Assembly (NCBI GenBank): GCA_036004865.1
Contig: DASYQZ010000097.1
Span: 4,606-68,605 of the forward strand
Source: Vicinamibacterales bacterium
GTDB taxonomy: Bacteria; Acidobacteriota; Vicinamibacteria; Vicinamibacterales; CAVVIG01
Direction of reading: 5' to 3'
DNA: 64,000 nt
Within the stretch, counting starts at the first letter, position 1, and each line of letters starts with the position of its first letter. The translations under genes and the position numbers were made by a program. Shown piece by piece: positions 1 through 64,000 of this stretch. The notes under the pieces are model-generated. The model was given only the letters and a program-made list of their open reading frames with translations. It ran no database searches and had not been told where the DNA came from.

Positions 1-1
1 C

Positions 2-394
2 ACCGGTCAGGCCAACCATCTCGGCGTGACGATCGAGGCCGACATCATCAAGCAGAAGCTGCCCGAGAACAACGGCGGCTTCAACGCGCTCAAATTCGGC
101 AAGACGCACAAGAAGGTCTACTCCGACCTCACGACGGACCACCCGATCGACTTGACGCGGTATCAGGTGGCGAATTGCTACATGGGTCGTGCTGGCTTGA
201 TCAACTCCGGCGGAGCGTCATCGGGTGAAAGCGACCTGAAGGAAGCCGTGAAGACGGCGGTCATCAACAAGCGCGCAGGGGGCATGGGTCTGATTTCCGG
301 CCGAAAAGCCTTTCAGCGTCCGGTGAACGAAGGCGTGCGTCTGTTGAATGCGATTCAGGACGTGTATCTCAACCCCGACATCACGATTGCCTGA
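2..394 (+). CDS. fbaB: class I fructose-bisphosphate aldolase (FbaB/DhnA type), C-terminal fragment; the 5' end lies outside the window
   Basis: The frame is open from the window edge. The tail ..[35 protein letters not shown] resembles the E. coli FbaB C-terminus as I recall it. Stop at 392-394. Confidence 0.7.
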
Positions 395-400
395 GCCGCG

Positions 401-1855
401 GTGAATACGTTCGGGACCGTAACGGCCGTGCTCGACGCCGTCAAACCGGCGGCGACCGTGTTGAGCGATCGTGTGCGCGTGACGAGTCCGGGTGCGGTCA
501 CCGGCGAGATGGTCGATCGGCTCGTCTGGACGTCGGTGTTCGGCCAGGACGCGGAGCTGCGCGGCACCTCTCGTTGGATTGTCCGCAGCCTGGCGGCGAC
601 GGCCGGCATCCGGCCCGCCTCCATTCAGGATTTGTACGCGGCGATGGGACGCGGCGAGGCCGGAGGCTTCACCGTCCCCGCCATCAACATCCGCGCGATG
701 GCGTACGACACCGCGCGCGCGGTGGTGCGCGCCGCAAACGCGCTGAACGCCCGTGCGCTGATTTTCGAAATCTCGCGCGGGGAGATGGGCTACACGGAAC
801 AGCGGCCGCACGAATACGCCGCGTCTGTGCTCGGCGCCGCGCTGCGCGAGGGATTCACCGGGCCGGTCTTCATTCAAGGCGATCACGTCCAGACCAACGC
901 GAAGAAATACCACAGCGCCGACAAGGACAAAGAGCTCGACGCGCTCCGCGCCCTCATCAGGGAAGAGCTCGCCGCGGGCTTCTACAACATCGACATCGAC
1001 GCCTCGACGCTCGTGGATCTCGAGAAGGCGACGCTCGACGAGCAGCAGGCGCTGAACACTTCGCTGGCGGCCGACTTCACCGCGTTCATCCGCCAGCATG
1101 AACCCGGCGGGATGACCGTGTCGGTCGGCGGCGAGATTGGCGAGGTCGGCGGCAAGAATTCCGACGTCCACGAACTGCGCGCCTTCATGAAAGGCTACAT
1201 CGCCGCGCTGAATGCGCGCGGCGCGGGCCTCCCCGGCATCAGCAAGATCAGCGTGCAGACGGGGACGGCGCACGGCGGGTTCGTCAACGCCGACGGCTCG
1301 GTGCGGACCGACGTGAAGATCGATCTGAAGACGCTCGAGGAGCTCTCGCGTGTCGCCCGGCAGGAGTACGGGCTCGCCGGCGCGGTGCAGCACGGCGCCT
1401 CGACGCTGCCGCCCGACGCGTTCGACGCGTTCCCGCGCGCCGGCGCCTGCGAGATCCACCTCGCCACCGACTTCCAGAACATCATTTACGAGCACGCGCG
1501 GTATCCGGCGGACCTGAAGTCCGAGATGTATGCCTGGCTGCGTGAACACGCCGCCGAAGAGCGTAAGCCGAACGACACCGAGGAGCAGTTCATCTACAAA
1601 ACGCGCAAGAAGGCGCTCGGTCCCTTCAAGAGCCGCATATGGGCCCTCGGAGACGAGGCGCGCCGGGCGATCGGCCAGTCGCTCGAGGAGCGCTTCTCGT
1701 TTCTGATGAAGCAGCTCAAGATCACCGACACCGCAGGCGTCGTGGCGAAGTACGTGAAGGCGCCGCAAATCCCGATCGATCGCGAAGCGGAGATCGTCGC
1801 CGCGGGCGGGACGATCACCCAGGCGGAGAAGGAAGCCAAAGGGCTGGCTGATTAG
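401..1855 (+). CDS. class II fructose/ketose-bisphosphate aldolase family protein (long form, 484 aa)
   Basis: GTG start 6 nt after the fbaB stop. Motifs FTVPAINI, IFEISRGE, IQGDHVQ and VQHGAST are typical of the class II aldolase fold. Confidence 0.65.
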   Translation: MNTFGTVTAVLDAVKPAATVLSDRVRVTSPGAVTGEMVDRLVWTSVFGQDAELRGTSRWIVRSLAATAGIRPASIQDLYAAMGRGEAGGFTVPAINIRAMAYDTARAVVRAANALNARALIFEISRGEMGYTEQRPHEYAASVLGAALREGFTGPVFIQGDHVQTNAKKYHSADKDKELDALRALIREELAAGFYNIDIDASTLVDLEKATLDEQQALNTSLAADFTAFIRQHEPGGMTVSVGGEIGEVGGKNSDVHELRAFMKGYIAALNARGAGLPGISKISVQTGTAHGGFVNADGSVRTDVKIDLKTLEELSRVARQEYGLAGAVQHGASTLPPDAFDAFPRAGACEIHLATDFQNIIYEHARYPADLKSEMYAWLREHAAEERKPNDTEEQFIYKTRKKALGPFKSRIWALGDEARRAIGQSLEERFSFLMKQLKITDTAGVVAKYVKAPQIPIDREAEIVAAGGTITQAEKEAKGLAD

Positions 1856-1856
1856 C

Positions 1857-2705
1857 GTGCACGGCAAAAACTGGGTTTCGTGGTGTCGTGTTTTCGTGGT
1901 TGCATTTGGTTTGAGCAGCAGCGGGGCGTGTGCTCATCACTACACGACCACTGGCCTGGTCCTGAAAGTCGATCCCCCCGCCTCGACGGTCACCATTTCC
2001 CACGACGCCTTCCCCGGATTCATGCACGCGATGGTCATGCCCTTCGACGTGAAGGGCGGCGCGCGTCACGAGAAGCTGACCGCCGGCGACCGCGTCCGCT
2101 TCCGGCTGTCGGTGAAGGGAACGCGATCGTGGGTCGATCGCGTCGAGGTGATTTCCGCTGCGCCGGTCGACGCCGGGCTGCAGCAGACGCCCGCGATTCC
2201 GGTGCTCGTGCCGGTGGGATCGCCACTGCCCGATTTCGAGCTGACGGATCAGGCGAACCGCCGGATCGCGCTCTCCGCGCTGAAAGGCAAAGTCGTCGCC
2301 ATCACGTTCATCTACACGCGCTGCCCGCTCCCCGACTACTGCCCGCGCATGGTCGCCAATTTCCGCCAGATCCGCGATCGATTTGCCGCGCGCATGGACA
2401 CCGACCTCGTGCTGCTGACCATCAGCTTCGATCCGAAGTTCGACACGCCCGACACGCTCGCGAGCTATGCGAGGTCGGAGCGCGCCGGCGGGCCCGGCTG
2501 GCATTTTCTGACCGGCGACGCCGCGAATGTCGAGCGCGTCTGCAACGCCTTCGGGATTCAGTACTGGCCGGAAGAAGGGATGATCACGCACTCGCTGCAG
2601 ACGGCCGTCATCGATCGCGACGGCCGGCTGGCAGCGACGGTAGAAGGGAAAGAGTTCTCGCCGAGGCAGCTCGGGGATCTCGTGGAGGCCGTGCTCGAAA
2701 AATAG
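1857..2705 (+). CDS. SCO1/SenC-family copper chaperone fused to an N-terminal CusF-like copper-binding domain
   Basis: The CusF-like segment is GLVLKVD..VTISHDAFPGFMHAMVMPFDV..LTAGDRVRF. The SCO thioredoxin-fold segment is KVVAITFIYTRCPLPDYCPRM ... ITHSLQTAVIDRDG. Start is uncertain: GTG 1857 or TTG 1911. Codons 8-17 are encoded by a dispersed repeat. Confidence 0.78.
   Translation: MHGKNWVSWCRVFVVAFGLSSSGACAHHYTTTGLVLKVDPPASTVTISHDAFPGFMHAMVMPFDVKGGARHEKLTAGDRVRFRLSVKGTRSWVDRVEVISAAPVDAGLQQTPAIPVLVPVGSPLPDFELTDQANRRIALSALKGKVVAITFIYTRCPLPDYCPRMVANFRQIRDRFAARMDTDLVLLTISFDPKFDTPDTLASYARSERAGGPGWHFLTGDAANVERVCNAFGIQYWPEEGMITHSLQTAVIDRDGRLAATVEGKEFSPRQLGDLVEAVLEK
1876..1906 (+). repeat. dispersed octamer repeat family F3, copy 1: (TTTCGTGN)3-GTTGCATT
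   Basis: tttcgtggtgtcgtgttttcgtggttgcatt; matches the copies at 15724-15754 and 18081-18103. Confidence 0.85.
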
Positions 2706-2723
2706 CCACCGTGGTGGAGAGGT

Positions 2724-4595
2724 TCACTGTCCGGCCGTTGACGTTCTCAGCCGCTGCACCTGCGGCAAATCGGCATCCGCGTTCGCCCACGCTTTCGCGG
2801 CGCGAGTGCGCGCGTCGCGCGCGTCCGCCGCTTTGCCGAGACCGTCGAGCGCCGCGCTGAGACCGAAGTAGGCGCGGCCGCTGCCCGGCTCGCGGCCGAG
2901 TGTTTCGCGATACGCCGCCTCCGCCGTCGCGAAGTCGCCGAGCGCGAGCGCCACGTTCGCCAGCCCTTCCGCGACCGGACGCGGATAGGACGGCGGCTCG
3001 GTGTACAGCATCGCCGCTTCGCGATCGGCGGCCTTCCGGAACAGCTCGTAACCTTTCTTCCGATCGCCGCCGCGTGCCGCGATTGCCGCTTCGAGCTCCT
3101 GCGCGCCGATGCTGATCGGTTCCTTCGTCGACGTCGCACCCTCGAGATCCTTCTGCATGTCGGCGAGCGTCGACGTCGCTTTCTCCATCTGACCGGTCGC
3201 GGCGTACGCCAGGCCGATCGCCCAGTGGCGCCACGCGTTCTGCTCCGGCTTGTCATACGTGGGAATCGTCCTGCCGTCGAGGATGTCGTTCCACTTCTCG
3301 AAGCGGACGAGCGTCTTGATCAGACCGAAGTAGCCCTGCCGCCAGGGTCCGGTCTGCGCGTTGCCGCCGCGCTCCCGCGGGTTCTCCTTGAACGTGAGCA
3401 GATGCTGCGCGCGCGTCATCGAGTCCTGATACCGCCCGCCGAGATTCAGCGAGTGAATCAGGAAGTGAACGTTGTGGCCGTGATGCCCGGTCGGATACAG
3501 CGTGTCGGCGTTGATCCAGGTCAGCTCGTTGTCGGCCGCGGCGGTGAACGACGCGATCGCTTCCTGAATCTTGTCGCTCTGCGCGTAGATGTGACCCGGC
3601 ATGTGCAGCGCGTGCGGGATGTTTGGAACGAGCTGGGCATACCGCTCGCACGCGCGCCACGCGGTGTCCGGCATCTTGCTGCCTTCGTACGCGTGAATCA
3701 GATAGTGGTGCGCGCCGAAATGCGCATCGTCTTTCTTGACCACGTCTTCGAGCAGCGCGATCGCTTCCATCGTGTGCGCGCGCGGATCTTTGCTGACCGA
3801 CTCGAACCCGTTGTCGAGCGCGAGGCCGAGCATCGACTTCGCGTCGAGGTCGTCCGGATACGCTGCGACGAGCTTGCGCAGCCCCGCGATGTACGCGGCG
3901 TCCGCATCTTCTCTGCTTCCAGGGTTGCCGGCCGCGCGCCGAGCCGCCTGTGCTTCGATGTACAGCCGCTCGCGATCGGTGACCTTGTCGCGCAGCGCCA
4001 TCGCCTTGGCGATCGCTTCGCGCGCGCGAATCTGCGGGTTGACCGCCGCGCCGTTCGTCGTTCGCACCACGGCGTCGCCCGAGGCCTCGGGCGCCGCGCC
4101 CGTTCCGCGGCCGGCGCCGGCGTTCGCCGCGTTGCGCATCAACTGGAACGCGGGGCGATAGTCGCCCGCCGCGCTGAGGGCGATGCACCAGTGCGCCATC
4201 GCCATGTCCGGATCGAGCTGCGCCGCCTGCGCGCACGAGCGCTCCGACTCCATGAACCAGAACGAATGAATTTGTGAAAGGCCCTGCAGGAAAAACTCCC
4301 GCGCCTCTTCGGATTTCGTCGTGACCGCGAAACGGGTCGACGTGCCCATCCCGGGCAGGAGCTTCGCCGGCAGCAGCGGCTGCGAGCCGGCGGGCACGAC
4401 GCACATGTCGGGTTCGCGGCGCGCCTGCGTCTGCTTGCCCGCCGCGATCACGTCCGACGACAACGTGGCAGACAAGAGAAGCGCCGCGACGCTGAAGCGG
4501 ATAGCCGTCGGTAACCAACGCCGCGAGCCGAAGGCGAGCGGTGGAAGGCGCTGGCGGCGGGGCCCCAGCGCAAAGTAAATGATGCTGCGTGTCAT
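2724..4595 (-). CDS. secreted tetratricopeptide-repeat protein
   Basis: 623-aa ORF with an N-terminal hydrophobic signal (SVAALLLSATLSS). TPR-like A/L/Y-rich helical repeats occur through the C-terminal half (..AEAAYRETLGREPGSGRAYFGLSAAL..). Confidence 0.6.
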   Translation of the reverse strand: MTRSIIYFALGPRRQRLPPLAFGSRRWLPTAIRFSVAALLLSATLSSDVIAAGKQTQARREPDMCVVPAGSQPLLPAKLLPGMGTSTRFAVTTKSEEAREFFLQGLSQIHSFWFMESERSCAQAAQLDPDMAMAHWCIALSAAGDYRPAFQLMRNAANAGAGRGTGAAPEASGDAVVRTTNGAAVNPQIRAREAIAKAMALRDKVTDRERLYIEAQAARRAAGNPGSREDADAAYIAGLRKLVAAYPDDLDAKSMLGLALDNGFESVSKDPRAHTMEAIALLEDVVKKDDAHFGAHHYLIHAYEGSKMPDTAWRACERYAQLVPNIPHALHMPGHIYAQSDKIQEAIASFTAAADNELTWINADTLYPTGHHGHNVHFLIHSLNLGGRYQDSMTRAQHLLTFKENPRERGGNAQTGPWRQGYFGLIKTLVRFEKWNDILDGRTIPTYDKPEQNAWRHWAIGLAYAATGQMEKATSTLADMQKDLEGATSTKEPISIGAQELEAAIAARGGDRKKGYELFRKAADREAAMLYTEPPSYPRPVAEGLANVALALGDFATAEAAYRETLGREPGSGRAYFGLSAALDGLGKAADARDARTRAAKAWANADADLPQVQRLRTSTAGQ

Positions 4596-4613
4596 AGCGC
4601 AATCATCTTAGAC

Positions 4614-4660
4614 AAAAAAAGGGCCGGAAGCTCAAGTGCTTTCACCTGAGCCGCCGGCCC
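4614..4660 (-). terminator. rho-independent terminator downstream of the lipoprotein gene
   Basis: On the minus strand, GGGCCGG (4660-4654) pairs with CCGGCCC (4627-4621) and is followed by T7 (4620-4614). A second 8-bp hairpin, GGCGGCCC/GGGCCGCC, lies at 4673-4693. Confidence 0.7.
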
Positions 4661-4709
4661 TCGCTGTTGTCAGGCGGCCCGTTGAGGGCCGCCATCATTG
4701 AGCGTTTGC

Positions 4710-5774
4710 TTACTCAATCCACGCGAAGGATCCGCGATCCCAGCGTCCACCGCCGCGGCTCCACGGAATCATGACGATGCGGGTGCGCTCGTGGACCGGC
4801 GCGTTGTTGTCCGCACGCGTCGAGCCGGCCGTGACCATGAAGCCGACCATCTCGCCGTCCTGCGGCTGGTAACCGTTGAACGGAGCCCAGTAGTTGTTGT
4901 AGAACCACCCGTTCGCGATTTCCATCGGGCTGCCGAGTCCCTTGTCGGTCTGGCAGGGACGCAGCCGCTCGCCGCCGGTGCCGTACCACTGACCGTTAAT
5001 CTTCTCGAAGATCCAGATCGTCGCTTCCTGCAGCGCCCCGCCCATGTCGACGCCGGGCCACCCGCAGCGCTTCGTGTGATCGATGTGGAAGTAGCCGCCG
5101 GTCATCGACAGATCGGTGATCTCCGAGGTCACCGCCCAGCCCCGCACGTCGGGGCTGCCGCCGACGATTCGCACGTTGTTCAGATTGAATCCGCCTGGAG
5201 CGGACGGCGGCGCGGGAGCCGGAGCGGGCTCCGGTTCCGGTTCAGGAGCCGGCGGCGGCGGCGGCGCCTGCGGCTGAGGCCGGCGCAGCGTCTCGTTGCC
5301 GCGAACCGGTCCGAGGCAGGTCGTGCCCGTGTACGACAGCGGCAGCGTGTAGCCGTTGTCTTCGACGGTGCCGTTCGCGGTCAGCTCGAAGTGGCAGCTC
5401 GGAGTGTTCGGAAGTCCGGTCGCATTGCCGCTGACGTTGATCGTCACGGCGTTGCCGTTGAGCGAACCGGTGCCGGAGGCGGACAGTTGCACACCACCGC
5501 CGCAGGTCGCCGTGAACGAGCCGGCGATCGCGGTCGCCGTCTGATTGGTCACCTGGAACTGGAAGTTGGTGCACGTGCCGGGGTCGGGCACGCTCGTCGG
5601 CGCGGCGCCGTTGCCCGACGACCACACACCCGTCATCGTCGGGGCGCTGGGCGTTGTCGATGTGTTCGTGGTCGGCGCGGTCGGCGCGATCACGCTGGTG
5701 GAATGTTCAAACCCGCACGCCGCCGTCAGCGCCGCCGCCACGAGTACGGCCGAGATGCTGGATACCTTGGTCAT
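4710..5774 (-). CDS. lipoprotein of unknown function (two domains joined by a Pro-rich linker)
   Basis: Signal peptide plus lipobox MTKVSSISAVLVAAALTAAC. Linker PQPQAPPPPPAPEPEPEPAPAPAPP. I do not recognise the Trp/Gly-rich C-terminal domain. Confidence 0.6.
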   Translation of the reverse strand: MTKVSSISAVLVAAALTAACGFEHSTSVIAPTAPTTNTSTTPSAPTMTGVWSSGNGAAPTSVPDPGTCTNFQFQVTNQTATAIAGSFTATCGGGVQLSASGTGSLNGNAVTINVSGNATGLPNTPSCHFELTANGTVEDNGYTLPLSYTGTTCLGPVRGNETLRRPQPQAPPPPPAPEPEPEPAPAPAPPSAPGGFNLNNVRIVGGSPDVRGWAVTSEITDLSMTGGYFHIDHTKRCGWPGVDMGGALQEATIWIFEKINGQWYGTGGERLRPCQTDKGLGSPMEIANGWFYNNYWAPFNGYQPQDGEMVGFMVTAGSTRADNNAPVHERTRIVMIPWSRGGGRWDRGSFAWIE

Positions 5775-5953
5775 TACAAACCTGTGTTGGTGCGTACAAC
5801 CCTGTACGCCCGGGAAACCGCAACGCCCATTTTTCCGAGTGAAAGTGAGAACCGCGCCGACGCTAGTGCAGATTGCCGGCCAGCCTGTCGCCTGAGTTCC
5901 TTATCGGCGCACGAATGCAGGTGCAGCAGCGTGCAGGAAGATACCGATCAGCT

Positions 5954-6499
5954 TCAATTGTGAACGGGATGACGAAAACCGTTCAGGTAATCGCGGAGAC
6001 CTTCCTGCGTGCTGCGGAATGCCAGATCGTCCCAGGGAATCGCGTCGCGGCTGAACACAGCCGTTTCCAGACACTCCTCGTCGATGCAGAGCTCGCCGCC
6101 GATGGGCGTCGCGGCATAGACGACGATGATCGGCGCGCGACCGGCGTAGGAGTAGATGTTGACGAGCGCGTCGAGCCGCACGTCGAGCCCGCATTCTTCG
6201 CGCGCCTCGCGTACCGCGGCGGCGGTCAGCGCCTCGCCGCGATCGACGTAGCCGCCGGGAAACACCCACTTGCCGTAGCCGGGATCGATCGCGCGTCGGA
6301 CGAGCACGAGGCCGCCGGCGTCCGTTTCGATGATCGTCCCCACGGCGATCTTCGGGTCCAGATAGAACACGAATCCGCACGCGGTGCAGACCGGACGCGC
6401 CGGTTCGCCGGCTTTCAGAACGCGCCGCTCGAGCGTCCCGCCGCACCGCGGACAGAACCGGTACGCATGCGAGTCGTCGTGGTGATGGAGATCATTCAT
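5954..6499 (-). CDS. NUDIX hydrolase with an N-terminal zinc ribbon
   Basis: Nudix box GGYVDRGEALTAAAVREAREECGL. Zinc ribbon CPRCGG..CTACG. The start is trimmed to ATG 6499 (MNDLHHH) because the upstream ORF extension runs through a heptamer array. Confidence 0.85.
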   Translation of the reverse strand: MNDLHHHDDSHAYRFCPRCGGTLERRVLKAGEPARPVCTACGFVFYLDPKIAVGTIIETDAGGLVLVRRAIDPGYGKWVFPGGYVDRGEALTAAAVREAREECGLDVRLDALVNIYSYAGRAPIIVVYAATPIGGELCIDEECLETAVFSRDAIPWDDLAFRSTQEGLRDYLNGFRHPVHN

Positions 6500-6501
6500 G
6501 A

Positions 6502-6657
6502 GATTGCAGATTGCAAATTGCAGAATGCAGATTGATTGCAGATTGCTGATTGGATTGTGCGGCTGTGCCGGACAGTCCGCAATTCGAAAATGCAATCTGC
6601 AAATCCCAATCTGCAATCAATCTGCAATCTGCAATTTGAAATCTGCAATGTACAATT
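6502..6657. repeat. palindromic tandem-heptamer array: (GATTGCA)n, a spacer, then (TGCAATC)n
   Basis: Left arm 6502-6557, right arm 6591-6657. The outer roughly 46 nt of the arms are reverse complements with 3 mismatches. The central spacer is itself a small hairpin. Confidence 0.9.
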
Positions 6658-6664
6658 CACGCTT

Positions 6665-7195
6665 ATGTCTATTCTGAAAGTCGCGCGCATGGGGCATCCG
6701 GTGCTGCGCGCGAAAGCGCGGGCGCTCGACAAGGGCGAGATCGGGAGCGCCGCGATTCAGAGGCTCATCGACGACATGATCGAGACGATGATCGAGTATC
6801 ACGGCGTCGGCCTCGCCGCGCCGCAGGTGCACGAGGCGGTGCGTCTCTTCGTCGCCGCGCTCGACGCGCCCCCCGAGGAAGGCGGCAAGGAGCCCGAACC
6901 GGTCGTGATCATCAATCCTGAGATTGTGCCCGTCGGCAGCGACACCGTCGAGGACTGGGAGGGGTGCCTGAGCATCCCGGAGATCCGCGGCCGCGTCCCG
7001 CGTGCGCGCGAGATCCGCGTGCGCGCCTTCGACCGGAAAGGCGATCGCGTCGAGCTGCGCGCGCACGATTTTCCGGCGCGCGTCATTCAGCACGAAACCG
7101 ATCATCTCGACGGCGTGCTGTTCCTCGATCGGATGCGATCGTTCGAGACGCTGGCCTTCCTCGACGAGTATTCGCGGTACTGGACTAAAGACTGA
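6665..7195 (+). CDS. def: peptide deformylase
   Basis: Motifs GVGLAAPQV, EGCLSIP and QHETDHLDG. Start trimmed to ATG 6665 (MSILKVARMGHPVL). Confidence 0.92.
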   Translation: MSILKVARMGHPVLRAKARALDKGEIGSAAIQRLIDDMIETMIEYHGVGLAAPQVHEAVRLFVAALDAPPEEGGKEPEPVVIINPEIVPVGSDTVEDWEGCLSIPEIRGRVPRAREIRVRAFDRKGDRVELRAHDFPARVIQHETDHLDGVLFLDRMRSFETLAFLDEYSRYWTKD

Positions 7196-8828
7196 GCCGC
7201 TTTTTCTCGAGCTGACGTTCGGACTGAAGCCGTTCGAGCTCGACTTCGGAGTGATCCGCGAACTGCATCGCCGCGGCGATGGCGCGGTGGCCGGCGTCGT
7301 CTGCGATGGCGCGGTGCATCAACTGGCAGATGCGCCGGTACGAGGGGTGCCCCTGGGGCCCGGTGCGCAGCTCGATGAGGTGCATCGCTTCGCGCGCGTT
7401 CATGTCCATGTAGAACCGCACGCGGTAGGCCATGACGACGGCGTACGGCGCGACGTCGCGCAGTTCGTGCGCGCGGAGCTGTTCGTAGAGCTCCGCGGAT
7501 CGATCCGTCACGCGCCGCCAATCGGCCAGCGCGCCGGCTTCCTCGATCGCCGCCGGCTCGGTGTAGCCGTGGCGCGTGCTGAGCGGCTGCCAGTCGAGCG
7601 TCAGCAGGCGATGGCGCTGCAGATCGCGGAAGGCGCCGTAGTCGGCGAGCACGTCGAAGCGATAGCTGGTGCGCTCGAACGCGCGGCCCGGCTTGTGGCG
7701 GCGGTTCCCGCGGCGCCCGACGTACGCCCGCAGCAGAGCGACGCGATCGTCGGCCGAGAGGCGGCGCGCCGCTTCCAACAACTGATCGTCCGGCAACGCC
7801 GACACCGGGTAGAGCGCGGCGGCCACGACCTTGAGCTCGCCGTCGGGATCGAAACCGGTCAGTGTGACCTCGTCGCGCGGGTCAGGCGCGAGGTCCTCGA
7901 CGAACGGATGCGCCACGGCGGCGAAATTGCGACGCGTCTCGGCGAGGTAGTCAATCCACCGGCCGCCGCGGTCCGGCTGATCGATCCGGGCGAGGAACGC
8001 AGGAATCACCTGACGGAGCTCGGTCAGGATCTGTTGGGCGCAGTCGCGCGCTTCCAGCAGCGGATGCGCGAACATCCGCAGCAGCAGCGCCTCGAACGCC
8101 TGACCGGTGCCGAAGAGGCCGACGTTCGATTGCGTCGCCGCCGGCAGCAGTCCGCGCAGCGTGTCGAGCGCTTTGGCGCGAATCACCGATTTGTAGACGG
8201 CGTCCGAATCAGCGGGCGACTTCGGATACTTCGCGCGGAAGTGCGATTCCATCGCCGGGATCCAGCGCGCATAGGTGTCGAACGCCTCGTCGAGCGTGCG
8301 GACGAACGCCTCGCGAAGGGGCGATCGAATGAGCTCGGCGGGGACGTGATATTTCCAGCGGCCGTCAGGCCGGTCGGTGTACGGCACGTAGCGCGTGGAC
8401 TGCTCGAGATACGCCATCAGGCGGCCCCATTCGAGCACTTTCGTCAGCACGTTCGAGACGCCTTCGCACGCGACGTGCGCGCCGCCGAGCTGCGCGACCG
8501 AGTCGTCTCCGTATTCGCTCAGGACGCGCGCGTAGAGTTTGTCGGCGCGCGCGGTGCCGACCGTGCTGGTGTGAGGCGAGGGGCCCGCGTTCGTCAACGC
8601 GGCTCCGTGCGCGAGATCTCCGACGAATTCGTCGAGGAAGAGGCGGCGGACCGATTTCGCGGATCGCGAGTAGCGCGCGAACAGCGCGCCCTTCACCGTC
8701 TCCGGCAAATTGGTCAGCGCGAAGACCGGGCGGTCCGTGTTGGTGAAGTACGGCGCGAGCGCGCGTGTCTCGTCCGGCGTGAACGTTTCGGCGGCCACAG
8801 TGGCCGCGTATTGTACCGCGGTCCACAC
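7185..8828 (-). CDS. double-length ThyX-like (FAD-dependent thymidylate synthase family) protein
   Basis: 547 aa. Contains N-terminal ALFARYSRS and C-terminal FRDLQRHRLLT segments that resemble ThyX motifs. The assignment is by motif recall only. Confidence 0.55.
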   Translation of the reverse strand: MWTAVQYAATVAAETFTPDETRALAPYFTNTDRPVFALTNLPETVKGALFARYSRSAKSVRRLFLDEFVGDLAHGAALTNAGPSPHTSTVGTARADKLYARVLSEYGDDSVAQLGGAHVACEGVSNVLTKVLEWGRLMAYLEQSTRYVPYTDRPDGRWKYHVPAELIRSPLREAFVRTLDEAFDTYARWIPAMESHFRAKYPKSPADSDAVYKSVIRAKALDTLRGLLPAATQSNVGLFGTGQAFEALLLRMFAHPLLEARDCAQQILTELRQVIPAFLARIDQPDRGGRWIDYLAETRRNFAAVAHPFVEDLAPDPRDEVTLTGFDPDGELKVVAAALYPVSALPDDQLLEAARRLSADDRVALLRAYVGRRGNRRHKPGRAFERTSYRFDVLADYGAFRDLQRHRLLTLDWQPLSTRHGYTEPAAIEEAGALADWRRVTDRSAELYEQLRAHELRDVAPYAVVMAYRVRFYMDMNAREAMHLIELRTGPQGHPSYRRICQLMHRAIADDAGHRAIAAAMQFADHSEVELERLQSERQLEKKRLSL

Positions 8829-8836
8829 GACGAAGA

Positions 8837-9556
8837 TTACATGTCAGAGTGAAGTCTGAGTTCACTCCGACCTCGCTCCGACTTCATTCCGACTCGTGTC
8901 GGAGTGAACTCTGACTTGAGTACGACTACGCCTAGCCGCTCGTGCCGCGACTCGTCCTCAACCGGGTTCGGCTTCAGTGTCGTCCAGCAGTTGCGAACGC
9001 TGTCCAGGTCCGCATCCGGGAGGGGATCAGCGCAAATCGCACGATGCGCCGCGCGGCGCTCTTCGTCGGTTGCGCCGAGTCCCAGATAAAGCTCGTGCGG
9101 GACGAGCCACTCGATCACCGCGCCAAGTCCATGCGCGCGGTAACTTGACCAATAATGCGCGTCCGGCGTCGCAACCATGCCCGCTCGCACGGGGTTCTGT
9201 TCGACGTACCTCAAACAAATGAGCCACTGCCGCTCATCCAGGAGGTGTTTCGCGCGATATCGACCCTCCCAGATGGTGCCCGTCCGACCGTACTTGCGAT
9301 TGAAATAACGGGTGTATCGCTCACCCAGCTGCTTCATCGCGCCGGCCATGGCCGTCTCGCTGTTGGGCGTCGCGATCAGATGGTAGTGCGTCGTCATCAC
9401 GACGAACGCGTGGACGGACGCGCCGTGGCATTCAGCTGCGGCTGCGAGGATCCTCAAGAAGACGTCACAATCTGCGTCTTGCGTGAAGATACCCATCCGG
9501 TTGTTCCCGCGGTTGTAGACGTGTGCGCTCACCTTCGGAAGATAGATTCGTCGCAT
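8837..9556 (-). CDS. REP-associated tyrosine transposase (RAYT; IS200/Y1 HUH family)
   Basis: HUH motif in VVMTTHYHLIATP. Catalytic Tyr region GTIWEGRYRAKHLLDE, plus YVEQNPVRAGM. The last roughly 25 codons are read out of the flanking inverted repeat, so the true C-terminus is uncertain. Confidence 0.8.
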   Translation of the reverse strand: MRRIYLPKVSAHVYNRGNNRMGIFTQDADCDVFLRILAAAAECHGASVHAFVVMTTHYHLIATPNSETAMAGAMKQLGERYTRYFNRKYGRTGTIWEGRYRAKHLLDERQWLICLRYVEQNPVRAGMVATPDAHYWSSYRAHGLGAVIEWLVPHELYLGLGATDEERRAAHRAICADPLPDADLDSVRNCWTTLKPNPVEDESRHERLGVVVLKSEFTPTRVGMKSERGRSELRLHSDM

Positions 9557-9767
9557 GTGAACCCCCGGCGATCAGTCTCAGCAATATCTGGTCTCAGCGA
9601 GATGCCAACGAAACTCGCGTGCTCGGTCGAACACGAGGCAGTTTCTGCCAACGCGACTTAACCGATCCGACGTGCCCGTAAGTCGTACTGAAGTCAGAGT
9701 TGAGTCAGAGTGAACTCCGACTCGAGTCGGACTTGAGTCGGAGTGATGTCGGAGTGAAGTCGGACTC
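8845..9767 (-). mobile_element. RAYT gene bracketed by roughly 90-bp imperfect terminal inverted repeats built from REP-like hairpins
   Basis: The reverse complement of 8845-8930 aligns with 9677-9767 (cgta(a)gtcgtact[c/g]aagtcagagtt..cactccgac..gagtcgg..). The arms contain palindromes such as CCGACTCGAGTCGG and begin with CGTAG / CGTAAG. Confidence 0.75.
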
Positions 9768-9780
9768 GTTACAATTGGGC

Positions 9781-9987
9781 ATGGTCTACATCTTCGGCAA
9801 GGACACGTGACCGTATACGCAAGCCGCCCGTGACGACTACCAGCGGCGGCACGTCGCGTTCGAGTACATCAACGTGAAAAAGAATCCCCCCGAATTGCAG
9901 CGGATGCTGGAGTTCAGCAAGGGACGCCGCGCGGTGCCCGTCATCGTCGACGAGGGGACGGTGACGATCGGGTTCGGCGGCACCTGA
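9781..9987 (+). CDS. small glutaredoxin-like protein with an in-frame TGA at the active-site position (candidate selenoprotein, or a pseudogene)
   Basis: ATG 9781. Translation is MVYIFGKDT-TGA(9808-9810)-PYTQAARDDYQRRHVAFEYINVKKNPPELQRMLEFSKGRRAVPVIVDEGTVTIGFGGT, ending at stop 9985-9987. The layout is a thioredoxin fold with cis-Pro VPV. The ORF is absent from the ORF track because of the TGA. Confidence 0.45.
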
Positions 9988-10028
9988 GGCGTCTAGCGCG
10001 GGGCTCCCATCCAGCGGAGACTCGCGTC

Positions 10029-10050
10029 CGGCCACGGTCTGTGGCCGTTT
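10029..10050 (+). terminator. weak hairpin terminator after the glutaredoxin-like ORF
   Basis: CGGCCAC (10029-10035), loop GGTCT, GTGGCCG (10041-10047), followed by TTT. Confidence 0.35.
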
Positions 10051-10069
10051 CGCTCGATATTCCAGCGAA

Positions 10070-10099
10070 TTTGACTGCTTTGTGAAAGTGTTCACACAA
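10070..10099 (+). promoter_or_regulatory. putative sigma70-type promoter overlapped by a CRP/FNR-type palindrome upstream of the ABC operon
   Basis: TTGACT at 10070-10075 and CACAAT at 10094-10099, with an 18-nt spacer. TGTGA-N6-TCACA lies at 10080-10095. The ATG at 10107 is only 7 nt after the -10 box, which suggests a leaderless or very short leader. Confidence 0.4.
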
Positions 10100-10106
10100 T
10101 AGCGCC

Positions 10107-10838
10107 ATGGCTCTCGTCGCCACGGCGACCATGATCGAGCTCGATCGCGTCACCCGGCAGTTCGCCGGCAAGCGTGATGTGGTCGCGCTCGACGCCGTCA
10201 GCGTCGCCATCCCGCGCGGCGAACTGGTCTCGATCATCGGTCCGTCCGGCTCCGGCAAGTCGACGCTCCTCAATCTCGTCGGCGGACTCGATCGCCCCAC
10301 CTCCGGCGAGGTCCGCGTCGACGGCGAGACGCTCTCCGGCCTCGCAGACGATGCGCTGACGCGCGTCCGGCGCGACAAGATTGGTTTCATCTTTCAGTTC
10401 TTCAATCTGCTGCCGACGCTGTCGTGCCTCGAGAACGTCGGCCTCCCGCTGCACCTGCGCGGCTGGCCGCGCAGGAAAGTCGACGAGCGCGCGCGTGAGC
10501 TGCTGCACCTCGTACAACTGGGCCATCGCCTCACGCACCTCCCAGAGGAGCTCTCCGGCGGCGAGCGCCAGCGCGTCGCCATCGCCCGCGCGCTCTCGAT
10601 CTATCCGCCGATCCTGCTGGCCGACGAACCGACCGGCAATCTCGACACCCGCACCGGCGACGAGATCCTGACGCTCATCCGCGATCTCCACACCCGTCTC
10701 AAATCCACCGTCGTCATTGTCACCCACGATCTGGACGTCGCTCAGAGCTGCGAGCGCACGATCGCGCTTCGCGACGGCCGCGTCATCGAAGATATCCGGC
10801 GAGGACATCAGACGGCCACGCCAGCGGAGCGGCCGTGA
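10107..10838 (+). CDS. ABC transporter ATP-binding protein (MacB/LolD type)
   Basis: Walker A GPSGSGKST, signature LSGGERQRVAIARAL, Walker B ILLADEPTGNLD, and the FIFQFFNLLP motif. Confidence 0.92.
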   Translation: MALVATATMIELDRVTRQFAGKRDVVALDAVSVAIPRGELVSIIGPSGSGKSTLLNLVGGLDRPTSGEVRVDGETLSGLADDALTRVRRDKIGFIFQFFNLLPTLSCLENVGLPLHLRGWPRRKVDERARELLHLVQLGHRLTHLPEELSGGERQRVAIARALSIYPPILLADEPTGNLDTRTGDEILTLIRDLHTRLKSTVVIVTHDLDVAQSCERTIALRDGRVIEDIRRGHQTATPAERP

Positions 10839-13396
10839 TTCTGCTGCGGCTCATCAGCTGGCCGTACTTCCGCAAGCACGTCCTGCGGACGCTGTTGACG
10901 ACGGCCGGCATCGTGCTGGGCGTCGCGGTGTTCGTCGGCATGCACACCGCGAATCAGAGCGTGCTGTTCGCCTTCTCGCGGACCGTCGATCGCATCGCCG
11001 GCAAGACCGAGCTCGAGGTGACGGCGGGCGAAACCGGATTCGACGAGAGCGTCCTCGAGAAAGTGCAAAGTGCATCGACGGTGCGAGTCGCCGTGCCGGT
11101 CATCGAAGCCATCGTCGATACGAACGCGCTCGATCGCCGGGGGCAGGGCAATGTCCTCGTCCTCGGTATCGACATGACCGGCGATCGCAGCCTCCGCGAG
11201 TACGAGCTCGAGAGCGGCGATGAAGCGATCGTCGACGATCCACTGGTGTTTCTCGCGCAGCCCGACTCGATCATCCTGGCGAAGGAGCTCGCCGACCGCA
11301 ACCATCTCGCGCCGGGGCAACGGCTGCCGCTCGGCACCGTCGAAGGGGTGAAGCCGTTCACGATCCGCGGCATCATGAAATCGACCGGACTCGCGAGCGC
11401 GTACGGCGGCAACCTCGCGGTGATGGACATTTACGCCGCGCAGAACATGTTCGGCCGCGGCCGGACGTTCGACCGGATCGATCTCGCGGTCAAGCCCGGC
11501 GTCACGCTCGCCGACAGCGAGCGGGAGCTGCGTGCGCTGCTGGGTCCGGGATTCCAGATCGATCCGCCGGCGGGCCGCGGCCGGCAGTTCGAGGCGATGC
11601 TGGCGGCGTACTCGATGATGGTGAACATCTCGAGCGCGTTCGCGCTGTTCATCGGCATGTTCATCATCTACAACGCGTTCGCGATCGCGGTGACCCAGCG
11701 GCGATCCGAAATCGGCATCCTGCGCGCGCTCGGCGCGACGCGGCGGCAGATTCGCTGGCTGTTTCTCGGCGAGAGCGCGGTGACGGGCCTGGTCGGCTCG
11801 CTGGGCGGACTTCTCTTCGGCGTCGTGATTGCCAGCGGCATCGCCGCATCGATCGGCACGTTGATCACCGACGTCTACGGCGTCGCCCAGCGCACCGACG
11901 AGATTGCGCGCAGCCCCACGCTGCTCGCGCTGGCGCTCGGCATCGGCGTCGTGACCAGCATCGTCGCCGCATGGATTCCGGCGCGCAACGCGGCGCGCGT
12001 CGACCCGGTGCAGGCGCTGCAGAAGGGCAAGTATCAGGTGCTGTCGGCGGGCGAGAGCCGCCTGCGCGCGGCGTGTGCGGCCATCCTCGGCGTTGCCTCG
12101 GTCGTGTGTCTCGCCGCCGGCCGATCGCGGCCCGTCTTCTACGCCGGATATTGTTTCGCGATCATCGCGTCGCTGCTGCTGAGCCCGCTGCTGTCGCTGG
12201 CGCTGTCGAAGGCGATTCGGCCGATCCTGAAATGGATCCGCCCGGTCGAAGGCGCGCTCGCCGCGGACAGCCTGATCCAGGCGCCGCGTCGGACGTCGGC
12301 GAGCGTCGCGGCGCTGATGCTGTCGCTCGCGCTCGTCGTCGCGTTCGGCGGGATGGCGCGCGCGAGCTACGTGGCGATCGTCGACTGGATGAACGTCGCG
12401 CTCAATCCCGATCTGTTCATCATCCCGTCACAGAATCTCACCATCCGCACGATTCGCTTCCCGAAGGAGATGGGGCCGCAGATCGCCGCCGTGCCGGGCG
12501 TCGCGCGCGTGCAGATGGTCCGCGACGCCCGCATCGTGTTCCGCGGGACGCCGATCATGGTCGTCGCCGTCGAAGTGAACAGCCTGGCGCAGACAGTGCG
12601 GCTCGATCCCGTGGCCGGCAATCGGGCGGACATGAACCGGCGCACGGCCGCCGGCGACGCGTTGATGGTGTCGGACAACCTCGCGCAGCTCCAGGATCTG
12701 CGGCTCGGCGACATGCTCGAGATCGCAGCGCCGAACGGCGTCATCCGGCTGCCGATCGCCGGCGTCATCGTCGACTACTCCGATCAGCTGGGCACGATCT
12801 TCATGGATCGATCGCTGTTCATCCGCTACTGGAGCGACGACACTGTGAACGTGTTCCGCGTCTATCTGCAGCCGGGGGCGCCTGCGCCGGAGGTGCGGCA
12901 GCGCATTCTCGAACGGTTTGCCGGCCAGCGTCAGCTGTTCGTGCTGACCAACGGCGAGATCAAGCGCTACATCCTCAAGATCACCGATCAGTGGTTCGGT
13001 CTCACGTCAGTGCAGATCGCGGTGGCAGTGCTCGTGGCGATTCTCGGAATCGTGAACACGCTGACTGTGTCGATCACGGATCGCCGCCGCGAGCTCGGCG
13101 TGCTGCAGGCCGTCGGCGGACTGCACGGGCAGATTCGGCGGACGATCTGGATCGAAGCGCTGAGCATCGGCGTGATCGGGCTCGTGCTTGGCTACGTGTT
13201 CGGCGCCATCAACCTCTATTACGTGCTGCAGGTCGTGCGTCACGACATCGCGGGCCTGCGGCTCGATTATCAGTTCCCGGTCGGGACGGTGCTCGCGCTC
13301 GTGCCGATCATTCTCGGCGCCGCGTTCGTCGCCGCGATCTGGCCGGCCGAATCAGCCGTGCACGGCTCTCTCGTAGAGGCGCTTGAGTACGAATGA
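10835..13396 (+). CDS. ABC transporter permease with duplicated FtsX domains (MacB-like)
   Basis: 853 aa. Two FtsX-type four-helix blocks carry RRSEIGILRALGATRRQI and RRRELGVLQAVGGLHGQI. GTGA overlap with the ATPase stop. Confidence 0.85.
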   Translation: MILLRLISWPYFRKHVLRTLLTTAGIVLGVAVFVGMHTANQSVLFAFSRTVDRIAGKTELEVTAGETGFDESVLEKVQSASTVRVAVPVIEAIVDTNALDRRGQGNVLVLGIDMTGDRSLREYELESGDEAIVDDPLVFLAQPDSIILAKELADRNHLAPGQRLPLGTVEGVKPFTIRGIMKSTGLASAYGGNLAVMDIYAAQNMFGRGRTFDRIDLAVKPGVTLADSERELRALLGPGFQIDPPAGRGRQFEAMLAAYSMMVNISSAFALFIGMFIIYNAFAIAVTQRRSEIGILRALGATRRQIRWLFLGESAVTGLVGSLGGLLFGVVIASGIAASIGTLITDVYGVAQRTDEIARSPTLLALALGIGVVTSIVAAWIPARNAARVDPVQALQKGKYQVLSAGESRLRAACAAILGVASVVCLAAGRSRPVFYAGYCFAIIASLLLSPLLSLALSKAIRPILKWIRPVEGALAADSLIQAPRRTSASVAALMLSLALVVAFGGMARASYVAIVDWMNVALNPDLFIIPSQNLTIRTIRFPKEMGPQIAAVPGVARVQMVRDARIVFRGTPIMVVAVEVNSLAQTVRLDPVAGNRADMNRRTAAGDALMVSDNLAQLQDLRLGDMLEIAAPNGVIRLPIAGVIVDYSDQLGTIFMDRSLFIRYWSDDTVNVFRVYLQPGAPAPEVRQRILERFAGQRQLFVLTNGEIKRYILKITDQWFGLTSVQIAVAVLVAILGIVNTLTVSITDRRRELGVLQAVGGLHGQIRRTIWIEALSIGVIGLVLGYVFGAINLYYVLQVVRHDIAGLRLDYQFPVGTVLALVPIILGAAFVAAIWPAESAVHGSLVEALEYE

Positions 13397-13475
13397 TCGC
13401 GTTTGTGATCGTGTGCGCGAGATCGAGTCTGAGAGATCGAGCATGAATGATAGAGACACACGAACACACGCAGCG

Positions 13476-13606
13476 GCGCCTGCGGCCATGCCTCGCGGTC
13501 TGCCGCGAGGCATCAGCGACAGGTCGCGGCGACTTGGCGGGGTCCCCAACGCGGCAGCCGCGTTGGGGTGCCCGTGGGGCCCCGCCGCCAGTGCAAAGAA
13601 GTTAGC
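13476..13606 (+). repeat. dispersed hairpin repeat family F1, copy A (longest)
   Basis: GCGCCTGCGGCCATGCC at the 5' end and GCCGCCAGTGCAAAGAAGTTAGC at the 3' end. It contains a 10-bp hairpin at 13489-13512 and an 11-bp hairpin, CCCCAACGCGG-cag-CCGCGTTGGGG. Confidence 0.85.
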
Positions 13607-13610
13607 GGGG

Positions 13611-14394
13611 GTGTGTGGCCGCGAGAGAGCAAGAGCCGTCGGCGTGATACTCCTCACAGTCCTGTTGTCTGTACCGCGAGCACCAAGCGGCGCCGACAAC
13701 GCGCGCCAGATCGTCGAAGAAGCGCAGAAGCGCACTGGCGCGAAGTCGCATCGCTACGAAGGGCTGCTGCAGGTGTTCGACTCGAAGGGCAACATCGGCG
13801 ACAAGCGCTGGACGTTCGAGCGGCTCGGCGCGCACGGCAACAGCAAGGCGGTCCTGCGATTCACCGCTCCCGCCGAGGTCAAGGGCGTCGCGCTGCTCGT
13901 CGTCAACCACCCGGATCGCGCGTCCGATCAATGGATGTGGACGCCGGCGCTCGAGCGCGATCGCCGGATCGCGCTGCAGGATCGCTCGACGCGGTTCTTC
14001 GGCACCGACTTCAGCTTCGAGGATCTCGAGGAGCGCGATGTCAACCAGTACGACTACACCCTCGCCGGGCGAGGAGCCGGTTGACGGCGCTGCATGCTGG
14101 AAGATCCAGTCGACGCCGAAAGAGTCCAAGTCGTCGCAGTACACGCGATCGATTGTCTGGATTCGCAAGGACACGTACTCCTTCCTGCGGATCGACAACT
14201 ACATCAATGATCAGACGGTGCGCCGGCTGACGTACCGCGACTACCAGAACGTGCAGGGCATCTGGACGGCGCGGCAGCTGGAGATGGCCGATCTTCGACG
14301 CGGCAGCCGCACGCGCCTGACGCTCGACAAGCTCGCCTACAACGTTCCGCTCAAGGACGAAGACTTCACGCTGCAGGCCATCCGCAGGCAATGA
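13611..14394 (+). pseudogene. LolA-like outer-membrane lipoprotein-sorting protein, split by a +1 frameshift at the G-run 14067-14069
   Basis: The first frame reads ..FEDLEERDVNQYDYTLAG then RGAG-stop. The second frame continues EEPVDGAACWKIQSTPKE..RIDNYINDQ... Removing one G from CCGGGC restores ..DYTLAGEEPVDG... The putative start is GTG 13611, just after repeat F1. Confidence 0.6.
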
Positions 14395-15707
14395 CGCGTG
14401 CGGCGGCCGTATGTGCGCTCGTGCTGTGGACGGCGCGCGCCAGCGCCCAGAGCGTCACGCAGCGCGGGTTTCTCGAGGGCACCGCGTTTGTCTATGCACA
14501 GGCTGCCCCCAACGACGACGTCCGCTTCGTCTCTGAGGTCCTGGCGCGAGAGGAAGTCTTCTTCAAGCCAGCGCCGTGGATTCAATTTGCCGGCGGCCTC
14601 GACTTCCGCGCGAGCTCGCACGATCACGTGGAGGACTCCTGGCGGCTCGATTTCAGCGATCGCACCCTGAAGCGTCCGCGGCTGTCGATCCGTCGTCTCG
14701 CGGCGACCGTGACTCGCGGCCGGTTCACGCTCGACATGGGGAAGCAGGTCATCCGCTGGGGCAAGACCGACATCGTGACGCCGACGGACCGCTTCGCGCC
14801 ACGCGACTTTCTGAACGTCGTCGACAACGAGCTCCTCGCCGTGACCGGCGCGCGCGGGGTCATTCAGGCGGATCAGGAGACGTTCGAGGTCGTGTGGCTT
14901 CCGCGGTTCACACCGAGCCGTGTGCCGCTCGTCGATCAACGATGGGCGCCACTTCCGCCGCTCGCGCGCGGCATCCCCATTGTCGACGCGAATGCGCCGC
15001 TGCCCGATGGATTGCAGACAGGACTGCGCTGGGGCCACGTCGGCAGCGCCATCGAATATTCACTGTCGTTCTTCGACGGCTTCAACCATTTGCCGAACAT
15101 GGACGCACTCACGACAATCAACGCAGAACCCGCAGAGCCTGCTTGCTCTGTGTGTTCTGCGGGTTCTGCGAATTCCGCCTCGATCGTCGTCCGCCGCATC
15201 TATCCGTCGATTCGCACCTACGGCGTCGACGCGGCCGTGCCGACGCGCTGGTTCACGATCAAGGGTGAGGCGGCGTACTTCACGAGCTCCTCCGTCGACA
15301 CAGACTTGTCCCTCCGAAGCGCCGAAGGCGCGAAGGGGGACGAGGACGTGCTGTACGTGCTGCAGCTCGAACGTCAAACAGGAGAATGGGTGCTGGTCGG
15401 CGGATACGCAGGCGAGGCGGTGACGGCGCGGCGCGCGGCGCTTACGTTCGCGCCGGACCGGGGGATGACACGTTCGATCGTCGCGCGTGCGTCGTACACG
15501 ATCGATCCGAACCGGAGCGTCGCGTTCGAAAGCGCCGTGCGGCAGAACGGCAACGGCGTGTATGCGAAGGCCGAGTACTCGCAGGCGCGCGGGCAACACT
15601 GGCGCGCGACGGTCACCGGCATCGTCATCGCCGGGAGCGAGGACGATTTTCTCGGGCAGTACCATCGCAATTCTCATGCGACAGTCGCGCTTCGCTATAG
15701 TTTCTAG
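14391..15707 (+). CDS. outer-membrane beta-barrel protein (unknown family)
   Basis: Signal peptide MTRAAAVCALVLWTARASAQS. Alternating beta-strand pattern and a C-terminal ..VALRYSF. ATGA overlap with the LolA-like stop. Confidence 0.6.
   Translation: MTRAAAVCALVLWTARASAQSVTQRGFLEGTAFVYAQAAPNDDVRFVSEVLAREEVFFKPAPWIQFAGGLDFRASSHDHVEDSWRLDFSDRTLKRPRLSIRRLAATVTRGRFTLDMGKQVIRWGKTDIVTPTDRFAPRDFLNVVDNELLAVTGARGVIQADQETFEVVWLPRFTPSRVPLVDQRWAPLPPLARGIPIVDANAPLPDGLQTGLRWGHVGSAIEYSLSFFDGFNHLPNMDALTTINAEPAEPACSVCSAGSANSASIVVRRIYPSIRTYGVDAAVPTRWFTIKGEAAYFTSSSVDTDLSLRSAEGAKGDEDVLYVLQLERQTGEWVLVGGYAGEAVTARRAALTFAPDRGMTRSIVARASYTIDPNRSVAFESAVRQNGNGVYAKAEYSQARGQHWRATVTGIVIAGSEDDFLGQYHRNSHATVALRYSF
15122..15170. 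repeat. intragenic palindromic octamer element: (CGCAGAAC)2, a 19-nt spacer, then (GTTCTGCG)2
   Basis: Perfect 15-bp inverted repeat, 15122-15136 against 15156-15170, lying in frame inside the barrel gene (encodes ..NAEPAEPACSVCSAGSANS..). Confidence 0.85.
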
Positions 15708-15723
15708 CGACCCATCAAATTCT

Positions 15724-15754
15724 TTTTCGCGCTTTCGTGTTTTCGTGGTTGCAT
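15724..15754 (+). repeat. family F3, copy 2
   Basis: tttcgcgctttcgtgttttcgtggttgcatt, lying between the barrel gene stop and the MBL hydrolase start. Confidence 0.85.
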
Positions 15755-15780
15755 TTGAGTTGGCTGACCGCCGAGCTGCC

Positions 15781-16605
15781 GTGTTCGATCCGCTTCTCTT
15801 GAGCGCGCACAACCCGAGCCCGATGACCGGCGCCGGCAACAACACATATCTGCTTGCCGGCGATCGCGGGACCTCGTCGTCCGTTGCGCTCGCCGTACTC
15901 ATTGACGCGGGCGTCGGCCATGCGCAGCATCTCGCCGACCTCGAGGCCGCCCTGGCCGCGCGGCACACGCGGCTCGATCGCGTCCTCGTGACGCACGGGC
16001 ATCGCGATCACGCTGAGGGCGCGCCTGCGCTCGCGGCGGCGCACCCGGGCGCGACCTTCTCGAAGTTGCCCTGGGCCGGACAGGACGAGCGATACGGCGT
16101 GCGCTGGCAGGCGATCGGCGACGGCGATGAAGTGCCCGCGGGCGACGAATCGCTGACCGTGCTGCACACACCGGGACATTCGCCCGATCACCTGGCCTTC
16201 TGGCATCAGCCCAGCCGCTCGATCTTCACCGGCGATCTCGTCGCGCTCGGCAGCAGCGTCATGATTCATTCGAGCCGCGGCGGCAATCTGGCGCAGTACC
16301 TCGCGTCGCTCGAGCGGGTGCTCGCGCTCGAGCCGCGGCGCCTGTTGCCAGCGCATGGGCCGATCGTGGAAGATCCGCGGGCGCTGCTGACCGGTTACCT
16401 CGAGCACCGCCGCTTTCGCGAGCGTCAGGTGATTGCCGCCCTTCGCGCCGGCCATTCGGATGTGCCCGCGATCGCGGAATCCATCTATGATGGTCTCGAC
16501 GCTGCGCTGATGCCGGCCGCGCGCGAAAACGTGCGCGCTCACCTGGAGAAGCTGAAATCCGACGGAACGGCTCACGAACACGAAGGGCGTTGGAGCTTGT
16601 TGTGA
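15781..16605 (+). CDS. MBL-fold metallo-hydrolase (hydroxyacylglutathione hydrolase-like)
   Basis: THGHRDHAEG metal motif, HTPGHSPDH, and N-terminal NPSPMTGAGNNTYLL. Start is GTG 15781 or TTG 15760; the longer ORF runs through repeat F3. Confidence 0.8.
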   Translation: MFDPLLLSAHNPSPMTGAGNNTYLLAGDRGTSSSVALAVLIDAGVGHAQHLADLEAALAARHTRLDRVLVTHGHRDHAEGAPALAAAHPGATFSKLPWAGQDERYGVRWQAIGDGDEVPAGDESLTVLHTPGHSPDHLAFWHQPSRSIFTGDLVALGSSVMIHSSRGGNLAQYLASLERVLALEPRRLLPAHGPIVEDPRALLTGYLEHRRFRERQVIAALRAGHSDVPAIAESIYDGLDAALMPAARENVRAHLEKLKSDGTAHEHEGRWSLL

Positions 16606-16638
16606 TTCTCGCTGGTGCGGGCACCGTTTGAGGCCACC

Positions 16639-18018
16639 ATGGACAACGTCATCGACTTCATCAACGTCAACCGCGATCGCTATCTCGACGAGCTCAAGGC
16701 GCTGCTGGCCATCCCGAGCATCAGCGCGCTGCCGCAGCATGCCGCCGACGTGAAGCGCTGCGCCGAGTGGTGCGCCGACGAGATGCGGCGCATCGGCCTG
16801 CAGAACGTCCGGCTCATCGACACGCCGGGCAATCCGGTCGTCTACGGCGACTGGCTGGGCGCCGAGGGCGCGCCGACGATTCTCTTCTACGGCCACTACG
16901 ACGTGCAGCCGGTCGACCCGCTCAATCTGTGGGAGTCGCCGCCGTTCGAGGCGACGATTCGCGACGGCGAGATCTACGCACGCGGATCGGCCGACGACAA
17001 GGGACAGGTCTTCATGCACTTCAAGGCGATCGAAGCGCATCTGAAGCAGAACGGCCGGCTGCCAGTGAACATCAAGATCATCCTGGAAGGCGAGGAGGAA
17101 GTCGGCAGCGAGCATCTCGACGATTTCATCCGCGCGCACAAGAGCGAGCTCGGCGCCAACGTCGTCGTCATCTCGGACTCGGCGATGTTCGACCGCGGCG
17201 TGCCGTCGATCTGCTACGGCCTTCGCGGTCTCGTGTACTTCCAGATCGATCTGCGCGGCAGCAAAACCGATCTCCACTCGGGATCGTTTGGCGGCGCCGT
17301 CGCGAACCCGGCGCTGGTGCTCGCGCAGGTGCTGTCGCAGATGAAGGATCGCGGCGGCCGCGTCAAGATTCCCGGTTTCTACGACGATGTGGTGCCGCTG
17401 ACTGACGAAGAACGCAAGGCATGGGCCTCGCTGCCGTTCAACGAGAAGAAGTACAAGAAGGACTTCGGCATCCCGAAGCTGTTCGGCGAGAGCGGCTACA
17501 CCACGCTCGAGCGCACCTGGGCACGGCCGACGTTCGAGATCAACGGGCTCCTCTCCGGCTTCACCGGCGAGGGCGCGAAGACGGTGCTGCCCGCCGTCTC
17601 GATGGCGAAGGTCAGCATGCGGCTCGTGCCGAACCAGAACCCGGACACCATCGCGAAATTGTTCGAAGACTACGTGAAGAAGATCACGCCGAAGACGGTG
17701 GAGCTGAAAGTCACGCGCATGCACGGCGGCAAGCCGTGGATGACGTCGTACGACAATCCGTTCGTGCAGGCCGCCGGCCGCGCCATTGAGAAAGGGTTCG
17801 GCAAGAGGCCGGTCTTCACGCGCGAGGGCGGATCGATTCCCGTGGTCTCGACGTTTCAGGAGGAGCTCGGCCTGCCGTCGGTGCTGTTCGGCGTCGGCCT
17901 GCCCGACGAGAACGCGCACGCGCCGAACGAGAAGCTCGACGTCTCGAACTTCCACAACGGCATCATCGCGTCCGCCATCCTGTACCAGGAGATTGCGTCG
18001 ATCGCGGTGCCTGCATAG
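16639..18018 (+). CDS. M20-family dipeptidase
   Basis: FYGHYDVQP, RGSADDKGQ, EGEEEVGS and HAPNE motifs. ATG 16639 is preferred over GTG 16615. Confidence 0.85.
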   Translation: MDNVIDFINVNRDRYLDELKALLAIPSISALPQHAADVKRCAEWCADEMRRIGLQNVRLIDTPGNPVVYGDWLGAEGAPTILFYGHYDVQPVDPLNLWESPPFEATIRDGEIYARGSADDKGQVFMHFKAIEAHLKQNGRLPVNIKIILEGEEEVGSEHLDDFIRAHKSELGANVVVISDSAMFDRGVPSICYGLRGLVYFQIDLRGSKTDLHSGSFGGAVANPALVLAQVLSQMKDRGGRVKIPGFYDDVVPLTDEERKAWASLPFNEKKYKKDFGIPKLFGESGYTTLERTWARPTFEINGLLSGFTGEGAKTVLPAVSMAKVSMRLVPNQNPDTIAKLFEDYVKKITPKTVELKVTRMHGGKPWMTSYDNPFVQAAGRAIEKGFGKRPVFTREGGSIPVVSTFQEELGLPSVLFGVGLPDENAHAPNEKLDVSNFHNGIIASAILYQEIASIAVPA

Positions 18019-18038
18019 CGGCGCTCGTCACGCCAAAG

Positions 18039-18103
18039 GCAACCACGACAACACGAAACCACGAAAAAGACCAATCGTGCTTTCGTGTTTTCGTGGTTGC
18101 ATT
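18039..18103. repeat. family F3, inverted pair (hairpin)
   Basis: gcaaccacgacaacacgaaa (18039-18058) is the reverse complement of tttcgtgttttcgtggttgc (18081-18100) at 19 of 20 positions. Confidence 0.85.
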
Positions 18104-18137
18104 CCACGCGGGAGCCGCATGTCGGCGTTGATGTAAA

Positions 18138-18827
18138 TTGTCCGCCGTGCCGAGACTCGACGGATTGCTGGATGCCCTCCAGAAGTTCTACGGGGCGCTG
18201 CCCAAGCCTCCTCGCGATCCGTTCACGCTCTTCGTCTGGGAAGTGCTGTCGACGCATTCGACGCCGCAGAAGCGCGATGCCGCCCTCGGCGCGTTGAGGC
18301 GCATTCCCGCGCTGACGCCCGATTCCATGTGGCGCGCGCCGAAGAAGAAGCTCGAAGAAAGCGTCAAGCTCGCCGGGCCGTACGGCGAGCAGCGGCTGAG
18401 CGCGCTCCGGACCGGCGTCGAGATCTTCCGCCGGGCGCCGAAGCTGCCGTCGATCATCCGCGGCCCGATCACGTTGGCGCGCCGCGCGCTGAAGGGCCTG
18501 CCGCAGATGGGCGAGGGGGGCGCGTACCGCATGCTGCTCTTCGCCGCCGATCAGCCGGTCCTGCCCATCGACGCGCGCGTCAGCCGCGTGGCGCGGCGCC
18601 TCGGGTACGGCGATGCGCAGGGCGATTTCGCGAAGACGGCGCGATCAGTACGCGAGGCGGTCTCGCGCGAGCTGCCGCCGGCGATCGACGCCTACCGCCG
18701 CGCGTTCCTCTACCTGTCACACCACGGCGCCGCGACGTGCACGGAGGCCGACCCGCACTGTCCCGTCTGTCCGGTGTTGTACGACTGTCCTGAGGGAAAG
18801 AAGCGCGTCAGCGTCTCAGTTCAATGA
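18138..18827 (+). CDS. HhH-GPD / endonuclease III-like protein with a 4Fe-4S cluster loop
   Basis: C-terminal CTEADPHCPVCPVLYDC (C-X6-C-X2-C-X5-C). Helical HhH-like core. Non-ATG (TTG) start. Confidence 0.6.
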   Translation: MSAVPRLDGLLDALQKFYGALPKPPRDPFTLFVWEVLSTHSTPQKRDAALGALRRIPALTPDSMWRAPKKKLEESVKLAGPYGEQRLSALRTGVEIFRRAPKLPSIIRGPITLARRALKGLPQMGEGGAYRMLLFAADQPVLPIDARVSRVARRLGYGDAQGDFAKTARSVREAVSRELPPAIDAYRRAFLYLSHHGAATCTEADPHCPVCPVLYDCPEGKKRVSVSVQ

Positions 18828-19718
18828 CGCAACGCGCCGGCGAAGCGCTTTGACGTGCTCCCAAATCTGCGCGTGCTCTTCGCGGTCGCCTTCGTCGACG
18901 TCGGCTTTGGCTGACAACTGCAGGTAGGCCTGGAGGTCGCGCAGCGCGGCTGAAAAATCCTTCAACTGATACGCCAGCAGTCCGCGGTCCCGCAGCTCGG
19001 TCGTGGCTGATGGATCGACAGCGAGCAGCAGCTCGGTCATGTCGCGCGCCTGCGGGTACGAGTGCATGTGGACGTAGGTGCGCTTCAGGTTCAGCAGCAT
19101 GCGCGCCAGAATCTGCGGCTTCGTCGCGTGGCCGCGCAGATACCGCTGCGACGTCTGTCCGTCGCCGGCGTGCCTGCGCAGCAGCTCGCGGCACGCGTCC
19201 TCGCTGAGCAGCGCGCCGCCGTGGTACGCGTCGATGATCAGATCCTCGGAGTACTGCAGGCCGCGCCTGGCCGGACACCGCAGCAGGAAGTGCCCCGGAA
19301 AGTTGATCCCTTCGACGTGGAGCCCCGCGCGGCGCGCGACCTCCATGTACAGCAGCGCGAGCGTGATGGGGATCCCGGTGCGCCGATCGAGGACCTCGTT
19401 CAGGAAGCTGTTCCGCGGATCCTCGTAGTGCACCTCGTTGCCGACGAAGCGCAGTTCGCCGAACAGGTAGTCGTTCATCGCAAGCACGCGCGCGTACCGA
19501 TCGGGATCGACGCGCGCCGGCGTGTCGCCGGGGACGATGGGGGCAGCGGCGACGCGGATCTTCGCCTCGCGGCCGAGCGCGTCCAGTTGATCCAGGTACG
19601 GCCCGGCGTCGAGCCGCGGATGCTCGACGCGCGCGATCATCAGCGCGGCGACGGCCAGGTCCGGGTCGGGGCTCAGCGCCGCGTGCGTGAAGGCGCGCAC
19701 GAACTGTTGGCGAATCAC
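18816..19718 (-). CDS. SirB1/UPF0162-type transglutaminase-like plus TPR protein
   Basis: ..NSFLNEVLDRRTGIPITLALLYMEVARRAGL..INFPGHFLL.. followed by a TPR-like tail. Confidence 0.6.
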   Translation of the reverse strand: MIRQQFVRAFTHAALSPDPDLAVAALMIARVEHPRLDAGPYLDQLDALGREAKIRVAAAPIVPGDTPARVDPDRYARVLAMNDYLFGELRFVGNEVHYEDPRNSFLNEVLDRRTGIPITLALLYMEVARRAGLHVEGINFPGHFLLRCPARRGLQYSEDLIIDAYHGGALLSEDACRELLRRHAGDGQTSQRYLRGHATKPQILARMLLNLKRTYVHMHSYPQARDMTELLLAVDPSATTELRDRGLLAYQLKDFSAALRDLQAYLQLSAKADVDEGDREEHAQIWEHVKALRRRVASLN

Positions 19719-19815
19719 GACGTACAGGATACCGCGTTCGTACAGAAAAAGGGCGGGGCACCGGCCCCGCCCGAGCTGACCACGAACGGCTGACAGCTGA
19801 GAGCCGACAGCTGAT

Positions 19816-22800
19816 CTACCAGTTCACGCGAACGCCGAACCGGATGACGCGCGGCGCCAACACCTGGCTGATGTTGTTCGCGATCGTCGAGTTCTGCTGC
19901 CGCTGAAACGCCAGCACAGTGTTCATGTTGCCCAGGTTGAACACGTCCATCGACGGAATGATGCGCGCCGTGCCGAACTTCACCGGACGCTCGACGTGGA
20001 AGTCGAGGTTCTGGTACGTCGGCAGCCGGTTGTCGCCAACCGGATCGAGCAGGACGTCGGCCGTGCCGCCGCCATTGGCCCGCGTCGCCTGACGGACGAA
20101 CGGTTCGAAGATGTATCCCTGCCGCGCGTTGTAGAACGCCGACACGTTGACGTCGCCCGGCAGCTGATAGAGACCGCTCACCTTGAACAGCCACTTCGCG
20201 TTCACGTAGACGTTGCCCAGGCCGCTGCCGGCGCTGGCGTAGTCATACTGGAACCCGTTGCGCGTCGCCAGGTTCGTCGGATCCTCGGGGATCGTGTTGG
20301 CGAAGGCGCCGCCGAACCCGTTGTTCACGATCGTGCTGGCGTACGACAGGCTGGTGTTCATCAGCCAGCGATTCGACAGGCGCTTGCGTGCGCCGAAGTC
20401 GAGACCGTTGAACGTGCGGTTGTACAGGTCGGACGAGAACGACGTCCGCTGCTGCACCCCCGGCACCTGGAAGTTCGGCTGGTAGTAGGTCACCTGCGGG
20501 CAGCGCGCGTTCTGCGCCGCGGGACACGTGCTCCCGGGCGCCGTGAACGACACCGCCGAGTAGTCGGAGGGGTCCAGACCGACGTAGTGATCGACCGTGA
20601 AGTTCGTGTACCGGCGCCACACGTAATTGACGCCCGCCGCGAACCCGGCGCCGATCTCGCGATCGATCCCGAGAATGAATTCGTCGGTGCGATCGTTCTT
20701 GAAGTTCGGGTCGACCGTGTTCGCCGTGCTGGGGTTCGACGGATCGTTCGGATCCCAGTTGCCGGTCACGGCGAGCGGGTTCCGGCCGTTCGTCGGGCCG
20801 AGCTGCACTTCGTTCGCCTGCACGAACTTGTCGCCGTTGACGTCGATCCACGGATAGCGGACGCTCACGCGGGTGACGGGGTTGAGAATGCCCGACACGC
20901 CGGCCGTGCCCACCTGGCCCCAGTAGCTCGCGTAGTTGGCCTTCGCCAGCGTCTTGCCGTCGCCCCGCAGATCGTACGTGAAGCCGACGCGCGGCGAGAT
21001 GTTGTTGAATGCAAATCCCGGATCGGCGCCGGGGAAGTTCACCGCCGGCAGCAGTTGCGGGAACATCGGATTCGCCGAGACCGACGAGGCCAGCGCCTGA
21101 TCGTGGTTGTAGTCGTACCGCACGCCGAGCTGCGTCGTCAGCCGGCCATGTGTGAGCGTGTCCTGCAGATACAGCGAGACGTTCAACAGATCGTACTGCG
21201 TGCCGCCGTCGCGCGTGACCTGCGCCTGACAGCCGGTCGCCGCCAGCGAGCAGTCGTTGTTGATGCTGGTCGGGAAGCGCGCCACGGCATTGCCGCCGGT
21301 GTGCGTCAAGCCGATGCTCTTCGCGTCCCTCCAGTAGCCGCCCATCCGGAACGCATGGTCGCCGCCGAGCGTGCCGGGCAGGAAGTAGTTGGCGTTGACG
21401 TTCAGGCTGTTCACCGGCCGGATGTTCACCGACTGACTGCCGTCCGGCGTCGACCGGCCGTTGATGCTGCCGGCGATGATGAAGATCGGCTGAACGTCGC
21501 GCAGCGCATCCTCGTGGAAGTCCAGGATGAAGTTGTTGCCGACGTGCGCGTACTGCACGTCGACGAGCAGGCGGTCGCTCGCGACCCACTGATCGCCGAA
21601 CTTGTAGGTCGGCGTCGGACCGGTGATCCAGCCCCACTTGCCGTAGAGGCTCGACACCGCGGCCTGACGCACGGTCGATTCGATCGGCGTCGTGTCGCTC
21701 GCGTTCCGCGCGTTGCGGACCTTCTTCGAGAACATGTTCCACAGGCTCAGCTTGTTGCCCTTGAAGAGCTGGACGTCGGCCTTGAGGTTCGTTGTCTGCA
21801 GCTCCGTCAGGTCGGTATTGAGGCACGCGTTCACGTCTTCGATCGGCGACGCGAGCGGGTTGGCTTTGATTGCCTGGCAGTTCGCGCTCGGCTGGAAGAA
21901 GCCGACCACGCCGACGCCGATGTTCTGCTTGCCGAACGCGCCCCAGACCCACGCGCGGCCCTTCTTGATCGGCCCGCCGACCTCGACGCCGTAGTCCTTG
22001 ATGTTCTGAATCGGGTTGCCGGACGAAGCGCCCTGATTGCGCTGCGCGTCGGTGATGTTCTGCGACTCGTACTTCTCGTCGGTCACGTAGAACCGCGACG
22101 ATCCCTTGAACCTGTCGCTGCCGCTCTTGGTGACGAGGTTGATGCCGACGCCGCCGGTCTGCTGCGTCACGTCGACGCCGCCGGTGTTGATCGTCATTTC
22201 CTCGAACGCGTCGAAGTCGTAGTAGGTGGGCGAGGCGCCTGTGGCCGCCATGTCGGTGATGTCGACACCGTCGACGGCCCACTTGTTGTTGAACGGATTG
22301 CCGCCGCGCGACACGTAGTTGGACTGCTGGCCCGACATGTTGCCGCCGACGTTCTCGCGGTCCATCGCGATGCCGGCCGTCTGCTGAAGGATGACCCACG
22401 GGTCGCGTGCCGAGGGAATGCTCTGCAGCAGCTCGTTGGTGAACGTCTGCTTCGTGCCGGTGTTGCGCGTGTCGACGATCGGACTCTCACCGGTGACCGT
22501 GATGGTCTCCTGCACGGTGGAGATGCCGAGCTGGGCGTTCACCTGCGCGCTGAAGCCGACGTTGACCTGAATGCCTTCGTTCACGACCGACTTGAAACCG
22601 GCGAGCTCGAACTTGACCGTGTATGTTCCGATGTTCAGACGCGGGAACTGATAGCTTCCCGTGTCGCTGGTGACTGCGGTCAGCGGCTGCAGCAGGTGTG
22701 GAGCGGCGAGCGTGACGGTGACGCCAGGCAGCACACCGCCTGACTGGTCGGTCACCTTGCCGAAGATCTCGCCGGTCTGCTGCTGAGCAGAGGCGAGCGC

Positions 22801-22851
22801 GCTCACGACGAACACCGCCGCGAGCGCGAGCACGAATGATCGAACTCTCAT
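19816..22851 (-). CDS. TonB-dependent receptor with an N-terminal carboxypeptidase-regulatory-like domain
   Basis: Signal MRVRSFVLALAAVFVVSALASAQ. GKVTDQSGGVLPGVTVTL..SDTGSYQFPRL.GTYTV. Long beta-barrel ending FGVRVNW. GGAGGAAGG Shine-Dalgarno sequence directly before ATG 22851. Confidence 0.82.
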   Translation of the reverse strand: MRVRSFVLALAAVFVVSALASAQQQTGEIFGKVTDQSGGVLPGVTVTLAAPHLLQPLTAVTSDTGSYQFPRLNIGTYTVKFELAGFKSVVNEGIQVNVGFSAQVNAQLGISTVQETITVTGESPIVDTRNTGTKQTFTNELLQSIPSARDPWVILQQTAGIAMDRENVGGNMSGQQSNYVSRGGNPFNNKWAVDGVDITDMAATGASPTYYDFDAFEEMTINTGGVDVTQQTGGVGINLVTKSGSDRFKGSSRFYVTDEKYESQNITDAQRNQGASSGNPIQNIKDYGVEVGGPIKKGRAWVWGAFGKQNIGVGVVGFFQPSANCQAIKANPLASPIEDVNACLNTDLTELQTTNLKADVQLFKGNKLSLWNMFSKKVRNARNASDTTPIESTVRQAAVSSLYGKWGWITGPTPTYKFGDQWVASDRLLVDVQYAHVGNNFILDFHEDALRDVQPIFIIAGSINGRSTPDGSQSVNIRPVNSLNVNANYFLPGTLGGDHAFRMGGYWRDAKSIGLTHTGGNAVARFPTSINNDCSLAATGCQAQVTRDGGTQYDLLNVSLYLQDTLTHGRLTTQLGVRYDYNHDQALASSVSANPMFPQLLPAVNFPGADPGFAFNNISPRVGFTYDLRGDGKTLAKANYASYWGQVGTAGVSGILNPVTRVSVRYPWIDVNGDKFVQANEVQLGPTNGRNPLAVTGNWDPNDPSNPSTANTVDPNFKNDRTDEFILGIDREIGAGFAAGVNYVWRRYTNFTVDHYVGLDPSDYSAVSFTAPGSTCPAAQNARCPQVTYYQPNFQVPGVQQRTSFSSDLYNRTFNGLDFGARKRLSNRWLMNTSLSYASTIVNNGFGGAFANTIPEDPTNLATRNGFQYDYASAGSGLGNVYVNAKWLFKVSGLYQLPGDVNVSAFYNARQGYIFEPFVRQATRANGGGTADVLLDPVGDNRLPTYQNLDFHVERPVKFGTARIIPSMDVFNLGNMNTVLAFQRQQNSTIANNISQVLAPRVIRFGVRVNW

Positions 22852-23046
22852 CCTTCCTCCTCGAAAATCGAAACGAAAGACTTGCAAAGTAATCCCGGAG
22901 TCGAACGATGTATCAGGCCCAAATCACGGTCCGGATTAGCCAGTATCACGGCCGCTCGTCCCGGTTGTAAAGGCGAATTGGTCATAGAGGTCTAAGGAGT
23001 ACGTCGGAATCCAATGACTTGGATTGAATCGGAACATGCGGACCGA

Positions 23047-23730
23047 TTACGTGGAGCAGAGCCGCGACAAATCGCTCAGATCCAAAGACTCGATCCTGTC
23101 GATGATCAGGTCGGCTTCGCCGAGCGCCGATCGTTCATAGGTTTGCGCAACGCCGACGGTGCGCAATCCAGCCGCCCGCGCCGACTCCAGTCCCCAGCGT
23201 GAGTCCTCGACCGCGACGCAGTCGGTTGCCGCCAGCACGTCACCGCTTTCGCGGCCGAGCAGTTCGACCGCGCGGCGATACGGTTCAGGTGCGGGCTTGC
23301 TGACCGGCGTGTCCTCGGCGGCGACGATGGCGGTGAAGCACGAGGTGAGCTGCTCGCGATCGAGCACCCGCCGGATTTCGGCGCCGAGTGCGCCGGACGC
23401 GATCGCGATCGGCACGGCGCCGGCGGCGCGTTTGATGACCTGCGCGGCGCCGGGAAACAGAATCGAGTGATGCCGCTCCAGCGCTTCGAGCCGCGCCGCC
23501 TTCTCGGTGATGAGCCGCTCGATGCGCACTGGCGTCCAGCCGCGTCCTCGATCCGCGCTCAGCATCCTGAAGACGCCCACGTCGTTGTACCCGAGATACC
23601 GCGCGTAGTAATCGCGCTCGCTGAGCGTGACGCCTTCGTTCGCGAGGACGTCCTGATAGGCGCGCAGATGCAGCGGCTCGCTGTTCGCGAGAACGCCGTC
23701 GAAGTCGAAGACGATCGCTCTCAGCGGCAC
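23047..23730 (-). CDS. HAD-superfamily hydrolase (beta-phosphoglucomutase-like)
   Basis: DFDGVLANSEP motif I, IASGA motif II, and VEDSRWG motif near the C-terminus. Confidence 0.85.
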   Translation of the reverse strand: MPLRAIVFDFDGVLANSEPLHLRAYQDVLANEGVTLSERDYYARYLGYNDVGVFRMLSADRGRGWTPVRIERLITEKAARLEALERHHSILFPGAAQVIKRAAGAVPIAIASGALGAEIRRVLDREQLTSCFTAIVAAEDTPVSKPAPEPYRRAVELLGRESGDVLAATDCVAVEDSRWGLESARAAGLRTVGVAQTYERSALGEADLIIDRIESLDLSDLSRLCST

Positions 23731-23731
23731 G

Positions 23732-24340
23732 CTACGTGTTCGGTTTCTTGAGTTTTTCGCCCGCGCGAACCGGGATCTTCAAACGGTTCTCTGACGGTGG
23801 AATCGGACATTCGTACGTCGGGTTGAAATAGCAGTACGGGTGATACGCGCGGTTGAAGTCCACCTTGTAGATCCCGGTCGCCGTGCGATCGAGATCCATG
23901 TAGCGCCCGCCGGGATAGGTTTCGGTGACGCTCGTCAGATCGTTGAACGGCACGAACAGTCGATCGAGCGTGCGCGTGTCGGCCTCGACGAACGCCGTCA
24001 GCTTGAGCGGCTGCCCCTTGAGCGAGAATTCCAGCGTGCCGACGCGCCGCATGTTCCGCTGCGTGCCGGTCGACGTTGGCATTTCCATGACCGATCGATC
24101 CTCGATCGTTTTGAGCTGGGCCGGCACGTCGTAGTCGGGATCGATCGGAAAGTACGCGAGGGGGAGAAACTCCGCGAGCTTCGCCTTGGGTATTGGACCG
24201 TCTGCCGTCTGAAACAGTGCATCCTTCGCCGCGCGATCGGCCGCGACCTTGACGGCGTAGTCCTTGGCTTCGGGGGGCGGGGGAGCTGAACAAGCGCCAA
24301 TCGATAGGCTCAGCACTATTCCGATCAGCCAGCCGCTCAT
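23732..24340 (-). CDS. DUF1684-family lipoprotein
   Basis: ..YPGGRYMDL..GIYKVDFNRAYHPYCYFNP.YECPIPP.EN. Signal and lipobox MSGWLIGIVLSLSIGAC. Start trimmed to ATG 24340 because the upstream extension is repeat F1. Confidence 0.75.
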   Translation of the reverse strand: MSGWLIGIVLSLSIGACSAPPPPEAKDYAVKVAADRAAKDALFQTADGPIPKAKLAEFLPLAYFPIDPDYDVPAQLKTIEDRSVMEMPTSTGTQRNMRRVGTLEFSLKGQPLKLTAFVEADTRTLDRLFVPFNDLTSVTETYPGGRYMDLDRTATGIYKVDFNRAYHPYCYFNPTYECPIPPSENRLKIPVRAGEKLKKPNT

Positions 24341-24365
24341 GCTTTCTCGCGACGCCTGCGCCCTG

Positions 24366-24456
24366 TCAACTTTTTTGCACTGGCGCCGGGGGCCCACCCC
24401 CGGCGCGAGCTGTCGCTGATGCGTCGCGGCGGACCGCGACGCATGGCCGCGGGCGC
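24366..24456 (-). repeat. family F1, copy B
   Basis: The reverse complement reads gcgcccgcggccatgcgtcgcggtccgccgcgacgcatcagcgacagctcgcgccgggggtgggcccccggcgccagtgcaaaaaagttgac. Confidence 0.85.
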
Positions 24457-24467
24457 TCATGACGTAC

Positions 24468-26258
24468 TCACGCGAACGGATACCCACCACGTGCCACCGT
24501 TTCATCCGCTAGGCGGCGTCTGAGTGCCGCCGTGTTGATGGGCGTCACCTTGATCAAGCGCCGCAGTGCGGCGAGCATCGTTCGGAGTATATCGCCGTCG
24601 ACGGTTGCGGCGAGCGCCTGGCGCGCCGACGCGTCGATGCGCATCGCGGCGTCGTTGACGAACACGCGCGCCGCGTCGACGTGGAGCGACGCGCGCGGAT
24701 TCTTTTGCGCGGCGGCCGCCGCGGCGCGCAGCACGGCGCTCTCGGCGGCGAACACGTCGATCAGGATGTCGGCTGCGTGCATCAGCACTTCCTGCTCGTC
24801 GGTCAGCTTCTGTCCGAACGTCTGCATTCCGAGGCCGAGCACCATCAGCGCGGTTTTCTTGAACGCCTCGACCGCGCGGCGCTCGTCGGCCAGCACGGAA
24901 TCGTCCGGCTCGGGGAGCGACGGCGGTCCGAGCAGTTCCTCCTGCAGCGCCTTGGCGGCCGGAATCAGCGCGAGGTCGCCTTTGACCGCGCGCCGCACCA
25001 GCATGCCGGGAATCAGCAGACGATTGATTTCGTTCGTCCCCTCGAAGATGCGATTGACGCGCGCGTCGCGGTAATGGCGCTCGGCCGGATAGTCCTTCAC
25101 GTAGCCGTTGCCGCCGTGAATCTGGATGTTCTCGTCGAGCACGTAGTTCAGCGCTTCGCTGCCGAGCACTTTCGCAATCGACGATTCGACGGCGTACTCC
25201 TCGAAGGCAGCGAGGGCCGCTGATCCATCGTTGTCGTCATGTGGAGTGGACGCGATCTGCGCGTCGACCAGACCGGCGGTCCGATAGAGCAGGCTCTCGA
25301 CGGCGTACTCGCGCACGACCATCTCGCCGATCTTGTGCTTGATGGCGCCGAAGTTCGCGATCGGCTGGCCGAACTGCCGGCGCGTGCCCGCGTACTTCGC
25401 GGCCTCGGCGATGGCGCCCTGCGCCCCGCCGCCGCACATCGCGCCGAGCTTGAACCGCGCGAAGTTCAGCACGTTGAACGCGACCTTGTGCCCCTTGCCG
25501 ACTTCGCCCAGCACGTTCGCTGCCGGCACCTTCACGTCCTGAAAGATGAGCGGCGTCGTCGACGACCCGTGCAGCCCCATCTTGTGCTCTTCCTTGCCGC
25601 TCTTGACGCCGAACCCGCGCTCGACGATGAAGGCCGTGAACTGCTCGCCGTCCACCTTCGCGAAGACGACGAACAGATCGGCGAAGCCGCCGTTGGTAAT
25701 CCACATCTTCTCGCCGTTCAGGAGGTAGCTCCCGTCGGCCTGGCGTGTCGCCCTGGTACGTGCGCCGAGTGCGTCGGAGCCCGATCCCGATTCGCTCAAG
25801 CCGTACGCGCCGATCAGCTCGCCGCTCAGCAGCTTCGGCAGGTACTGCTGTTTCTGCGCCTCGGTGCCGAACAGCACAATGGGCACCACGGTGAGGTTGG
25901 CGTGCGCCCCGAAGGCGGCGCCGAACGACGCCGAGCGCGCGAGCTTCTCGCTGACGACGAGGGACGTGACCTTGTCGAGCGCGAGGCCGCCGTACGCCTC
26001 CGGCACGTCGACGCCGAGCAGCCCGAGATCGGCGCCGCGCCGCACGAGCGTGCGCGCGAGATTCCAGTCTTTCTGCTCGAGCTGGTCGAGCACGGGCAGG
26101 ACTTCGTTGTCGACGAACGCCTGCGCGGTACGGCCGATCAACCGGTGCTCTTCGGTGAGACGCTCGGGCGTGAACACCGTATCAGCGTCGGCGGCCTGCA
26201 GCAGCCATTCGCCGCCGCGGAGAATCGATGTCGTCGTCGGAGCGGTCGTGGTAGGCAT
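24468..26258 (-). CDS. acyl-CoA dehydrogenase (long, FadE-like)
   Basis: 596 aa. ..GAYGLSESGSGSDA.., ..KMWITNGG.., ..IHGGNGYV.DYP.ERHYRDARV.RIFEGTNEI. Confidence 0.9.
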   Translation of the reverse strand: MPTTTAPTTTSILRGGEWLLQAADADTVFTPERLTEEHRLIGRTAQAFVDNEVLPVLDQLEQKDWNLARTLVRRGADLGLLGVDVPEAYGGLALDKVTSLVVSEKLARSASFGAAFGAHANLTVVPIVLFGTEAQKQQYLPKLLSGELIGAYGLSESGSGSDALGARTRATRQADGSYLLNGEKMWITNGGFADLFVVFAKVDGEQFTAFIVERGFGVKSGKEEHKMGLHGSSTTPLIFQDVKVPAANVLGEVGKGHKVAFNVLNFARFKLGAMCGGGAQGAIAEAAKYAGTRRQFGQPIANFGAIKHKIGEMVVREYAVESLLYRTAGLVDAQIASTPHDDNDGSAALAAFEEYAVESSIAKVLGSEALNYVLDENIQIHGGNGYVKDYPAERHYRDARVNRIFEGTNEINRLLIPGMLVRRAVKGDLALIPAAKALQEELLGPPSLPEPDDSVLADERRAVEAFKKTALMVLGLGMQTFGQKLTDEQEVLMHAADILIDVFAAESAVLRAAAAAAQKNPRASLHVDAARVFVNDAAMRIDASARQALAATVDGDILRTMLAALRRLIKVTPINTAALRRRLADETVARGGYPFA

Positions 26259-26296
26259 TGTGGACTCCCCTAGATTCTCTCAAAAATGTCGGCGGC

Positions 26297-27487
26297 TCAC
26301 AGTCGCTCGAAGATTCCCGCAGCTCCCATCCCGCCGCCGACGCACATCGTGACCATCCCATATCGCGCGTTGCGCCGCTTCATCTCGTGCAGAATCGTCG
26401 TCGTCAGCTTCGCGCCGGTACAGCCGAGCGGATGACCCAGCGCAATCGCCCCGCCGTTGACGTTCAGCCGATCGGGGTCGATCGGTAGCGCTTTGAGACA
26501 CGCGAGCACCTGCGCGGCAAATGCTTCGTTCAGCTCGATGAGATCGATTTGATCGAGCGTCAGGCCCGCGAGCTTGAGCGCCTTCTTGATGGCCGGCACG
26601 GGACCGATGCCGAACCGCTCGGGCTCGACGCCCGCCGTTGCGAACGTGACGAAGCGGGCGAGCGGCGTGAGGCCCCGCTCGCGTGCGAGCTCCGCGGACG
26701 TGACGATGACCGCGGCGGCCCCGTCGCTCGTCTGCGACGAGTTGCCGGCCGTGACGCTGCCGCTCGCGTGAAACGCCGGCCGGAGTTTTGCGAGCGCCTC
26801 GGCCGACGTATCCCGCCGCGGACCCTCGTCAACCGAGAACGTGATCTGTTTCGTCTTTGGCCTCGCGCTGCCGCCATTGGTCGGCTCGAGCACCGTCGCC
26901 GTGACGGGGACGATTTCTTCCGCGAACCGTCCGCTGTCGATCGCCGCGATCGCGCGCTGATGGCTGCGCAGCGCAAACGCGTCCTGTTCGTCACGCGAAA
27001 TGGCCGACTCGCGCGCGTGATTCTCGGCGACGAGGCCGGTGCTCAGGTAGACGTCGGGATATCTGTCGACGAGCGTCGGGTTCGGCGCGATCTTGTTCCC
27101 GCCCATCGGCACGAGGCTCATCGACTCGGTGCCGCCGGCGACGATCGTCGACGCGAAGCCGCACATCACGCGCTCGGCGGCGTACGCAATCGCCTGAAGA
27201 CCCGACGAACAGAACCGGTTCACCGTGACCGCCGAGGCTTCGACCGGAATGCCCGCGCGCAGGCTCGCGATGCGCGCCACGTTCATCCCCTGTTCCGCTT
27301 CCGGCATCGCGCACCCGAGAATGACGTCGTCGACGTCCGACGCGTTGATGCCGGGCGCGCGCTTCAGCGCTTCGCCGATTGCCGTGGCGGCGAGCTCGTC
27401 GGGCCGCGTGCCGCGGAGCGTGCCGCCCGGCGCTTTGCCGACGGCCGTGCGTGCCGCCGAGACGATGACTGCTTCTTTCATGACCAA
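26297..27487 (-). CDS. fadA: acetyl-CoA C-acyltransferase (thiolase)
   Basis: [10 protein letters not shown] (active-site Cys), [29 protein letters not shown]. Confidence 0.92.
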
Positions 27488-28146
27488 TCCCCCAACAAAT
27501 CTTCGATCGCGTCGGCGACCTCGCTGACTTTGCCGTCGAACAGATGATCGGCGCCGTCAATGACGACGAGCTCCTTCGGCTCGGCGCAGCGCGCGTAGAA
27601 CTCGCGCGTGTCCTTCAGCGGACAAATCTCGTCGCGCTCCGCCTGGATGAAGAACTTCGCTTGTGTGCTGCGCGCGACGGGTTCGAAGTCGTAACGCGAG
27701 ATCGGCAGGGCGATGCCGATGAGCGTCGCGACGCGCGGATCCTCGGCGCCAACCGTCAACGCGATGTACGACCCGAACGACATCCCTGCGGACCACAGCT
27801 TGGCGCCCGGATAACGCTCGCTCATGAAATCGAGTGCCGCACGAAAGTCGTCCATCTCGCCCGGACCGTTGCTGAACGATCCGTCGCTCGCGCCGGCGCC
27901 CCGGAAATTGAAGCGCAGCACCGCACAGCCGATCCGGCTGAGCGCCTTGGCGGCCTGATACACGACCTTCGTGTGCATCGTGCCGCCGTATTCGGTGTGC
28001 GGGTGACCGAAGACGACCGCGGCGCGCACACCGGCCGTGTGGCCCGTCTCGAGCAACCCATCGGTGCCCACGCCGCGCGCGGCCGCCGGCGCGTCGAGCA
28101 GCGCCTCCAACCGTCCCGCCGGTCCCGGAATATCAAGCAGCGGCAT
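27478..28146 (-). CDS. alpha/beta hydrolase
   Basis: GMSFGS nucleophile elbow, [12 protein letters not shown]-terminal DHLF. Start trimmed to ATG 28146 (MPLLDIPGP). Confidence 0.7.
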
Positions 28147-28879
28147 GACGTTGACCGTTGACGAAATCGCGCACCAGCGCCGCAAATGCGTCGGGACGCG
28201 TGATCGATCCGATGTGTCCCGTCCGCTCGATGACGGCGGCGCGCGCGTTGGGAATCAGCCGCGCGTACTCCGACGCGCCGTCGACCGGCACGACGTGATC
28301 CAGCGCGCGCTCGCCGGTGACGACGAGCGTCGGCGCGGTCACGCGAAGACAATCCGTCGTCAAGTCGGTCGTCGAGACCATCCGTGCGCGCGCGGCCATC
28401 TGCGAGAACGACACCGGCGCGCCGGGCAGTTCCCGCAGGACTCCGAGCCTGAGCGCCCATCGCGCCCGCCAGCTCGGCATCGCCGAGACGATTTCAGCGT
28501 GCAGCCGCCAGGGCGCTTCGGCGAAGAACAGCGGGCCGAAGATCCACGGGCACCGCAGATACAGCTGATGCCGCCGCCGCAGGCGGAGCCGGGGTGCCGG
28601 CGTCGACGCCAGTACGAGCGCGCTCGTGCGCTCGGGATGAACCGCCGCGAAGCGAACCGCGATGAGCCCGCCGAAGGACACGCCGCAGACGACGGCGCGA
28701 TCGACATGGTTGTCGTCGAGCCTGCGCGCGACCTGGGCGACGAAGTCGTCGAGCGTGCGCGCGGCGCCGAGCGAGAACGTCAGGACGCGGAACTCGCGCG
28801 ACAACGCGTCGACGGCCGGACGCATGTACTCCCAGCGGCCTTGAACGCCCGGCACGAGAATCAGGGGAGTGGCGGCCAT
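28133..28879 (-). CDS. alpha/beta hydrolase
   Basis: GVSFGG nucleophile elbow and ..ERTGHIG.. His region. Confidence 0.72.
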   Translation of the reverse strand: MAATPLILVPGVQGRWEYMRPAVDALSREFRVLTFSLGAARTLDDFVAQVARRLDDNHVDRAVVCGVSFGGLIAVRFAAVHPERTSALVLASTPAPRLRLRRRHQLYLRCPWIFGPLFFAEAPWRLHAEIVSAMPSWRARWALRLGVLRELPGAPVSFSQMAARARMVSTTDLTTDCLRVTAPTLVVTGERALDHVVPVDGASEYARLIPNARAAVIERTGHIGSITRPDAFAALVRDFVNGQRHAAA

Positions 28880-28894
28880 GGTCCTTGCTGCGCT

Positions 28895-31243
28895 TCAGTT
28901 CCTCAGCGGCTTGCCGGTTTTCAACGTGTGCTGGATCCGTTCCAGCGTCTTCCGCTCGCCGCACAGCTTCAGAAACGCTTCGCGCTCGAGGTCGAGCAGG
29001 TACTGCTCGCCAACCGTCGTCTGGTGCGGCAGCGATCCGCCGGCGAGCACGTTCGCGAGCGCGCGGCCGACCACGGCGTCGTGGTCGCTGATCCGGCCGG
29101 CGCGCCACGCGAGATGGACGCCGAGCTTCAACGCCGCGAGCACGTTCTCGCCGCCGACTGGAATCGCCGTGCGCGGCACAGAGCGCTGATAGCCTTCGCG
29201 CACGCGTTCGAGCGCAAATTCCTTCGCGTCGTCTATCAGCCGGTCGCGGTTCATCGTGATGCGATCGGCGTCGGTGAGGAAGCCGAGCCGCCTCGCGTCG
29301 GCGGCGCTGGTCGAGGCCTTCGCGAATCCGATGGTCTCGAAGACGCGCTGCACGAACGGCAGCAGATCGGTCTGAGGGCCCGGCACGACATGGCTTCCAG
29401 CCACCGCTCGCGCGAGCAGTTCCTTGCAGCCGCCGGCCGCGGGAATCAGCCCCACGCCGACTTCGACCTGACCGATGTAGCTTTCGGCCGCCGCCTGCAC
29501 GCGATCGCCGTGGAGCACGATTTCGCAGCCGCCGCCGAGCGTCAGGCCCGCGGGCGCGACGATGACCGGCACGTCGGCGTAGCGCAGCGCCATCGTCGTG
29601 TTCTGGAACGTCCGAATCATCAGGTCGATCTCGTCCCAGTTGCCTTCCTGCGCTTCCATGAGCAGCAGCATCAGGTTGGCGCCGACGGAGAAATTCTCGG
29701 CTTCGGTGAAGACGACCAGCGCGGCGAAATTCGCGGCCGCTTCCTTGACGCCCGCCTGCAGCATCTGCACGGTGTCGCCGCCGATCGCGTTCATCTTCGA
29801 GTGGAGCTCGACGGCGAGCACGCCGTCGCCGAGATCGACGAGGCTTGCGCCGGCATTGCGCTTGACGATCTTTTTTTCGCGGCCCTGCCGCCTCTGCGCC
29901 TCCGGCGCTTCGGCGAGCCTGGCCGAAGCTCGCCCGTCATCTTGGCGAGCGGAGGCCGGGACGGGCCGCGCAACGACGGTCACCGTGTCGTGCAGCCGCG
30001 AGGCGGCCCTTTCATCCCTCGACGAGCTCGGGATGCCCTGAGCGTGTCGACGGGCAGGACCGCCAACCGTTTCGACGACGGTGTCGTTGACCTCGTTGGG
30101 GCCGAGCGCTTCGAGCGTCTCGAACGGTCCGAGCGCCCATCCGAAGCCCCACTTCATCGCGCGATCGACATCGTCGTTCGAATACGCGATGTCGGGCGCG
30201 ACGCGCGCCGTGTAGAGCAACGTTGGCCCAAGCGTCTCCCGCAGAAACTGTCCGACGTTGTCGTTGCCGAAGAACAGCGTTTTGATCCGCTGACCCGGGT
30301 CCTCGATCGATCGCGCCGCGTCGAGGGACGGGAGTCGGGCGGACTGCTTCGGCCGATAGGTCAGCGTCGCGGGATCCAGCGTGAGGATCTCGGATCCTGA
30401 CTTCGTTTTTTCCCGCTTATAGAATCCCTGCCCCGCCTTCTCGCCGACCCATCCGCGCTCGACGAGCGAGCCGACGAGCGGCGGCACCGGCAGATTCAGG
30501 TTCTTCGCGACGTGCGCCAGCACGTCGATGCCGACGATGTCCGCCGTACGAAAGGTTGCGCTCTTCGGCCGGCCGAGCGCCGGACCTGTGATGGCGTCGA
30601 TTTCCTCGATCGTGTACCGGCCCGACTCGAGCGCGCGCAGCACCTGGACGACGCCGTACACGCCGATGTGATTCGCGATGAAGTTCGGCGAGTCCTTCGC
30701 AATCACGACGCCTTTGCCCAGCCGGTGATCCGCGAACGACGAGACGCGATCGACGACCGCCGAATCGGTGCCGGCTGCGGGAATCACTTCGAGCAGGTGC
30801 AGGTAGCGGGGCGGATTGAAGAAGTGCGTCCCGAGCCAGTGGCGCCGGAAATCGTCGGTGCGCCCCTCCGCGAGCGCCCCGATTGGGATGCCCGACGTGT
30901 TCGACGAGACGATGGTGCCCGCCCGCCGGACGCGGTCCACTTTTTCGAGCAGCGCACGCTTGACGTCGATCTGCTCGACCACGGCCTCCATGATCCAGTC
31001 GACGCCGGCGACGCGCGCGAGATCCGAGTCGAAGCCGCCGGTCGTGATGAGCGCCGCGGTCTCCGGTGTAAAGAACGGATCGGGCTTGAGCGCTCGCGCG
31101 CGCTTCAGCCCTTCGCGCGCGACGTCGGGGGTGAGATCGAGGAGCAGCGCCGGGACGCCGGCGTTCGCGAAGTGCGCCGCGATCTGCGCGCCCATGGTGC
31201 CGGCGCCGAGGACTGCGACCGATCGAATCGATCCGGATGTCAT
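28895..31243 (-). CDS. bifunctional 3-hydroxyacyl-CoA dehydrogenase / enoyl-CoA hydratase (FadN/FadB-like)
   Basis: N-terminal VLGAGTMGAQIA Rossmann motif. C-terminal crotonase region ..FSVGANL..PAGLTLGGGCEI. The interdomain linker carries repeat F2. ATGA overlap with the TetR stop. Confidence 0.9.
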   Translation of the reverse strand: MTSGSIRSVAVLGAGTMGAQIAAHFANAGVPALLLDLTPDVAREGLKRARALKPDPFFTPETAALITTGGFDSDLARVAGVDWIMEAVVEQIDVKRALLEKVDRVRRAGTIVSSNTSGIPIGALAEGRTDDFRRHWLGTHFFNPPRYLHLLEVIPAAGTDSAVVDRVSSFADHRLGKGVVIAKDSPNFIANHIGVYGVVQVLRALESGRYTIEEIDAITGPALGRPKSATFRTADIVGIDVLAHVAKNLNLPVPPLVGSLVERGWVGEKAGQGFYKREKTKSGSEILTLDPATLTYRPKQSARLPSLDAARSIEDPGQRIKTLFFGNDNVGQFLRETLGPTLLYTARVAPDIAYSNDDVDRAMKWGFGWALGPFETLEALGPNEVNDTVVETVGGPARRHAQGIPSSSRDERAASRLHDTVTVVARPVPASARQDDGRASARLAEAPEAQRRQGREKKIVKRNAGASLVDLGDGVLAVELHSKMNAIGGDTVQMLQAGVKEAAANFAALVVFTEAENFSVGANLMLLLMEAQEGNWDEIDLMIRTFQNTTMALRYADVPVIVAPAGLTLGGGCEIVLHGDRVQAAAESYIGQVEVGVGLIPAAGGCKELLARAVAGSHVVPGPQTDLLPFVQRVFETIGFAKASTSAADARRLGFLTDADRITMNRDRLIDDAKEFALERVREGYQRSVPRTAIPVGGENVLAALKLGVHLAWRAGRISDHDAVVGRALANVLAGGSLPHQTTVGEQYLLDLEREAFLKLCGERKTLERIQHTLKTGKPLRN
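29896..29962. repeat. dispersed hairpin repeat family F2, copy 1 (inside the FadB-like linker)
   Basis: gcgcctccggcgcttcggcgagcctggccgaagctcgc..ggcgagcggaggccgggac. The core palindrome is GCTTCGGC-gagcct-GCCGAAGC. Confidence 0.85.
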
Positions 31244-31878
31244 CGCGTCCGCGCACCGTTGAGGAACAAGTCGACCGCCGCGTCGGCGTCAGCCTCGAGC
31301 GCATATCGCCGGCGGCTCAGAATCCAGTTCGTCGCCATTTCGTCGAGCACGCCAAAGAACATCTTGGCGGCGACGGTCGGCTTCAGATCGGCGCGCAGGA
31401 GCTTCCGGCGCTGGCCGTCCTCGATGGCCTCCCGGATGAGACCGAGGTAATCGCGCAGCAGCGTCGACGAGAATCGCTCCATGAACTTCGTCGACTGCCG
31501 GAGCTCGACCTGAAAGACGACGGCGAGGTTGCGGTCACGCCCGAGACCGCCGAGGTGGAGCCGCGCGAAGCGGTGCAGCCGCTCGCGCGGATCGGTCGTG
31601 TCGGCCACGGCGGCGCGCACGCGGGCGAGCGCCTCGCGCATGGTGCGTTCGAAGATCGACACGAGCAGGTCGTCCTTGCTGCGGAAATAGAGGTAGACCG
31701 TGCCCGCGGCGACGCCTGCCGCGCGGGCGACGTCGGCCACCTGCGCGTTGAAGAAGCCGCGCTCGGCGAAGACATCGATGGCGGCGCGCAGGATGGCGTC
31801 TCGTTTCGGCCCCGCGATGGTTTCGGGGCGGCTTTTTCGGGCCGTGGCGGCGACTGGCATGACTGAATGAATAGTCAT
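31240..31878 (-). CDS. TetR/AcrR-family transcriptional regulator
   Basis: HTH region ILRAAIDVFAERGFFNAQVADVARAAGVAAGTVYLYFRSKDDLL. Alternative start at ATG 31860. Confidence 0.87.
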   Translation of the reverse strand: MTIHSVMPVAATARKSRPETIAGPKRDAILRAAIDVFAERGFFNAQVADVARAAGVAAGTVYLYFRSKDDLLVSIFERTMREALARVRAAVADTTDPRERLHRFARLHLGGLGRDRNLAVVFQVELRQSTKFMERFSSTLLRDYLGLIREAIEDGQRRKLLRADLKPTVAAKMFFGVLDEMATNWILSRRRYALEADADAAVDLFLNGARTR

Positions 31879-31907
31879 TCAGTCGGGCGGCCTCTGTCAA
31901 CTGTCGA

Positions 31908-31963
31908 GTGCTGGGTGCTGGTGCTCCGTGCCTTGGTGCTCCGCGCCCTGGTGCCTCGTGCGT
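31908..31963. repeat. degenerate tandem heptamer tract (GGTGCTS-like, about 8 units)
   Basis: gtgctgg gtgctg gtgctcc gtgcctt ggtgctcc gcgccct ggtgcct cgtgcgt, lying between the ABC-2 permease stop and the TetR start. Confidence 0.6.
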
Positions 31964-31965
31964 CG

Positions 31966-32760
31966 TCACCGCCAGCGTGTCAGGATGGATTCGCGTTCGA
32001 AGATTGCGACGCTGAACAGCGTCAGCAGAATCCAGACGCCGGCCAGACCGAGGCCGATCAGGCCGAGGGCGGTCGCCGACAGCCAGACCGTCCCCATGAA
32101 CTGCGCGATGAGCAGCGCCGACAGCGGGATGATGATCATGACGCCGAACTGCTGCGCCGTCCGCGGGTCGTTGACGCGCGACGAGATCACGATCGCTGAC
32201 TGCAGCGAGACGAGCGCCGCGGCGGGCGCGACGAGCAGCACGAGCGCCGCCGTCCTCGCGCTCGCCATCGCGCCCAGCACGCCGGATTCGCCGAAGAGCG
32301 CGATGCCGGCGAAGTACAGCGCCAGGCCGGTCAGCGATATGGCGAGCGTCGGCAGCAGCGCGCCGAGCACCTTCGCGACGAGCAGCTCGAGCGTCGTGAT
32401 CGGCGTGGCCAGCAGCGGTTCCAGCGTCCGCGCCTGCTTTTCGCCGACAACGGAGTGCGACGCGAGCGCCATCGCGCCCGTCACCGGAATCACGAGGAAC
32501 AGCATCAGGAACTGCTGAAAGAAGAACAGCTCGATCTGGCCGTCTTCGGAAAGCGTCTCGTGCGCGCCGATCAAGCGACTCAGCTTCAGCAGTTCGGTGT
32601 CCTCGCTCAACGCGTGCCCCGTCATCGACGGGAGCACGATGGCGATGCCGAAGGCCATGGCCAGCGTGAGCATCGTCACGATCACCACGGGCACGAGCGC
32701 CGTGCGATTCCTTGCAAGGTCCAGGAGTTCTTTGCCAACGAGAGCTCGAATGCGCGTCAC
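31966..32760 (-). CDS. ABC-2-type transporter permease
   Basis: 264 aa with six predicted TM helices. GTG start. Paired with the upstream ATPase. Confidence 0.7.
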   Translation of the reverse strand: MTRIRALVGKELLDLARNRTALVPVVIVTMLTLAMAFGIAIVLPSMTGHALSEDTELLKLSRLIGAHETLSEDGQIELFFFQQFLMLFLVIPVTGAMALASHSVVGEKQARTLEPLLATPITTLELLVAKVLGALLPTLAISLTGLALYFAGIALFGESGVLGAMASARTAALVLLVAPAAALVSLQSAIVISSRVNDPRTAQQFGVMIIIPLSALLIAQFMGTVWLSATALGLIGLGLAGVWILLTLFSVAIFERESILTRWR

Positions 32761-32771
32761 AGTTAATTCGC

Positions 32772-32839
32772 CATCTTTTTTGCACTGGCGGCGGGGCCCC
32801 CACCCCCCGCGCTGGGGGCCCCGGCATGGCCGCAGGCGC
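32772..32839 (-). repeat. family F1, copy C (short form lacking hairpin 1)
   Basis: The reverse complement reads gcgcctgcggccatgcc-ggggcccccagcgcggggggtgggggcccc-gccgccagtgcaaaaaagatgg. Confidence 0.8.
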
Positions 32840-32849
32840 TGCTGCGAAG

Positions 32850-33764
32850 TTAGCTGTCAGGCGCCTCACCTATCAGATGCAGATACGCATCTTCGAGCGC
32901 CGGTACTTCTTGGCGGACTTCGACGATTCGCGCACCTTCCGCCGCCAGCGCGCTGACGAGGGCGGGCGTCTCGTGTTCGGCGTTCGCCAGGCGCACCACG
33001 ATGGTGTTCCCGTCAATCGTGGCGTCGCGGTCGAATCGGCGCACGAGATCGAGGTGCGCGGCCGGATCGCCGGCGAGCTGGACGATGACGCGTCCGGTCC
33101 TCAGCCGCTGACGGAGCGACGCCGGGCTGTCGAGCGCGAGCAGGCGTCCGTGCAGCACGGCGACGCGATCGGCCAGGCGCTCCGCCTCGTCGAGGTTGTG
33201 CGTCGACACGAGAATGGAGCAGCCGGCCGCGCGCCGCTCGTCGAGGAGCGCGCGCACGCTGCGGGTGATTTCCGGATCGAGTCCCGACGTCGGCTCGTCG
33301 AGCAGCAGAATCCGAGGTTCGTGCAGGAGCGCCCGCGCAAGCGCGACTTTCTGCCGCATGCCCTTCGACAGCTCGGCGGCGCGAGTTGACGCGCGGTCGG
33401 CCAGCTCGAACAGATCGAGGGCGCGATCGATCACGGGTCCCTGATTCGCGAGCCCGTACAAGCCGGCGTAGACCCGCAGATTCTCGCGGACCGTGAGGCG
33501 ATCCCACAGGCCCGGCGCCTCGGTGAGGAAGCCGATCCGGCTTCGCAGGAGCGCGCCCGTGGCGCGCGTCAGCTGCACGCCGTCGATGGCGACCGTGCCG
33601 GTCGTCGGCGCGATCAGCCCCGCGAGCATCCGCATCGTCGTGGTCTTGCCCGCGCCGTTCGGCCCGAGCAGCGCGACGATCTCCGATCGGCCGACGTCGA
33701 AGCTCACATCGTCGACGACCACGCGCGATCCGAACCGTCGCGTGAGCCCGCGCGCGGCGATCAC
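32850..33764 (-). CDS. ABC transporter ATP-binding protein (ABC-2 / DrrA-like)
   Basis: Walker A GPNGAGKTT, signature LSKGMRQKVALARAL, Walker B ILLLDEPTSGLD. GTG 33764 forms a GTGA overlap with the upstream stop. Confidence 0.9.
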   Translation of the reverse strand: MIAARGLTRRFGSRVVVDDVSFDVGRSEIVALLGPNGAGKTTTMRMLAGLIAPTTGTVAIDGVQLTRATGALLRSRIGFLTEAPGLWDRLTVRENLRVYAGLYGLANQGPVIDRALDLFELADRASTRAAELSKGMRQKVALARALLHEPRILLLDEPTSGLDPEITRSVRALLDERRAAGCSILVSTHNLDEAERLADRVAVLHGRLLALDSPASLRQRLRTGRVIVQLAGDPAAHLDLVRRFDRDATIDGNTIVVRLANAEHETPALVSALAAEGARIVEVRQEVPALEDAYLHLIGEAPDS

Positions 33765-34774
33765 CGTTCGGAGAACTCGAAGAGGCCCGGCGTCACGAGG
33801 ATGCGATCGTTCTTGCCGAAGAACAGGCTGTTCGGCGTCAGGAGGCCGGCCGCGCGAAATTGCACGGTGCGGATCTTGTCGCCGTCGGCGTCGTACACGT
33901 ACGTGAACGGCGCGACGAACGAGATCCACAAATGGCCGTGCCGATCGACCGCGGCGGTGCGAATGGTCGGCTGCACGAGCGGCAGCTCGCCCTCGTCCGT
34001 CTTGCGCTTCGGCCACGTCGTCGGCAGCCTGCTCAGCACCTCGTCGACTTCGCGGCCCTGCACGTGGCGCTCGAAGACGAGCCGCCCCTCTCGATCGAAC
34101 TTCTGAAACATCGGCTCGCCGGTTTGAAACACGAAGAAGAATCCGCCGGACGGATCGACGAGGGGAATGCCGCTGTTCAGCGCAAGGTGCACCTCGCGGT
34201 CGTCTTCGTGGCGTGTGCGGCGGAGATTGCCGATGGTCCGGTTTGGAATCCCGCTCAGCGTGTACTCCGTGATGAGCCCGCCGGTGTCGGGCTGCGACAT
34301 CAGGATCGACCGGCCGGTGTACTGCAGCGATCCGATGCCGTTCAGCACGAAGTTCTCGAGCACGACGCGCGGCCGCATGCGTCCGGGCAGCAGAAAGCCG
34401 CCGATGCGAAACCCGGCGGGCGTGAAGATTTGAATCCGCTCGCGGCCGTTCGGAGCGTCCGCGACGACGAACGTGCCGTTCGGCTCGACCGCGAACGCGG
34501 TCGGATCGATGATGCGGCCCGACTCGGCGCCGATCTGGATGATCTCCCACGAGCTCGCCTGCTGCTCGTCGATGCCGTACACGGTGTGGCCGCGCCGGTC
34601 GAAGATGAAGTACTGACCTGACGACGACTGCTGGAATCCGGTCGGCTCGCGAAAGCGTCCGGCGACGTGCGCGGGGATGGCGCCGGCGGAGCGCAGCACG
34701 TCCGGCTTCAGCGCGGTGAGCGAGGGGACAACAAGAAAGCCACCGCAGAGAGCGCAGAGAACGCGGAGAATCAT
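33761..34774 (-). CDS. secreted beta-propeller-like protein (unknown family)
   Basis: Signal MILRVLCALCGGFLVVPSL. Repeated ..G.F.FD..G...V.D.. strand patterns. No catalytic motif recognised. Confidence 0.5.
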   Translation of the reverse strand: MILRVLCALCGGFLVVPSLTALKPDVLRSAGAIPAHVAGRFREPTGFQQSSSGQYFIFDRRGHTVYGIDEQQASSWEIIQIGAESGRIIDPTAFAVEPNGTFVVADAPNGRERIQIFTPAGFRIGGFLLPGRMRPRVVLENFVLNGIGSLQYTGRSILMSQPDTGGLITEYTLSGIPNRTIGNLRRTRHEDDREVHLALNSGIPLVDPSGGFFFVFQTGEPMFQKFDREGRLVFERHVQGREVDEVLSRLPTTWPKRKTDEGELPLVQPTIRTAAVDRHGHLWISFVAPFTYVYDADGDKIRTVQFRAAGLLTPNSLFFGKNDRILVTPGLFEFSER

Positions 34775-34805
34775 TGTGGCGCTGCGATCTCTGCGTGCTC
34801 GGCGG

Positions 34806-36977
34806 TTAGTATCTCGCGGTTTGACGTATGGCCTTCAGCACGTCAGATGACTGAGGAAGGATCGCTTCCTCGAGGTCCGGACAGTAGGCCACCGGCGCAT
34901 CGAGCGCGCCGACCCGCTTCACCGGCGCGTCGAGATGCTCGAAGAGCTCGCCGCCGATCCGCGCGGCCAGCTCGGCGCCGAAGCCGCACGTCAGTTGATC
35001 CTCGTGCGCGACGACGACGCGGTTCGTGCGCTTGACGTGTGTGGCGATCGTGTCCCAGTCGTACGGAGCGATGGTCCGGAGATCGAGCACCGCGACGCTG
35101 ATGTGATCTTTCTCGGCCTGATGCGCGGCGACCAGCGTCCGCTGCACGAGCGCGCCCCAGGTGACGACGAGCACGTGGTCCCCCTCGCGCCGCAGGCTCG
35201 CGCGGGCGAAAGGAATCATGAACTCTTTCCCGGGGTACTCGCCCTTGTTGTACGTCTGGCGGTACAGATGTTTGTGCTCGAGGAAGAGGACCGGGTCGTC
35301 GCACCGGATCGATGTGCGCAGCAGGCCCGCCGCGTCGACGGCATTCGAGGGAAACACGATGCGGATGCCGGGGCAGTGCGCGAAGATGCTCTCGCCCGAC
35401 TGGCTGTGATATGGTCCGCCGCCGCGCAGATAGCCGCCGATCGGCGTCCGGATGACGATCGGGCACTTCCAGGTGTTGCCCGACCGGTACCGCATCATCG
35501 TCAGCTCGTCGCGGATCTGCATCATCGCCGGCCAGATGTAGTCGAAGAACTGAATCTCGACCACCGGCTTCAGCCCGCGCGCCGCCATCCCGACGGCCCG
35601 GCCGACGATGCTCGCTTCTGCGAGGGACGAGTTGAAGACGCGATCGTCGCCGAACATCCGCTGCAGGCCGTGCGTCAGCTTGAAGACGCCGCCTTTGCCG
35701 GGGACGACCGGCAGCGCCTCTTTCTTGCTCGCGTCGGCGACGTCCTCGCCGAAGACGACGATGCGCGCGTCGCGCGTCATTTCGTCTTTCAGCGTGCGGT
35801 TGATCGCCGCGACGACCGTGTCCGGTTTGCCTTCGGGCTGCGCCGGCGTGTCGAATGCAGACGAGCAGGGGTCGACGTCGGGGGAGTACACCCAGAGCGT
35901 CGCGCTGTCTTTCGATGGTTTGGGCGCGGCGAGCGCCTTCGTCGCCGCTTCGTTGACTTCCTGCTCGACTTCGGCCGCCATCTCGGCCAGCGTCTCGTCG
36001 GAGGCCAGACCGTTCTGTTTCAGGAACTCGGCGAACCGCTTGATCGGATCGCGCCGGGCTTCCGCCTCGCGTTCCGCCGGCGGCTTGTACAGCTTCTCGT
36101 CGTCCGACAGCGAGTGGGAATACGGACGAATGACCTTCGCGTGGACGAACGCCGGACCTTTGCGCGCGCGGACGTAGGCGGCCGCCTCGCGCATCGTCCG
36201 AAGGCTCTCGAAGAAATCGGTGCCGTCGATCGACTCGACGAACAGTCCGGGGAACGATCGCACGAGCTTCGAGATGTCGCCGCCTGCCGTCTGCACTTCG
36301 ACCGGCACCGAAATCGCGTAACCGTTGTCCTCGACGAGGAACAGGACCGGGAGATTCTTGGCGCACGTCGTGTTGAGCGCCTCCCAGAATTCGCCCTCGC
36401 TCGTCGCGCCTTCGCCGAGCGAGACGTACGTGATCTCGTCGTCGCGCGATCGCTCGCGGCGATCCGGAATCTGCGGCACGCGGCTGTAGATGACGCCCGC
36501 TTCCGCCGCGCCAACGGCGTGGAGCACCTGCGTGCCGGTGGGACTGGAGCCGCTGATGATATTCAGTTTGGTGCTGCTCCAGTGCGAGGGCATCTGCCGG
36601 CCGCCGGAATTGGGGTCGTCCTTGGCGCCGACGGCGGCGAGCAGCATGTCGAGCGGCGTCATCCCGAGCTGCAGGCACAGCGCGCGATCGCGATAGTACG
36701 GACAGAACCAGTCGTAGCCGGGTCTCAGCGTCAGGCCCGCGGCCACGAGGACCGCTTCGTGGCCGGCGCCGCTGATTTGAAAAAAGATATGACTCTGATT
36801 TTTGAGCTGGATTTCCTTGTCGTCGAGCTTGCGCGACAGGAGCATGCAGCGATGGACGGCGAGCAGCTGGGCCGGAAGCAGGTCCAACTCTACACCGCTC
36901 GATTGACTCGCGGCGCTCGATTGACTCGCGGCCGGGTGCGCCCCCACGCTGCTGCCGTTGACAGCGGTCGCTTTCAT
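34806..36977 (-). CDS. fused alpha/beta E1 component of a 2-oxoacid (branched-chain-type) dehydrogenase
   Basis: 723 aa. The TPP-binding alpha part has ..[15 protein letters not shown]... The beta part has ..VFGEDV...GGVF..T.GL. and ..[15 protein letters not shown]. Confidence 0.85.
36897..36932. repeat. perfect 18-bp tandem duplication in the 5' end of the E1 gene
   Basis: gctcgattgactcgcggc x2, encoding [12 protein letters not shown]. Confidence 0.9.
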
Positions 36978-37138
36978 CTCACCGCATTATAGCGATCAAC
37001 CGACATCACGCGATTGCCCGCACGTACGAAGAGAACGGCACCCATGTCAGGAACTCCCAGGGCCGCTGCTGGCGCCTCTCCACGTGGCGGCATGATACAG
37101 AAACCACGATCACGCCCGACGATATAATCGGCGGCCAT

Positions 37139-37501
37139 ATGAGCACCCAGACCGTTCGCCTGCACCGGTGGGACGAGATCGCGCTCGAAAAAGTGACCGA
37201 GATGCTGTCGCGGAAAATCGTGACCGGCGAGCGCGAGATGATCGCGCAGATTTATTTGAAGCGCGGCTGCCTCGTGCCGATGCACTCGCACGAGAGCGAA
37301 CAGATGACCTACATCCTGCAGGGCGCGCTGAAGTTTCTCGTCGGCGGCGAGGAAATCACGGTGCGAGAAGGCGAGGTGCTCCACATTCCGTCATGGGTGG
37401 AGCATCAGGCCGAGGCGCTCGACGACACGTTCGAGCTCGACGTGTTCAGCCCGATCCGGCAGGATTGGCTGGATCACACCGACGATTATTTTCATCGGTG
37501 A
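37139..37501 (+). CDS. cupin-domain protein
   Basis: ..PMHSHESEQMTYILQG.. and ..VLHIPSWVEHQAEA.. (two-His cupin motifs). TATAAT at 37125-37130. Confidence 0.8.
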   Translation: MSTQTVRLHRWDEIALEKVTEMLSRKIVTGEREMIAQIYLKRGCLVPMHSHESEQMTYILQGALKFLVGGEEITVREGEVLHIPSWVEHQAEALDDTFELDVFSPIRQDWLDHTDDYFHR

Positions 37502-37514
37502 TCCGCGGCGGCTC

Positions 37515-37574
37515 GTAGCGCAGGCCTTCAGGCCTGCCAACAGCCGGCCGGGCAGCCCTGAAGGGCTGCGCTAC
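37515..37574. repeat. GTAG-type REP doublet (REPIN-like) between convergent genes; probably a bidirectional terminator
   Basis: GTAGCGCAGGCCTTCAGGCCTGCC, an 11-nt spacer, then GGGCAGCCCTGAAGGGCTGCGCTAC. Each arm is also a perfect 7-bp hairpin on its own. Confidence 0.75.
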
Positions 37575-40285
37575 TCGTCGCGCAGCGCGACCATCGGATC
37601 GAGGCGCAGCGCGGTCAGAGCCGGAACGATCGCGGCGAGCGCCGCTGCGGCGAGCAAGGCGAGAACCGTGGCCGTGAACGTGATCGGATCGATGGGGCTG
37701 ACGCCGAAGAGCAGCGCGCGAATGAGGTGACCGCCGGCCGCGGCAAGCAGCAGGCCGATCGCGCCGCCGGCCGCCACCGGCCTGAGCCCCTGCCCGACAA
37801 TCATCCGGAGTAAATCCGTTCGATTCGCACCGAGCGCGACGCGAATGCCGATTTCGCGCAGCCGCCGGCTGACGGAGAACGCGACGACGCCGTAGAGACC
37901 GCTGCAGGCCAGAACGAGGCCCATCAGGCCGAGCGCGGCGGCCGCCGCCGCGGCGATTCGGACCGGCGATAGCGCGAGGCGAACGTTCTCTTCGATCGAC
38001 TTGATCGAGACGAGCAGGTTTGGATCAGCCTCCGCCACGCGGGCGCGCAGCACGCTGACCACCGCCTCGGTGCGGCCGTCGTGCGCGATGAGCAGCCTGC
38101 CTTCCATGAAGCCGCGGATCGGCGTGTAGACCTTCGGACGGATCCGCCGGTCGACGGCGATGCCGCTCGTCGTCGCGACAACGCCGACGATTTCGTCGTC
38201 GCCGTCCTCGTCGCGGCCGAGGCGCACGAACCGGCCCAGCGGATCGGCGTCGCCGAATCGCGCGCGCGCGAATCGCTCGTCGACGACCGCGGCTCGCGCC
38301 CCGCGCCGCACGTCGTCGAGCGTGAAGCCGCGCCCGCGCAGGACGGCGACGCGCATCGTCTTGAAGTACTCGCCGCCCACCTGCTCGCATGCGACGTCGA
38401 ACCGCTCGGACGGCCGGCCGTCGGCGCCGATCGTCCTGGCGCGCATGCCGCAGCCGCCGAGCAGCGGATCGTTGACCGTCATCGATACGCCGACGACGCC
38501 CGCGCTCTGCGCGACGGCGTCGCGAAGGTTCATCAAGAGACGGCCGGCCGGTTCCGCCGTGTATTGCTCCTGCTGAAGGTTGAACGACGCAATCAGCACG
38601 TTGTCGGCGCGTTGACCGAGATCCATGCGCAGCGCGCGATCCAGACCGCGCACCAGCAGCCCCGCGTTCACGAGCAGGACGAGCGTGATGGCCGTCTGGC
38701 CGGCCACGAGCGCGCTTTGAAGCGGGATGCGCCATCCCGGCAGCGACCGGATGCCGCGCTCGGTCTTCAACGCAGGCGTCAAATCCCTGCGAATGAGCCG
38801 GAGCGCAGGGACGCTCCCGAAGAACAGACTCGTCGCGAGCGACACGGTGAGCGTGTAGGCGACGATCCACCAGTCGGGAGAGAGATCGATCTGGTGTCCG
38901 GTCATGGCGCTCTTGGGCACCGACGCGAGGACGAAGCGCGCGGCGGCCTGCGACAACATCAGGCCGATCACACCGCCGAGGGCGCCGATGACCGCGCTCT
39001 CGGTGAGGAACTGCCGCAACAAGCGCGCGCGGCCGGCGCCGAGCGAGACGCGAATCGCAATCTCGCGCCGCCGTCCGAGACCGCGCGCGAGCAGCATGTT
39101 CGCGACGTTCGCGCAGGCGATCAGCAAGACGAGGGAGACCGCGAGAAACGCGATCGCCATCACCGGCGCGCCGTTCTGCATGATCATCGGATAGTTGAGA
39201 AACGCGCCCGGCGACACGACGACGGTCGCCGTTCGATCGGGATTGTGCGGCAGCAGCGACTGCTGGCCGAGCACCGAGAGCTCGGCGCGCATCGCCGAAT
39301 CGGAGACGCCGGGTCTGCGCCGCGCGAGGATTTGAATCCAGCCGAACGTCGGCTCGTCGATCAGCATGCCGCCGGGCCGCGTAATGGCCTGCATGGTGTA
39401 GGGGAGCCACACGTCCGGCGTGACGACGAGCGGTCCCGTCGCGTCCGCGTCGGCAACGCCGACGATCGTGAACGGCGTCCGATTCAGGTTGACCGTTCGG
39501 CCGACGACGTCCTGTGCGGCGCCGAACTGTTGTTGCCATGTTGCCCACGACAACACGACGAGCGGCGCCGATCCAGGCGTCTTCGTTTCGTCGGCCGTGA
39601 AGAACCGGCCGAGCGCCGGCCTGGCGCCGATGAGCGGCAACAGGTTCTCGGACACGAGCTGAGCGCGAAGCTGTCCGCCCGCGGCGCACGTGCAGCTCAA
39701 TGACGCCTCGGCGACTGCCGCGAGATCGGCGGTTCGCGACTGCGATCGCATGAACACGAACTCGGGGAACGAAACGAAGTACGGAGTGCCATACGTGCCG
39801 CGCGAGCCGCCGCCGCGCGTCGACATGAAGACGTTCCGGATGGTGCCCGGATCCTTCACGGGCAGCGGGCGGAGCACGAGTGCGTAGACGAGCGTCACGA
39901 GCCCCGCGTTGACGGCGACGCCGAGCGCGATGGCGACGATGGCCGTCGACGCGAACACGGGCGTGCGCCGGAGACTGCGCCATGCGTACGTCAGATCGCG
40001 CGCCAGATCGTCGACGAGCGCCAACGGCCGCGCATCGCGGATTTGTTCCTTGTACTTGTCGACGCCGCCGAATTCGAGGCGCGCGCGGCGCTCGGCGTCG
40101 GCCGGGTTGAGGCCGCGGCGTACGTGATCGTCGATCCGGCTCCTGAGGTGAAACGCGAGCTCCTCGTCCAGGTCGCGTTCGAAGCGATGTCCCGCCTCCG
40201 CTCGCTCACCTCTCGAGCGAGCTTCGGCGAGGCTCGCCGAAGCGCCGGAGGCGCGAAGGCGGCGGCGGCGAAACAGGCGCCACAT
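37571..40285 (-). CDS. ADOP-family permease (duplicated FtsX domains) with a PadR-associated N-terminal prefix domain
   Basis: MWRLFRRRRL..ERDLDEELAFHL..GLNPADAERRARLEFGGV..DLTYAWRSLRRTPVFA. Two FtsX blocks (RRREIAIRVSLGAGR, RLREIGIRVALGANR). ATG 40285 lies 2 nt after the PadR stop. Confidence 0.85.
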   Translation of the reverse strand: MWRLFRRRRLRASGASASLAEARSRGERAEAGHRFERDLDEELAFHLRSRIDDHVRRGLNPADAERRARLEFGGVDKYKEQIRDARPLALVDDLARDLTYAWRSLRRTPVFASTAIVAIALGVAVNAGLVTLVYALVLRPLPVKDPGTIRNVFMSTRGGGSRGTYGTPYFVSFPEFVFMRSQSRTADLAAVAEASLSCTCAAGGQLRAQLVSENLLPLIGARPALGRFFTADETKTPGSAPLVVLSWATWQQQFGAAQDVVGRTVNLNRTPFTIVGVADADATGPLVVTPDVWLPYTMQAITRPGGMLIDEPTFGWIQILARRRPGVSDSAMRAELSVLGQQSLLPHNPDRTATVVVSPGAFLNYPMIMQNGAPVMAIAFLAVSLVLLIACANVANMLLARGLGRRREIAIRVSLGAGRARLLRQFLTESAVIGALGGVIGLMLSQAAARFVLASVPKSAMTGHQIDLSPDWWIVAYTLTVSLATSLFFGSVPALRLIRRDLTPALKTERGIRSLPGWRIPLQSALVAGQTAITLVLLVNAGLLVRGLDRALRMDLGQRADNVLIASFNLQQEQYTAEPAGRLLMNLRDAVAQSAGVVGVSMTVNDPLLGGCGMRARTIGADGRPSERFDVACEQVGGEYFKTMRVAVLRGRGFTLDDVRRGARAAVVDERFARARFGDADPLGRFVRLGRDEDGDDEIVGVVATTSGIAVDRRIRPKVYTPIRGFMEGRLLIAHDGRTEAVVSVLRARVAEADPNLLVSIKSIEENVRLALSPVRIAAAAAAALGLMGLVLACSGLYGVVAFSVSRRLREIGIRVALGANRTDLLRMIVGQGLRPVAAGGAIGLLLAAAGGHLIRALLFGVSPIDPITFTATVLALLAAAALAAIVPALTALRLDPMVALRDE
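40189..40254. repeat. family F2, copy 2 (inside the ADOP N-terminal prefix; opposite orientation to copy 1)
   Basis: The reverse complement reads gcgcctccggcgcttcggcgagcctcgccgaagctcgc..gagcgagcggaggcgggac. Confidence 0.85.
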
Positions 40286-40287
40286 GG

Positions 40288-40674
40288 TCACACCTCCTCG
40301 GGTTTCGCACGGAGCGCGGTGCCGATCGCGGCCACGAGCCGCTCCCACCATTCGGTTTCTTCACGGAGACGCTTCCGTCCGGCAGCGGTCAGCCGGTAGT
40401 ATTTGGCTCGACGGTTGTTGTCGGACGTGCCCCATTCGGTCGCGACGAGGCGCTGGCGCTGGAGGCGATACAACGCAGGATAGAGGGCGCCCTGCTCGAT
40501 CGCGAGCGCGTCGCCGGTGATCTGCTCGATTCTGAGGAGGATGCCGTAGCCGTGCAGCGGCCCGAGAGAGATCGCCTTCAGGATGAGCAGGTCGAGCGTG
40601 CCCGGCAGCAGTTCCGCGGCGTTGTCCACAGGGTCCACAGGGTCCACAGGGTCCACCGTGTCCCTCGGGGCCAT
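40288..40674 (-). CDS. PadR-family transcriptional regulator
   Basis: LDLLILKAISLGPLHGYGILLRIEQ..GALYPALYRLQRQRLV...RRAKYYRLTAAGRKRL. Confidence 0.9.
   Translation of the reverse strand: MAPRDTVDPVDPVDPVDNAAELLPGTLDLLILKAISLGPLHGYGILLRIEQITGDALAIEQGALYPALYRLQRQRLVATEWGTSDNNRRAKYYRLTAAGRKRLREETEWWERLVAAIGTALRAKPEEV
40624..40668. repeat. in-frame 9-bp tandem repeat in PadR codons 5-19
   Basis: gtccacagg x3, then gtccaccgt and gtccctcgg. Encodes (DPV)3 on the minus strand. Confidence 0.9.
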
Positions 40675-40751
40675 CGGCGACTCCTAAGTTGGTTAGGCAA
40701 GGTAGCGCCGCTCTCCTAAGTTGTCAAGGAGAAGCCGTTTTTAGAGGGTAC

Positions 40752-42941
40752 ATGAGACAAGGCACAGTCGTTCTGACGTTGGCCGCCGCGACGCTCGGCG
40801 CTGTCCTGGTGTCCGCGCAAAACAACGCCGCTCCGCCGTCACGTCTGCGCGGATTCTCGGTGGCGTCCAGCGCGTCCGAGCTCGAGCGCGAACGGATGTT
40901 CCAGGCCATGCCCGACGCGAAGCTCGCCGAAGCGGATTTCGACGTGATGACGGCCGAGCCGCATCACACCGGCTCGCCGTACGAGATCAAGCTGGCCGAT
41001 TACGTCGCCGATCGGTTCAAGACGTTCGGCTTCGACGTCTCGCGCGACGAGTACAGCGTGCTGCTGCCGTGGCCCGGCGAGCGCCGCCTCGACATCGTCG
41101 GGCCCGACCCGGTGAAGCTCGAGGTGGAGGAAGAAAAGATCCGCGGCGATCAATGGGCCGACATGCCCGGCATCCTGCCGGCCTACAACGCATACTCGCC
41201 GTCGGGCGACGTCACCGGCGAGATCGTCTACGTCAACTTCGGCATCCCCTCGGATTACGACACGCTGCAGAAGCTCGGCATCGACGTGAAGGGCAAGATC
41301 GTGCTCGCGCGCTACGGCGGAAGCTGGCGCGGGATCAAACCGAAAGTCGCGGCGGAGCACGGCGCCGTCGCCTGCCTCATTTATTCAGATCCGCACGAGG
41401 ACGGCTACTTCCAGGGCGAGGTGTATCCCGACGGTCCGTTTCGCGGCTGGGGGATGATTCAGCGCGGCAGCGTGATGGACATGCCGCGCTATCCCGGCGA
41501 TCCGTCGACACCCGATCGTCCATCGAAGCCGGGCGTGGCGCGGATTCCGATGGATCAGATCAAAACCTTCTCGCCTATTCCGGTGCAGCCGCTGTCGTAT
41601 CGCGACGGTGTCGAGCTGCTGAAGCGTCTCAAGGGTCCCGTTGCGCCGGAAGCGTGGCGCGGCGCGCTGCCGATCACCTACCACGTGGGTCCGGGTCCTG
41701 CGAGCGTCCACGTCAAACTGCAGATGGACTACGCGCAGCGGCGCGTGATCAACGTCGTCGGACGGATCGCGGGTCGCGAGTCTCCCGACGAGTGGGTCAT
41801 CGTCGGATCGCATCGCGATGCGTGGACGTTCGGCGCGTCGGATTCAGTCAGCGGTCACGTGTCGATGATGAGCGTGGCGCGTGCGTTCAGCGACATGATG
41901 AAGGCCGGCTGGAGGCCGCGCCGCACGTTGATCTTCGTGAGCTGGGACGGCGAGGAGCAGGGGCTGCTCGGATCGACGGAATGGGTGGAGGAGTTTGCGA
42001 CCGAGCTGCGGGCGAAGACCGCCGTGTACGTGAATCGCGATGCCGGTGCGGGCGGCTTGAACTTCAACAGCAGCGCGGTCCATTCGCTGACGCCGTTCGT
42101 CCACGAGCTGGCCCAGTCGATTCGGCCGGCGGGAGAGTCGAAGACCCTGTATGAAGGGTGGCTTGCCCGGGTGCGCGAACAGGCGCCGAAGCAGGAGGGT
42201 CAACCACCGCCGGCCGAGACCATCAAAACGCCGCCGGTGGGCGCGCTCGGATCGGGATCGGACTACACGGCATTTCTTGATCATGTCGGCATCACGTCGC
42301 TCGACATGGGCTTGAACGGTACCGGGGGCGACGGTACGTATCACTCCACGTACGACAATCCGTCGTGGTTCAAGAAATACATCGATCCTCAGTTCAAGTA
42401 CAGCGTTCTCGCCGCGCAGGTGACCGGCGTCGCGCTGCTGCGGCTCGTCGACGCCGAGGTGCTGCCGTTCGACGACGAGTCATATGGCAAGCAGATCCTC
42501 GAGTACGTGAACGAGATCGAGCAGCAGGCGACCAAGGCGTCGACGCCCGAAGCAAAAAATGACGCGAAGAAGATCGATTTCCGTGGATTGAAAGCCGCCG
42601 CCGAGAGCTTCGCGAAGGCGGGCGCCGATCTCCGCCGCCGCGCCGATGAAGTCGTACTACAGTCCGACTCCAGTCAGGCTGCAGCACGACTCATTGCAAT
42701 TCGTGACATCAATCACCGGCTGATGATGGCGGAGCGCGATCTGATCGAGCCACAGGGGCTGCCGGACCGGCCGTGGTTCCGGCACGTGATTTACGCGCCG
42801 GGGCTGTACACGGGCTACGGCGTGAAGACCATTCCCGGCGTGCGCGAGGCGGTCGATGCCGGCAACTATGCGCGCGCGGCCGATCAGGCGGCGATCGTCA
42901 TCCGCGCGCTGCAGCGCGCCGCGAAGACGCTATGGCCATAG
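40752..42941 (+). CDS. M28-family peptidase (glutamate carboxypeptidase II / transferrin-receptor-like)
   Basis: Signal MRQGTVVLTLAAATLGAVLVSAQ. PA domain, then ..GSHRDAW.FGA.D..SG.. and ..SWDGEEQGLLGSTEW.E.. C-terminal dimerisation-like helices. Confidence 0.85.
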   Translation: MRQGTVVLTLAAATLGAVLVSAQNNAAPPSRLRGFSVASSASELERERMFQAMPDAKLAEADFDVMTAEPHHTGSPYEIKLADYVADRFKTFGFDVSRDEYSVLLPWPGERRLDIVGPDPVKLEVEEEKIRGDQWADMPGILPAYNAYSPSGDVTGEIVYVNFGIPSDYDTLQKLGIDVKGKIVLARYGGSWRGIKPKVAAEHGAVACLIYSDPHEDGYFQGEVYPDGPFRGWGMIQRGSVMDMPRYPGDPSTPDRPSKPGVARIPMDQIKTFSPIPVQPLSYRDGVELLKRLKGPVAPEAWRGALPITYHVGPGPASVHVKLQMDYAQRRVINVVGRIAGRESPDEWVIVGSHRDAWTFGASDSVSGHVSMMSVARAFSDMMKAGWRPRRTLIFVSWDGEEQGLLGSTEWVEEFATELRAKTAVYVNRDAGAGGLNFNSSAVHSLTPFVHELAQSIRPAGESKTLYEGWLARVREQAPKQEGQPPPAETIKTPPVGALGSGSDYTAFLDHVGITSLDMGLNGTGGDGTYHSTYDNPSWFKKYIDPQFKYSVLAAQVTGVALLRLVDAEVLPFDDESYGKQILEYVNEIEQQATKASTPEAKNDAKKIDFRGLKAAAESFAKAGADLRRRADEVVLQSDSSQAAARLIAIRDINHRLMMAERDLIEPQGLPDRPWFRHVIYAPGLYTGYGVKTIPGVREAVDAGNYARAADQAAIVIRALQRAAKTLWP

Positions 42942-43393
42942 ATCGACAGCGCCTCGGGCTGACGCTGCTGCGCCTCTGCATCGGCGTCTTCTTTCTCTTC
43001 GAGGGCCTCGGCAAGATCCGATGGCTGACCGATTCGTCGATCCTCGCCGGTCAGTTCGCGGAGTGGTCGCAGACCGCCGCGGCCGGCTCGATCCCTCAGA
43101 CCTACTTACAGCGGATCGCGGTCCCCGGCGTCGCCATCTTCGCGCGGCTGGTCCCGCTGGGCGAGCTGACGTGCGGCGTCGCGCTCGTGCTCAACTTCTG
43201 GACGCCGCTGTTCGCGTTCATCGCGTTCTTCATGGCGCTGAACTTTCAGATCGCGAGCGGCGCCGTTTTCAAGTACAGCTTCCTGACGAGCGGCTACGGA
43301 TTGCCGGTGCTCGGCTCGACGCTCGCGCTCGCACTGACCGGATCGAGCAAACCGAGACCGAAACAGCCAAAGGCGAAACTGGAAAGGAGCTGA
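42932..43393 (+). CDS. DoxX-family membrane protein
   Basis: LLRLCIGVFFLFEGLGKI and four TM helices. ATG 42932 overlaps the M28 stop. Confidence 0.65.
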   Translation: MAIDRQRLGLTLLRLCIGVFFLFEGLGKIRWLTDSSILAGQFAEWSQTAAAGSIPQTYLQRIAVPGVAIFARLVPLGELTCGVALVLNFWTPLFAFIAFFMALNFQIASGAVFKYSFLTSGYGLPVLGSTLALALTGSSKPRPKQPKAKLERS

Positions 43394-43422
43394 AACCTGA
43401 GAGCCGATAGCTGAGCGCCGAC

Positions 43423-44169
43423 CTAATGGACGCGACGGTCCCAGTCGTTCGCGCCGCGCCCGCCGGAGTACACGTCGAACTTCTTGCGGACGCGATTGAT
43501 CTTCCACTTCAAGTAGCGGTACTTCAGTTCCGCCAGTGGATGCATCCGCGCGCCTTTGAGGTACAGATAGCCGACCACGAGCCCGCCCAGATGCGTCGCG
43601 CTCGCGACGCCCCCCGACGGTCCGAGCGACGACAAGAACGCGATCGCACCCATGATCGCGACAAAGACCTTCGCCGGAACCGGGAAGACGAAATACATGT
43701 AAATCGGGCGATCAGGAAAATACAGGCCGTACGCCAGCAGCAGACCGTAAATCGCGCCGGATGCGCCGATGATGTTCGAACGGTAAAGCTGCTGCGCGAA
43801 CCCGAACGGCAGCAGCGAGAAGAAGACCGTCAGCAGTCCGGCCCCGACGCCCGTGACGAAATAGAACTTCAGAAAGTATCGTGTGCCCCAGGTGCGCTCG
43901 AGCTCCGTCCCGAACATCCAGAGCGCGAGCATGTTGAACACGATGTGGAAGACGCCGCCGTGCAGGAACATGTAGGTCGCGATCTGCCAGACCCACACAT
44001 TTCGCACGACGAAGACGGGATGTAACCCGAGCACGTCCGTGATGATCGGGAAAAAGATCTGCCCGACGAACATCACGACGTTTGCGCCGATGAGCGCCTT
44101 CAGCGCGGTCGAGAGGGGACCAGGACCAAAGGAGAACGAGGAGACGTACGGAGAAGGATAACGGCGCAT
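43423..44169 (-). CDS. rhomboid-family intramembrane serine protease
   Basis: ..YMFLHGGVFHIVFNMLALW.FG..E.., catalytic GASGAIYGLL, and ..HLGGLVVGYL. Confidence 0.87.
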   Translation of the reverse strand: MRRYPSPYVSSFSFGPGPLSTALKALIGANVVMFVGQIFFPIITDVLGLHPVFVVRNVWVWQIATYMFLHGGVFHIVFNMLALWMFGTELERTWGTRYFLKFYFVTGVGAGLLTVFFSLLPFGFAQQLYRSNIIGASGAIYGLLLAYGLYFPDRPIYMYFVFPVPAKVFVAIMGAIAFLSSLGPSGGVASATHLGGLVVGYLYLKGARMHPLAELKYRYLKWKINRVRKKFDVYSGGRGANDWDRRVH

Positions 44170-44228
44170 CTCAAAGGTCCGGATCGTACTATATCCGGAC
44201 AAAGCGGCGGCTCGCCGCTTGGCATCGA

Positions 44229-45854
44229 TTACCTGCTCAGCAACTTCCGTACCCGTACTCTCAGCATCGCGATCATCTCGTCGAATTCGGCAATGCGCAA
44301 AAGCTTCGCTGTCATGCCGAGAACAGTCAGTGCACCGACAATCGACGCCGTCAGCCTGACGACTTGAACGGTCACCGTTACCCCTGGTGTGAACACGTTC
44401 ATGACACGATCGACCACGAACGCTGCGCACGCCATCACGGCCGCCGCGATGGTGACTTTGACCAGCACGGCTGTGAGCCGGCGTCCCTCGAGACCTTCCA
44501 ATTGCCGCCGCAGGAGCCACACGAGCGCCGCGCCGTTGGCGACGGCCGCGATCGACGTGCCGAGCGCGAGTCCCAGAAATCCCATCGAGCGGACCAGCAT
44601 GACGCTGACTAGCACGTTCAGCACGATCGTGCCCGCGCTGACGAGGACCGGCACCCGGCTTCGGCCGATCGCGTAGAACGCCGGCGAGGCGATGCGCGCA
44701 GCCGAATAGCCGACGAGGCCGGCGGCATACAGCCGGACTGCTGCGGCCGTCGCGTCGGTGTCGGCCGGCAGAAACTGTCCGCGCTCGAACAACAGACGGA
44801 CGATCGGCGTCGCGAGCGCGATCAGGCCGAGCGTCGCCGGCACGTTCACGATCAACATCATCGCGAGGCCGCGCGACAGCGTGTCGCGAATTCCCGCCGC
44901 GTCGTCAGTTGCCGCGTGACGCGAGACGGCGGGCAGCACGGCCGTTCCGATCGAGACGCCGAAGAGTCCAATCGGCAGATACATGAGCCGGAACGCATAG
45001 GACAGCCACGAGACGGCGCCTGTCCCCTGACTGGTCGCCAGCAGTGTGTTGACGAAGATGTTCACCTGCGTCGCGGCGAGGCCGATCGTGCCGGGTCCCA
45101 TCAGCAGCAGCACCTGCTTCAGTCCCGCGTCGCGCGGATCGACGGTCGCTTCGTAGCGAAATCCTTCGCGCCGGAGCGACGGCCACTGAATGGCCGCCTG
45201 TCCGACACCGCCGACCAGCGCGCCGATCGCGATCGCCATGATGCGCGGCTCGCCGATCGCAGGCATCAGCGGCACGAGCGCGAACGCGCAGGCGATCGTG
45301 GCGACGTTGAACATCGCCGGCGCGAGCGCCGGCCAGAAATAATGGTGCAGCGAGTTGAGCATGCCCATCGACGCCGCGGCGATCGCCACGGTCGTGAGAA
45401 ACGGCAGCATCACGCGCGTCATGCGAACGGTGAGCGTCAGCTTCCCCGGCACGCTCCCGTAGTCGCCGGCGTACATCGTCACGAGCGGTTCGGCGAACAG
45501 CATGCCGGCCGCGACGAGCCCGCCCGTCACCAGCAGCAACGCATTCAGCACGTTGTTGCCCAGACGCCACGCCTCGCGCTTGCCGTGCAACGTGAGGTAG
45601 CGAGTGAACGTGGGCACGAACGCCGAGCTCATCGCGCCTTCTGCGAACAGATCGCGCCCGAGGTTCGGAATGCGGAACGCGACGATGAACGCGTCCATGT
45701 CGTTGCCCGCGCCGAACAGCGCGGCCAGGACTTGATCGCGCGCGAGACCGAGAACGCGGCTGGCGAGCGTCGCGACTCCGGTCACGCCAGCCGATCGCAC
45801 CAGATGTTCGGATGTGGACACCGTGTCCGATTTCGACGAGCTCGACGGCGTCAT
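44229..45854 (-). CDS. murJ: lipid II flippase MurJ
   Basis: ..LASRVLGLARDQVLAALFGAGNDMDAFIVAFRIPNLGRDLFAEGAMSSAFVP.F.. and 14 TM helices. ATG 45854 is preferred; GTG 45878 is possible. Confidence 0.9.
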   Translation of the reverse strand: MTPSSSSKSDTVSTSEHLVRSAGVTGVATLASRVLGLARDQVLAALFGAGNDMDAFIVAFRIPNLGRDLFAEGAMSSAFVPTFTRYLTLHGKREAWRLGNNVLNALLLVTGGLVAAGMLFAEPLVTMYAGDYGSVPGKLTLTVRMTRVMLPFLTTVAIAAASMGMLNSLHHYFWPALAPAMFNVATIACAFALVPLMPAIGEPRIMAIAIGALVGGVGQAAIQWPSLRREGFRYEATVDPRDAGLKQVLLLMGPGTIGLAATQVNIFVNTLLATSQGTGAVSWLSYAFRLMYLPIGLFGVSIGTAVLPAVSRHAATDDAAGIRDTLSRGLAMMLIVNVPATLGLIALATPIVRLLFERGQFLPADTDATAAAVRLYAAGLVGYSAARIASPAFYAIGRSRVPVLVSAGTIVLNVLVSVMLVRSMGFLGLALGTSIAAVANGAALVWLLRRQLEGLEGRRLTAVLVKVTIAAAVMACAAFVVDRVMNVFTPGVTVTVQVVRLTASIVGALTVLGMTAKLLRIAEFDEMIAMLRVRVRKLLSR

Positions 45855-45880
45855 ACCGACGACCGGCGAGCGTAGCACAC

Positions 45881-45910
45881 AAAAAAAGAGGCCCTCTTTG
45901 CAGAGGGCCT
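45881..45910 (-). terminator. rho-independent terminator after the YqeY-domain gene
   Basis: Minus strand reads AGGCCCTC-tgcaaa-GAGGGCCT followed by CTTTTTTT. Confidence 0.8.
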
Positions 45911-45984
45911 AAAGGAGGATGGATGAGAGGGCTTGTTTTGGCCGTCTCGGAGCCTTAGACGAATGACCCGCCGCAAAAGTTGTG

Positions 45985-46431
45985 TTACGACAGCTTCTGC
46001 TTCACAAGTTCGTTGACGGTCTTGCCGTCGACGCTTTGCCCGGCGAGCTTCGCCATCGCCGCTTTCATCACGCGCCCCATGTCTTTCACCGATGACGCGC
46101 CGGTTTCAGCGATGGCGTCGGCAATCGCGCGCTCGATGTCCGCACGATCGGCCGCGGGTGGCAGGTAGGTTTCGAGCACACGAATCTCCGCGGTTTCCTT
46201 ATCGACGAGATCCTGTCGTCCGCCTTTCGTGAACTGCTCGATGGAATCTTTACGCTGCTTGACGAGAGAGCCGACCACCTGAGCCGCTTCGTTGTCGTCG
46301 AGCGCGCGTCCGCGCTCGACTTCACGATTCATCAACGCGGCTTTGAGCATGCGTAGCGCGCCGAGACGCACCACGTCCCGCTTGCGCATCGCGTCCGCGA
46401 TGGCAGTGGTCACTTCGTCCAGGAGTGACAC
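45985..46431 (-). CDS. GatB/YqeY-domain protein
   Basis: ..AMRKRD..RLGALRMLKAAL.N.EVE....L.D.E...V....VKQRKDSIEQF..GGR.DLV.KE..E..VLE.YLP. Confidence 0.9.
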   Translation of the reverse strand: MSLLDEVTTAIADAMRKRDVVRLGALRMLKAALMNREVERGRALDDNEAAQVVGSLVKQRKDSIEQFTKGGRQDLVDKETAEIRVLETYLPPAADRADIERAIADAIAETGASSVKDMGRVMKAAMAKLAGQSVDGKTVNELVKQKLS

Positions 46432-46450
46432 GGGAGAACGCTTTTGAAAA

Positions 46451-47212
46451 CTACTGGCCTTCAGGACCGCCAGGCCGACGCACGGGTTGTCCCGGCTGGA
46501 TGATTTGTCCGGGCTGCCCGGGCTGCTGCGCCGGTTGAACGATCATGCCCGGTATGGCAACGCCGCCAGACGGCGCGGTCGGATACACGCCGGGCTGCGC
46601 CGGCTGCTGCGGCACGGCGCCGTTCGTTCCCGGCGGCATCACTTGCGGCGCGATGACCTGCGGCTGGGGGAACGCGTTGAACACTGGTCCGCGCGGATTC
46701 GGGACGCCACCGACAACGCCACCATTCGGCATGGCGACGTTCGGCATCGGAACGTTCGGCGCAGGACGTTCATCTTCAACGTCGTCATCGACCGGCGGCG
46801 GCGTGAATTGCGGCTGCGCGAATGTCGGCGTCGACGGTTGAGGAGCCATCGCCTGCCGCGGCGCCGCGCTGGTCGGCATCACCACGATGCGGTCGTATCG
46901 CGAGAGGTTGGCGACGGGAACCTGACGTGCCGCCGTCATGAACCCGCTGACCGATCGCAGGAGCAGGTCGAGCGCCTGCTGTTCCGGCATATTCGTGAGC
47001 TCGATCGTCATCGGGCCGCCCGGGATGCGCTCGACGTTCACGATTTTGGTCTGGCCGATTCGCGCCCATTCCGTGAGGATTTGGCGGAGCGTCGCATCCT
47101 TCGCGACGACGGACACGCGCCCATCCTGCATCGTCACCTTCACTTCCGCAAACGCGGTTGAGGCGCTCAGCAGCAACACGGCGACGAGGCTGGTCAGGAG
47201 GTGCATCCTCAT
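46451..47212 (-). CDS. secreted protein with an STN/secretin-N-like domain and a Pro/Gln-rich tail
   Basis: Signal MRMHLLTSLVAVLLLSASTAFA. ..VVAKDATLRQILTEWARIGQTKIVNVE..MTIELTNMPEQQALDLLLRS.. Low-complexity PQ-rich C-terminus. Confidence 0.5.
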   Translation of the reverse strand: MRMHLLTSLVAVLLLSASTAFAEVKVTMQDGRVSVVAKDATLRQILTEWARIGQTKIVNVERIPGGPMTIELTNMPEQQALDLLLRSVSGFMTAARQVPVANLSRYDRIVVMPTSAAPRQAMAPQPSTPTFAQPQFTPPPVDDDVEDERPAPNVPMPNVAMPNGGVVGGVPNPRGPVFNAFPQPQVIAPQVMPPGTNGAVPQQPAQPGVYPTAPSGGVAIPGMIVQPAQQPGQPGQIIQPGQPVRRPGGPEGQ

Positions 47213-47265
47213 ATTTGGACTCAGTCAGTATACGCGCGGCCTGGGGTCATTCCAAGCAGAGCCGG

Positions 47266-48228
47266 CTATTTCTTTCGGAAGTATTCGATCACCTGCACAA
47301 GAATGTCATCGAGCGTATTCCTGGGCTCATAGCCGATGAGCTCCCGGACGCGCTTGAGGCAAGGCACGCGCCGCGGCATGTCCTCGAAACCGGACTCATA
47401 GGCCTCGTCGTAAGGGATGAACTTGATGGGTGATTTCGAGCCCGTCAGGTCCCGGACACGCTCGGCCAGCTGCACGATCGTCACCTCTTGCGTATTCCCG
47501 ACGTTGATGACCTGTCCGATCGCGCGCGGTTCCTTTACGAGCTTCAACAGGGCACCGACGACATCGACGACGTGCGTGAACGAGCGCGTCTGCGTGCCGT
47601 CCCCAAATACCGTGATCGGTTCGCCGGCGAGCGATTGACGCACGAAGTTCGGGATGACCATTCCGTACTGGCCGGTTTGACGCGGTCCCACCGTGTTGAA
47701 GAAACGCACGATGATGACGGGCAGCTTGCGCTCTTTCCAGTACGCGAGCGCGAGGAACTCGTCGATGGCCTTGCTGCACGCGTACGCCCAGCGATGCTTC
47801 GGCGTCGGGCCCATGACGAGATCGGCGTCCTCGCGGAACGGGACGTCGTTGCTCTTGCCGTACACCTCGGACGTCGACGCGAGCACGACGAGCTTCTTCT
47901 TCTTGTTTGCGTGCTTGAGGACGACTTCCGTGCCGTGCACGTTGTTCTCGATGGTGTGCACCGGCTGCTCGACGATCAACTTCACGCCGACCGCCGCCGC
48001 GAGATGAAAGACGACGTCGCTGCGGTCGATGAGCTCTGCGAGCAGCATTTCGTTGTTCACGGTGTCGATGAAGTACTCGAAGCCGGGTTTCCCTTTGAGA
48101 TGCGAGATGTTGTCGATCGATCCCGTCGACAGGTTGTCGAGAATCAGGACCTCGTCGCCCTGTGCGAGCAACGCGTCGGAAAGATGCGATCCGATGAAGC
48201 CGGCTCCGCCGGTGACTAACGCACGCAC
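47266..48228 (-). CDS. NAD-dependent sugar-nucleotide decarboxylase/epimerase (UXS / ArnA C-terminal-like SDR)
   Basis: VTGGAGFIGSHL, STSEVYG, and the ..WAYACSK.. YxxxK motif. Confidence 0.85.
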   Translation of the reverse strand: MRALVTGGAGFIGSHLSDALLAQGDEVLILDNLSTGSIDNISHLKGKPGFEYFIDTVNNEMLLAELIDRSDVVFHLAAAVGVKLIVEQPVHTIENNVHGTEVVLKHANKKKKLVVLASTSEVYGKSNDVPFREDADLVMGPTPKHRWAYACSKAIDEFLALAYWKERKLPVIIVRFFNTVGPRQTGQYGMVIPNFVRQSLAGEPITVFGDGTQTRSFTHVVDVVGALLKLVKEPRAIGQVINVGNTQEVTIVQLAERVRDLTGSKSPIKFIPYDEAYESGFEDMPRRVPCLKRVRELIGYEPRNTLDDILVQVIEYFRKK

Positions 48229-49340
48229 TCGTCCGTCCTTTCAAACGCGCTGACCGCCGCGGCGACGTCGCGCACCTCGTCCTCGCTGAGCGCGGGATGC
48301 AGCGGCAGCGACAGCACTTCCTCACAGACGCCGCTCGCCACGCGACAGCAATCGGCCGGCGCCATGCCGGCCAGCGCCGGCTGACGCGGAATCGGCAGCG
48401 GATAGTGAATCAGGGTTTCGATGCCGCGCGCCGCCAGATGCGCCTGGAGATCGTAACGTGCGGCGCTGCGCACGACGAACAGATGGTACACATGTCCGGG
48501 ATCGCGTTCGGGCGGCACCGACACCGGCGCATTCACGAGCGCCGCGCGATATGCGGCGGCGAGGCGGCGGCGCCGCTCGGTCCACGCGCGGAGCCGCGGC
48601 AGGCGTGCGCGCAGGATGGCCGCCTGCATTTCGTCGAGCCGCGAATTGATCCCCGCCTCGCGATGCTGATAGCGATCGGTCTGCCCGCCGTTGCGCAGCC
48701 GCTCGATCTTTTCGGCCAGCGCCGCTTGGTTGGTGATGACCGCGCCGCCGTCGCCGAGCGCGCCCAGATTTTTCGTCGGGTAGAAGCTGAAGGCGCCCGC
48801 GACGCCGATCGTGCCGACGGGCCGTCCGCCCGCGGTGGCGAGATGCGCCTGGCAGCAATCCTCGACGATCTGCAACTGGTGCTGTGCCGCGATCGCCGCG
48901 ATCGCCGTCATGTCCGCCGGCTGACCGTAGAGATGCACCGGCAGCACGGCGCGCGTGCGCGTCGTGATCGCGCGTTCGATCTGATGCGGATCGAGCGTGA
49001 GGCGCTCGGGGTCGATGTCGGCGAAGACAGGCCGCGCGCCCACCATCATGATGGCGAGCGCGGTGTAGGCCGCCGAAAGCGGCGTGGTGATGACTTCGTC
49101 GCCCTCGCCGATACCGAGCGCGCGGAGAATCAGCGCGATCGCGTCGGTGCCGGTGCCGACGCCGACCGCGTGCGCGGCCCCCATCGCCGCCGCGAACTCG
49201 GCCTCGAAGGCCTCGACTTCCGGTCCGAGCACGAACCAGCCGCTGGCGACGACGCGATCGATCGCGCTCTTCACGGCGGCTGCGTCTTCGCTTCCCGGGG
49301 CGGGCACCAGCGACAGGAACGGCAGGCGCGGGCCGGTCAC
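48216..49340 (-). CDS. DegT/DnrJ/EryC1/StrS (ArnB-like) PLP-dependent sugar aminotransferase
   Basis: ..GWFVLGPEV.AFE.EFA...G..HAVGV.TGTDA..L.. and ..FSFYPTKNLGALGDGG... Start trimmed to GTG 49340 because the longer ORF reads through an F1 repeat module. Confidence 0.88.
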   Translation of the reverse strand: MTGPRLPFLSLVPAPGSEDAAAVKSAIDRVVASGWFVLGPEVEAFEAEFAAAMGAAHAVGVGTGTDAIALILRALGIGEGDEVITTPLSAAYTALAIMMVGARPVFADIDPERLTLDPHQIERAITTRTRAVLPVHLYGQPADMTAIAAIAAQHQLQIVEDCCQAHLATAGGRPVGTIGVAGAFSFYPTKNLGALGDGGAVITNQAALAEKIERLRNGGQTDRYQHREAGINSRLDEMQAAILRARLPRLRAWTERRRRLAAAYRAALVNAPVSVPPERDPGHVYHLFVVRSAARYDLQAHLAARGIETLIHYPLPIPRQPALAGMAPADCCRVASGVCEEVLSLPLHPALSEDEVRDVAAAVSAFERTDECVR

Positions 49341-50401
49341 ACGCGCTCCGATCGGCCACCCCAACGCGGCTGCCGCGTTGCGGACCCCGGCGCGTCGCGC
49401 GGGTCGAGGTACTGCCCGAGGTTCTGGCGATAGAACTCGACCGTCCGCCGCAAGCCCTCGGCGAGCGTGATCGCCGGCCTCCATCCGGTCGTGCGTGTGA
49501 ATTTCGACGAATCGGTGTAGATGCTGCCGATGTCAATCGCAATCTTCTCGGGCGGCCAGTCCACGTACTCGACGCGTCCCGATCCCGCGACGTCGATGAG
49601 CAGCGACGTCAATTGACGGTGGCTGATCGCCTCGTCGCCTCCGACGTTGAACGCCTCGCCGTTGACGGCGTCGCTCGCGCCGGCGCGCAGAAACGCATCC
49701 GCCGCGTCGTCGACGAACACGAAGTCGCGTAGCTGCGAGCCGTCGCCGTAGATCTGGATCGTCGCGTCTTCGATCGCGAGCCGAATGAACCACGCGACGA
49801 AACCCTGTCGATTGTGTTTGATCAGCTGACGTGGCCCGTAGACGTTCGTGAGCCGCAGCGAGCAGGCGCGCACGCCAAACACATTGTTGTACACAAGGTG
49901 GTAATACTCGCCCGCCGCCTTGTTGATGCCGTTGACGTCGGTCGGCCGCACGAGGTGCGTTTCGTCGACCGGCAGCGAGCCGGGCTTGCCGTAGACCTGC
50001 CGCGTGCCGGCGAACACGACCTTGACGCCGGGATTGTGATTGCGGCACGCCTCCAGCACCGTCAGCTGGCTGCGGCAGTTGATTTCCAGATCCGTGTACG
50101 GATCCCGCATGCTGTCGATGTGGCTCACCTGTCCGGCGAGATTGAAGATCACGTGGCGATCGCGCACCAGATAGTTCATCGTCGACTGCTGGCGGATGTC
50201 GGCGACGTTCACGCGCAGGCGATCGGCGATGCCGTCGATGTTGAACAGGTTGCCGCCGTAGTCCGGGATGAGCGAGTCGACGAGCAGCACGTCGGCGCCC
50301 AAATCGACGAGTACGCGCGCGAGGTTGCTGCCGATGAATCCGAGGCCGCCGGTGATCATCACACGACGGCCGCGGTAGAACTCGCGGTAGTCCACCGTCA
50401 C
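49337..50401 (-). CDS. NAD-dependent epimerase/dehydratase (SDR)
   Basis: ITGGLGFIGSNL and the ..YYHLVY../..INKAAGE.. catalytic region. GTG 50401 forms a GTGA overlap with the upstream GT2 stop. The last roughly 20 codons are repeat-derived. Confidence 0.85.
   Translation of the reverse strand: MTVDYREFYRGRRVMITGGLGFIGSNLARVLVDLGADVLLVDSLIPDYGGNLFNIDGIADRLRVNVADIRQQSTMNYLVRDRHVIFNLAGQVSHIDSMRDPYTDLEINCRSQLTVLEACRNHNPGVKVVFAGTRQVYGKPGSLPVDETHLVRPTDVNGINKAAGEYYHLVYNNVFGVRACSLRLTNVYGPRQLIKHNRQGFVAWFIRLAIEDATIQIYGDGSQLRDFVFVDDAADAFLRAGASDAVNGEAFNVGGDEAISHRQLTSLLIDVAGSGRVEYVDWPPEKIAIDIGSIYTDSSKFTRTTGWRPAITLAEGLRRTVEFYRQNLGQYLDPRDAPGSATRQPRWGGRSERV
49361..49398 (-). repeat. isolated hairpin module of family F1
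   Basis: ccaccccaacgcggctgccgcgttgcggaccccgg matches the inner hairpin of copy A (13545-13575) in reverse complement. Confidence 0.75.
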
Positions 50402-51204
50402 GGGCGCGGCGGGCTGGGATACACGCGATTGGCCGGATCGGACGCTGTCTGAGCGAGCGGTCGCACGCCTGGCCGCTGATGCTCGTGGCGGATGACGAGC
50501 GCGAACCAGAGGATCAGCAGATCCCGGCCCGTTCTGGCGAGACGCCGGACGTTGAAGAACTGCGACTTGCCGAACGCGCGGTGGTAATGGTGCACCGGCA
50601 CTTCGACGATCCGGAAACCGCCGTCCTGGATCTTCTTCATCATCTCGACGCAGATGATGCCGCTCGTCTTCTCGAGGTTGATGCGCTCGAAAATCCTGCG
50701 GCGCATCAGACGAAAATCGCAGTCGACGTCGCGCAGCTTCAGACCGAACAGGATGCTGACGACGTAGTGGTAGACGCGCCCGATGACGACGCGATGCAGC
50801 GGATCGGCGCGGCTGATCTTGTAGCCGTTCACGAGGTCGGCCTCCGGCGTCATCGTGCGCCACAGCGCCGTCAACTCCGTCGGGTCGTACTGCGCATCGC
50901 CGTCCGTATAGAAGATCAGTTCTTTGGTCGCGGAGCGGAAGCCGGTCTGCAGCGCCGCGCCGTAATCGCGATTGATCGGATGGTGCACCGCGCGTACCTG
51001 CGGATACGTCCGCGCCAGCTCGTCGGCGATGTCCGCCGTTCCGTCGGCGCTGCCGTCGTCGACGATGATGATCTCGAAGTCCGGCGTCAGCTCAGACGCG
51101 GTCTTCACCGCGCGGATCACCATGCTCGCGATGGTGCCGCTGTCGTTGTACGCCGGGAAGAAGACGCTCAGCCCCGCGGGCTTCTTGGCGGGAGACCCTG
51201 GCAT
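50398..51204 (-). CDS. family 2 glycosyltransferase (ArnC/DPM1-like polyprenyl-phosphate sugar transferase)
   Basis: LSVFFPAYND...IIIVDDGSADGT...YTDGDAQYDP. Start trimmed to ATG 51204. Confidence 0.85.
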   Translation of the reverse strand: MPGSPAKKPAGLSVFFPAYNDSGTIASMVIRAVKTASELTPDFEIIIVDDGSADGTADIADELARTYPQVRAVHHPINRDYGAALQTGFRSATKELIFYTDGDAQYDPTELTALWRTMTPEADLVNGYKISRADPLHRVVIGRVYHYVVSILFGLKLRDVDCDFRLMRRRIFERINLEKTSGIICVEMMKKIQDGGFRIVEVPVHHYHRAFGKSQFFNVRRLARTGRDLLILWFALVIRHEHQRPGVRPLAQTASDPANRVYPSPPRP

Positions 51205-51254
51205 GTAAAAAGTGCCTAAACCATAGCACGAACAGGAAGCCGGATCATGGGCCT

Positions 51255-51986
51255 TCAGGGCTGCCATCGCGTGATGAGCCGCCACGGCGTGAGCGCCGAC
51301 TCGAACAGCACGCGTCCCGACATCTTCGATTGTCCCTGCCGCCGCTCGACGAACGTGATGGGCACTTCGGCGATGCGCGATCCGAGCCTCTGCGCGACGT
51401 ACAGCATCTCGACGAGAAACGAATAGCCATCCGACGTGAACCGATCGAGCGGCAGCGACGCGAGCGTGGCGCGCCGCCAGCAGCGGTAGCCGCTCGTACA
51501 GTCGTGCACGCTCAGGCGTGTGATGAACCTGACGTAGGCGTTCGCGAAGCGGCTGAGAGCGCGGCGGCGCTTCGGCCAGTTGACGATGCCGCCGCCGGGA
51601 ATGTACCGCGATCCCAGCACGACGTCGGCGCGCGCCGTCGCCGCGATCAGATCCGGAAGGTGCCGCGGATCGTGTGAGAGGTCGGCGTCCATCTGGCAGA
51701 TGACGTCGACGGGACGCTCGATGGCGCGCCGGATGCCGTCGATGTACGAGCGCCCGAGCCCCGGCCGCTCCGTGCGGTGCATCACGTCGATTCGGTTCGG
51801 GTGCCGGCGCGCGAGCGCATCCGCCACCTCGCCCGTTCCGTCCGGCGACGCATCGTCGACGACGAGCAGCGTGACATTCGGATAGTTCATCAGCGCGTCG
51901 ACCAGGAGCGGCAGGTTGTCCCGTTCGTTGAACGTCGGCACGATGACGAGCGCGGCGGATCCGCCCGCCGGGTTCGGCGCCGTCAC
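51255..51986 (-). CDS. polyprenol-phosphate mannose synthase-like GT2
   Basis: LVIVPTFNERDNL..LVVDDASPDGT..QMDADLSHDP..GSRY..GG. GTG 51986 forms a GTGA overlap with the upstream stop. Confidence 0.85.
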   Translation of the reverse strand: MTAPNPAGGSAALVIVPTFNERDNLPLLVDALMNYPNVTLLVVDDASPDGTGEVADALARRHPNRIDVMHRTERPGLGRSYIDGIRRAIERPVDVICQMDADLSHDPRHLPDLIAATARADVVLGSRYIPGGGIVNWPKRRRALSRFANAYVRFITRLSVHDCTSGYRCWRRATLASLPLDRFTSDGYSFLVEMLYVAQRLGSRIAEVPITFVERRQGQSKMSGRVLFESALTPWRLITRWQP

Positions 51987-52840
51987 CGGCGTCCTTCGAA
52001 CCGGAGCGACGAGATCTGCTCCGAGACGAGGCCCACCAGGAAGATCACGACGCTCAACAAAATGAGCAGCACGGATGAGTTCGTCACGTGCGATTGCGTG
52101 GCGATCGTCCACATTGCATACGCCGCGCCGATCAGGAAGGCGGCGGCGCTGATCGGCAGAAAGATGCGCAGCGGACTGAAAATCGTGATGACCTTCAGCA
52201 GGATCAGCAGAAACCTGACGCCGTCCGATCCCAGTCGGATCTTCGACTTCCCCTGCCGCCGCGCGGCATCGATTGGCTCGAAGCGCACGCTGTATCCCGC
52301 TTTGATGAAGGCCAGCGTGGTCGTCGTCGGCGTGGAGAATCCGTTCGGCAGCAGATGCAGGAACTCGAGCAGGTGCTCGCGGCGCGCCGCGCGAAATCCG
52401 GATGTGAGATCGGCAATCGGCTGTTCGGTCAGGTAGCTCGCGATCCAGTTCAACGCCGAGTTTCCCAGCCGCCGCGCCTGGCTCGCCTGGCTCTCCGTCG
52501 ATCGCGCGCCGACGACGAGATCGTAGTCGGCGAGCTGCGCCACGAGCCGGACGGCATCGGACGGCTGATGCTGACCATCGGCGTCGACGATCAGGACGAA
52601 CGAACCCGCCGCATGGCGAACTCCCGTTTTCACTGCCGCGCCGTTCCCTTTGTTGTACGGATGACGAATCACCTGCGCGCCCGCCGCCGACGCTCTCGCA
52701 CCGGTGTCGTCGGTCGATCCGTCGTCCACGACGAGGATCTCGCGCCACGAACCGGCGCTTCGCAAGTCGGCGACGAGCGCCGCGATGGATGCCGCTTCGT
52801 TGAATGCGGGGATGATGATCGATGTCTCGGCCGGTGCCAT
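51983..52840 (-). CDS. family 2 glycosyltransferase with a C-terminal membrane anchor
   Basis: SIIIPAFNE..ILVVDDGSTDDT..VDADGQHQP.., followed by two C-terminal TM helices. Confidence 0.85.
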   Translation of the reverse strand: MAPAETSIIIPAFNEAASIAALVADLRSAGSWREILVVDDGSTDDTGARASAAGAQVIRHPYNKGNGAAVKTGVRHAAGSFVLIVDADGQHQPSDAVRLVAQLADYDLVVGARSTESQASQARRLGNSALNWIASYLTEQPIADLTSGFRAARREHLLEFLHLLPNGFSTPTTTTLAFIKAGYSVRFEPIDAARRQGKSKIRLGSDGVRFLLILLKVITIFSPLRIFLPISAAAFLIGAAYAMWTIATQSHVTNSSVLLILLSVVIFLVGLVSEQISSLRFEGRR

Positions 52841-52853
52841 GGGCGGTCAGCTC

Positions 52854-53912
52854 TCAGCCTTCGCCGTTCGCGGACTCCATCAATCGTTGCACCACGCCAT
52901 CCCAGGTGATCGACCGGGCGCGATCGTACCCCGCGTCGCCGAGGCTTCGAGCGCGCGCGCGGTCGGCCGCGAGTCGCGAGATGCCGGCTCCAAACGATTC
53001 GGGCGTCGGCTCGGCAACCAGGCCGTTCACGCCGTCTTCGACGAACTCCAGCGGACCGCCGGCGTCGCCGGTGGTGACGACCGGTTTGCGCGCGAGAAAC
53101 GCCTCGAGCGTCACATAGCCGTAGTCCTCGTCGAACGGCGGAAAGACGACCCCGAGCGCGCCGGCGTACAACCGTACCAGGTGCTCGGCGTCGACGCGGC
53201 CGGCGAACGTGACGCGATCGGCGACGCCTGCGGTCACCGCCGTTTCGGCGAGCTGTTCACGCAGCGGACCCTCGCCGACGACGAGGAGCCGGACGGCGCG
53301 ATCGGCATGCGCGAGCGCGCGAATGATCAGATCGACGCGTTTGTTCGCTTCGAGCCGGCCGACCGACAACACGTAGTCGCCGTACGGACCGGCGCGCAGC
53401 GCGCCGGCAAGCGGCGGCGGGTGATAGAGCGGTTCGGCCGTGATGCCGTTGTAGCGTTCGAGCCGCGCCGCGATGGTGCGCGCGATGGTGAAGAGCCGCG
53501 CCGACTCCGTCAGCATCTCCCGATCGAGCGCGATGAGCGTATCGCGGAGCCGCACGTCCGCTTCCTCGTGCGTGAACTCGCTGTACGGCGTGCCGCACAA
53601 ATCGTAAATCGGGCGGTGCTGGTGGCAGAGCCAGGTCACTTTGTTTGGATGGCGCACGAAGTACGTCGGGAATTTCGTCGCGATGACGGTGTCGATGCGC
53701 GTGCCGTTGGTCTCGGAGAGATCGACGAGCCGCCAGGCCGCCGCCTGCGCGAGCAGCTCCGCTTTCGGATACCACTTGAACGGAATCGACACGCGCTCGG
53801 CGCGGTACCCGTGGCGCCGGAGCTCGTCGACGAGGCTGCGCACGAGCAGTTCGGCGCCGCCGTGCACGAACGGCACCTGAGCCTCGCACACGAGAACGCT
53901 ACGACTCGGCAT
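52854..53912 (-). CDS. family 4 (GT-B) glycosyltransferase
   Basis: ..VGRLE.NKR.DL...A......L.VVGEGP.. and ..EDYGYV.LEAF...KPVV....GGP.EFV.DG.NG. Confidence 0.85.
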   Translation of the reverse strand: MPSRSVLVCEAQVPFVHGGAELLVRSLVDELRRHGYRAERVSIPFKWYPKAELLAQAAAWRLVDLSETNGTRIDTVIATKFPTYFVRHPNKVTWLCHQHRPIYDLCGTPYSEFTHEEADVRLRDTLIALDREMLTESARLFTIARTIAARLERYNGITAEPLYHPPPLAGALRAGPYGDYVLSVGRLEANKRVDLIIRALAHADRAVRLLVVGEGPLREQLAETAVTAGVADRVTFAGRVDAEHLVRLYAGALGVVFPPFDEDYGYVTLEAFLARKPVVTTGDAGGPLEFVEDGVNGLVAEPTPESFGAGISRLAADRARARSLGDAGYDRARSITWDGVVQRLMESANGEG

Positions 53913-54056
53913 CTGGTAATCGGGTAATCGGGTAATCGGGTAATCGGATTGTGCGATTGCACCACATCGTCGTTGTCGAGGCCATCACGGATTCATCGCG
54001 GCCCAATCCAGCAATCAATTACCCGATTACCAGATTACCCAATTACCAGATTCACC
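53913..54056. repeat. palindromic tandem-octamer array: (GGGTAATC)4, a roughly 70-nt spacer, then (GATTACCM)4
   Basis: The left arm (53913-53949) and right arm (54017-54056) are reverse complements at 31 of 34 aligned positions. The inner edge of the left arm is GGATTGTGCG, identical to 6552-6561. Confidence 0.9.
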
Positions 54057-54059
54057 TGC

Positions 54060-55169
54060 TCACGTGGCGAAACGGAAATTGATGATGTCGCCGTCCAGCA
54101 CGACGTAGTCCTTGCCCTCGAGCCGGACCTCGCCGTGATCGCGGCACGCGGCCATCGTGCCGCGCGCGATCAGGTGGTCGTAGCTGACGACTTCGGCGCG
54201 GATGAAGCCCCGCTGGATGTCGCTGTGAATCTCGCCTGCCGCGAGTTGCGCGGCCGTTCCGCGCGGAATCGACCACGCGCGGCATTCGTCTTCGCCGACG
54301 GTGAAGAACGAAATGTAGCCGAGCAGATCGTAGCTCGCGCGGATGACGCGATCGAGACCCGACTCGGCGAGGCCGAGATCCGTGAGAAACGCCGCGGCGT
54401 CGGCCGGGTCCAGTTGCGCGATCTCGAGCTCGATTTTCGCGCACACGGCGGCCGCCGCGGTCCCGGCGCGAGTGAGGAACGGCGTCAGGCCCGCCGCGTC
54501 CGCCGCGCGATCGATGCGCGTCGCCGCTTCGCCGCCGGCGGACAGATCGGCTTCGTCGAGATTGATCACGATCAACAGCGGCTTGGCGGAGAGGAACTGG
54601 AATCCGCGCAGCCGCTTCAAGTCTTCACCTTTCAGATCGAGCGAGCGCAGCGGTCGTCCTTCTTCGAGCGCCGCCTTGCACGTCATCAGCACGTCGCGCT
54701 CGCGCTCCAGATCCGCCGACCGGTTTTTCTTGAGATCTTTTTCGAGGCGTTCGAGGCGCCGCTCGGCGACGCCGAGGTCCGCGAGGATCAGCTCGTCCTC
54801 CATGGCCTGCGCATCACGCGCGGGGTCGATGGATCCCGATGGATGCGCGACCGCGGGATCGCGGAACGCGCGCAGCACGTGGACCAGAGCGTCCGCATTC
54901 TTGTAGGCGACGACGTCGACCAGCGCTTTGGCGCCGCCGCCGGCTCCCGTCGCCGCGAGATCGGTGAACTCGACCGTCGCCGGCACGCGCTTCCGCGGGT
55001 TGTACATCGCCGTCAGCCGGTCGAGCCGCGCGTCGGGCACCTTCGAGATGCCGACCGACGTCTCTCCCTTGCCGTGCGCGGCGCGCGCCGTCTCCCGCGC
55101 ACTGGTCATGAGCTGAAAGAGGGTGGTTTTTCCGCTGGATGCGAATCCGATGAGAGCGGCCCGCAGCAT
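54060..55169 (-). CDS. ychF: redox-regulated ATPase YchF
   Basis: GFASSGKTTLF P-loop. ..VEFTDLAG/A.., ..VHVLRAF.., and C-terminal TGS-like ..GKDYVV.DGDIINFRF. Confidence 0.92.
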   Translation of the reverse strand: MLRAALIGFASSGKTTLFQLMTSARETARAAHGKGETSVGISKVPDARLDRLTAMYNPRKRVPATVEFTDLAATGAGGGAKALVDVVAYKNADALVHVLRAFRDPAVAHPSGSIDPARDAQAMEDELILADLGVAERRLERLEKDLKKNRSADLERERDVLMTCKAALEEGRPLRSLDLKGEDLKRLRGFQFLSAKPLLIVINLDEADLSAGGEAATRIDRAADAAGLTPFLTRAGTAAAAVCAKIELEIAQLDPADAAAFLTDLGLAESGLDRVIRASYDLLGYISFFTVGEDECRAWSIPRGTAAQLAAGEIHSDIQRGFIRAEVVSYDHLIARGTMAACRDHGEVRLEGKDYVVLDGDIINFRFAT

Positions 55170-55309
55170 GAGTCGAGCCCCGGATGGTACCACCGACCCT
55201 GACAACCGCAATTGTCAGAGGGTCTGACCAGTCAGACTCGTGACAATTCGCGAGGGCGAGGAAACGGCCGAAAATTAGGCGCAACTTACTGACGGGGTGG
55301 ATTTTGCGG

Positions 55310-55338
55310 TTGACATCCCGTCGAGCCTCTCCTACCAT
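55310..55338 (+). promoter_or_regulatory. putative mraZ (dcw) promoter
   Basis: TTGACA at 55310-55315, a 17-nt spacer, then TACCAT at 55333-55338. Confidence 0.55.
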
Positions 55339-55342
55339 TTCT

Positions 55343-55367
55343 GTGGGTTTTTGTGGCGAAAAGTGGA
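55343..55367 (+). promoter_or_regulatory. three GTGG[GCA] direct repeats with 10-bp periodicity (MraZ-box-like operator)
   Basis: GTGGG at 55343, GTGGC at 55353, GTGGA at 55363, immediately downstream of the -10 element. Confidence 0.6.
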
Positions 55368-55386
55368 GAGAAGGTCGGGGTGTCTC

Positions 55387-55827
55387 GTGTTTAGGGGCCA
55401 CGAGATCGCCCGGATTGATGATAAGGGGCGACTCAAGGTGCCGAACGTCTTCCGGTCCTTCCTCGAGTCCAAGTACGGCCGCGAGGTCTTCCTGACGAGC
55501 CTCATGGGGGAGAACGTTCGCCTCTATCCGATGCCGGTCTGGTTGGACCTCGAAGAGAAGCTCGGAAAAATGCCGTCGACGCATCCCTCGCGCCTGCGAT
55601 TCCTCGATCGTGTGAATTACTACGGTCAGCCCGCCGAGCTCGACACGCAGGGACGCGTGCTGATTCCGGTTCGCCTCCGCGAGACCGCCACGATGAGCGG
55701 CGACGTCGACGTGCTCGGCCAATACAACTACCTCGAGTTCTGGAACCACGATCGCTTCCTGACCAAGCTCCAGCGCGATCCGTACACCGATGACGATGCG
55801 CGCGCCCTGTCGGAGTTCGGGATCTGA
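55387..55827 (+). CDS. mraZ: transcriptional regulator MraZ
   Basis: VFRGHEIARIDDKGRLKVP..F and a second SpoVT/AbrB-like half, DTQGRVLIP..LR. GTG start. Confidence 0.9.
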   Translation: MFRGHEIARIDDKGRLKVPNVFRSFLESKYGREVFLTSLMGENVRLYPMPVWLDLEEKLGKMPSTHPSRLRFLDRVNYYGQPAELDTQGRVLIPVRLRETATMSGDVDVLGQYNYLEFWNHDRFLTKLQRDPYTDDDARALSEFGI

Positions 55828-56744
55828 TGACGCACGTCCCGGTCATGACCGCCGAGGTGCTGCAGTTTCTTCGCCCCGAACGTGGCGGGCTTTTCGTCGA
55901 CTGCACGGTCGGCCTCGGCGGACACGCCCGCGCGCTCCTCGAGGCCGGCGCGACACGCCTCATCGGTCTCGATCGCGACGCGGACGCGCTGGCCATCGCA
56001 CGCGAGACGCTCGCGCCGTTTGGCGATCGCGTGCGGCTGGTGCACGCCGACTACCGCGCGATCGACGAAGTGCTCGATCGCGAGCACGTGGATCGGATCG
56101 ACGGCGCGCTCGCGGATCTCGGGGTCTCGTCGCTGCAGTTCGACACGCCAGGCCGCGGCTTCAGCTTTCAGCGCGACGAGCAGCTCGACATGCGGATGGA
56201 TCGCAGCGGCGGCGAATCGGCCGCGGATCTGGTCGCGCGATCGACCGAGCGCGAGCTCGCCGACGCGATATTTCAATACGGCGAGGAGCGTTTTTCCCGC
56301 CGGATCGCGCGCGCGATCGTCGAGGCGCGGACGAGCGCGCCCGTCCAGACTACCGGACAGCTCGCGTCGATTGTGCGCCGGGCAACACGTCATTCCCAGG
56401 CGCGCCACAGCCGGCCGGGCCGGCGGTCGATGCGCCTCGATCCGGCGACGCGGACGTTTCAGGCGCTGCGCATCTGGGTGAATGAGGAGCTCGAGGGGCT
56501 CGATCGTTTTCTCGAGGCCGCGGTTCGCCGCCTGCGCGCCGGCGCGCGGCTCGTCGTCATCACGTTTCACTCGCTCGAGGATCGGATCGTGAAGCACACG
56601 CTCCGCGCGCTCGAGCGCAGAGAAGACGCGGCGGTGAAGGTGCTGACGAAGAAACCGGTCGTGCCGACGGACGAGGAAGTGCAGCGAAACCCGCGAGCGA
56701 GAAGCGCGAAGCTTCGCGCCGCGGAGCGGATCGGACCGGAATAG
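55827..56744 (+). CDS. rsmH: 16S rRNA (cytosine1402-N4)-methyltransferase RsmH
   Basis: HVPVM..EV...L.P..GG.FVDCT.G.GGHA, DLGVSS.Q.D...RGFSF, FHSLEDR.VK. Confidence 0.93.
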   Translation: MTHVPVMTAEVLQFLRPERGGLFVDCTVGLGGHARALLEAGATRLIGLDRDADALAIARETLAPFGDRVRLVHADYRAIDEVLDREHVDRIDGALADLGVSSLQFDTPGRGFSFQRDEQLDMRMDRSGGESAADLVARSTERELADAIFQYGEERFSRRIARAIVEARTSAPVQTTGQLASIVRRATRHSQARHSRPGRRSMRLDPATRTFQALRIWVNEELEGLDRFLEAAVRRLRAGARLVVITFHSLEDRIVKHTLRALERREDAAVKVLTKKPVVPTDEEVQRNPRARSAKLRAAERIGPE

Positions 56745-56798
56745 AGGCCGGTCCCTACGAAGGGAGGGGACGGTCTTCAGACCGTCCCCGGAGGCGAC

Positions 56799-57194
56799 GT
56801 GGACGATATGGAACCATTCGAGTACGCCATCAAGAAGGACGTGCGCAACAACCCGATCGTCCGCGAGGTCGACGAGGAGCGGCAGCGCGAGCTGTGGAAA
56901 TCGGTCGGCGTGGCCGGCTTTCTCGTGCTCGTCCTGCTCTTCTCGGCCTGGCAGCACTTCGAACTGCTGCGTCACGGTTATCAGATCGAGGAGATGCAGC
57001 GCCAGCGGGCCGCCGAGGACGAGGCCGGCCGGCGGCTGCGCCTCGAGATCGAGACGCTGAAAGCGCCGAAGCGGATCGAGGCGCTCGCCACCGGGCAGCT
57101 GCATCTCGTCGCCCCCACGCGCGAGGACGCCATCATCCTCGAGCGTGTCGTGCCGGCCGAACCGCCGGCGAAATCGGTCGTCGCGCGCCGGTAA
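56799..57194 (+). CDS. ftsL: cell division protein FtsL-like
   Basis: Position between rsmH and ftsI. A single TM helix (VGVAGFLVLVLLFSAW) followed by a coiled coil. GGAGG lies 5 nt before GTG 56799. Confidence 0.65.
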   Translation: MDDMEPFEYAIKKDVRNNPIVREVDEERQRELWKSVGVAGFLVLVLLFSAWQHFELLRHGYQIEEMQRQRAAEDEAGRRLRLEIETLKAPKRIEALATGQLHLVAPTREDAIILERVVPAEPPAKSVVARR

Positions 57195-59201
57195 ATGACG
57201 GCCCCCGGGACGATCGACTGGCGCGCCATCGTCAAGCGCCGCACGCGCGAGGCAGCGGTCGTGCTCGCCTTGTGGACCTCGGGCATCGAAGCGCGCCTCG
57301 TCTATCTGCAGATCTTCCGGCAGGCCGATCTCGCCGCGCGCGCCGACAAGCAGCAGCGGCGGACGATCGAGCCGCCCGCCAAGCGCGGCGACATCGTCGA
57401 TCGCCGCGGCCGCGTGCTTGCGACGAGCGTCGACGCCGACACGATCATCGCGGTCCCGTCGGAAATCACCGACCCGGACGTCGTCGTCGCGAAGTTGTGC
57501 GCCGCGTTCGGCGACTGCTCCGCGAAGGAACGGCAGACGCTCGTCGAGCGGCTCGGGCGCGGTGGCGCATTCAGCTACGTGCGCCGGCAGATTTCGCCCG
57601 ACGAAAAACGCCGCGTCGAAGCGATGAATCTCGACGGCATCGGCTTCATCACGGAGAGCAAGCGCTTCTATCCGAACCGTGAGCTCGCCGCGCACCTGCT
57701 CGGATGGGTCGGCATCGACAACAAGGGACTGAGCGGTCTCGAGTACGCGTACGACCCGCAAATCCGCGGCAAGCCCGGCAAGCTGCTGGTGCAGACCGAC
57801 GCGCGCCGCCACGCGTACAGCCGCACCGAGTGGCCGGCCACTGCGGGATCGACCGTCGAGCTCACGATCGACGAATACCTGCAGCACGTCGCCGAGCGCG
57901 AACTGCACGCAGGCGTTGTCGCGAACCGCGCGGAAGGCGGCACCGCGATCATCGTGAATCCGCACACCGGCGAGATTCTCGCGATGGCGAACGAGCCGAC
58001 GTTCAATCCGAACGCCTATCGCGAGTTCGACGACAGCGCGCGCCGGAATCGCGCCGTCCAGGATCTCTACGAGCCTGGTTCGACGTTCAAGGTGGTGACC
58101 GCGTCGGCGGCGATCGAAGAGAACGTGATACCAATCGATACGATGATCAACACGAGTCCCGGCGTGCTCCGCATCGCGGGCCGGGCGAAGCCGATCACCG
58201 AAGCGAGCCACCACGACTACGGCGTGCTGTCGTTCACCGACGTCATCGTTCGGTCCAGCAACGTCGGCGCGGTCAAGATCGGCTTCCGAGTCGGCACCGA
58301 GCGCCTGAGCCGCTACGTCGCCCGCTTCGGATTCGGCCGTCCGGTCTCATCCGATTTCCCCGGCGAGAGCCCGGGGATCGTCTGGGATCCGGCGAAGTGG
58401 ACTGAGAGCGCGCTTGCGTCTGTGGCGATGGGCTATCAGGTCGCCGTGACTCCCCTTCAGATGGTGTCCGCGGTCAGCTCGGTCGCCAACGGCGGCGAGC
58501 TGGTCGAACCGCGCGTCATCAGGGCGGTGTATCGCGACAATCGTCGATACGCCGTGCGGCCGAAGATCGTCCGCCGGGCGATCAGCGCCGACACCGCCGC
58601 GACGTTGACGACGATCATGGAAGGCGTCGTGGCGAACAAGCGCGGCACCGCGACGCGCGCGCAGATCCCCGGCTACACGATCGCTGGAAAGACAGGCACG
58701 GCCGCCAAGCTGATCAACGGCCACTATTCAACATCGAATTACAACGCCTCGTTCGTCGGCTTCGTGCCGTCTCGCAATCCGGCCGTCGCGATCATCGTCG
58801 TGACCGACTCGCCGCACGTGTACCCGAACACCGGCGGATTTGTCTCGGCGCCAGTGTTCAAGAGGATCGCCGAGGCGACGCTGCAGTATCTGGGTGTCGC
58901 GCCCAACGTCGATCCCGCGCCGGCGGTGATGGTCGCGCGTCACGACGAGTCGGCCAGCAACCCCACCGCCGATTCCGGAACGATCGAACCCACCGTGAGC
59001 CTCGTGGCCGACGGACCGCCCGGCACCGTGCCCGATCTCCACGGCATGAGCGCACGTGAAGCGGTTCGCAAGCTGGTGAGACTCGGCATGCACGCACAGC
59101 CGTCCGGCGACGGCTTCGTCGTCTCGCAGGAGCCGCCGGCGGGCGCGCCGCTCGAACCCGGCACCGTGTGCCATCTCGTCCTCGACCGGAGACCGCGGTG
59201 A
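57195..59201 (+). CDS. ftsI: penicillin-binding protein (FtsI-type D,D-transpeptidase) with a C-terminal PASTA domain
   Basis: STFK (active-site Ser), SSN, KTGTA. C-terminal PASTA-like VPDLHGMSAREAVRKL. Confidence 0.9.
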   Translation: MTAPGTIDWRAIVKRRTREAAVVLALWTSGIEARLVYLQIFRQADLAARADKQQRRTIEPPAKRGDIVDRRGRVLATSVDADTIIAVPSEITDPDVVVAKLCAAFGDCSAKERQTLVERLGRGGAFSYVRRQISPDEKRRVEAMNLDGIGFITESKRFYPNRELAAHLLGWVGIDNKGLSGLEYAYDPQIRGKPGKLLVQTDARRHAYSRTEWPATAGSTVELTIDEYLQHVAERELHAGVVANRAEGGTAIIVNPHTGEILAMANEPTFNPNAYREFDDSARRNRAVQDLYEPGSTFKVVTASAAIEENVIPIDTMINTSPGVLRIAGRAKPITEASHHDYGVLSFTDVIVRSSNVGAVKIGFRVGTERLSRYVARFGFGRPVSSDFPGESPGIVWDPAKWTESALASVAMGYQVAVTPLQMVSAVSSVANGGELVEPRVIRAVYRDNRRYAVRPKIVRRAISADTAATLTTIMEGVVANKRGTATRAQIPGYTIAGKTGTAAKLINGHYSTSNYNASFVGFVPSRNPAVAIIVVTDSPHVYPNTGGFVSAPVFKRIAEATLQYLGVAPNVDPAPAVMVARHDESASNPTADSGTIEPTVSLVADGPPGTVPDLHGMSAREAVRKLVRLGMHAQPSGDGFVVSQEPPAGAPLEPGTVCHLVLDRRPR

Positions 59202-60724
59202 TGACATGGGCGGAGCTGCACCTCATGCTTCGCGACCGCGGCATCGTCCGCGCGGGCGATGCGGTGAGGGCAGAAGCCTCGGTCGGACCCGTCTCGGGGA
59301 TTGCCTACGACTCGCGAACGGTGAAGCCGGGCGACATCTTCGTGGCGCTCAAAGGTCAGCACGCGGACGGCACGGCGTTCGTGCGGCAGGCGATCGAACG
59401 GGGCGCCCTGGCGATCGTGTCCGAGGAGCCGGCGCCTCCGGACGTGCGCGTGCCGTGGGTGAGCGTGGGCGATGCGCGGCTCGCGCTCGCCGTGATCGCG
59501 GCGGCATTCCACCGGAATCCAAGCCGCGAGATGCAGGTGGTCGGCATCACCGGCACGAACGGCAAAACAACAATCGGATATCTGCTCGCCTCGATCTTCG
59601 AGAGCGCAGGCGTTCGCTGCGGCGTGCTCGGCACCGTCGTGTACCGCGTGGGACCCGGCGAGCGCGACGTGCGCGAAGCGGCGCGGACGACGCCCGAGGC
59701 GCCCGACGTGCAGGCGATGCTGCGCGAAATGGTCGATCGCGGCTGCGGCGCGTGCGCGATGGAAGTGTCGTCGCACGCGCTGACACTTCGCCGTGTGGAC
59801 GACATGACGTTCGCCGCCGCCGTGTTCACGAACCTCACGCGCGACCACCTGGACTTCCATCCGAACATGGAAGCCTACTTTCGAGCGAAGCGCCGGCTGT
59901 TCGAGATGCTGCCGCCCGATGCGCCCAGCGTGTTGAACGTCGACGATCCACGCGGGCCCGCGCTCGTCGAGGCAGGCGGCCGTCCGTTGACGTACGCGAT
60001 CAATCGGCCGGCCGACGTCACCTCGGGACCGTTGTCGTTCTCGCTCGAAGGACTGACGTTCGACGTGCGCACGCCGCGTGGAACGGTGCAGATCCGCTCG
60101 AAGCTCGTCGGCCGTCCGAACGTCTACAACATTCTCGCGGCCGCGGCGACGGCCACGGCGCTCGGCCTGCCGTTCGACGCGATCGAGCGCGGCATCGCAG
60201 CGCTCGACGGTGTGCCCGGACGGTTTCAGATGGTCTCCAGTGCGAAGGACGAAGTCACGGTCGTCGTCGACTACGCGCACACCGACGACGCGCTCCGGAA
60301 TCTGCTGGAGACGGCCCGTCCGCTCGCGCGAGGACGCCTCATCACCGTGTTCGGCTGCGGCGGCGATCGCGACCGCACGAAGAGGCCGTTGATGGGCGCC
60401 GTCGCCGGCCGGCTCAGCGATGTGATCGTGATGACGTCGGACAACCCGCGCAGCGAGGACCCCGGGCGGATCATCGACGAAATTCAGCGCGGGATCACGC
60501 CCGACACCCGCAAAGCGGGCGGGCAGCCCCCGCTGACCATCGTCGATCGGCGCGCGGCGATCGCGAAGGCGATCGAGGTCGCGAAGCCGGGCGATCTGGT
60601 GCTCGTCGCGGGCAAGGGACACGAGAAGTATCAGGTAATCGGCGACAAGACATTGCCGTTCGACGACGTCGCCGTCGCGCGCGACGCGCTGGCGCGCCGC
60701 CGGACGAATTCGGGCGTGGTGTGA
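59201..60724 (+). CDS. murE: UDP-N-acetylmuramoyl-L-alanyl-D-glutamate--2,6-diaminopimelate ligase
   Basis: GITGTNGKTT, the DNPR motif (TSDNPRSEDP), and ..VDYAHTDDAL... ATG 59201 overlaps the ftsI stop (TGATG). Confidence 0.92.
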   Translation: MTWAELHLMLRDRGIVRAGDAVRAEASVGPVSGIAYDSRTVKPGDIFVALKGQHADGTAFVRQAIERGALAIVSEEPAPPDVRVPWVSVGDARLALAVIAAAFHRNPSREMQVVGITGTNGKTTIGYLLASIFESAGVRCGVLGTVVYRVGPGERDVREAARTTPEAPDVQAMLREMVDRGCGACAMEVSSHALTLRRVDDMTFAAAVFTNLTRDHLDFHPNMEAYFRAKRRLFEMLPPDAPSVLNVDDPRGPALVEAGGRPLTYAINRPADVTSGPLSFSLEGLTFDVRTPRGTVQIRSKLVGRPNVYNILAAAATATALGLPFDAIERGIAALDGVPGRFQMVSSAKDEVTVVVDYAHTDDALRNLLETARPLARGRLITVFGCGGDRDRTKRPLMGAVAGRLSDVIVMTSDNPRSEDPGRIIDEIQRGITPDTRKAGGQPPLTIVDRRAAIAKAIEVAKPGDLVLVAGKGHEKYQVIGDKTLPFDDVAVARDALARRRTNSGVV

Positions 60725-62133
60725 GCGACATTCCGTTGACCGCAGCGTGGGTCGCTGCGGCGGTGGCAGGAAACATCGTCGGCGGCGACGCGTCGCGCGA
60801 ATTGGACGGTGTGTCAATCGACACACGGACGATTCGTGAGGGCGAATTGTTTATCGCCATTCGCGGCGAGCGCTTCGATGGCGCGGACTTCGCAGCCGCC
60901 GCGATTGAGGCCGGCGCCGCGGGCGTGATTGTGCCGCGCGGGACACAGGTGGCGGCGGATGACCCGGGGCGGCCGGTCGTGCCGGTGGTGATCGAAGTCG
61001 ACGACACGACCTCCGCGCTTCAGGCGCTCGCGCATGCCGTGCGGCGCGAAGCGGGCACCAAGGTCGTGGCCATCACGGGCAGCGCCGGGAAGACGACGAC
61101 GAAGGAAGTGACCAGTGAGTTTCTGGCGTCGCGGTACCGCGTGATCCGCAACCGCGGAAACCTGAACAACCACATCGGGCTGCCCCTGTCGCTCATCGAG
61201 CTGCGGCACCGGCCGGAGATCGCGGTGGTCGAGCTGGGCATGAACCACGCGGGGGAAATCAGCACGCTGGTACGGGTCGCCGAGCCGGACGTCCGTGTAT
61301 GGACCAACGTCGGCGAGGCGCATCTCGGCTTCTTCGCGTCGACGGACGCGATTGCCGACGCGAAGGCGGAAATTTTCGAGCGCGCCGCGCCATCGACCGT
61401 GCTGGTCGCCAACGCGGACGACGATTTGATCGTGGCGCGGCTGCCGCGCTACGTGGGCCGCCTCGTGACGTTCGGGATCGACCGCGAGGCGGACGTGCGT
61501 GCGACCACTGTCGTCGATCGCGGCATCGCCGGGACGAGCGCGCGCGTGACGACGCCGCGCGGCCGCATCGACATCGAGACGCCGCTCATCGGGCGCGGCA
61601 ATCTCGCGAACGTTCTGGCGGCGACGGCGACGGCGATCGAGTTCGACGTGCCGCTGGCCACGGTGGCGGAGCGGGCCGCGCGGCTGAAGCCCGCGTCGCA
61701 TCGCGGCGAGATCGTGCGCCTCGCGAGCGGCGCGACGGTGATTGACGACAGCTACAACGCGAACCCGACCGCCGTCACGGGCGCGCTCGAGGTGCTGTCC
61801 GGCGCGGAGGCGTCCCGGCGGATTGCCGTGCTTGGCGAGATGCTCGAGCTCGGCGATCGCGCCGCCGATCTGCACGCCGGCGTCGGCCGGGCGGCGGCAA
61901 GGAATCGCGTCGACCTGTTGTTCACCGTCGGAGGCGGCTCGGCGGCCGTGCTCGCCGACGCCGCAGTCGGCGCCGGCATGTCGCGCGATCGCGTGCGTCA
62001 CTTCGCGACGAGCGACCAGGCGGCCGACGCAGTCGCGGCCGTCGTCCGGAGTGGCGACGTCGTGCTCGTCAAAGGATCGCGCGGGGTGAAAACGGATCGC
62101 GTGGTGGATCGGCTGAAGGCGGAGCGCGCCTGA
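60721..62133 (+). CDS. murF: UDP-N-acetylmuramoyl-tripeptide--D-alanyl-D-alanine ligase
   Basis: ITGSAGKTTTKE, ..ELGMNH.GEI.., ..DDSYNANP... GTG 60721 forms a GTGA overlap with the murE stop. Confidence 0.9.
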   Translation: MSDIPLTAAWVAAAVAGNIVGGDASRELDGVSIDTRTIREGELFIAIRGERFDGADFAAAAIEAGAAGVIVPRGTQVAADDPGRPVVPVVIEVDDTTSALQALAHAVRREAGTKVVAITGSAGKTTTKEVTSEFLASRYRVIRNRGNLNNHIGLPLSLIELRHRPEIAVVELGMNHAGEISTLVRVAEPDVRVWTNVGEAHLGFFASTDAIADAKAEIFERAAPSTVLVANADDDLIVARLPRYVGRLVTFGIDREADVRATTVVDRGIAGTSARVTTPRGRIDIETPLIGRGNLANVLAATATAIEFDVPLATVAERAARLKPASHRGEIVRLASGATVIDDSYNANPTAVTGALEVLSGAEASRRIAVLGEMLELGDRAADLHAGVGRAAARNRVDLLFTVGGGSAAVLADAAVGAGMSRDRVRHFATSDQAADAVAAVVRSGDVVLVKGSRGVKTDRVVDRLKAERA

Positions 62134-63221
62134 TGATCTATCACCTCTTGTATCCGTTCCACGCCCAGATCCCGGTGCTGAACGTGACCCGCTACATCAC
62201 GTTCCGCACCGCGGCGGCGAGCCTCACCGCGCTCGCGATCAGCCTCGTGCTCGGCCCGTGGATGGTGCGCAAGCTGCGCGAGTTTCAGATCGGCCAGGTC
62301 ATCCGGGCCGAAGGGCCGCAGACCCACAAGCCCAAGGCCGGCACGCCGACGATGGGCGGCCTGCTGATTCTGACGGCGGCCCTGGTGCCGACGCTGCTCT
62401 GGGCGGATCTGACGAACATCTACGTGTGGATCGCCGTGATCACGACGGCGGGCTTCGGCGCGATTGGATTCGCGGACGACTATCTCAAGATCGTCCGGCG
62501 GTCCCATCACGGTCTCCGGCCGCGCTACAAGATGGGCAACCAGATCCTGATCGGGGTGGCGGTCGGCATCGTGCTTCTGATCCTCAACGCGAAGGGACTC
62601 TACAACACCCGGCTCATCTTTCCGTTCTTCAAGAACCTGATTCCGGAACTGGGCTGGTGGTACTTGGCATTCGCGGCCTTCGTGCTCGTGGCGGTCTCGA
62701 ACGCCGTGAATCTCACCGACGGCCTCGACGGGCTCGCCATCAGCACGTTTGCGATTGCGGCGGGTGCGTACACGGCGCTCGCCTACGTCACGGGACACCG
62801 CGTCTTTGCCGAGTATCTGCTGCTCGTGCGCTTTGCGCCGGCGGCGGAGCTGACGATCTTCTGCGGCGCCCTCGTCGGTGCGTCGCTCGGGTTCCTCTGG
62901 TACAACTCGTACCCCGCCGAAATTTTCATGGGCGACGTCGGCTCGCTGGCGCTGGGCGCCTCGCTCGCCGTCGTCGCGATCCTGATCAAGCAGGAGCTGC
63001 TGCTGCCGATCGTCGGCGGCGTGTTCGTGCTCGAAGCGCTGTCGGTGATTCTGCAGGTCGGCTACTTCAAGGCGACGGGCGGCAAGCGTCTGTTCCGGAT
63101 GGCGCCGCTGCATCACCATTTCGAGTTGATCGGATGGAGCGAGCCGAAGGTGATCACGCGCTTCGTGATCGTCGGGATCATCTTCGCGCTGTTCAGTCTC
63201 GCGACGTTGAAACTTCGCTGA
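62133..63221 (+). CDS. mraY: phospho-N-acetylmuramoyl-pentapeptide transferase
   Basis: ..K.GTPTMGG.., ..NAVNLTDGLDGLA.., ..FMGDVGSLALG.., ..APLHHHFEL.GW.E. Confidence 0.95.
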   Translation: MIYHLLYPFHAQIPVLNVTRYITFRTAAASLTALAISLVLGPWMVRKLREFQIGQVIRAEGPQTHKPKAGTPTMGGLLILTAALVPTLLWADLTNIYVWIAVITTAGFGAIGFADDYLKIVRRSHHGLRPRYKMGNQILIGVAVGIVLLILNAKGLYNTRLIFPFFKNLIPELGWWYLAFAAFVLVAVSNAVNLTDGLDGLAISTFAIAAGAYTALAYVTGHRVFAEYLLLVRFAPAAELTIFCGALVGASLGFLWYNSYPAEIFMGDVGSLALGASLAVVAILIKQELLLPIVGGVFVLEALSVILQVGYFKATGGKRLFRMAPLHHHFELIGWSEPKVITRFVIVGIIFALFSLATLKLR

Positions 63222-63222
63222 A

Positions 63223-63250
63223 GGGATTGGGGATTAGGGATTTGGGATTC
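63223..63250 (+). repeat. tandem heptamer tract (GGGATTN)4 at the mraY-murD junction
   Basis: gggattg gggatta gggattt gggattc. It overlaps the putative TTG start of murD. Confidence 0.85.
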
Positions 63251-64000
63251 GACGTCGCGAACAAACGGGTGACGGTCGCCGGCGCGGCGCGAAGCGGGAT
63301 CGCGGCCGCCGAGCTGCTCGCGCGTCGAGGCGCGCACGTCACGTTGTCGGAGGCTCGTCCCGAGGCGCCGGAAACGGAGCCGCTCAGAGCGCTCGGCGTG
63401 CGGCTCGAGCTCGGCGGCCATCAGGTGGAGACGTTCACGCGCGCGGACCTCGTCGTGCTGAGTCCGGGCGTGCCGCCCGAGCAGCCGGCGATGCAGGCCG
63501 CGCGCGATCGCGGCGTGCCCGTCATCGCCGAGATCGAGCTCGCGTTTCGCTGGCTGCAGGGGCGCGTGATCGCCATCACGGGTACGAAAGGCAAATCGAC
63601 GACGACAGTGCTGACCGGGCGCATTCTCGAGACGGCGGGCTTCAAGGTGACGGTCGGCGGCAACATCGGCGCGCCGCTCAGCGCGCAGGTGTCGCAATCG
63701 ACGCCCGACACGTTCCACGTCGTCGAGGCCAGCAGCTTTCAGCTCGAGCAGATCGACGCCTTTCATCCGTGGATTGCCGTGATGCTGAATTTCTCGCCGG
63801 ACCATCTCGATCGCCACCCGACGGTCGAGGCCTACGCGTCGGCGAAGGGACGCATCTTCGAGAACCAGGAGGCCGGCGACTGGGCGGTGATCAACGCGGA
63901 CGATCCGGCGGTGCTCGAGCTTGCGCGGCGCGGGCGCGCGCGCACGCGCCTGTTCTCGAAAGAGACGCCGCTCGGGGACGGCACGGTCATCGAGCAGGGA
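63242..64000 (+). CDS. murD: UDP-N-acetylmuramoylalanine--D-glutamate ligase, N-terminal part (runs off the window)
   Basis: My own translation gives ..NKRVTVAGAARSGIAAAELL.. and ..ITGTKGKSTTT... The frame is open to the window end. The start (TTG 63242) is tentative. Confidence 0.85.
   Translation, partial: MGFDVANKRVTVAGAARSGIAAAELLARRGAHVTLSEARPEAPETEPLRALGVRLELGGHQVETFTRADLVVLSPGVPPEQPAMQAARDRGVPVIAEIELAFRWLQGRVIAITGTKGKSTTTVLTGRILETAGFKVTVGGNIGAPLSAQVSQSTPDTFHVVEASSFQLEQIDAFHPWIAVMLNFSPDHLDRHPTVEAYASAKGRIFENQEAGDWAVINADDPAVLELARRGRARTRLFSKETPLGDGTVIEQG

Follow-up and report, generated by a model that had tools for sequence, protein, structure and literature searches.

Architecture of the NUDIX–def spacer

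The repeat array described here lies between the start codons of two divergent genes in a 64-kb stretch of DNA, the whole of which we refer to as the window. One gene encodes a zinc-ribbon NUDIX hydrolase (PF00293 plus Zn_ribbon_Nudix) and the other, def, encodes peptide deformylase. The gap between the two start codons is 165 nt (6500-6664), and the gene boundaries are as given in the original prediction, an earlier reading of the same DNA. The DNA comes from a soil acidobacterium of the order Vicinamibacterales. Relatives of the neighboring ThyX gene are found in Acidobacteriota MAGs, mostly labelled Vicinamibacterales or gp6. The spacer and its borders contain the following features.

6497-6499, minus strand: NUDIX start codon (gene 5954-6499; N-terminus aligned in relatives)
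6502-6557, plus strand: left arm, about 8 GATTGCA-like heptamers (Tandem Repeats Finder and inverted-repeat search)
6558-6590, no strand: central spacer of 33 nt, a GC-rich mini-hairpin, tgcgg ctgt gccgg acag t ccgca (folds, alignment)
6591-6650, plus strand: right arm, about 9 TGCAATC-like heptamers, the reverse complement of the left arm (Tandem Repeats Finder)
6651-6656, plus strand: -10 box TACAAT of the def promoter, 8 nt before the def ATG (comparison with relatives)
6665-6667, plus strand: def start codon (peptide deformylase gene 6665-7195; NF001159, 171.8 bits)

Tandem Repeats Finder (TRF) described the left arm as 7.9 copies of AGATTGC (period 7, 6501-6552) and the right arm as 8.9 copies of TGCAATC (period 7, 6591-6649). 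Together with the predicted folds, in which the central mini-hairpin is present, this bears out the proposed layout of about eight GATTGCA units, a 33-nt hairpin center and about nine TGCAATC units. The best inverted repeat pairs 6503-6545 with 6607-6649, 43 nt at 95% complementarity and close to the roughly 46 nt with 3 mismatches that had been proposed, and it can be stretched to 58 nt at 72% complementarity; the distance between the arms is 38-61 nt. In the left arm the units are regular on the outside and become degenerate toward the center. Both arms carry the same irregularities, namely a GCAAATTGCA variant and a 4-nt partial unit, GATTGATTGCA. When the order of units was permuted, the observed arm-to-arm score was reached in 1 of 200 permutations, in a test that is decisive only for long arrays (this one and that of locus L070) and underpowered at 3-4 units. 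The mirrored irregularities and the permutation result indicate that the arms are copies of each other, beyond having the same motif.

As had been noted before, the tract is AT-rich, with a GC content of 0.42-0.47 versus 0.66 for the 64-kb window. The GATTGCA unit has no G-tract. The left arm has a G-C skew of +8 and the right arm one of -8, and the strand that reads outward on both sides is the G-poor (TGCAATC)n. The outer ends of the array read GAGATT..., with neither GTAG nor CGTC there. The spacer is predicted to fold at -85.8 kcal/mol as RNA (z = -10.8) and at -58.3 kcal/mol as DNA (z = -11.0), and none of 200 shuffled sequences folded as well.

Repeats can be mis-assembled from short reads, and the array might on that account be an assembly artifact, or else low-complexity sequence arisen by chance. 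Its sequence was identical in six independent JGI metagenome assemblies, which excludes an artifact of a single assembly and disposes of the worry, raised in the original prediction, that the architecture might be confined to one. Homologous arrays were also present in five other genomes from other projects, and fold z-scores near -11 likewise speak against chance. We regard this explanation as vanishingly improbable.

We compared the two gene starts with those of relatives. The divergent NUDIX/def pair is kept in about 140 of them (some 60 genome loci and 75 metagenome loci), with a conserved motif, aGTATAATTc, in the spacer. Of 147 relatives, 143 have a TAnAAT hexamer 6-11 nt ahead of the def ATG, and no Shine-Dalgarno-like sequence lies between the hexamer and the ATG. 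In the window the TACAAT box adjoins the right arm, in phase with it as the next heptamer (TACAATT), and the array is upstream of this conserved -10 box. Given the usual distance from a -10 box to the transcription start, the def mRNA is probably leaderless or nearly so. Because the conserved promoter lies downstream of the array, def mRNA made from it would not contain the repeat, and the (UGCAAUC)n leader that had been suggested for def is not supported for this promoter. On the NUDIX side, the left arm begins 2 nt from the start codon, which leaves no room for a Shine-Dalgarno sequence. A scan of 6350-6800 for consensus sigma-70 promoters gave no match, the array included, and ARAGORN gave no tRNA or tmRNA. 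Shine-Dalgarno-like motifs upstream of crudely called starts are infrequent here, at 30% versus a background of 15%.

A hairpin this stable could act as RNA, as a structured 5′ UTR of the NUDIX gene, an RNase III or other processing site, a transcription barrier or an sRNA. In relatives without an array the NUDIX promoter must lie in or beyond the 5′ end of def, and a transcript from the same place would here span the palindrome; moreover, most of the heptamer arrays of Xanthomonas are transcribed (Rehm et al. 2015, PLoS One, PMC4692102). Several results argue against such a role. Rfam gave no match at gathering thresholds in the whole window, and an E-value scan of 6400-6760 returned generic hairpin models only, all of them sub-threshold, the best being a miRNA hairpin model at 29.9 bits versus a threshold of 100. 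The spacer has no terminator-like site or U-tract on the relevant strands, and a terminator role is inapplicable because both flanking genes start at the spacer and none ends there. A 60-bp stem 2 nt before the AUG would be expected to block NUDIX translation, not to help it. We consider a function at the RNA level very unlikely.

History of the array among relatives

In nearly all relatives the NUDIX–def spacer measures 0-60 nt, and it is mostly without a repeat. The original prediction had asked whether relatives lack any repeat here while keeping identical gene spacing; most do lack the repeat, but their spacing is not identical and amounts to only 14-30 nt. GATTGCA palindromes homologous to that of the window occupy the same position at four loci. 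L087 and L088, whose NUDIX genes are both 94% identical to that of the window, have spacers of 217 and 210 nt, respectively, while the spacer is 113 nt in L090 (NUDIX identity 89%) and 86 nt in L007 (87%). These arrays have in common their outer ends and the inner landmarks GATTGCTGATTGG and GATTGTGCG, and their interior is variable. The outer 44 nt of the right arm are nearly identical in the window, L087, L088 and L090, and across the arrays the outer units are the most conserved part and the variable units lie in the interior. The central GC hairpin is present in the window, L087 and L088 only and is absent from the L090 and L007 arrays.

Other lineages can also carry a palindrome at this site. 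In the distant relative L121 (80%) it is built from GATTTCA/GATTGCA and is probably homologous to the array of the window. Palindromic arrays of other units occur at the same site in L092 (GGAATGC) and in L112 and L114 (GTGCGAC-like).

A neighbor-joining tree of NUDIX plus def places three loci with no array, L089, L091 and L058, within the array-bearing clade. Their spacer consists of 14 nt only, ACTACAATTTTC(G/T)C, a sequence that distant lineages have too. The simplest history would be one gain followed by one or two complete losses. An alternative is replacement of the allele by recombination, and the short markers available fit both histories. Comparison of filled and empty sites, cat-GA-[array]-TACAATT versus cat-AC-TACAATT, gave clean junctions and no target-site duplication. 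TGCAAT and TACAAT differ at one position, and the -10 heptamer, contiguous and in phase with the right arm, is a possible local seed of the array.

We obtained direct evidence of slippage from a near-identical pair, L087 and L088. Over 2073 nt the two have 99.3% identity, and their arrays differ by one clean 7-nt unit only, as expected from slippage by a whole unit. Both also contain a (GATTGCC)4-5 expansion, found in the left arm of these two loci only, which has no mirror in the right arm and shows that arms can grow independently. It had been suggested that unit number might vary here as at a contingency locus. The slippage part of that idea is supported by the one-unit difference, while high variability is not, the array being identical in all six assemblies.

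Taken together, we favor, with a probability of roughly 0.55, the interpretation that the NUDIX–def array is a slippage-driven, hairpin-forming repeat with mainly passive consequences. In the ancestor of a small clade, the array would have entered the gap of 2 nt that separated the NUDIX start codon from the def -10 box, or would have grown there. It would then have changed by gain and loss of whole units through replication slippage, with occasional complete loss. The arms may have become copies of each other by inverted duplication or by template switching across the hairpin, and recent expansions can be one-sided. The palindrome could fold into a stem of about 60 bp, either as an RNA hairpin or as a DNA cruciform, should one form in vivo. 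Neither gene should need the array for expression, the core def promoter and both start codons being outside it. Its effects would be passive ones: two formerly overlapping divergent promoters would have been moved about 150 bp apart, and AT-rich, structure-prone DNA would have been placed upstream of both genes. Since most of the roughly 140 relatives keep the NUDIX/def pair without a repeat, the array is dispensable at this site and probably no essential control element, and we infer that a specific regulatory role is absent. It is also recent.

The opposite interpretation is that the array coordinates the divergent genes in cis, through sites for a repeat-binding regulator, an UP-like element or G-poor, unstructured leaders that would allow initiation independent of a Shine-Dalgarno sequence. 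Its position, with one arm 2 nt from the NUDIX ATG and the other against the def -10 box, would suit such a role, as would the G-poor strand reading outward on both sides, the conservation of the outer units and the low frequency of Shine-Dalgarno-like motifs. There is also a precedent in the TAACTGA repeats of Beggiatoaceae, which end 1 nt before start codons that have no Shine-Dalgarno sequence (MacGregor 2015, PMC4679880). However, about 130 of 140 relatives have these two genes with no array between them, the array is missing from three loci nested in the array-bearing clade, and the array contains no consensus sigma-70-type promoter, the conserved def -10 box being outside it. We think a cis-regulatory element quite unlikely at this locus, although data from other sites, given below, bear on the question as well.

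Palindromic arrays in the window and across Vicinamibacterales

The same architecture with different units had been reported at four other sites of the window. Two of these recurrences are clear (53911-54052 and 18041-18095), a third (15122-15170) is real but has only about two units per arm and lies in a coding sequence, and the fourth (34744-34800) is weak, with one unit only on its right side. We also found two arms that stand alone. The sites, with the two arrays that flank a transposase gene, are as follows.

53911-54052, no strand: second array, (GGTAATCG)4.6, 70-nt center, (CGATTACC-like)4.4 (TRF)
18041-18095, no strand: third array, (AACCACGA)3.2, 8 nt, (TCGTGNTT)2.6 (TRF)
15122-15170, no strand: short hairpin, about 2 nine-mers per arm, GCAGAACCC (inside the called CDS 14391-15707)
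1874-1906, plus strand: solo TTTCGTG-family arm ending in TTCGTGGTTGCATT, no inverted partner (TRF)
15724-15755, plus strand: second solo TTTCGTG-family arm (TRF)
8843-8925, no strand: palindromic array of GTCGGAGTGAA-like 11-mers, 3′ side of the Y1 (RAYT-like) gene
9680-9770, no strand: palindromic array of GTCGGAGTGAA-like 11-mers, 5′ side of the Y1 gene

The second array is bordered by the stop of gene 54060-55214 and the start of gene 52854-53912, both genes being on the minus strand. The third directly follows the stop of an M20 peptidase gene (16606-18018), and other genomes have arrays of different units downstream of that gene. About 29 nt of the second solo arm (leftward to about 15727) match the right arm of the 18041 array, at about 18075-18103, almost exactly. 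The window has three copies of this stretch, which ends in TTCGTGGTTGCATT, and two of them have no partner arm. An inner motif, GGATTGTGCG, was tried as a signature of the arrays and rejected: it is present at 6552 and 53946 and also within a gene at 39240, and was judged a by-product of degenerate ATTG-containing units. Separately, a solitary (GGGATTx)4 array of the Xanthomonas/Nostoc type is located at 63222-63249.

The original prediction had proposed a scan of relatives for the pattern of a k-mer array, a spacer and a reverse-complement array. An initial k-mer hairpin scan was too noisy in GC-rich DNA, so we paired TRF arrays instead, looking for an array of the reverse-complement unit within 120-250 nt and calling a case clean when the period was at least 7 and the gap at most 120 nt. 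This yielded 44 clean palindromic arrays in 1.22 Mb of DNA from Vicinamibacterales (58 in 1.49 Mb). About 9% of sampled intergenic regions of at least 40 nt hold one (with crude gene calls), and the arrays fall into about 25 unit clusters or families. The most common period is 7, above all in low-GC arrays, followed by 8 and 9. We counted 227 arrays with a period of 7-9 and three or more copies; 71 of these had an inverted partner within 150 nt and 3 had a direct one. The copy numbers of the two arms are correlated (Spearman 0.56). By these sequence criteria, the NUDIX–def array belongs to a lineage-wide class, the palindromic arrays of short tandem repeats between genes of Vicinamibacterales, in which a 7-9-nt unit is arrayed in inverted orientation on the two sides of a short center.

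These arrays are found in intergenic DNA and in many cases take up the spacer completely, codon to codon. Their gene contexts (co-directional/convergent/divergent) were 23/10/9, compared with 268/125/117 for the intergenic background, and flanks adjoining gene starts were about as frequent as flanks adjoining gene ends. Such background-like contexts argue against a dedicated terminator or promoter role, and the lack of enrichment beside gene starts counts against cis-regulation, as does the use of different units at orthologous sites. The arrays do have a polarity. In 47 of 57 arrays the G-rich arm was on the 5′ side and the C-rich arm on the 3′ side (p = 7.5e-7), a strand-symmetric arrangement, and after collapse to unit clusters the ratio was 18 versus 6 of 24 (p = 0.023). 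Pure slippage does not explain this polarity.

Arrays were also gained and lost at other sites. In L007 a (GGGCTGA)n/(CAGCCCT)n array is built from a canonical terminator stem, a case of local origin, and the terminator is plain in the window and in L058. In L013 a 176-nt GATTGCA array sits between two genes that are adjacent in the window, and GATTGCA-type arrays are at non-orthologous sites in L013, L015 and L064, members of this family often having GAGATT...AATCTC ends. Read across the sampled loci, the arrays are evidently turning over quickly by gain and loss. A flank, ATCGAAGCC, common to L013 and L007 proved to be a coincidence, as in L013 it is the coding 3′ end of an MBL-fold gene.

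The GGTAATCG family behaves differently from what slippage in place predicts. A GGTAATCG array is found upstream of thiI in L001 (1208-1326; the window's own genome), L009, L053 and L033. In a comparison of L001, L053 and L033, from which L009 was left out as a long-read MAG with frameshifts, the arms were about 90% or more identical while 4-fold sites of thiI were 44-55% identical. Because the arms are of low complexity, this comparison mainly shows conservation of the unit itself. The family is also present at non-orthologous sites, at 53911 in the window and at the def 3′ end in L027. On this evidence the GGTAATCG unit, kept upstream of thiI in at least four species, is more conserved than neutral in-situ slippage predicts. 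Conservation of a unit across species despite saturated synonymous sites is also a point for cis-regulation, in this case at the thiI site.

Transposition offers another way for such arrays to come and go. A Y1_Tnp gene (8837-9556; PF01797) lies 2.2 kb from the NUDIX–def array, and the array might be a REPIN- or MITE-like non-autonomous element that is inserted, and sometimes precisely excised, by a single-strand Y1 (RAYT-like) transposase. In 10 relatives a homolog of the Y1 gene occupies the same position, and each has this architecture on both sides, with an 8-11-nt unit that differs by genome. Transposition by IS200/IS605 elements gives clean junctions and no target-site duplication, and the presence/absence polymorphism at the NUDIX–def site is in that style. 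Unit families are also dispersed within the genome (TTCGTGGTTGCATT three times in the window, the GGTAATCG family twice), and the GATTGCA family is known from several unrelated contexts, often with its GAGATT...AATCTC ends.

Nevertheless, the repeats that flank the Y1 gene are of GTCGGAGTGAA and not of GATTGCA, so the defining feature of a REPIN, a dispersed repeat that is the same as the flank of the RAYT gene, is lacking. Elsewhere in the window and in 10 neighboring loci the Y1-flank unit gave chance single matches only, and the 64 kb contain only one GATTGCA element. The coexistence of about 25 unit families makes a single sequence-specific enzyme unlikely, there is no GTAG-type foot, the NCBIfam REP_Tyr_transpos score of the Y1 gene is 66.7 bits, under the curated cut-off of 80, and one-unit indels and one-sided expansions point to slippage. 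An element of this kind is an unlikely source of the NUDIX–def array in our judgment. The architecture common to the Y1 flanks and the arrays leaves room for a relationship based on structure.

A broader version of this idea concerns the class and not the locus. The arrays of Vicinamibacterales might be a maintained system, either a structure-recognized non-autonomous hairpin element propagated or trimmed by the Y1 transposase or a set of selected cis-acting modules. What keeps this reading open is the conservation of units at orthologous sites despite saturated synonymous sites, the recurrence of the same unit families at unrelated sites, and the G-rich-arm-first polarity. We hold it to be improbable and retain the slippage-driven repeat with passive consequences as the best account of the NUDIX–def array.

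Comparison with described repeats and significance

The original prediction knew of no described counterpart in a GC-rich genome, but one exists. X. campestris has 186 arrays of the heptamer GGGAATC, about 90% of them intergenic and close to ORF ends, and in 70 cases two nearby convergent arrays form an inverted repeat with stem-loop potential (PMC4692102). In X. campestris and X. axonopodis the arrays have 2-26 copies, their length and presence vary between related species, and they have no established function (PMC4692102). By analogy, these convergent heptamer array pairs of a GC-rich host are the closest described system. The two are alike in host GC content, in a 7-nt unit present in at least two copies, in intergenic position beside ORF ends, in variation of copy number and in the pairing of convergent arrays on opposite strands, with a polarity that matches the 5′ position of the G-rich arm here. 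They differ in the unit, since the Xanthomonas arrays use essentially one G-tract unit (GGGNATC), read as forming G-quadruplexes (PMC4692102), while the present arrays use about 25 unit families, most of which have no G-tract, GATTGCA among them. They also differ in context: Xanthomonas arrays are under-represented between divergent genes (7-8%; PMC4692102), whereas divergent contexts are not depleted here (9 of 42), and the palindrome here often fills the whole spacer.

REP, BIME and REPIN sequences, associated with RAYT (TnpA-REP) or TIRYT Y1 transposases (Bertels and Rainey 2011, PMC3116915; Di Nocera et al. 2013, PMC3733652; Quentin et al. 2018, PMC6006769), resemble the present arrays as intergenic, imperfect palindromic hairpin doublets with several families per genome and a single palindrome-flanked Y1 gene. 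Acidobacteria have TIR-flanked Y1 genes, with atypical flanking structures (PMC3733652, PMC6006769). Unlike REP sequences, the arms here are 7-nt tandem arrays and not REPs of 20-40 nt, they have no GTAG/CGTC foot, the Y1-flanking repeats differ in sequence from the GATTGCA array, and the 64-kb window contains a single GATTGCA element, with members of the family at other sites in other genomes. Unlike a MITE, the array has no target-site duplication.

Two further groups of repeats have a period of 7, the STRR sequences of cyanobacteria and the TAACTGA repeats of Beggiatoaceae, the latter proposed to be post-transcriptional signals, with a single inverted case among 170 in Beggiatoa (PMC4679880). 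Like the present array they are intergenic and end 1-2 nt before start codons that have no Shine-Dalgarno sequence. In contrast to it they are unidirectional, have one unit per genome, and belong to AT-rich or moderate-GC hosts.

Mechanisms of replication error offer a comparison of another kind. Correction of quasi-palindromes by intrastrand template switching and slipped-strand mispairing at simple sequence repeats (SSRs) are established replication errors. They would account for the irregularities mirrored between the arms, for indels of whole units and for a precise loss of the array. They are mechanisms, not element families; of their outcomes, the one observed here is the 7-nt indel only. 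With respect to contingency SSR loci, the array here is outside both ORFs and upstream of the -10 box. In the literature we searched, an incomplete collection, arrays of this kind were not described for Vicinamibacteria.

Vicinamibacterales rank among the most abundant bacteria of soil, and to our knowledge almost none of them has been cultured. About 1 in 11 of their sampled intergenic regions holds a hairpin-forming array of 7-9-nt units, from many families. Such arrays affect gene calling, as ORFs run into them and N-termini become inflated, and they also affect assembly and the prediction of promoters and terminators. Strain typing is affected as well, because unit number differs between near-identical strains. 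For the NUDIX–def locus itself the result is deflationary: it is a site of a common and labile repeat class and not a special control region. The features worth following up are those of the class, namely its polarity, the conservation of its units and the flanks of the transposase gene, the last being a concrete test case for REP-like systems built from tandem units. The heptamer period and the convergent G-rich polarity, which the arrays have in common with those of Xanthomonas, suggest that there may be a general mechanism for inverted microsatellite pairs in GC-rich bacteria.

Arrays flanking the Y1 transposase gene and upstream of thiI

We compared the surroundings of the RAYT-like Y1 transposase gene in the window with the corresponding regions, around 6900-7900, of ten related loci (L009, L010, L012, L016, L018, L031, L039, L053, L056 and L061). 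In 11/11 genomes examined, the gene lay between two palindromic tandem arrays, each built from an 8-11-nt unit. The unit itself varied between genomes (GTCGGAGTGAA, GGGTCAGAYC, GGGACGGAGTA, GAACCGGAGTG, GGTCCGACCC and others). The neighboring ThyX was 547 aa long in the window and in all relatives; ThyX proteins are usually about half that length.

Features of the thyX region and arrays upstream of thiI (L001 is the window's own genome; L009, L053 and L033 are related loci)
Window 7185-8828: ThyX (PF02511)
Window 8837-9556: RAYT-like Y1 transposase gene, adjoining thyX
Window 8843-8925 and 9680-9770: palindromic tandem arrays flanking the Y1 transposase gene
L001 1208-1326 (just left of the window): GGTAATCG/CGATTACC array upstream of thiI
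L009 15944-16038: the same array upstream of thiI
L053 16252-16352: the same array upstream of thiI
L033 15038-15164: the same array upstream of thiI

In at least 4 species, the GGTAATCG/CGATTACC palindromic array occupied the whole spacer 5' of thiI, and its unit was kept despite only 44-55% identity at thiI 4-fold sites. In L001, the preceding gene had its stop codon within the first unit, and the last unit was followed directly by the thiI ATG.

Polarity and other repeats in the window

Across the window and the compared loci, 47 of 57 arrays shared a strand-symmetric polarity, with the G-rich arm 5' and the C-rich arm 3'; counted by unit cluster, the G-rich arm was 5' in 18/24. This polarity matches the convergent orientation reported for the heptamer arrays of Xanthomonas (PMC4692102). 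A solitary (GGGATTx)4 array at 63222-63249, starting 1 nt past the stop codon of gene 62133-63221, is of the G-rich heptamer type seen in Xanthomonas and Nostoc, which has been described as quadruplex-forming (PMC4692102).

The 14-mer TTCGTGGTTGCATT occurred three times in the window (1893-1906, 15742-15755 and 18090-18103), each time inside a near-identical stretch of ~29 nt of TTTCGTG units. All three copies were on the plus strand and in co-directional spacers, and only the third had an inverted partner arm. An element sharing the flanks of these copies was also observed in an unrelated context, at 13505 of the compared locus L008.

The short repeat hairpin that the original prediction listed at 15122-15170 was indeed present, but it was located within called CDS 14391-15707. 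It may represent an in-frame intragenic insertion, because it codes for AEPAEPACSVCSAGSANS. The 438-aa product of this CDS gave no Pfam match, and its C-terminal RYSF resembles that of an outer-membrane barrel. The perfect (GTCCACAGG)3.7 repeat at 40624-40656, close to the start of a gene on the minus strand (5' end), encodes PVD repeats; as a coding repeat, it does not belong to the palindromic class.

A canonical intrinsic terminator, with a GC stem and T-run, was found at 4615-4665 between genes 4710-5774 and 2724-4595; ordinary terminators therefore exist in this genome. At the orthologous site of the related locus L007 (9365-9456), the stem sequence differed from that of the window and the stem halves were multiplied into flanking heptamer arrays.

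Promoters and reading frames of def and NUDIX

The def gene, whose 3' end overlaps the convergent thyX 3' end by 11 nt, was preceded by TAnAAT 6-11 nt upstream of its ATG in 143/147 loci (window 6651-6667 and the orthologous spacers of L007-L166). Judged from this motif, def appears to be leaderless order-wide. The start codons of NUDIX and def lay only 14-20 nt from each other in many genomes, so the two divergent promoters must overlap, and GAAAAT on the NUDIX strand of the 14-nt spacer could act as the NUDIX -10 box. In the window, open reading frames 5954-6616 and 6536-7195 continued across the repeat arms. Gene calls that simply took the longest ORF would lengthen NUDIX and def by ~40 repeat-encoded residues each.

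Follow-up and report, generated by a model that had tools for sequence, protein, structure and literature searches.

A single lineage of Y1 HUH genes has been described under three names, as TIRYT or 'TIRtron' (Di Nocera et al. 2013, PMC3733652), as TnpA(Y1) subclass 2.1 (Quentin et al. 2018, PMC6006769) and as RAYT Group 1 (Bertels et al. 2017, PMC5581495). The inverted repeats of TIRYTs contain the motif GGGGWSAS (PMC3733652), longer TIRYTs possess an HTH-like domain, and subclass 2.1 is reported without REP-like partners and listed as 'REP: no' (PMC6006769). These Group 1 RAYTs form the largest and least understood RAYT group, with neither REP partners nor a known substrate reported. RAYTs cleave REP hairpins, REPs are cognate to the gene that they flank, and REP insertions within genes have been described (PMC3479197, PMC3116915, PMC6006769, PMC3733652). 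TnpA(Y1) class 3 of Acidobacteria and Planctomycetes reaches about 600 copies in Solibacter usitatus (PMC6006769).

Here we describe a RAYT locus, with an apparently domesticated relative of the IS200 transposase, in a 64-kb stretch of DNA from a Vicinamibacterales soil bacterium (hereafter the window). The system is an unusual variant of the REP/RAYT kind and not a new kind, and no prior description of periodic arrays was found in the literature on TIRYT follow-ups and on inverted tandem repeats in Acidobacteria. In this clade a candidate substrate can be read directly from the repeats, in the form of the short conserved GTCNGAC core that is repeated in phase, brackets the gene and is dispersed, and the question of what Group 1 RAYTs act on thus becomes directly testable with oligonucleotides.

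The RAYT gene and its relatives

The window contains only one Y1 gene (Table 1). Residues 1 to ~195 of its product constitute the core conserved in alignments with homologues, and the final ~36 aa, whose codons lie in the left array, form a tail that is not conserved and is predicted to be disordered. Orthologues end at ~203 aa. The ORF runs ~29 codons into the left arm (8840-8927), slightly more than the 25 or so noted in the initial annotation.

Table 1. Coordinates of the RAYT locus and of related repeats in the window.
Feature	Position	Strand	Basis or remarks
RAYT/TIRYT-type Y1 HUH endonuclease gene	8837..9556	-	239 aa; stop codon 8837-8839
HUH motif codons, H57-Y58-H59	9380..9388	-	Sequence; H57 and H59 invariant in 23 homologues
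Predicted catalytic tyrosine Y117, in LRYVEQNPV (Y-x3-NP, class 2/RAYT type)	9206..9208	-	Invariant in homologue alignment
Downstream (left) array	8842..8927		8 tandem 11-nt units, 86 nt; self-complementary
Upstream (right) array	9681..9766		8 tandem 11-nt units, 86 nt; palindrome CCGACTCGAGTCGG inside
Cassette-specific leader/promoter region, RAYT start codon to upstream array	9557..9680	-	54% identical to L008, backbone 90-94%
Whole array-RAYT-array cassette	8822..9766		Divergent segment in conserved backbone; junction alignments
Dispersed copy, 4 units, palindromic, terminal units at both ends (AGTCGTACT ... AGCACGACT)	42650..42692
Short intergenic relative, AATTGTCAGAG-GGTCTGACC-AGTCAGACTC-GTGACAATT	55206..55250		Two GTCNGAC cores, 10-nt spacing, family flank tag

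The protein scores above threshold against Pfam Y1_Tnp (PF01797, 'Transposase IS200 like'; 38.2 bits, cut-off 23), which confirms by HMM its membership of the Y1/IS200-RAYT family. Its best NCBIfam model is REP_Tyr_transpos (NF047646), where 66.7 bits fall below the equivalog cut-off of 80, and some homologues carry the JGI name 'REP-associated tyrosine transposase'. Searching the PDB with the single sequence retrieved only 4ER8 (E. coli TnpA_REP) at E 0.62, which is too weak; with a profile of 23 sequences the same structure is the best match at E 1.2e-6. The AF2 model (pLDDT 85.5; tail <55) likewise has 4er8_A as its top Foldseek match (E 6.5e-7, TM 0.74), followed by ISDra2, IS200 and IS608, so that the predicted fold resembles that of TnpA_REP; IS200/IS605 TnpA proteins (IS608, ISDra2) are the next-best matches in sequence as well as structure.

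The HUH motif that had been recognised in this ORF is present on the minus strand, and the protein carries the RAYT motifs THYH, WE and YVEQNP. The segment WEGRYRAK, initially taken as the tyrosine segment, is a conserved RAYT motif, but its tyrosine (Y100) is Y or F in homologues, and the invariant tyrosine is Y117. In both HMMER alignments Y117 aligns with Y115 of E. coli TnpA_REP, reportedly the nucleophile of that enzyme. N121 and P122 of YVEQNP are also invariant among homologues. The invariance of the HUH and tyrosine residues suggests that catalysis is being maintained, and the sequence features together support assignment of the protein to the RAYT branch of Y1/HUH enzymes. No Pfam match at E<=10 was obtained for the C-terminal 109 aa (residues 131-239), indicating that an HTH domain is lacking.

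The RAYT is 41% identical over ~188 aa (E 3e-53) to the TIRYTs hch_1378, pfs_148A and psu_2716, and across these and sml_1152 and sml_4509 identities range from 35 to 42% (E 3e-53 to 1e-39), all by pairwise comparison. Its motifs [NT]H[YF]H, WE, Y[VI]E[QL]NP and WSSY agree with Table 1 of PMC6006769, the gene lies between terminal inverted repeats, and the repeats of homologues contain GGGGTCAG/GGGGTCAC, which match the published GGGGWSAS. In contrast to the ~240-300-aa references, members of this clade end at ~203 aa without the C-terminal HTH-like (DnaA_C/HTH_23/HTH_28-type) domain, and the alignment stops at reference residue ~193. Furthermore, the inverted repeats have here become strictly periodic tandem arrays (9-13 nt; 11 nt x 8 in the window), and copies of the arrays without the gene are scattered elsewhere, in contrast to the 'REP: no' given for subclass 2.1.

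With canonical REP/BIME-RAYT and REPIN-RAYT systems (E. coli TnpA_REP, 4ER8; Pseudomonas Group 2/3) the locus shares the fold and catalytic layout, an apparently single-copy gene at what seems a fixed locus (one copy in 64 kb), inverted cognate repeats on both sides of the gene and numerous short palindromic copies at other sites, including in-frame ones within genes. However, the RAYT is just 23-29% identical to eco b228, sml 2816 and pfs 3939 (E 1e-4 to 1e-12), the repeats lack a conserved GT[AG]G foot (69 copies), and their bodies are 3-8 tandem 11-nt units instead of one 20-40-nt hairpin. Relative to IS200/IS605 TnpA (IS608, ISDra2), the sequence and fold matches point to a common HUH and single-tyrosine chemistry acting on a single-stranded hairpin substrate, but the RAYT has Y-x3-NP where these enzymes have Y-x3-Q, is not multicopy in the window, has no tnpB and is not itself dispersed. 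TnpA(Y1) class 3 was considered because of the shared phylum and a CnGA foot; it was ruled out by its motifs NHVH, W[TA] and YV[VI]xEQ, in place of which the RAYT has THYH, WE and YVEQNP.

Flanking arrays and dispersed copies

Both arrays repeat the unit AGTCNGAST plus 2 nt, each unit a small palindrome, with a strict 11-nt period, and their gene-proximal terminal units are AGTACGACT on the left (reverse complement of AGTCGTACT) and AGTCGTACT on the right. The initial annotation had described the flanks as inverted, indel-bearing arrays of REP-like hairpins. The arms are indeed mutual inverted repeats (8853-8927 and 9692-9766; 75 nt, 80% complementary without gaps) that can form hairpins, but each comprises exactly eight 11-nt units and not classical GTAG REPs, and what looked like indels reflects gain or loss of entire units between the arms. 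The inner ends read CGTAG (reverse complement of 8926-8930) and CGTAAG (9677-9682), and the perfect palindrome CCGACTCGAGTCGG occupies 9717-9730, both as first reported. Allowing at most one mismatch, the unit pattern AGTCNGASTNNASTC has 24 matches in the window against 0.74 expected, a number reached in 0 of 100 shuffles, and the GGGGWSAS-like motif takes the derived form AGTCAGAG/AGTCGGAC.

Folded as single-stranded DNA, the left array reaches -21.7/-22.4 kcal/mol (z -4.5 on both strands), and the right array folds weakly better than chance (z -2.4 on the plus and -1.3 on the minus strand). The left array recurs with the same eight units and 90.7% identity at L146, where the RAYT orthologue is 89% identical. 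Arrays abut -10-like TACAAT hexamers, 5-9 nt ahead of start codons. No sigma-70 consensus match was found in the leader, a promoter/terminator consensus scan of 8700-9900 gave nothing useful, and Rfam returned no family anywhere in the window.

The repeat had been thought to occur nowhere else in the 64 kb, which is incorrect, as two further copies are present (Table 1). One lies in frame inside the ORF of a GCPII-like M28 peptidase (40689-42941), and the rare terminal unit AGTCGTACT that it carries has four matches in the window against 0.07 expected. At L130 and L134 the element is found at the same position of the orthologous peptidase gene. A clean 45-nt in-frame insertion was considered for this gene, but alignment to human GCPIII gives just an 8-aa insertion in the region, which makes such an event ambiguous. 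The second, intergenic relative folds into a single-stranded hairpin of -14.3 kcal/mol (z -4.3).

Beyond the window, a scan of genome contigs with the 15-base pattern AGTCGTACTNNAGTCNGA, for which the matches listed are mostly chance, yielded one informative genome, an Acidobacteria MAG (MNEX01) with at least five matches of the 11-nt family on four contigs. In a metagenome scan the family was found on 60 contigs, 22 of them from one soil sample; 56 of the 60 have no RAYT, and the dispersed copies are arrays alone, never accompanied by the gene. They contain 3-8 units each with nearly all unit spacings exactly 11 nt, and several, among them those at L149, L150 and L176, have all their units in the same orientation and lack an internal hairpin. 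Across 40 arrays, the variable positions, which we used to discriminate hairpins from iterons, show more self-complementarity than after shuffling (mean z 1.37; z > 2 in 12 of 40), a result that is positive on average and heterogeneous. This excess could reflect selection for pairing or mere origin by inverted duplication. Among 69 non-redundant copies, position counts upstream of the terminal unit revealed no conserved target or flank sequence and only a weak C(A/G) preference (C39 G22 T7 A1 at -2; A30 G19 T12 C8 at -1). Subfamily tags occur there, CATTACT and AATTGTNACG, which are candidates for an element end, a -10-like promoter hexamer or a target.

The same contigs hold other repeats. 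In 461 kb, 23 inverted tandem arrays of 7-9-nt units were found, three of them in the window; their unit families recur, are unrelated to the 11-nt family and never adjoin a RAYT, and array formation may therefore not need the RAYT enzyme. A true GTAG-REP doublet is located at 37515-37574, unrelated to the RAYT flanks. Neither the 7/8-nt inverted arrays nor this doublet shares the core motif, and both were rejected as the family of the RAYT. The family served by the enzyme, a point initially left undecided, would provisionally be the 11-nt AGTCNGAST family.

Homologous loci and proposed cassette exchange

RAYT orthologues are 49-91% identical, and inverted repeats flank the gene at 13 of 13 homologous loci examined, with a GTCNGAC/GGGTCAGAC core common to 12; the exception, L194, has a different 11-nt unit. 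Together with the dispersed copies, these loci show that the flank sequence is neither unique nor absent around orthologues. Repeats at L190, L193 and L195 match GGGGWSAS exactly. Homologues have either single repeats or tandem ones, the latter with a period of 9, 10/20, 11 or 13 nt, of which 11 is the commonest and is shared by three unrelated unit sequences. The arrays of L192 type consist of GTCGGAGA and those of L008 type of a 20-nt unit. At L192 each arm is one-directional, so that pairing is restricted to one arm with the other and has to span the gene.

The pairing of a RAYT with cognate repeats, as initially proposed, is thus borne out by inverted repeats at every homologue examined, mostly with one core, and by the dispersed family, but the arrangement is not the classical REP one. 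Its description as the signature RAYT-REP arrangement is not supported in the classical sense, given the TIRYT grouping (41% identity), an NCBIfam score below cut-off and flanks that are periodic tandem arrays lacking a conserved GTAG foot.

A ThyX gene lies beside the RAYT at six loci (L004/L006, L008, L146, L163, L190 and L192) with RAYT identity down to 51%, and most of these also have selenoprotein and ABC genes. In a per-feature comparison with L008, L163, L004 and L146, the cassette has 54-73% nucleotide identity inside a 90-94% identical backbone, with its right edge at 9766/9767 and its left edge approximate (8821-8841). The identity matrices of RAYT and ThyX are incongruent, differing in the order of relatedness, and a change of RAYT allele goes with a change of array type in a constant backbone. 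Array, RAYT and array thus appear to behave as a discrete cassette that is exchanged or replaced between lineages at a fixed site adjoining UXX-star selenoprotein and ThyX genes. In contrast, canonical RAYTs are reported to evolve slowly and congruently, and here the cassette diverges far faster than its backbone. In addition, the identical protein P0007 is encoded on two contigs with 4.3/2.8 and 7.3/7.8 copies of the 20-nt unit. Copy-number change at identical protein, joint enzyme/array change and cassette replacement at a fixed locus all touch the idea that RAYTs and their repeats are vertically inherited partners that co-evolve slowly.

Interpretation of the module

We favour, with a probability of roughly 0.6, the explanation that the locus is a 'TIRtron'-type module, in which a single-copy, non-IS Y1 HUH gene of the TIRYT lineage is bracketed by its own recognition DNA, the arrays being handled as hairpins. 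We infer that the RAYT mobilises the arrays. The recognition motif in the Vicinamibacterales clade would be the GTCNGAC/GTCNGAG core, related to GGGGWSAS of TIRYT inverted repeats and repeated head-to-tail about once per helical turn (in the window, eight 11-nt units per side). Where arrays are exposed as single strands, as may happen at replication forks, stretches of forward units would pair with stretches of reverse units to give long imperfect hairpins, which the RAYT may bind, cutting and rejoining one strand by means of Y117 and the HUH metal site. If the units cut and rejoined stand in different registers, whole 11-nt units would be added or removed, and transfer to other single-stranded sites could produce the short (3-8 unit) scattered copies, including those in frame in genes. 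Array, gene and array would be swapped between lineages as one cassette, enzyme and array type changing together. Counting against this model are the right arm, which folds only weakly above chance (z -2.4/-1.3), the one-orientation dispersed arrays (L149, L150, L176) and one-directional L192 arms, the report of subclass 2.1 without REP-like partners (PMC6006769), and the RAYT-free inverted tandem arrays of unrelated 7-9-nt units in the same contigs.

Alternatively, the arrays might be double-stranded, iteron- or operator-like protein-binding sites phased to about one helical turn, of which the RAYT or a host factor coats one duplex face, regulating the RAYT and its neighbours or structuring the chromosome, with spread via slippage or recombination instead of HUH cleavage. 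This is unlikely, even though the periods lie near a helical turn (9, 10, 11 and 13 nt, with 11 commonest and reached by three unrelated units), each unit is a small palindrome, as dimer binding sites typically are, some one-directional arrays cannot form hairpins, the arrays abut TACAAT hexamers 5-9 nt ahead of start codons and longer TIRYTs have an HTH-like domain (PMC6006769). That domain is missing from this clade, Y1 HUH enzymes with solved complexes (4ER8, IS608 and ISDra2, the top structural matches) bind single-stranded hairpins, the variable positions have excess hairpin complementarity, and the HUH and tyrosine residues are invariant. Similarly, the recurrence of 23 inverted 7-9-nt-unit arrays in 461 kb, none beside a RAYT and three in the window, would fit a slippage-prone hairpin repeat family, one of several in intergenic DNA, with no functional tie to the enzyme. 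Such independence is quite improbable given inverted repeats on both sides of 13 of 13 RAYT loci in several contexts (49-91% identity), mostly with one core, the agreement of that core with the published motif of TIRYT flanks and the joint change of array type and RAYT allele in a constant backbone.

A canonical REP-RAYT pair, in which a Group 2/3-type RAYT mobilises GTAG-footed REP hairpins, is largely refuted and has very little probability left. It would account for CGTAG and CGTAAG at the inner ends of the arms, for E. coli TnpA_REP as best solved-structure match, for REP_Tyr_transpos as best NCBIfam model and for the JGI name of some homologues, but GTAG is not conserved beside the terminal unit, the repeats are periodic arrays and not 20-40-nt hairpins, identity is 23-29% to canonical RAYTs against 41% to TIRYTs, the NCBIfam score is under the cut-off, and the flanks show no relation to the real GTAG-REP doublet of the window. 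An active IS200-like insertion sequence with long terminal inverted repeats, as the Pfam domain name and the sharp cassette edges with a history at odds with the backbone could imply, is extremely improbable: there is one copy in the window, the chromosomal site is the same in lineages down to 51% identity, the tyrosine motif is Y-x3-NP and not Y-x3-Q of IS200, tnpB is absent and dispersed copies are arrays without the gene.

A further reading, speculative and rather doubtful, is that the RAYT is an array-building HUH recombinase, whose cutting and rejoining at one position per unit would add, remove and export whole 11-nt units and yield helically phased arrays, with matched enzyme/array 'alleles' swapped at one site and the 7-9-nt arrays forming a wider class made similarly. 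If so, the arrangement would be a specificity-switching one not described for RAYTs, and the unrelated 7-9-nt inverted tandem arrays, common in these genomes, would represent a wider, undescribed class of hairpin-repeat elements. At a practical level, the arrays lead to over-extension of ORFs, as in the 36-aa tail of the RAYT, and to in-frame insertions in annotated genes.

Affiliation and predicted active site of the RAYT

The window belongs to a metagenome-assembled genome of the Vicinamibacterales (Acidobacteriota). The RAYT gene (239 aa) and its flanks represent a module of the TIRYT/Group 1 RAYT kind whose arrays are periodic and dispersed; it lacks the HTH domain and evolves in a cassette-like manner. 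Its product is 100% identical to a Vicinamibacterales protein at NCBI, annotated there with 231 aa; the ATG at 9556 is supported as start codon by the conservation of the N-terminal R3 and P7 in homologues. The ORF matches Pfam Y1_Tnp (38.2 bits, threshold 23), and REP_Tyr_transpos is its best NCBIfam model, but at 66.7 bits stays below the cut-off of 80. Using a profile of 23 homologues, the best solved relative was E. coli TnpA_REP (4ER8, E 1.2e-6), ahead of ISDra2 TnpA. The AlphaFold model (pLDDT 85.5; confident for residues 1-190, disordered for 195-239) likewise had 4er8_A as top Foldseek match (E 6.5e-7, TM 0.74), followed by IS200/IS605 transposases. The HUH motif named in the initial annotation is confirmed, with H57 and H59 (THYHL) invariant among homologues; the Tyr proposed there, Y100 in WEGRYRAK, occupies a position that is either Y or F. 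Instead, Y117 in LRYVEQNPV is invariant and aligns with Y115, reportedly the nucleophile of the E. coli enzyme. The predicted catalytic residues are intact.

The motifs THYH, WE, YVEQNP and WSSY and a length of ~203 aa match subclass 2.1 in Table 1 of Quentin et al. (PMC6006769), which these authors identify with Bertels' Group 1 and probably also with Di Nocera's TIRYTs, and which is listed without REP-like partners. In a direct comparison with reference proteins from Additional file 5 of Di Nocera et al. (PMC3733652), the TIRYTs hch_1378, pfs_148A and psu_2716 were 41-42% identical to the window protein over 186-209 aa (E 3e-53 to 2e-51), compared with 23-29% (E 1e-4 to 1e-12) for the canonical RAYTs eco b228, sml 2816 and pfs 3939. 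The C-terminal HTH-like domain of the reference TIRYTs starts at the point where the window protein ends, and a Pfam search found no domain in its C-terminal part. TIRYT inverted repeats carry the motif GGGGWSAS (Di Nocera et al., PMC3733652), which is matched exactly in the related loci L190, L193 and L195 (GGGGTCAG / GGGGTCAC); the window motif (AGTCAGAG / AGTCGGAC) is considered a derived form. In contrast to published TIRYTs, the inverted repeats of this clade are multiplied into arrays and also dispersed. For Group 1 RAYTs, the module provides a specific candidate substrate together with a mode of evolution that is unusual, all inside the RAYT/REP framework.

Inverted 11-nt arrays and their dispersed copies

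Coordinates of the RAYT, its neighbours and the repeats in the window
Feature	Position (strand)	Description
RAYT ORF	8837-9556 (-)	
Left array	8842-8927	eight 11-nt units, strict tandem
Right array	9681-9766	eight 11-nt units, strict tandem
Four-unit palindromic element	42650-42692	terminal unit at both ends; in frame within GCPII-like M28 peptidase gene
Two-core relative	55206-55250	short, with family flank tag; intergenic
UXX-star selenoprotein gene	9781-9987 (+)	glutaredoxin-like, divergent from RAYT; in-frame TGA at 9808-9810
ThyX-like ORF	7185-8828 (-)	about 537-547 aa, roughly double usual ThyX length; two Thy1 stretches
-10-like TACAAT hexamers	9770-9775 (+), 6651-6656 (+), 8810-8815 (-)	5-11 nt upstream of start codons
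AGATTGC x8	6501-6552 / 6588-6649	inverted array pair
AACCACGA x3	18036-18064 / 18075-18103	inverted array pair
ATCGGGTA x4.6	53911-53947 / 54018-54052	inverted array pair
GTAG-REP doublet	37515-37574 (within 37508-37581)	canonical; GTAGCGCAGGCC-TTCA-GGCCTGC and inverted partner; 2 matches vs 0.04 expected
GTCCACAGG x3.7	40624-40656	short perfect tandem repeat; intergenic, directly upstream of M28 peptidase ORF
AGGGATT x4	63222-63249	short perfect tandem repeat; intergenic

The arms of the RAYT do form inverted repeats, gap-free over 75 nt with 80% complementarity. They are built from the unit AGTCNGAST plus two variable bases and differ by whole units rather than by scattered indels. The unit is a small palindrome that occurs in forward (AGTC.GAGT), reverse (ACTC.GACT) and symmetric (AGTC.GACT) forms, with a special unit, AGTCGTACT, in the gene-proximal position of both arms. 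Matches to the general unit pattern number 24 across the window, with 0.74 expected. In single-stranded form, the left arm folds far better than shuffled sequences (z -4.5 for either strand), the right arm only modestly better (z -2.4 / -1.3). As already noticed, the ORF reads into its own flank, namely ~29 codons into the left array. Because orthologues finish at about residue 203 and disorder is predicted for the additional tail, the latter evidently results from reading through an array that lacks stop codons; the 89%-identical relative L146 has kept it as well. Low-complexity C-terminal tails, e.g. KVSDVSDTPEAATVSVVSDVSDT, are also found in the homologues P0014, P0018, P0022, P0034 and P0049 (homologue alignment A1); these look like translations of downstream arrays, and ORF over-extension seems common in the clade.

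According to the initial annotation, the repeat occurs nowhere else in the 64 kb, which is contradicted by the four-unit and two-core elements. Two metagenome contigs (L130, L134) have the four-unit element at the corresponding position in the orthologous gene. A metagenome scan with the 26-nt family pattern matched 60 contigs (22 from one soil sample), only four of which carry a RAYT; adjacent units are spaced nearly always by exactly 11 nt, with 3-8 units per array. Among the matches listed for the reference-genome scan, at least five lie on at least four contigs of one Acidobacteria MAG. Since the 11-nt family is dispersed, it is provisionally regarded as the repeat family tied to this RAYT, a question left open in the initial annotation. 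An assignment of the 11-nt elements to GTAG-REPs was rejected, as GTAG is not conserved beside the terminal unit. Many dispersed 11-nt arrays end in ...GACT-NNNN-ACAAT(T) at a fixed distance, a tag that could represent a promoter element facing outward, the end of the element or a preference for certain targets.

Variable flanks and probable cassette replacement

Inverted repeats were identified on both sides of the gene in all 13 loci compared, whose RAYT homologues are 49-91% identical, and a GTCNGAC/GTCNGAG core is common to 12 of them, with varied layouts. These comprise 11-nt arrays of 3-8 units (L001, L146, L163, L165), a mix of 11-, 15- and 26-nt repeats on AGTC.GACT units (L004), 20-nt (2 x 10) units (L008, L009), about 15 and 10 copies of the 11-nt unit GTCGGAGA (L192), 9-nt GTGTCAGAC units (L191), 13-nt GGGGTCAGACCCC units (L190, L193) and a single 25-nt inverted repeat, AAATTAGGGTCAGACTCGATTTAAT (L195). 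The remaining locus, L194, carries 11-nt arrays built on another unit. On sequence grounds, this comparison establishes the flanks as cognate to the enzyme. L008 and L009 encode an identical RAYT (P0007), yet contain 4.3/2.8 and 7.3/7.8 copies of the 20-nt unit, an about twofold difference in array length with arms of up to 141 nt; because they share the protein but not the unit count, array copy number evidently changes quickly. Single inverted repeats flank the one long-form homologue that has the C-terminal domain (P0109, L195), whereas all short forms have arrays, which in this small sample is a lead only.

Compared with L008, DNA identity is 90-94% in the flanking genes (def 90.3, thyX 91.3, selenoprotein gene 94.2, ABC 90.1), 68.5% in the RAYT core, 54% in its leader and 66-73% in the arrays. 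Identity is back to 93% directly outside the right array (9767-9780) and on the other side returns at a conserved GCGGTACAATACGCGGCCAC upstream of thyX. Furthermore, the orders of relatedness disagree: ThyX identity decreases from L008 (95.1%) over L146 (91.5%) and L163 (88.2%) to L004 (87.0%), RAYT identity from L146 (90.8%) over L163 (72.9%) and L008 (66.2%) to L004 (63.7%). Array types vary in step with the enzyme allele. Read most simply, array-gene-array would be a discrete unit that has undergone replacement at a fixed site. For the RAYT, identities in the 60s for both DNA and protein suggest that the divergence is old and does not stem from a recent burst.

Array dynamics, unrelated repeats and neighbouring genes

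Enzyme family, dispersal, whole-unit variation and hairpin potential are established features of this system. Solved complexes of RAYT and of IS608/ISDra2 suggest by analogy that the arrays would be bound as single-stranded hairpins, cut and rejoined by the enzyme, with units gained or lost in 11-nt steps, and that short arrays might be exported to other sites. In 40 arrays, self-complementarity of the variable positions exceeded shuffled controls (mean z 1.37; z > 2 in 12). The signal is heterogeneous, with several arrays running in one direction only, and there is room for a model in which the arrays are double-stranded, helically phased binding sites.

The window also contains unrelated inverted short-unit arrays, each a long hairpin with repetitive arms; as these occur without a RAYT nearby, array formation as such may be independent of this enzyme. 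TRF identified 23 inverted array pairs of 7-9-nt units in 461 kb of related contigs, with the recurring unit families ATTGCAG, CACGAA(A/G)A, GGGTAATC and ACACAAAGG; an ATTGCAG array lies upstream of the deformylase gene in the window and in L008 (4076-4235). A literature search found no published description of such short-unit inverted arrays. The GTCNGAC core is absent from the 7-9-nt arrays and from the GTAG-REP doublet, which is a separate REP family presumably served by another enzyme. Similar GTAGCGCAGCCC hairpins follow stop codons in L008, L130 and L134, with a longer-stem variant in L073.

The selenoprotein scores 112.6 bits for NCBIfam NF041114 (cut-off 72) with TGA read as Cys; the GC-rich hairpin downstream of this codon folds no better than shuffles (z -0.7). 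The ThyX-like ORF reaches 54 bits for TIGR02170, below the cut-off of 87.9; judging by conservation with L008, L190 and others, translation probably begins at the GTG at 8798 and not at 8828. The distance of the TACAAT hexamers to the starts of the selenoprotein gene (ATG 9781), def (ATG 6665) and thyX (GTG 8798) suggests leaderless or near-leaderless mRNAs. The arrays finish 3-4 nt before such hexamers. In related contigs, gene callers cut the selenoprotein to a 37-aa ORF.

Follow-up and report, generated by a model that had tools for sequence, protein, structure and literature searches.

Among the selenoproteins catalogued in bacteria, the nearest to the gene described here form the NCBIfam family NF041114, "UXX-star selenoprotein family 1", whose name comes from a C-terminal Sec-X-X-stop. 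In Table 1 of a 2026 review (PMC13188914) the family is listed with the motif UxxT and two Sec residues, under the name 'Distant Grx-like protein 1', while the main text of the 2008 GOS paper, to which the review refers for the family, leaves it unnamed. The review also considers a role as metal or metalloid ligand possible for UXX-star Sec residues and, as far as its citation conveys, Haft & Tolstoy 2025 (mSystems) deal with other UXX-star families and with a suggested role for the Sec. A further point of comparison is the selenoprotein glutaredoxin of Clostridium (Alkaliphilus) oremlandii, known here through the citation of Kim et al. 2011 in the same review, where it is given as a UxxC protein. 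As regards the group of bacteria concerned, selenoproteins have been reported in Acidobacteria at phylum level (PMC1794560).

The gene under study lies in a window, that is, the whole stretch of 64,000 nucleotides analysed, from a Vicinamibacterales bacterium (Table 1). Its translated product reads MVYIFGKDT-U-PYTQAARDDYQRRHVAFEYINVKKNPPELQRMLEFSKGRRAVPVIVDEGTVTIGFGGT-U-GV*, and we consider it likely, from comparison of sequences, that the gene is intact and functional and encodes a UXX-star family 1 selenoprotein of glutaredoxin fold and 71 residues, in the two-Sec form. With both U entered as C, the protein matched the NF041114 profile over its entire length (positions 1-70 of 70), scoring 121.8 bits with the C-terminal tail and 112.6 bits without the three C-terminal residues, against a curated cutoff of 72 bits. 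The Cys-substituted protein also matched the Pfam Glutaredoxin model PF00462 (E 4.5e-10, 40 bits, cutoff 22.9). Both scores, being above their cutoffs, bear out the glutaredoxin-like nature that a first-pass annotation had ascribed to this mini-ORF, and the order of strand and active site as well as the cis-Pro VPV that it described agree with glutaredoxin domains (PF00462, PDB 5w1j). The U-P-Y-T motif, at codons 10-13, is of the UxxT type given for NF041114. What that annotation missed was that the gene belongs to a catalogued family; since NF041114, with UxxT and two Sec, is already present in the review, the two-Sec gene architecture found in the window is already catalogued (NF041114, PMC13188914) and is not new. 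Membership of the classical glutaredoxin, NrdH or YruB families was also considered and rejected, as the protein carries U-P-Y-T instead of CxxC and the corresponding family models all score far under their cutoffs (GlrX_YruB, 43.5 against 88.55; GRX_bact, 40.6 against 90; NrdH, 29 against 85.75).

When the window was re-read, the start codon (ATG 9781-9783), the in-frame TGA and the translation quoted in the first-pass annotation proved exact. The 68-codon frame that it proposed is indeed open as far as the TGA at 9985, and this is not the end of the gene, since GGC GTC TAG comes next; the TGA that had been taken as the stop is the second Sec codon of the NF041114 family. The ORF had also been said to escape standard gene calling, and in fact JGI had called no more than a 37-aa fragment at the site.

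Table 1. Positions in the window of the selenoprotein gene, its RNA elements and the adjacent genes
Feature	Position	Strand	Basis or remark
Complete gene, predicted UXX-star family 1 glutaredoxin-like selenoprotein	9781..9996	+	71 codons + TAG; translation, NF041114, PF00462
First predicted Sec codon TGA, nucleophilic position of U-P-Y-T	9808..9810	+	TGA/Cys column in orthologues; CPYC alignment
SECIS-like hairpin in the coding region	9823..9850	+	GCCGCC (9823-9828)/GGCGGC (9845-9850); loop 9829-9844, start CGUGA
Second predicted Sec codon TGA, C-terminal U-G-V-stop	9985..9987	+	TGA in 81/81 orthologues
True stop TAG	9994..9996	+	Sequence read
Extra hairpin between stop codon and 3' SECIS, loop CAUCCAGC, stem of 7 bp + 4 bp	9996..10027	+	Fold
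Putative family-type SECIS hairpin for the second TGA, CGGCCAC/GUGGCCG, loop GGUCU	10029..10047	+	Fold; stem and loop likeness
-10-like hexamer TACAAT, 5 nt before ATG	9770..9775	+	Sequence; similar hexamers in orthologues
Divergent 547-residue Thy1-domain (ThyX-like) gene	7185-8828	-	Score under thyX cutoff
RAYT (REP-associated tyrosine transposase) gene	8837-9556	-	Between ThyX-like gene and selenoprotein gene
LolD/MacB-type ABC transporter genes, downstream	10107-13396		Own promoter TTGACT-18-CACAAT

The first TGA occupies the position of a redox-active cysteine. In the alignment with the glutaredoxin domain of thioredoxin glutathione reductase (PDB 5w1j), residue 10 falls opposite the first Cys of CPYC; a match to E. 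coli Grx3 (3grx, 1fov) covers the same region. A protein search returned 1075 relatives, most of them given a length of 68-69 residues, as gene callers take the second TGA for the stop; W is written at both TGA positions in eight JGI entries, and the NCBI-named NF041114-family entries among the search matches end at the second TGA. For the comparison of codons, 80 loci (one genome per species), nearly all labelled as Acidobacteriota, Vicinamibacterales or subdivision 6 MAGs, were taken together with the window, giving 81 genes. The active-site codon is TGA in 39 of these, the window included, and TGT or TGC in the other 42, so that, as the first-pass annotation had claimed, the TGA stands in place of the first Cys of the glutaredoxin motif, and the Cys of the homologues falls in the TGA column. 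The two states are intermixed, with the opposite codon found in the nearest neighbour for 14 of the 80 loci, and both occur across different local gene arrangements, which indicates that Cys and Sec have been exchanged repeatedly.

The reading frame is under constraint on either side of this codon. Among the TGA forms, divergence per site over the six codons upstream of the TGA is 0.009 at position 1, 0.024 at position 2 and 0.33 at position 3, and the 43 codons downstream of it diverge as they do in the Cys forms. An in-frame UGA opposite Cys, with coding constraint on both sides, is the mark of a SelB-dependent selenoprotein, and it is what the comparison reveals at this site. The TGA at codon 10 almost certainly encodes selenocysteine, judging from the orthologues. 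Among the other in-frame-TGA coding frames of the window, no convincing second selenoprotein was detected.

A hairpin follows this codon within the coding region, in the 14 codons that come next. As had been pointed out at the outset, a GCCGCC/GGCGGC stem is present 12 nt past the TGA, closing a 16-nt loop, CGUGACGACUACCAGC, which includes GU. The single-sequence fold is no better than that of shuffles (z -0.6 to -1.4), and on one G+C-rich sequence such a value means that the hairpin by itself proves nothing. The comparison across species, by its codon pattern, indicates that it is not a product of chance. All six stem pairs can form in 30 of the 39 TGA forms, with five of six in 5 more, but in just 1 of the 41 Cys forms. 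Where the TGA is present, the Ala-Ala-Arg codons at +5 to +7 are almost fixed (GCC in 37/39, GCC in 38/39 and CGT in 34/39), while the Cys forms use GCG, GCC or GCA and mainly CGC; likewise, the Arg-Arg codons at +12 and +13 are (C/A)GG and CGG (36/39) in the TGA forms and are freely chosen in the Cys forms. Third-position entropy at these codons is 0.17-0.55 bit in the former group and 1.24-1.65 bit in the latter. The neighbouring codons are equally variable in both groups, so the contrast does not simply reflect shared ancestry. The loop, which opens 21 nt past the U of the UGA, starts with CGUGA in 34 of 39 TGA forms and with CGGGA in the other 5. The UGA at 9808 is thus followed, at a fixed short distance, by a G-containing loop of the kind found in SECIS elements, and the first-pass placing of a SECIS here agrees with synonymous sites that are frozen in the TGA forms only. 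The sole Cys form with a full stem (locus L039) has the TGA form L071 as its nearest neighbour, at 90% identity, and looks like a recent reversion from Sec to Cys which has kept a relic SECIS.

The second TGA is invariant: a C-terminal TGA, two codons and then a stop are present in all 81 genes, the stop itself being TGA in 40, TAG in 34 and TAA in 7. In the window the codons beyond it give ...GFGGT-U-G-V-stop, a Sec-X-X-stop ending. The first codon past this TGA is GGN in 75 of 80 species (GGC 39, GGG 26, GGT 7, GGA 3), and the next is GTN in 77 of 80, with GTC, GTG, GTT and GTA all occurring; as these two codons vary only at third positions, they appear to be translated. Taken together, the third-position-dominated divergence around the first TGA and the synonymous variation past the second argue that both UGAs are translated through in frame. 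By this comparison, the UGA at 9985 is the family's invariant C-terminal Sec codon.

The corresponding RNA signal would be a hairpin in the 3' UTR. MAFFT alignments of these hairpins were out of structural register; the statistics were computed directly, with shuffles and the downstream region 90-150 nt as controls. A stem of at least 6 bp was found in 75/80 loci (32/77 in the control region), the distance between the U of the UGA and the loop start is 19-24 nt in 75/80 (17/77), a G lies within the first two loop positions in 77/77 (38/77), and GG or GU occurs in the loop in 77/77 (32/77). Measured from the same U, the stem begins at 12-16 nt in 73/80. Across the 63 distinct stems, each position shows CG, GC, UA and AU pairs, that is, compensatory changes, and the mean stem score is 19.05 compared with 13.2 for shuffles. 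Geometry and loop consensus, including loop spacing, agree with those of the SECIS that follows the first TGA. Single-sequence folding energies were not significant, and neither hairpin was matched in Rfam, where a gathering-threshold search of the whole window and an E-value search of 9700-10110 gave nothing relevant; a family match is not expected for hairpins of this sort.

The window departs from the family in precisely this region. Its hairpin with the GGUCU loop resembles, in stem and GGUC loop, the GGUC-loop hairpins of other family members and that of the locus L085, but the stem begins 44 nt past the U of the second UGA instead of the usual 12-16 nt. The space between is taken up by the extra hairpin (32-33 nt), whose loop begins 23 nt past that U, within the family range, and, unlike the 77/77 family hairpins, has no G in its first two positions and no GG or GU. 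L085, a close relative whose protein is 88% identical and whose downstream promoter region is almost the same, has a canonical GGCCGCG-GUC-CGCGGCC hairpin at +13, so the extra hairpin looks like an insertion specific to the lineage of the window organism. Its 18-nt core has no other copy in the window or the loci, and the 53 metagenome matches to that core all lie in unrelated contexts; the hairpin corresponds to no recognisable repeat family.

In E. coli, the spacing between UGA and SECIS is critical. With the 3' SECIS displaced by the inserted hairpin, insertion of the second Sec becomes less certain in this organism, where, by analogy, it may proceed poorly or not at all. In the extreme case only the first UGA would be recoded and translation would stop at the UGA at 9985, giving a 68-residue protein with Sec10 and without the C-terminal U-G-V. 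The displaced GGUCU hairpin, the intervening loop CAUCCAGC devoid of the features of the family loops and the canonical arrangement kept in L085 all point in that direction. Nevertheless, the GGC GTC TAG after the second UGA is intact, and the C-terminal Sec is invariant in 81/81 genes, so that its loss would probably be selected against; furthermore, the inserted hairpin, being closed, could hold the through-space distance between UGA and SECIS near normal, and its loop, at 23 nt, might itself bind SelB. We therefore regard a product with a single Sec as unlikely, and the two-Sec protein remains the preferred reading.

Another explanation would dispense with Sec altogether, the UGAs being read through by a suppressor tRNA (such as one of the unusual 'allo-tRNAs' described in Acidobacteria) or by near-cognate read-through, with Cys, Ser or Trp inserted. 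It derives some support from the fact that the Sec machinery was not found in the window: ARAGORN gave no tRNA-Sec for the window (64 kb) or for 60 of the loci, tblastn of E. coli SelA, SelB and SelD against the window and the 80 loci gave no match, and Pfam scans of 20 window proteins gave no sel genes. In addition, acidobacterial 8/4 and 9/3 tRNAs may be nonsense suppressors (PMC5389517). Global suppression is, nevertheless, hard to square with TGA being the commonest true stop in the window, where it ends 20 of 37 long ORFs, and with the 40 orthologues in which TGA serves as Sec and then, 6 nt later, as stop; the same two facts led us to reject a reassignment of TGA. The hairpins with G-rich loops at fixed distance and the strict Cys/TGA alternation at the redox site are, for their part, the signature of SelB-dependent insertion, and NCBI curates NF041114 as a selenoprotein. 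Read-through with an ordinary amino acid is thus very improbable. Under Sec insertion, TGA can act in both senses six nucleotides apart because recoding is position-specific and SECIS-dependent: SelB would deliver only to a UGA at the right distance, which would allow half of the orthologues to use TGA as Sec and then as stop. We infer from these sequences that the organism is able to make and insert Sec, and the UGA-G-V-stop, invariant in the clade and apparently translated, argues indirectly that the bacteria of this clade decode it.

The first-pass annotation had itself offered the alternative that a nonsense mutation had inactivated a glutaredoxin-like gene, perhaps in connection with the adjacent RAYT element. 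The REP-associated tyrosine transposase gene lies 224 nt away, and standard gene callers see only the short fragment; but the same TGA is found in 38 other species, in which the protein is conserved on both sides and divergence is mostly at third positions, and the synonymous sites of the SECIS stem are constrained. Moreover, 9 other species have a RAYT gene at the corresponding syntenic place, with 43-56% identity only, which makes it an old resident and not a recent disruptive insertion. A pseudogene is accordingly barely credible. As for a sequencing or assembly error hiding a TGC or TGT, nothing specific speaks for it beyond the fact that a single-base change would give Cys, and its probability is practically negligible, given that a stretch of 421 nt with both TGAs in it recurs at 100% identity in two separate JGI metagenome assemblies (3300036863 and 3300036864), and that the codons of the SECIS follow the pattern of the TGA forms and not that of the Cys forms.

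With regard to expression, a TANNNT-type hexamer stands at the same place as TACAAT in most orthologous loci, just before the ATG, which suggests a leaderless mRNA; a consensus promoter scan called no -35 for the hexamer at 9770-9775. Judging from its position, TACAAT is probably the promoter of a transcript that is both leaderless and monocistronic. The neighbour most often retained is the ThyX-like gene, situated within ~1.5 kb in ~58 of the 80 loci and in four relative arrangements, and this pattern hints at a functional link between the two genes.

The mechanism that these data suggest would involve SelB bound to each hairpin and delivering Sec-tRNA to the UGA ~20 nt upstream of the loop, the second UGA being served by the small G-loop hairpin in the 3' UTR. 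The predicted protein lacks the second Cys of CxxC and ends five residues after the Gly-Gly turn that flanks the active site in glutaredoxins. By analogy, the C-terminal Sec would probably serve the CxxT/UxxT active site as its resolving residue, forming an intramolecular selenenylsulfide (Se-S) in the Cys forms and a diselenide (Se-Se) in the two-Sec forms, and the protein is probably a small redox carrier, although it may instead have the metal or metalloid ligand role mentioned in the review; it is from such analogies that we infer a Sec10-Sec69 bond and a redox function. A bolder proposal can be built on this basis, namely that Sec10 and Sec69 constitute a natural diselenide centre in a bacterial glutaredoxin fold, that the protein is a dedicated electron carrier for the ThyX-like flavoprotein and, separately, that the SECIS still works ~30 nt further out thanks to a self-contained hairpin; we hold it to be quite improbable and put it forward as speculation.

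As a whole, the central claim of the first-pass annotation, a glutaredoxin-like mini-ORF in which the redox Cys codon is a TGA read as Sec with a SECIS just downstream, is sustained by the HMM match, the alternation of Cys and TGA, the coding constraint and the frozen stem sites, and its interpretation of the gene appears to have been essentially right. No new biology is added, the family, the UxxT motif and the two Sec being already catalogued. What is underlined is the need for Sec-aware annotation in soil Acidobacteriota, where ordinary gene callers miss this gene. Moreover, the loci amount to a natural experiment on SECIS evolution, with Cys and Sec forms side by side, a relic SECIS, and TGA in both roles, Sec codon and stop, at a distance of six nucleotides. 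The residual interest lies in the displaced 3' SECIS, the Cys/Sec series with its relic SECIS and the linkage to the ThyX-like gene, and the hairpin insertion in the window organism raises a small question on SECIS spacing.

Compared with the systems described so far, the gene is closest to NF041114 itself, with which it shares a length of ~70 residues, a glutaredoxin-like fold, U/C-P-Y-T near the N-terminus, the GFGGT-U-X-X-stop ending and two Sec; there is no difference at the protein level, and the window RNA differs in the extra hairpin before the 3' SECIS. The glutaredoxin of C. oremlandii, as far as the description cited in PMC13188914 goes, is likewise bacterial, has Sec at the nucleophilic active-site position and carries its SECIS within the coding region, but it has a single Sec in UxxC and a fold of normal length, without a C-terminal UXX-stop. 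With the classical dithiol glutaredoxins and NrdH/YruB the protein has in common the PF00462 domain, C/U-P-Y after strand 1, the cis-Pro V-P-V and the Gly-Gly turn after the last strand; in contrast to classical glutaredoxins, it has Thr at position four of the motif and no C-terminal helix, and the resolving Cys is replaced by the C-terminal Sec. Among eukaryotes, the GCUG tail of thioredoxin reductase and the UxxU of SelL provide redox Sec residues near the C-terminus or in a diselenide. The likeness lies in a Sec few residues from the C-terminus, a flexible tail, a SECIS in the 3' UTR and a potential Se-S or Se-Se couple, while the folds are unrelated, the SECIS is of another type, and the two Sec of the window protein, with 59 residues from one to the other, would be brought together only by the fold. 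Finally, yeast monothiol Grx5 is said, in work reportedly by Tamarit et al. in 2003, to form a Cys60-Cys117 disulfide, which would set a precedent in that the active-site Cys of a Grx, having no CxxC partner, pairs with one just past the GG turn; it differs in using sulfur, in its full-length fold, in binding an Fe-S cluster, and in having GG-C where the window protein has GG-T-U.

In 40 of the 81 genes compared (the window gene and its orthologues at L001-L080, one genome per species), the last 12 nt of the coding sequence place a TGA as the true stop codon two codons past the TGA that encodes selenocysteine, which means that in these selenoprotein genes the same triplet is decoded in two ways inside 9 nt. 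Presumably, the Sec-TGA and the stop-TGA are told apart by their distance to the SECIS loop. In the window, a hairpin-forming insertion (Table) shifts the start of the 3' SECIS hairpin, counted from the second UGA, from about 13 nt to 44 nt. The insertion is missing from the close relative L085, no other copy of the inserted sequence was found in the window or in the loci, and its metagenome matches were unrelated.

At the active-site codon, one orthologue (L039:10028-10093) bears a Cys codon, TGT, while retaining the full GCCGCC...GGCGGC SECIS stem together with the CGTGA start of the loop. Its nearest neighbour, L071, is 90% identical and has the TGA form. In L039, Cys seems to have replaced Sec recently, the SECIS element persisting as a relic.

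The family, UXX-star selenoprotein family 1, is mishandled by public gene calls (protein matches P0001, P0003, P0005, P0022, P0053, P0075, P0084 and P0099; locus L081, 4181-4294). The JGI entries either read both TGA codons as W or consist of a 37-aa fragment only, the NCBI-named entries examined terminate at GFGGT, and the C-terminal U-X-X is included in none of the 120 matches listed. In addition, three gene-bearing loci are labelled not as Vicinamibacterales, but as Betaproteobacteria (L066), Candidatus Methylomirabilota (L072) and Solibacteraceae (L028) MAGs, labels which could reflect binning contamination or horizontal transfer.

Features of the selenoprotein gene neighbourhood, in window coordinates
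Feature	Position	Strand	Remark
ThyX-like gene	7185-8828	-	Thy1-domain, 547 aa; divergent, double-length, thyX HMM score below cutoff
RAYT gene	8837-9556	-	inverted arrays at 8861-8928 and 9680-9768
-10-like hexamer	9770-9775		upstream of the selenoprotein gene ATG
Hairpin-forming insertion, 33 nt	9996-10027		between the stop codon and the family-type 3' SECIS hairpin
Family-type 3' SECIS hairpin	10029-10047		
-10-like hexamer	10095-10100		upstream of the downstream ABC ATPase gene

In some 58 of the 80 species at L001-L080, the selenoprotein gene has a ThyX-like gene no more than about 1.5 kb away, with four arrangements distinguished (upstream divergent, 33; downstream co-directional, 25; others, 4); in at least 11 species, the ThyX-like gene is absent inside 10 kb. 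The syntenic slot of the window's REP-associated tyrosine transposase (RAYT) gene also holds a RAYT in L002, L014, L015, L023, L029, L034, L035, L046 and L063, with an identity of only 43-56%. Inverted arrays of the 11-nt unit AAGTCGGAGTG flank the RAYT gene in the window, about eight copies lying 5' and about three on the opposite side; the 17 window matches to this unit (0.6 expected) are confined to these arrays and to 42649-42681. Short tandem repeats of 7-11 nt occupy many intergenic regions of this genome (window 6501-6649, 53911-53947, 54018-54052 and 63222-63249). In many related species (L023, L031, L038, L041, L046, L053, L063 and L080), such repeats also lie immediately 5' of the promoter of the selenoprotein gene, the unit sequences being species-specific.

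Upstream of the selenoprotein gene, most species at L001-L080 carry a -10-like hexamer (TACAAT, TAGAAT, GACAAT or CACAAT) ending 5-6 nt 5' of the ATG, replaced in a minority by Shine-Dalgarno-like sequences; in the window, a -10-like hexamer likewise precedes the ABC ATPase gene. These hexamers suggest leaderless transcripts. The ABC transporter promoter contains, between its -35 and -10 elements, the palindrome TGTGAAAGTGTTCACA (window 10081-10096), of the CRP/FNR type TGTGA-N6-TCACA. Similar TGTGAAA / TTCACA motifs occur near the selenoprotein gene at other loci, on its 3' side in L013, L014, L019, L033-L035, L062, L068, L085 and L087, and on its 5' side in L025, L027, L030, L036 and L045.
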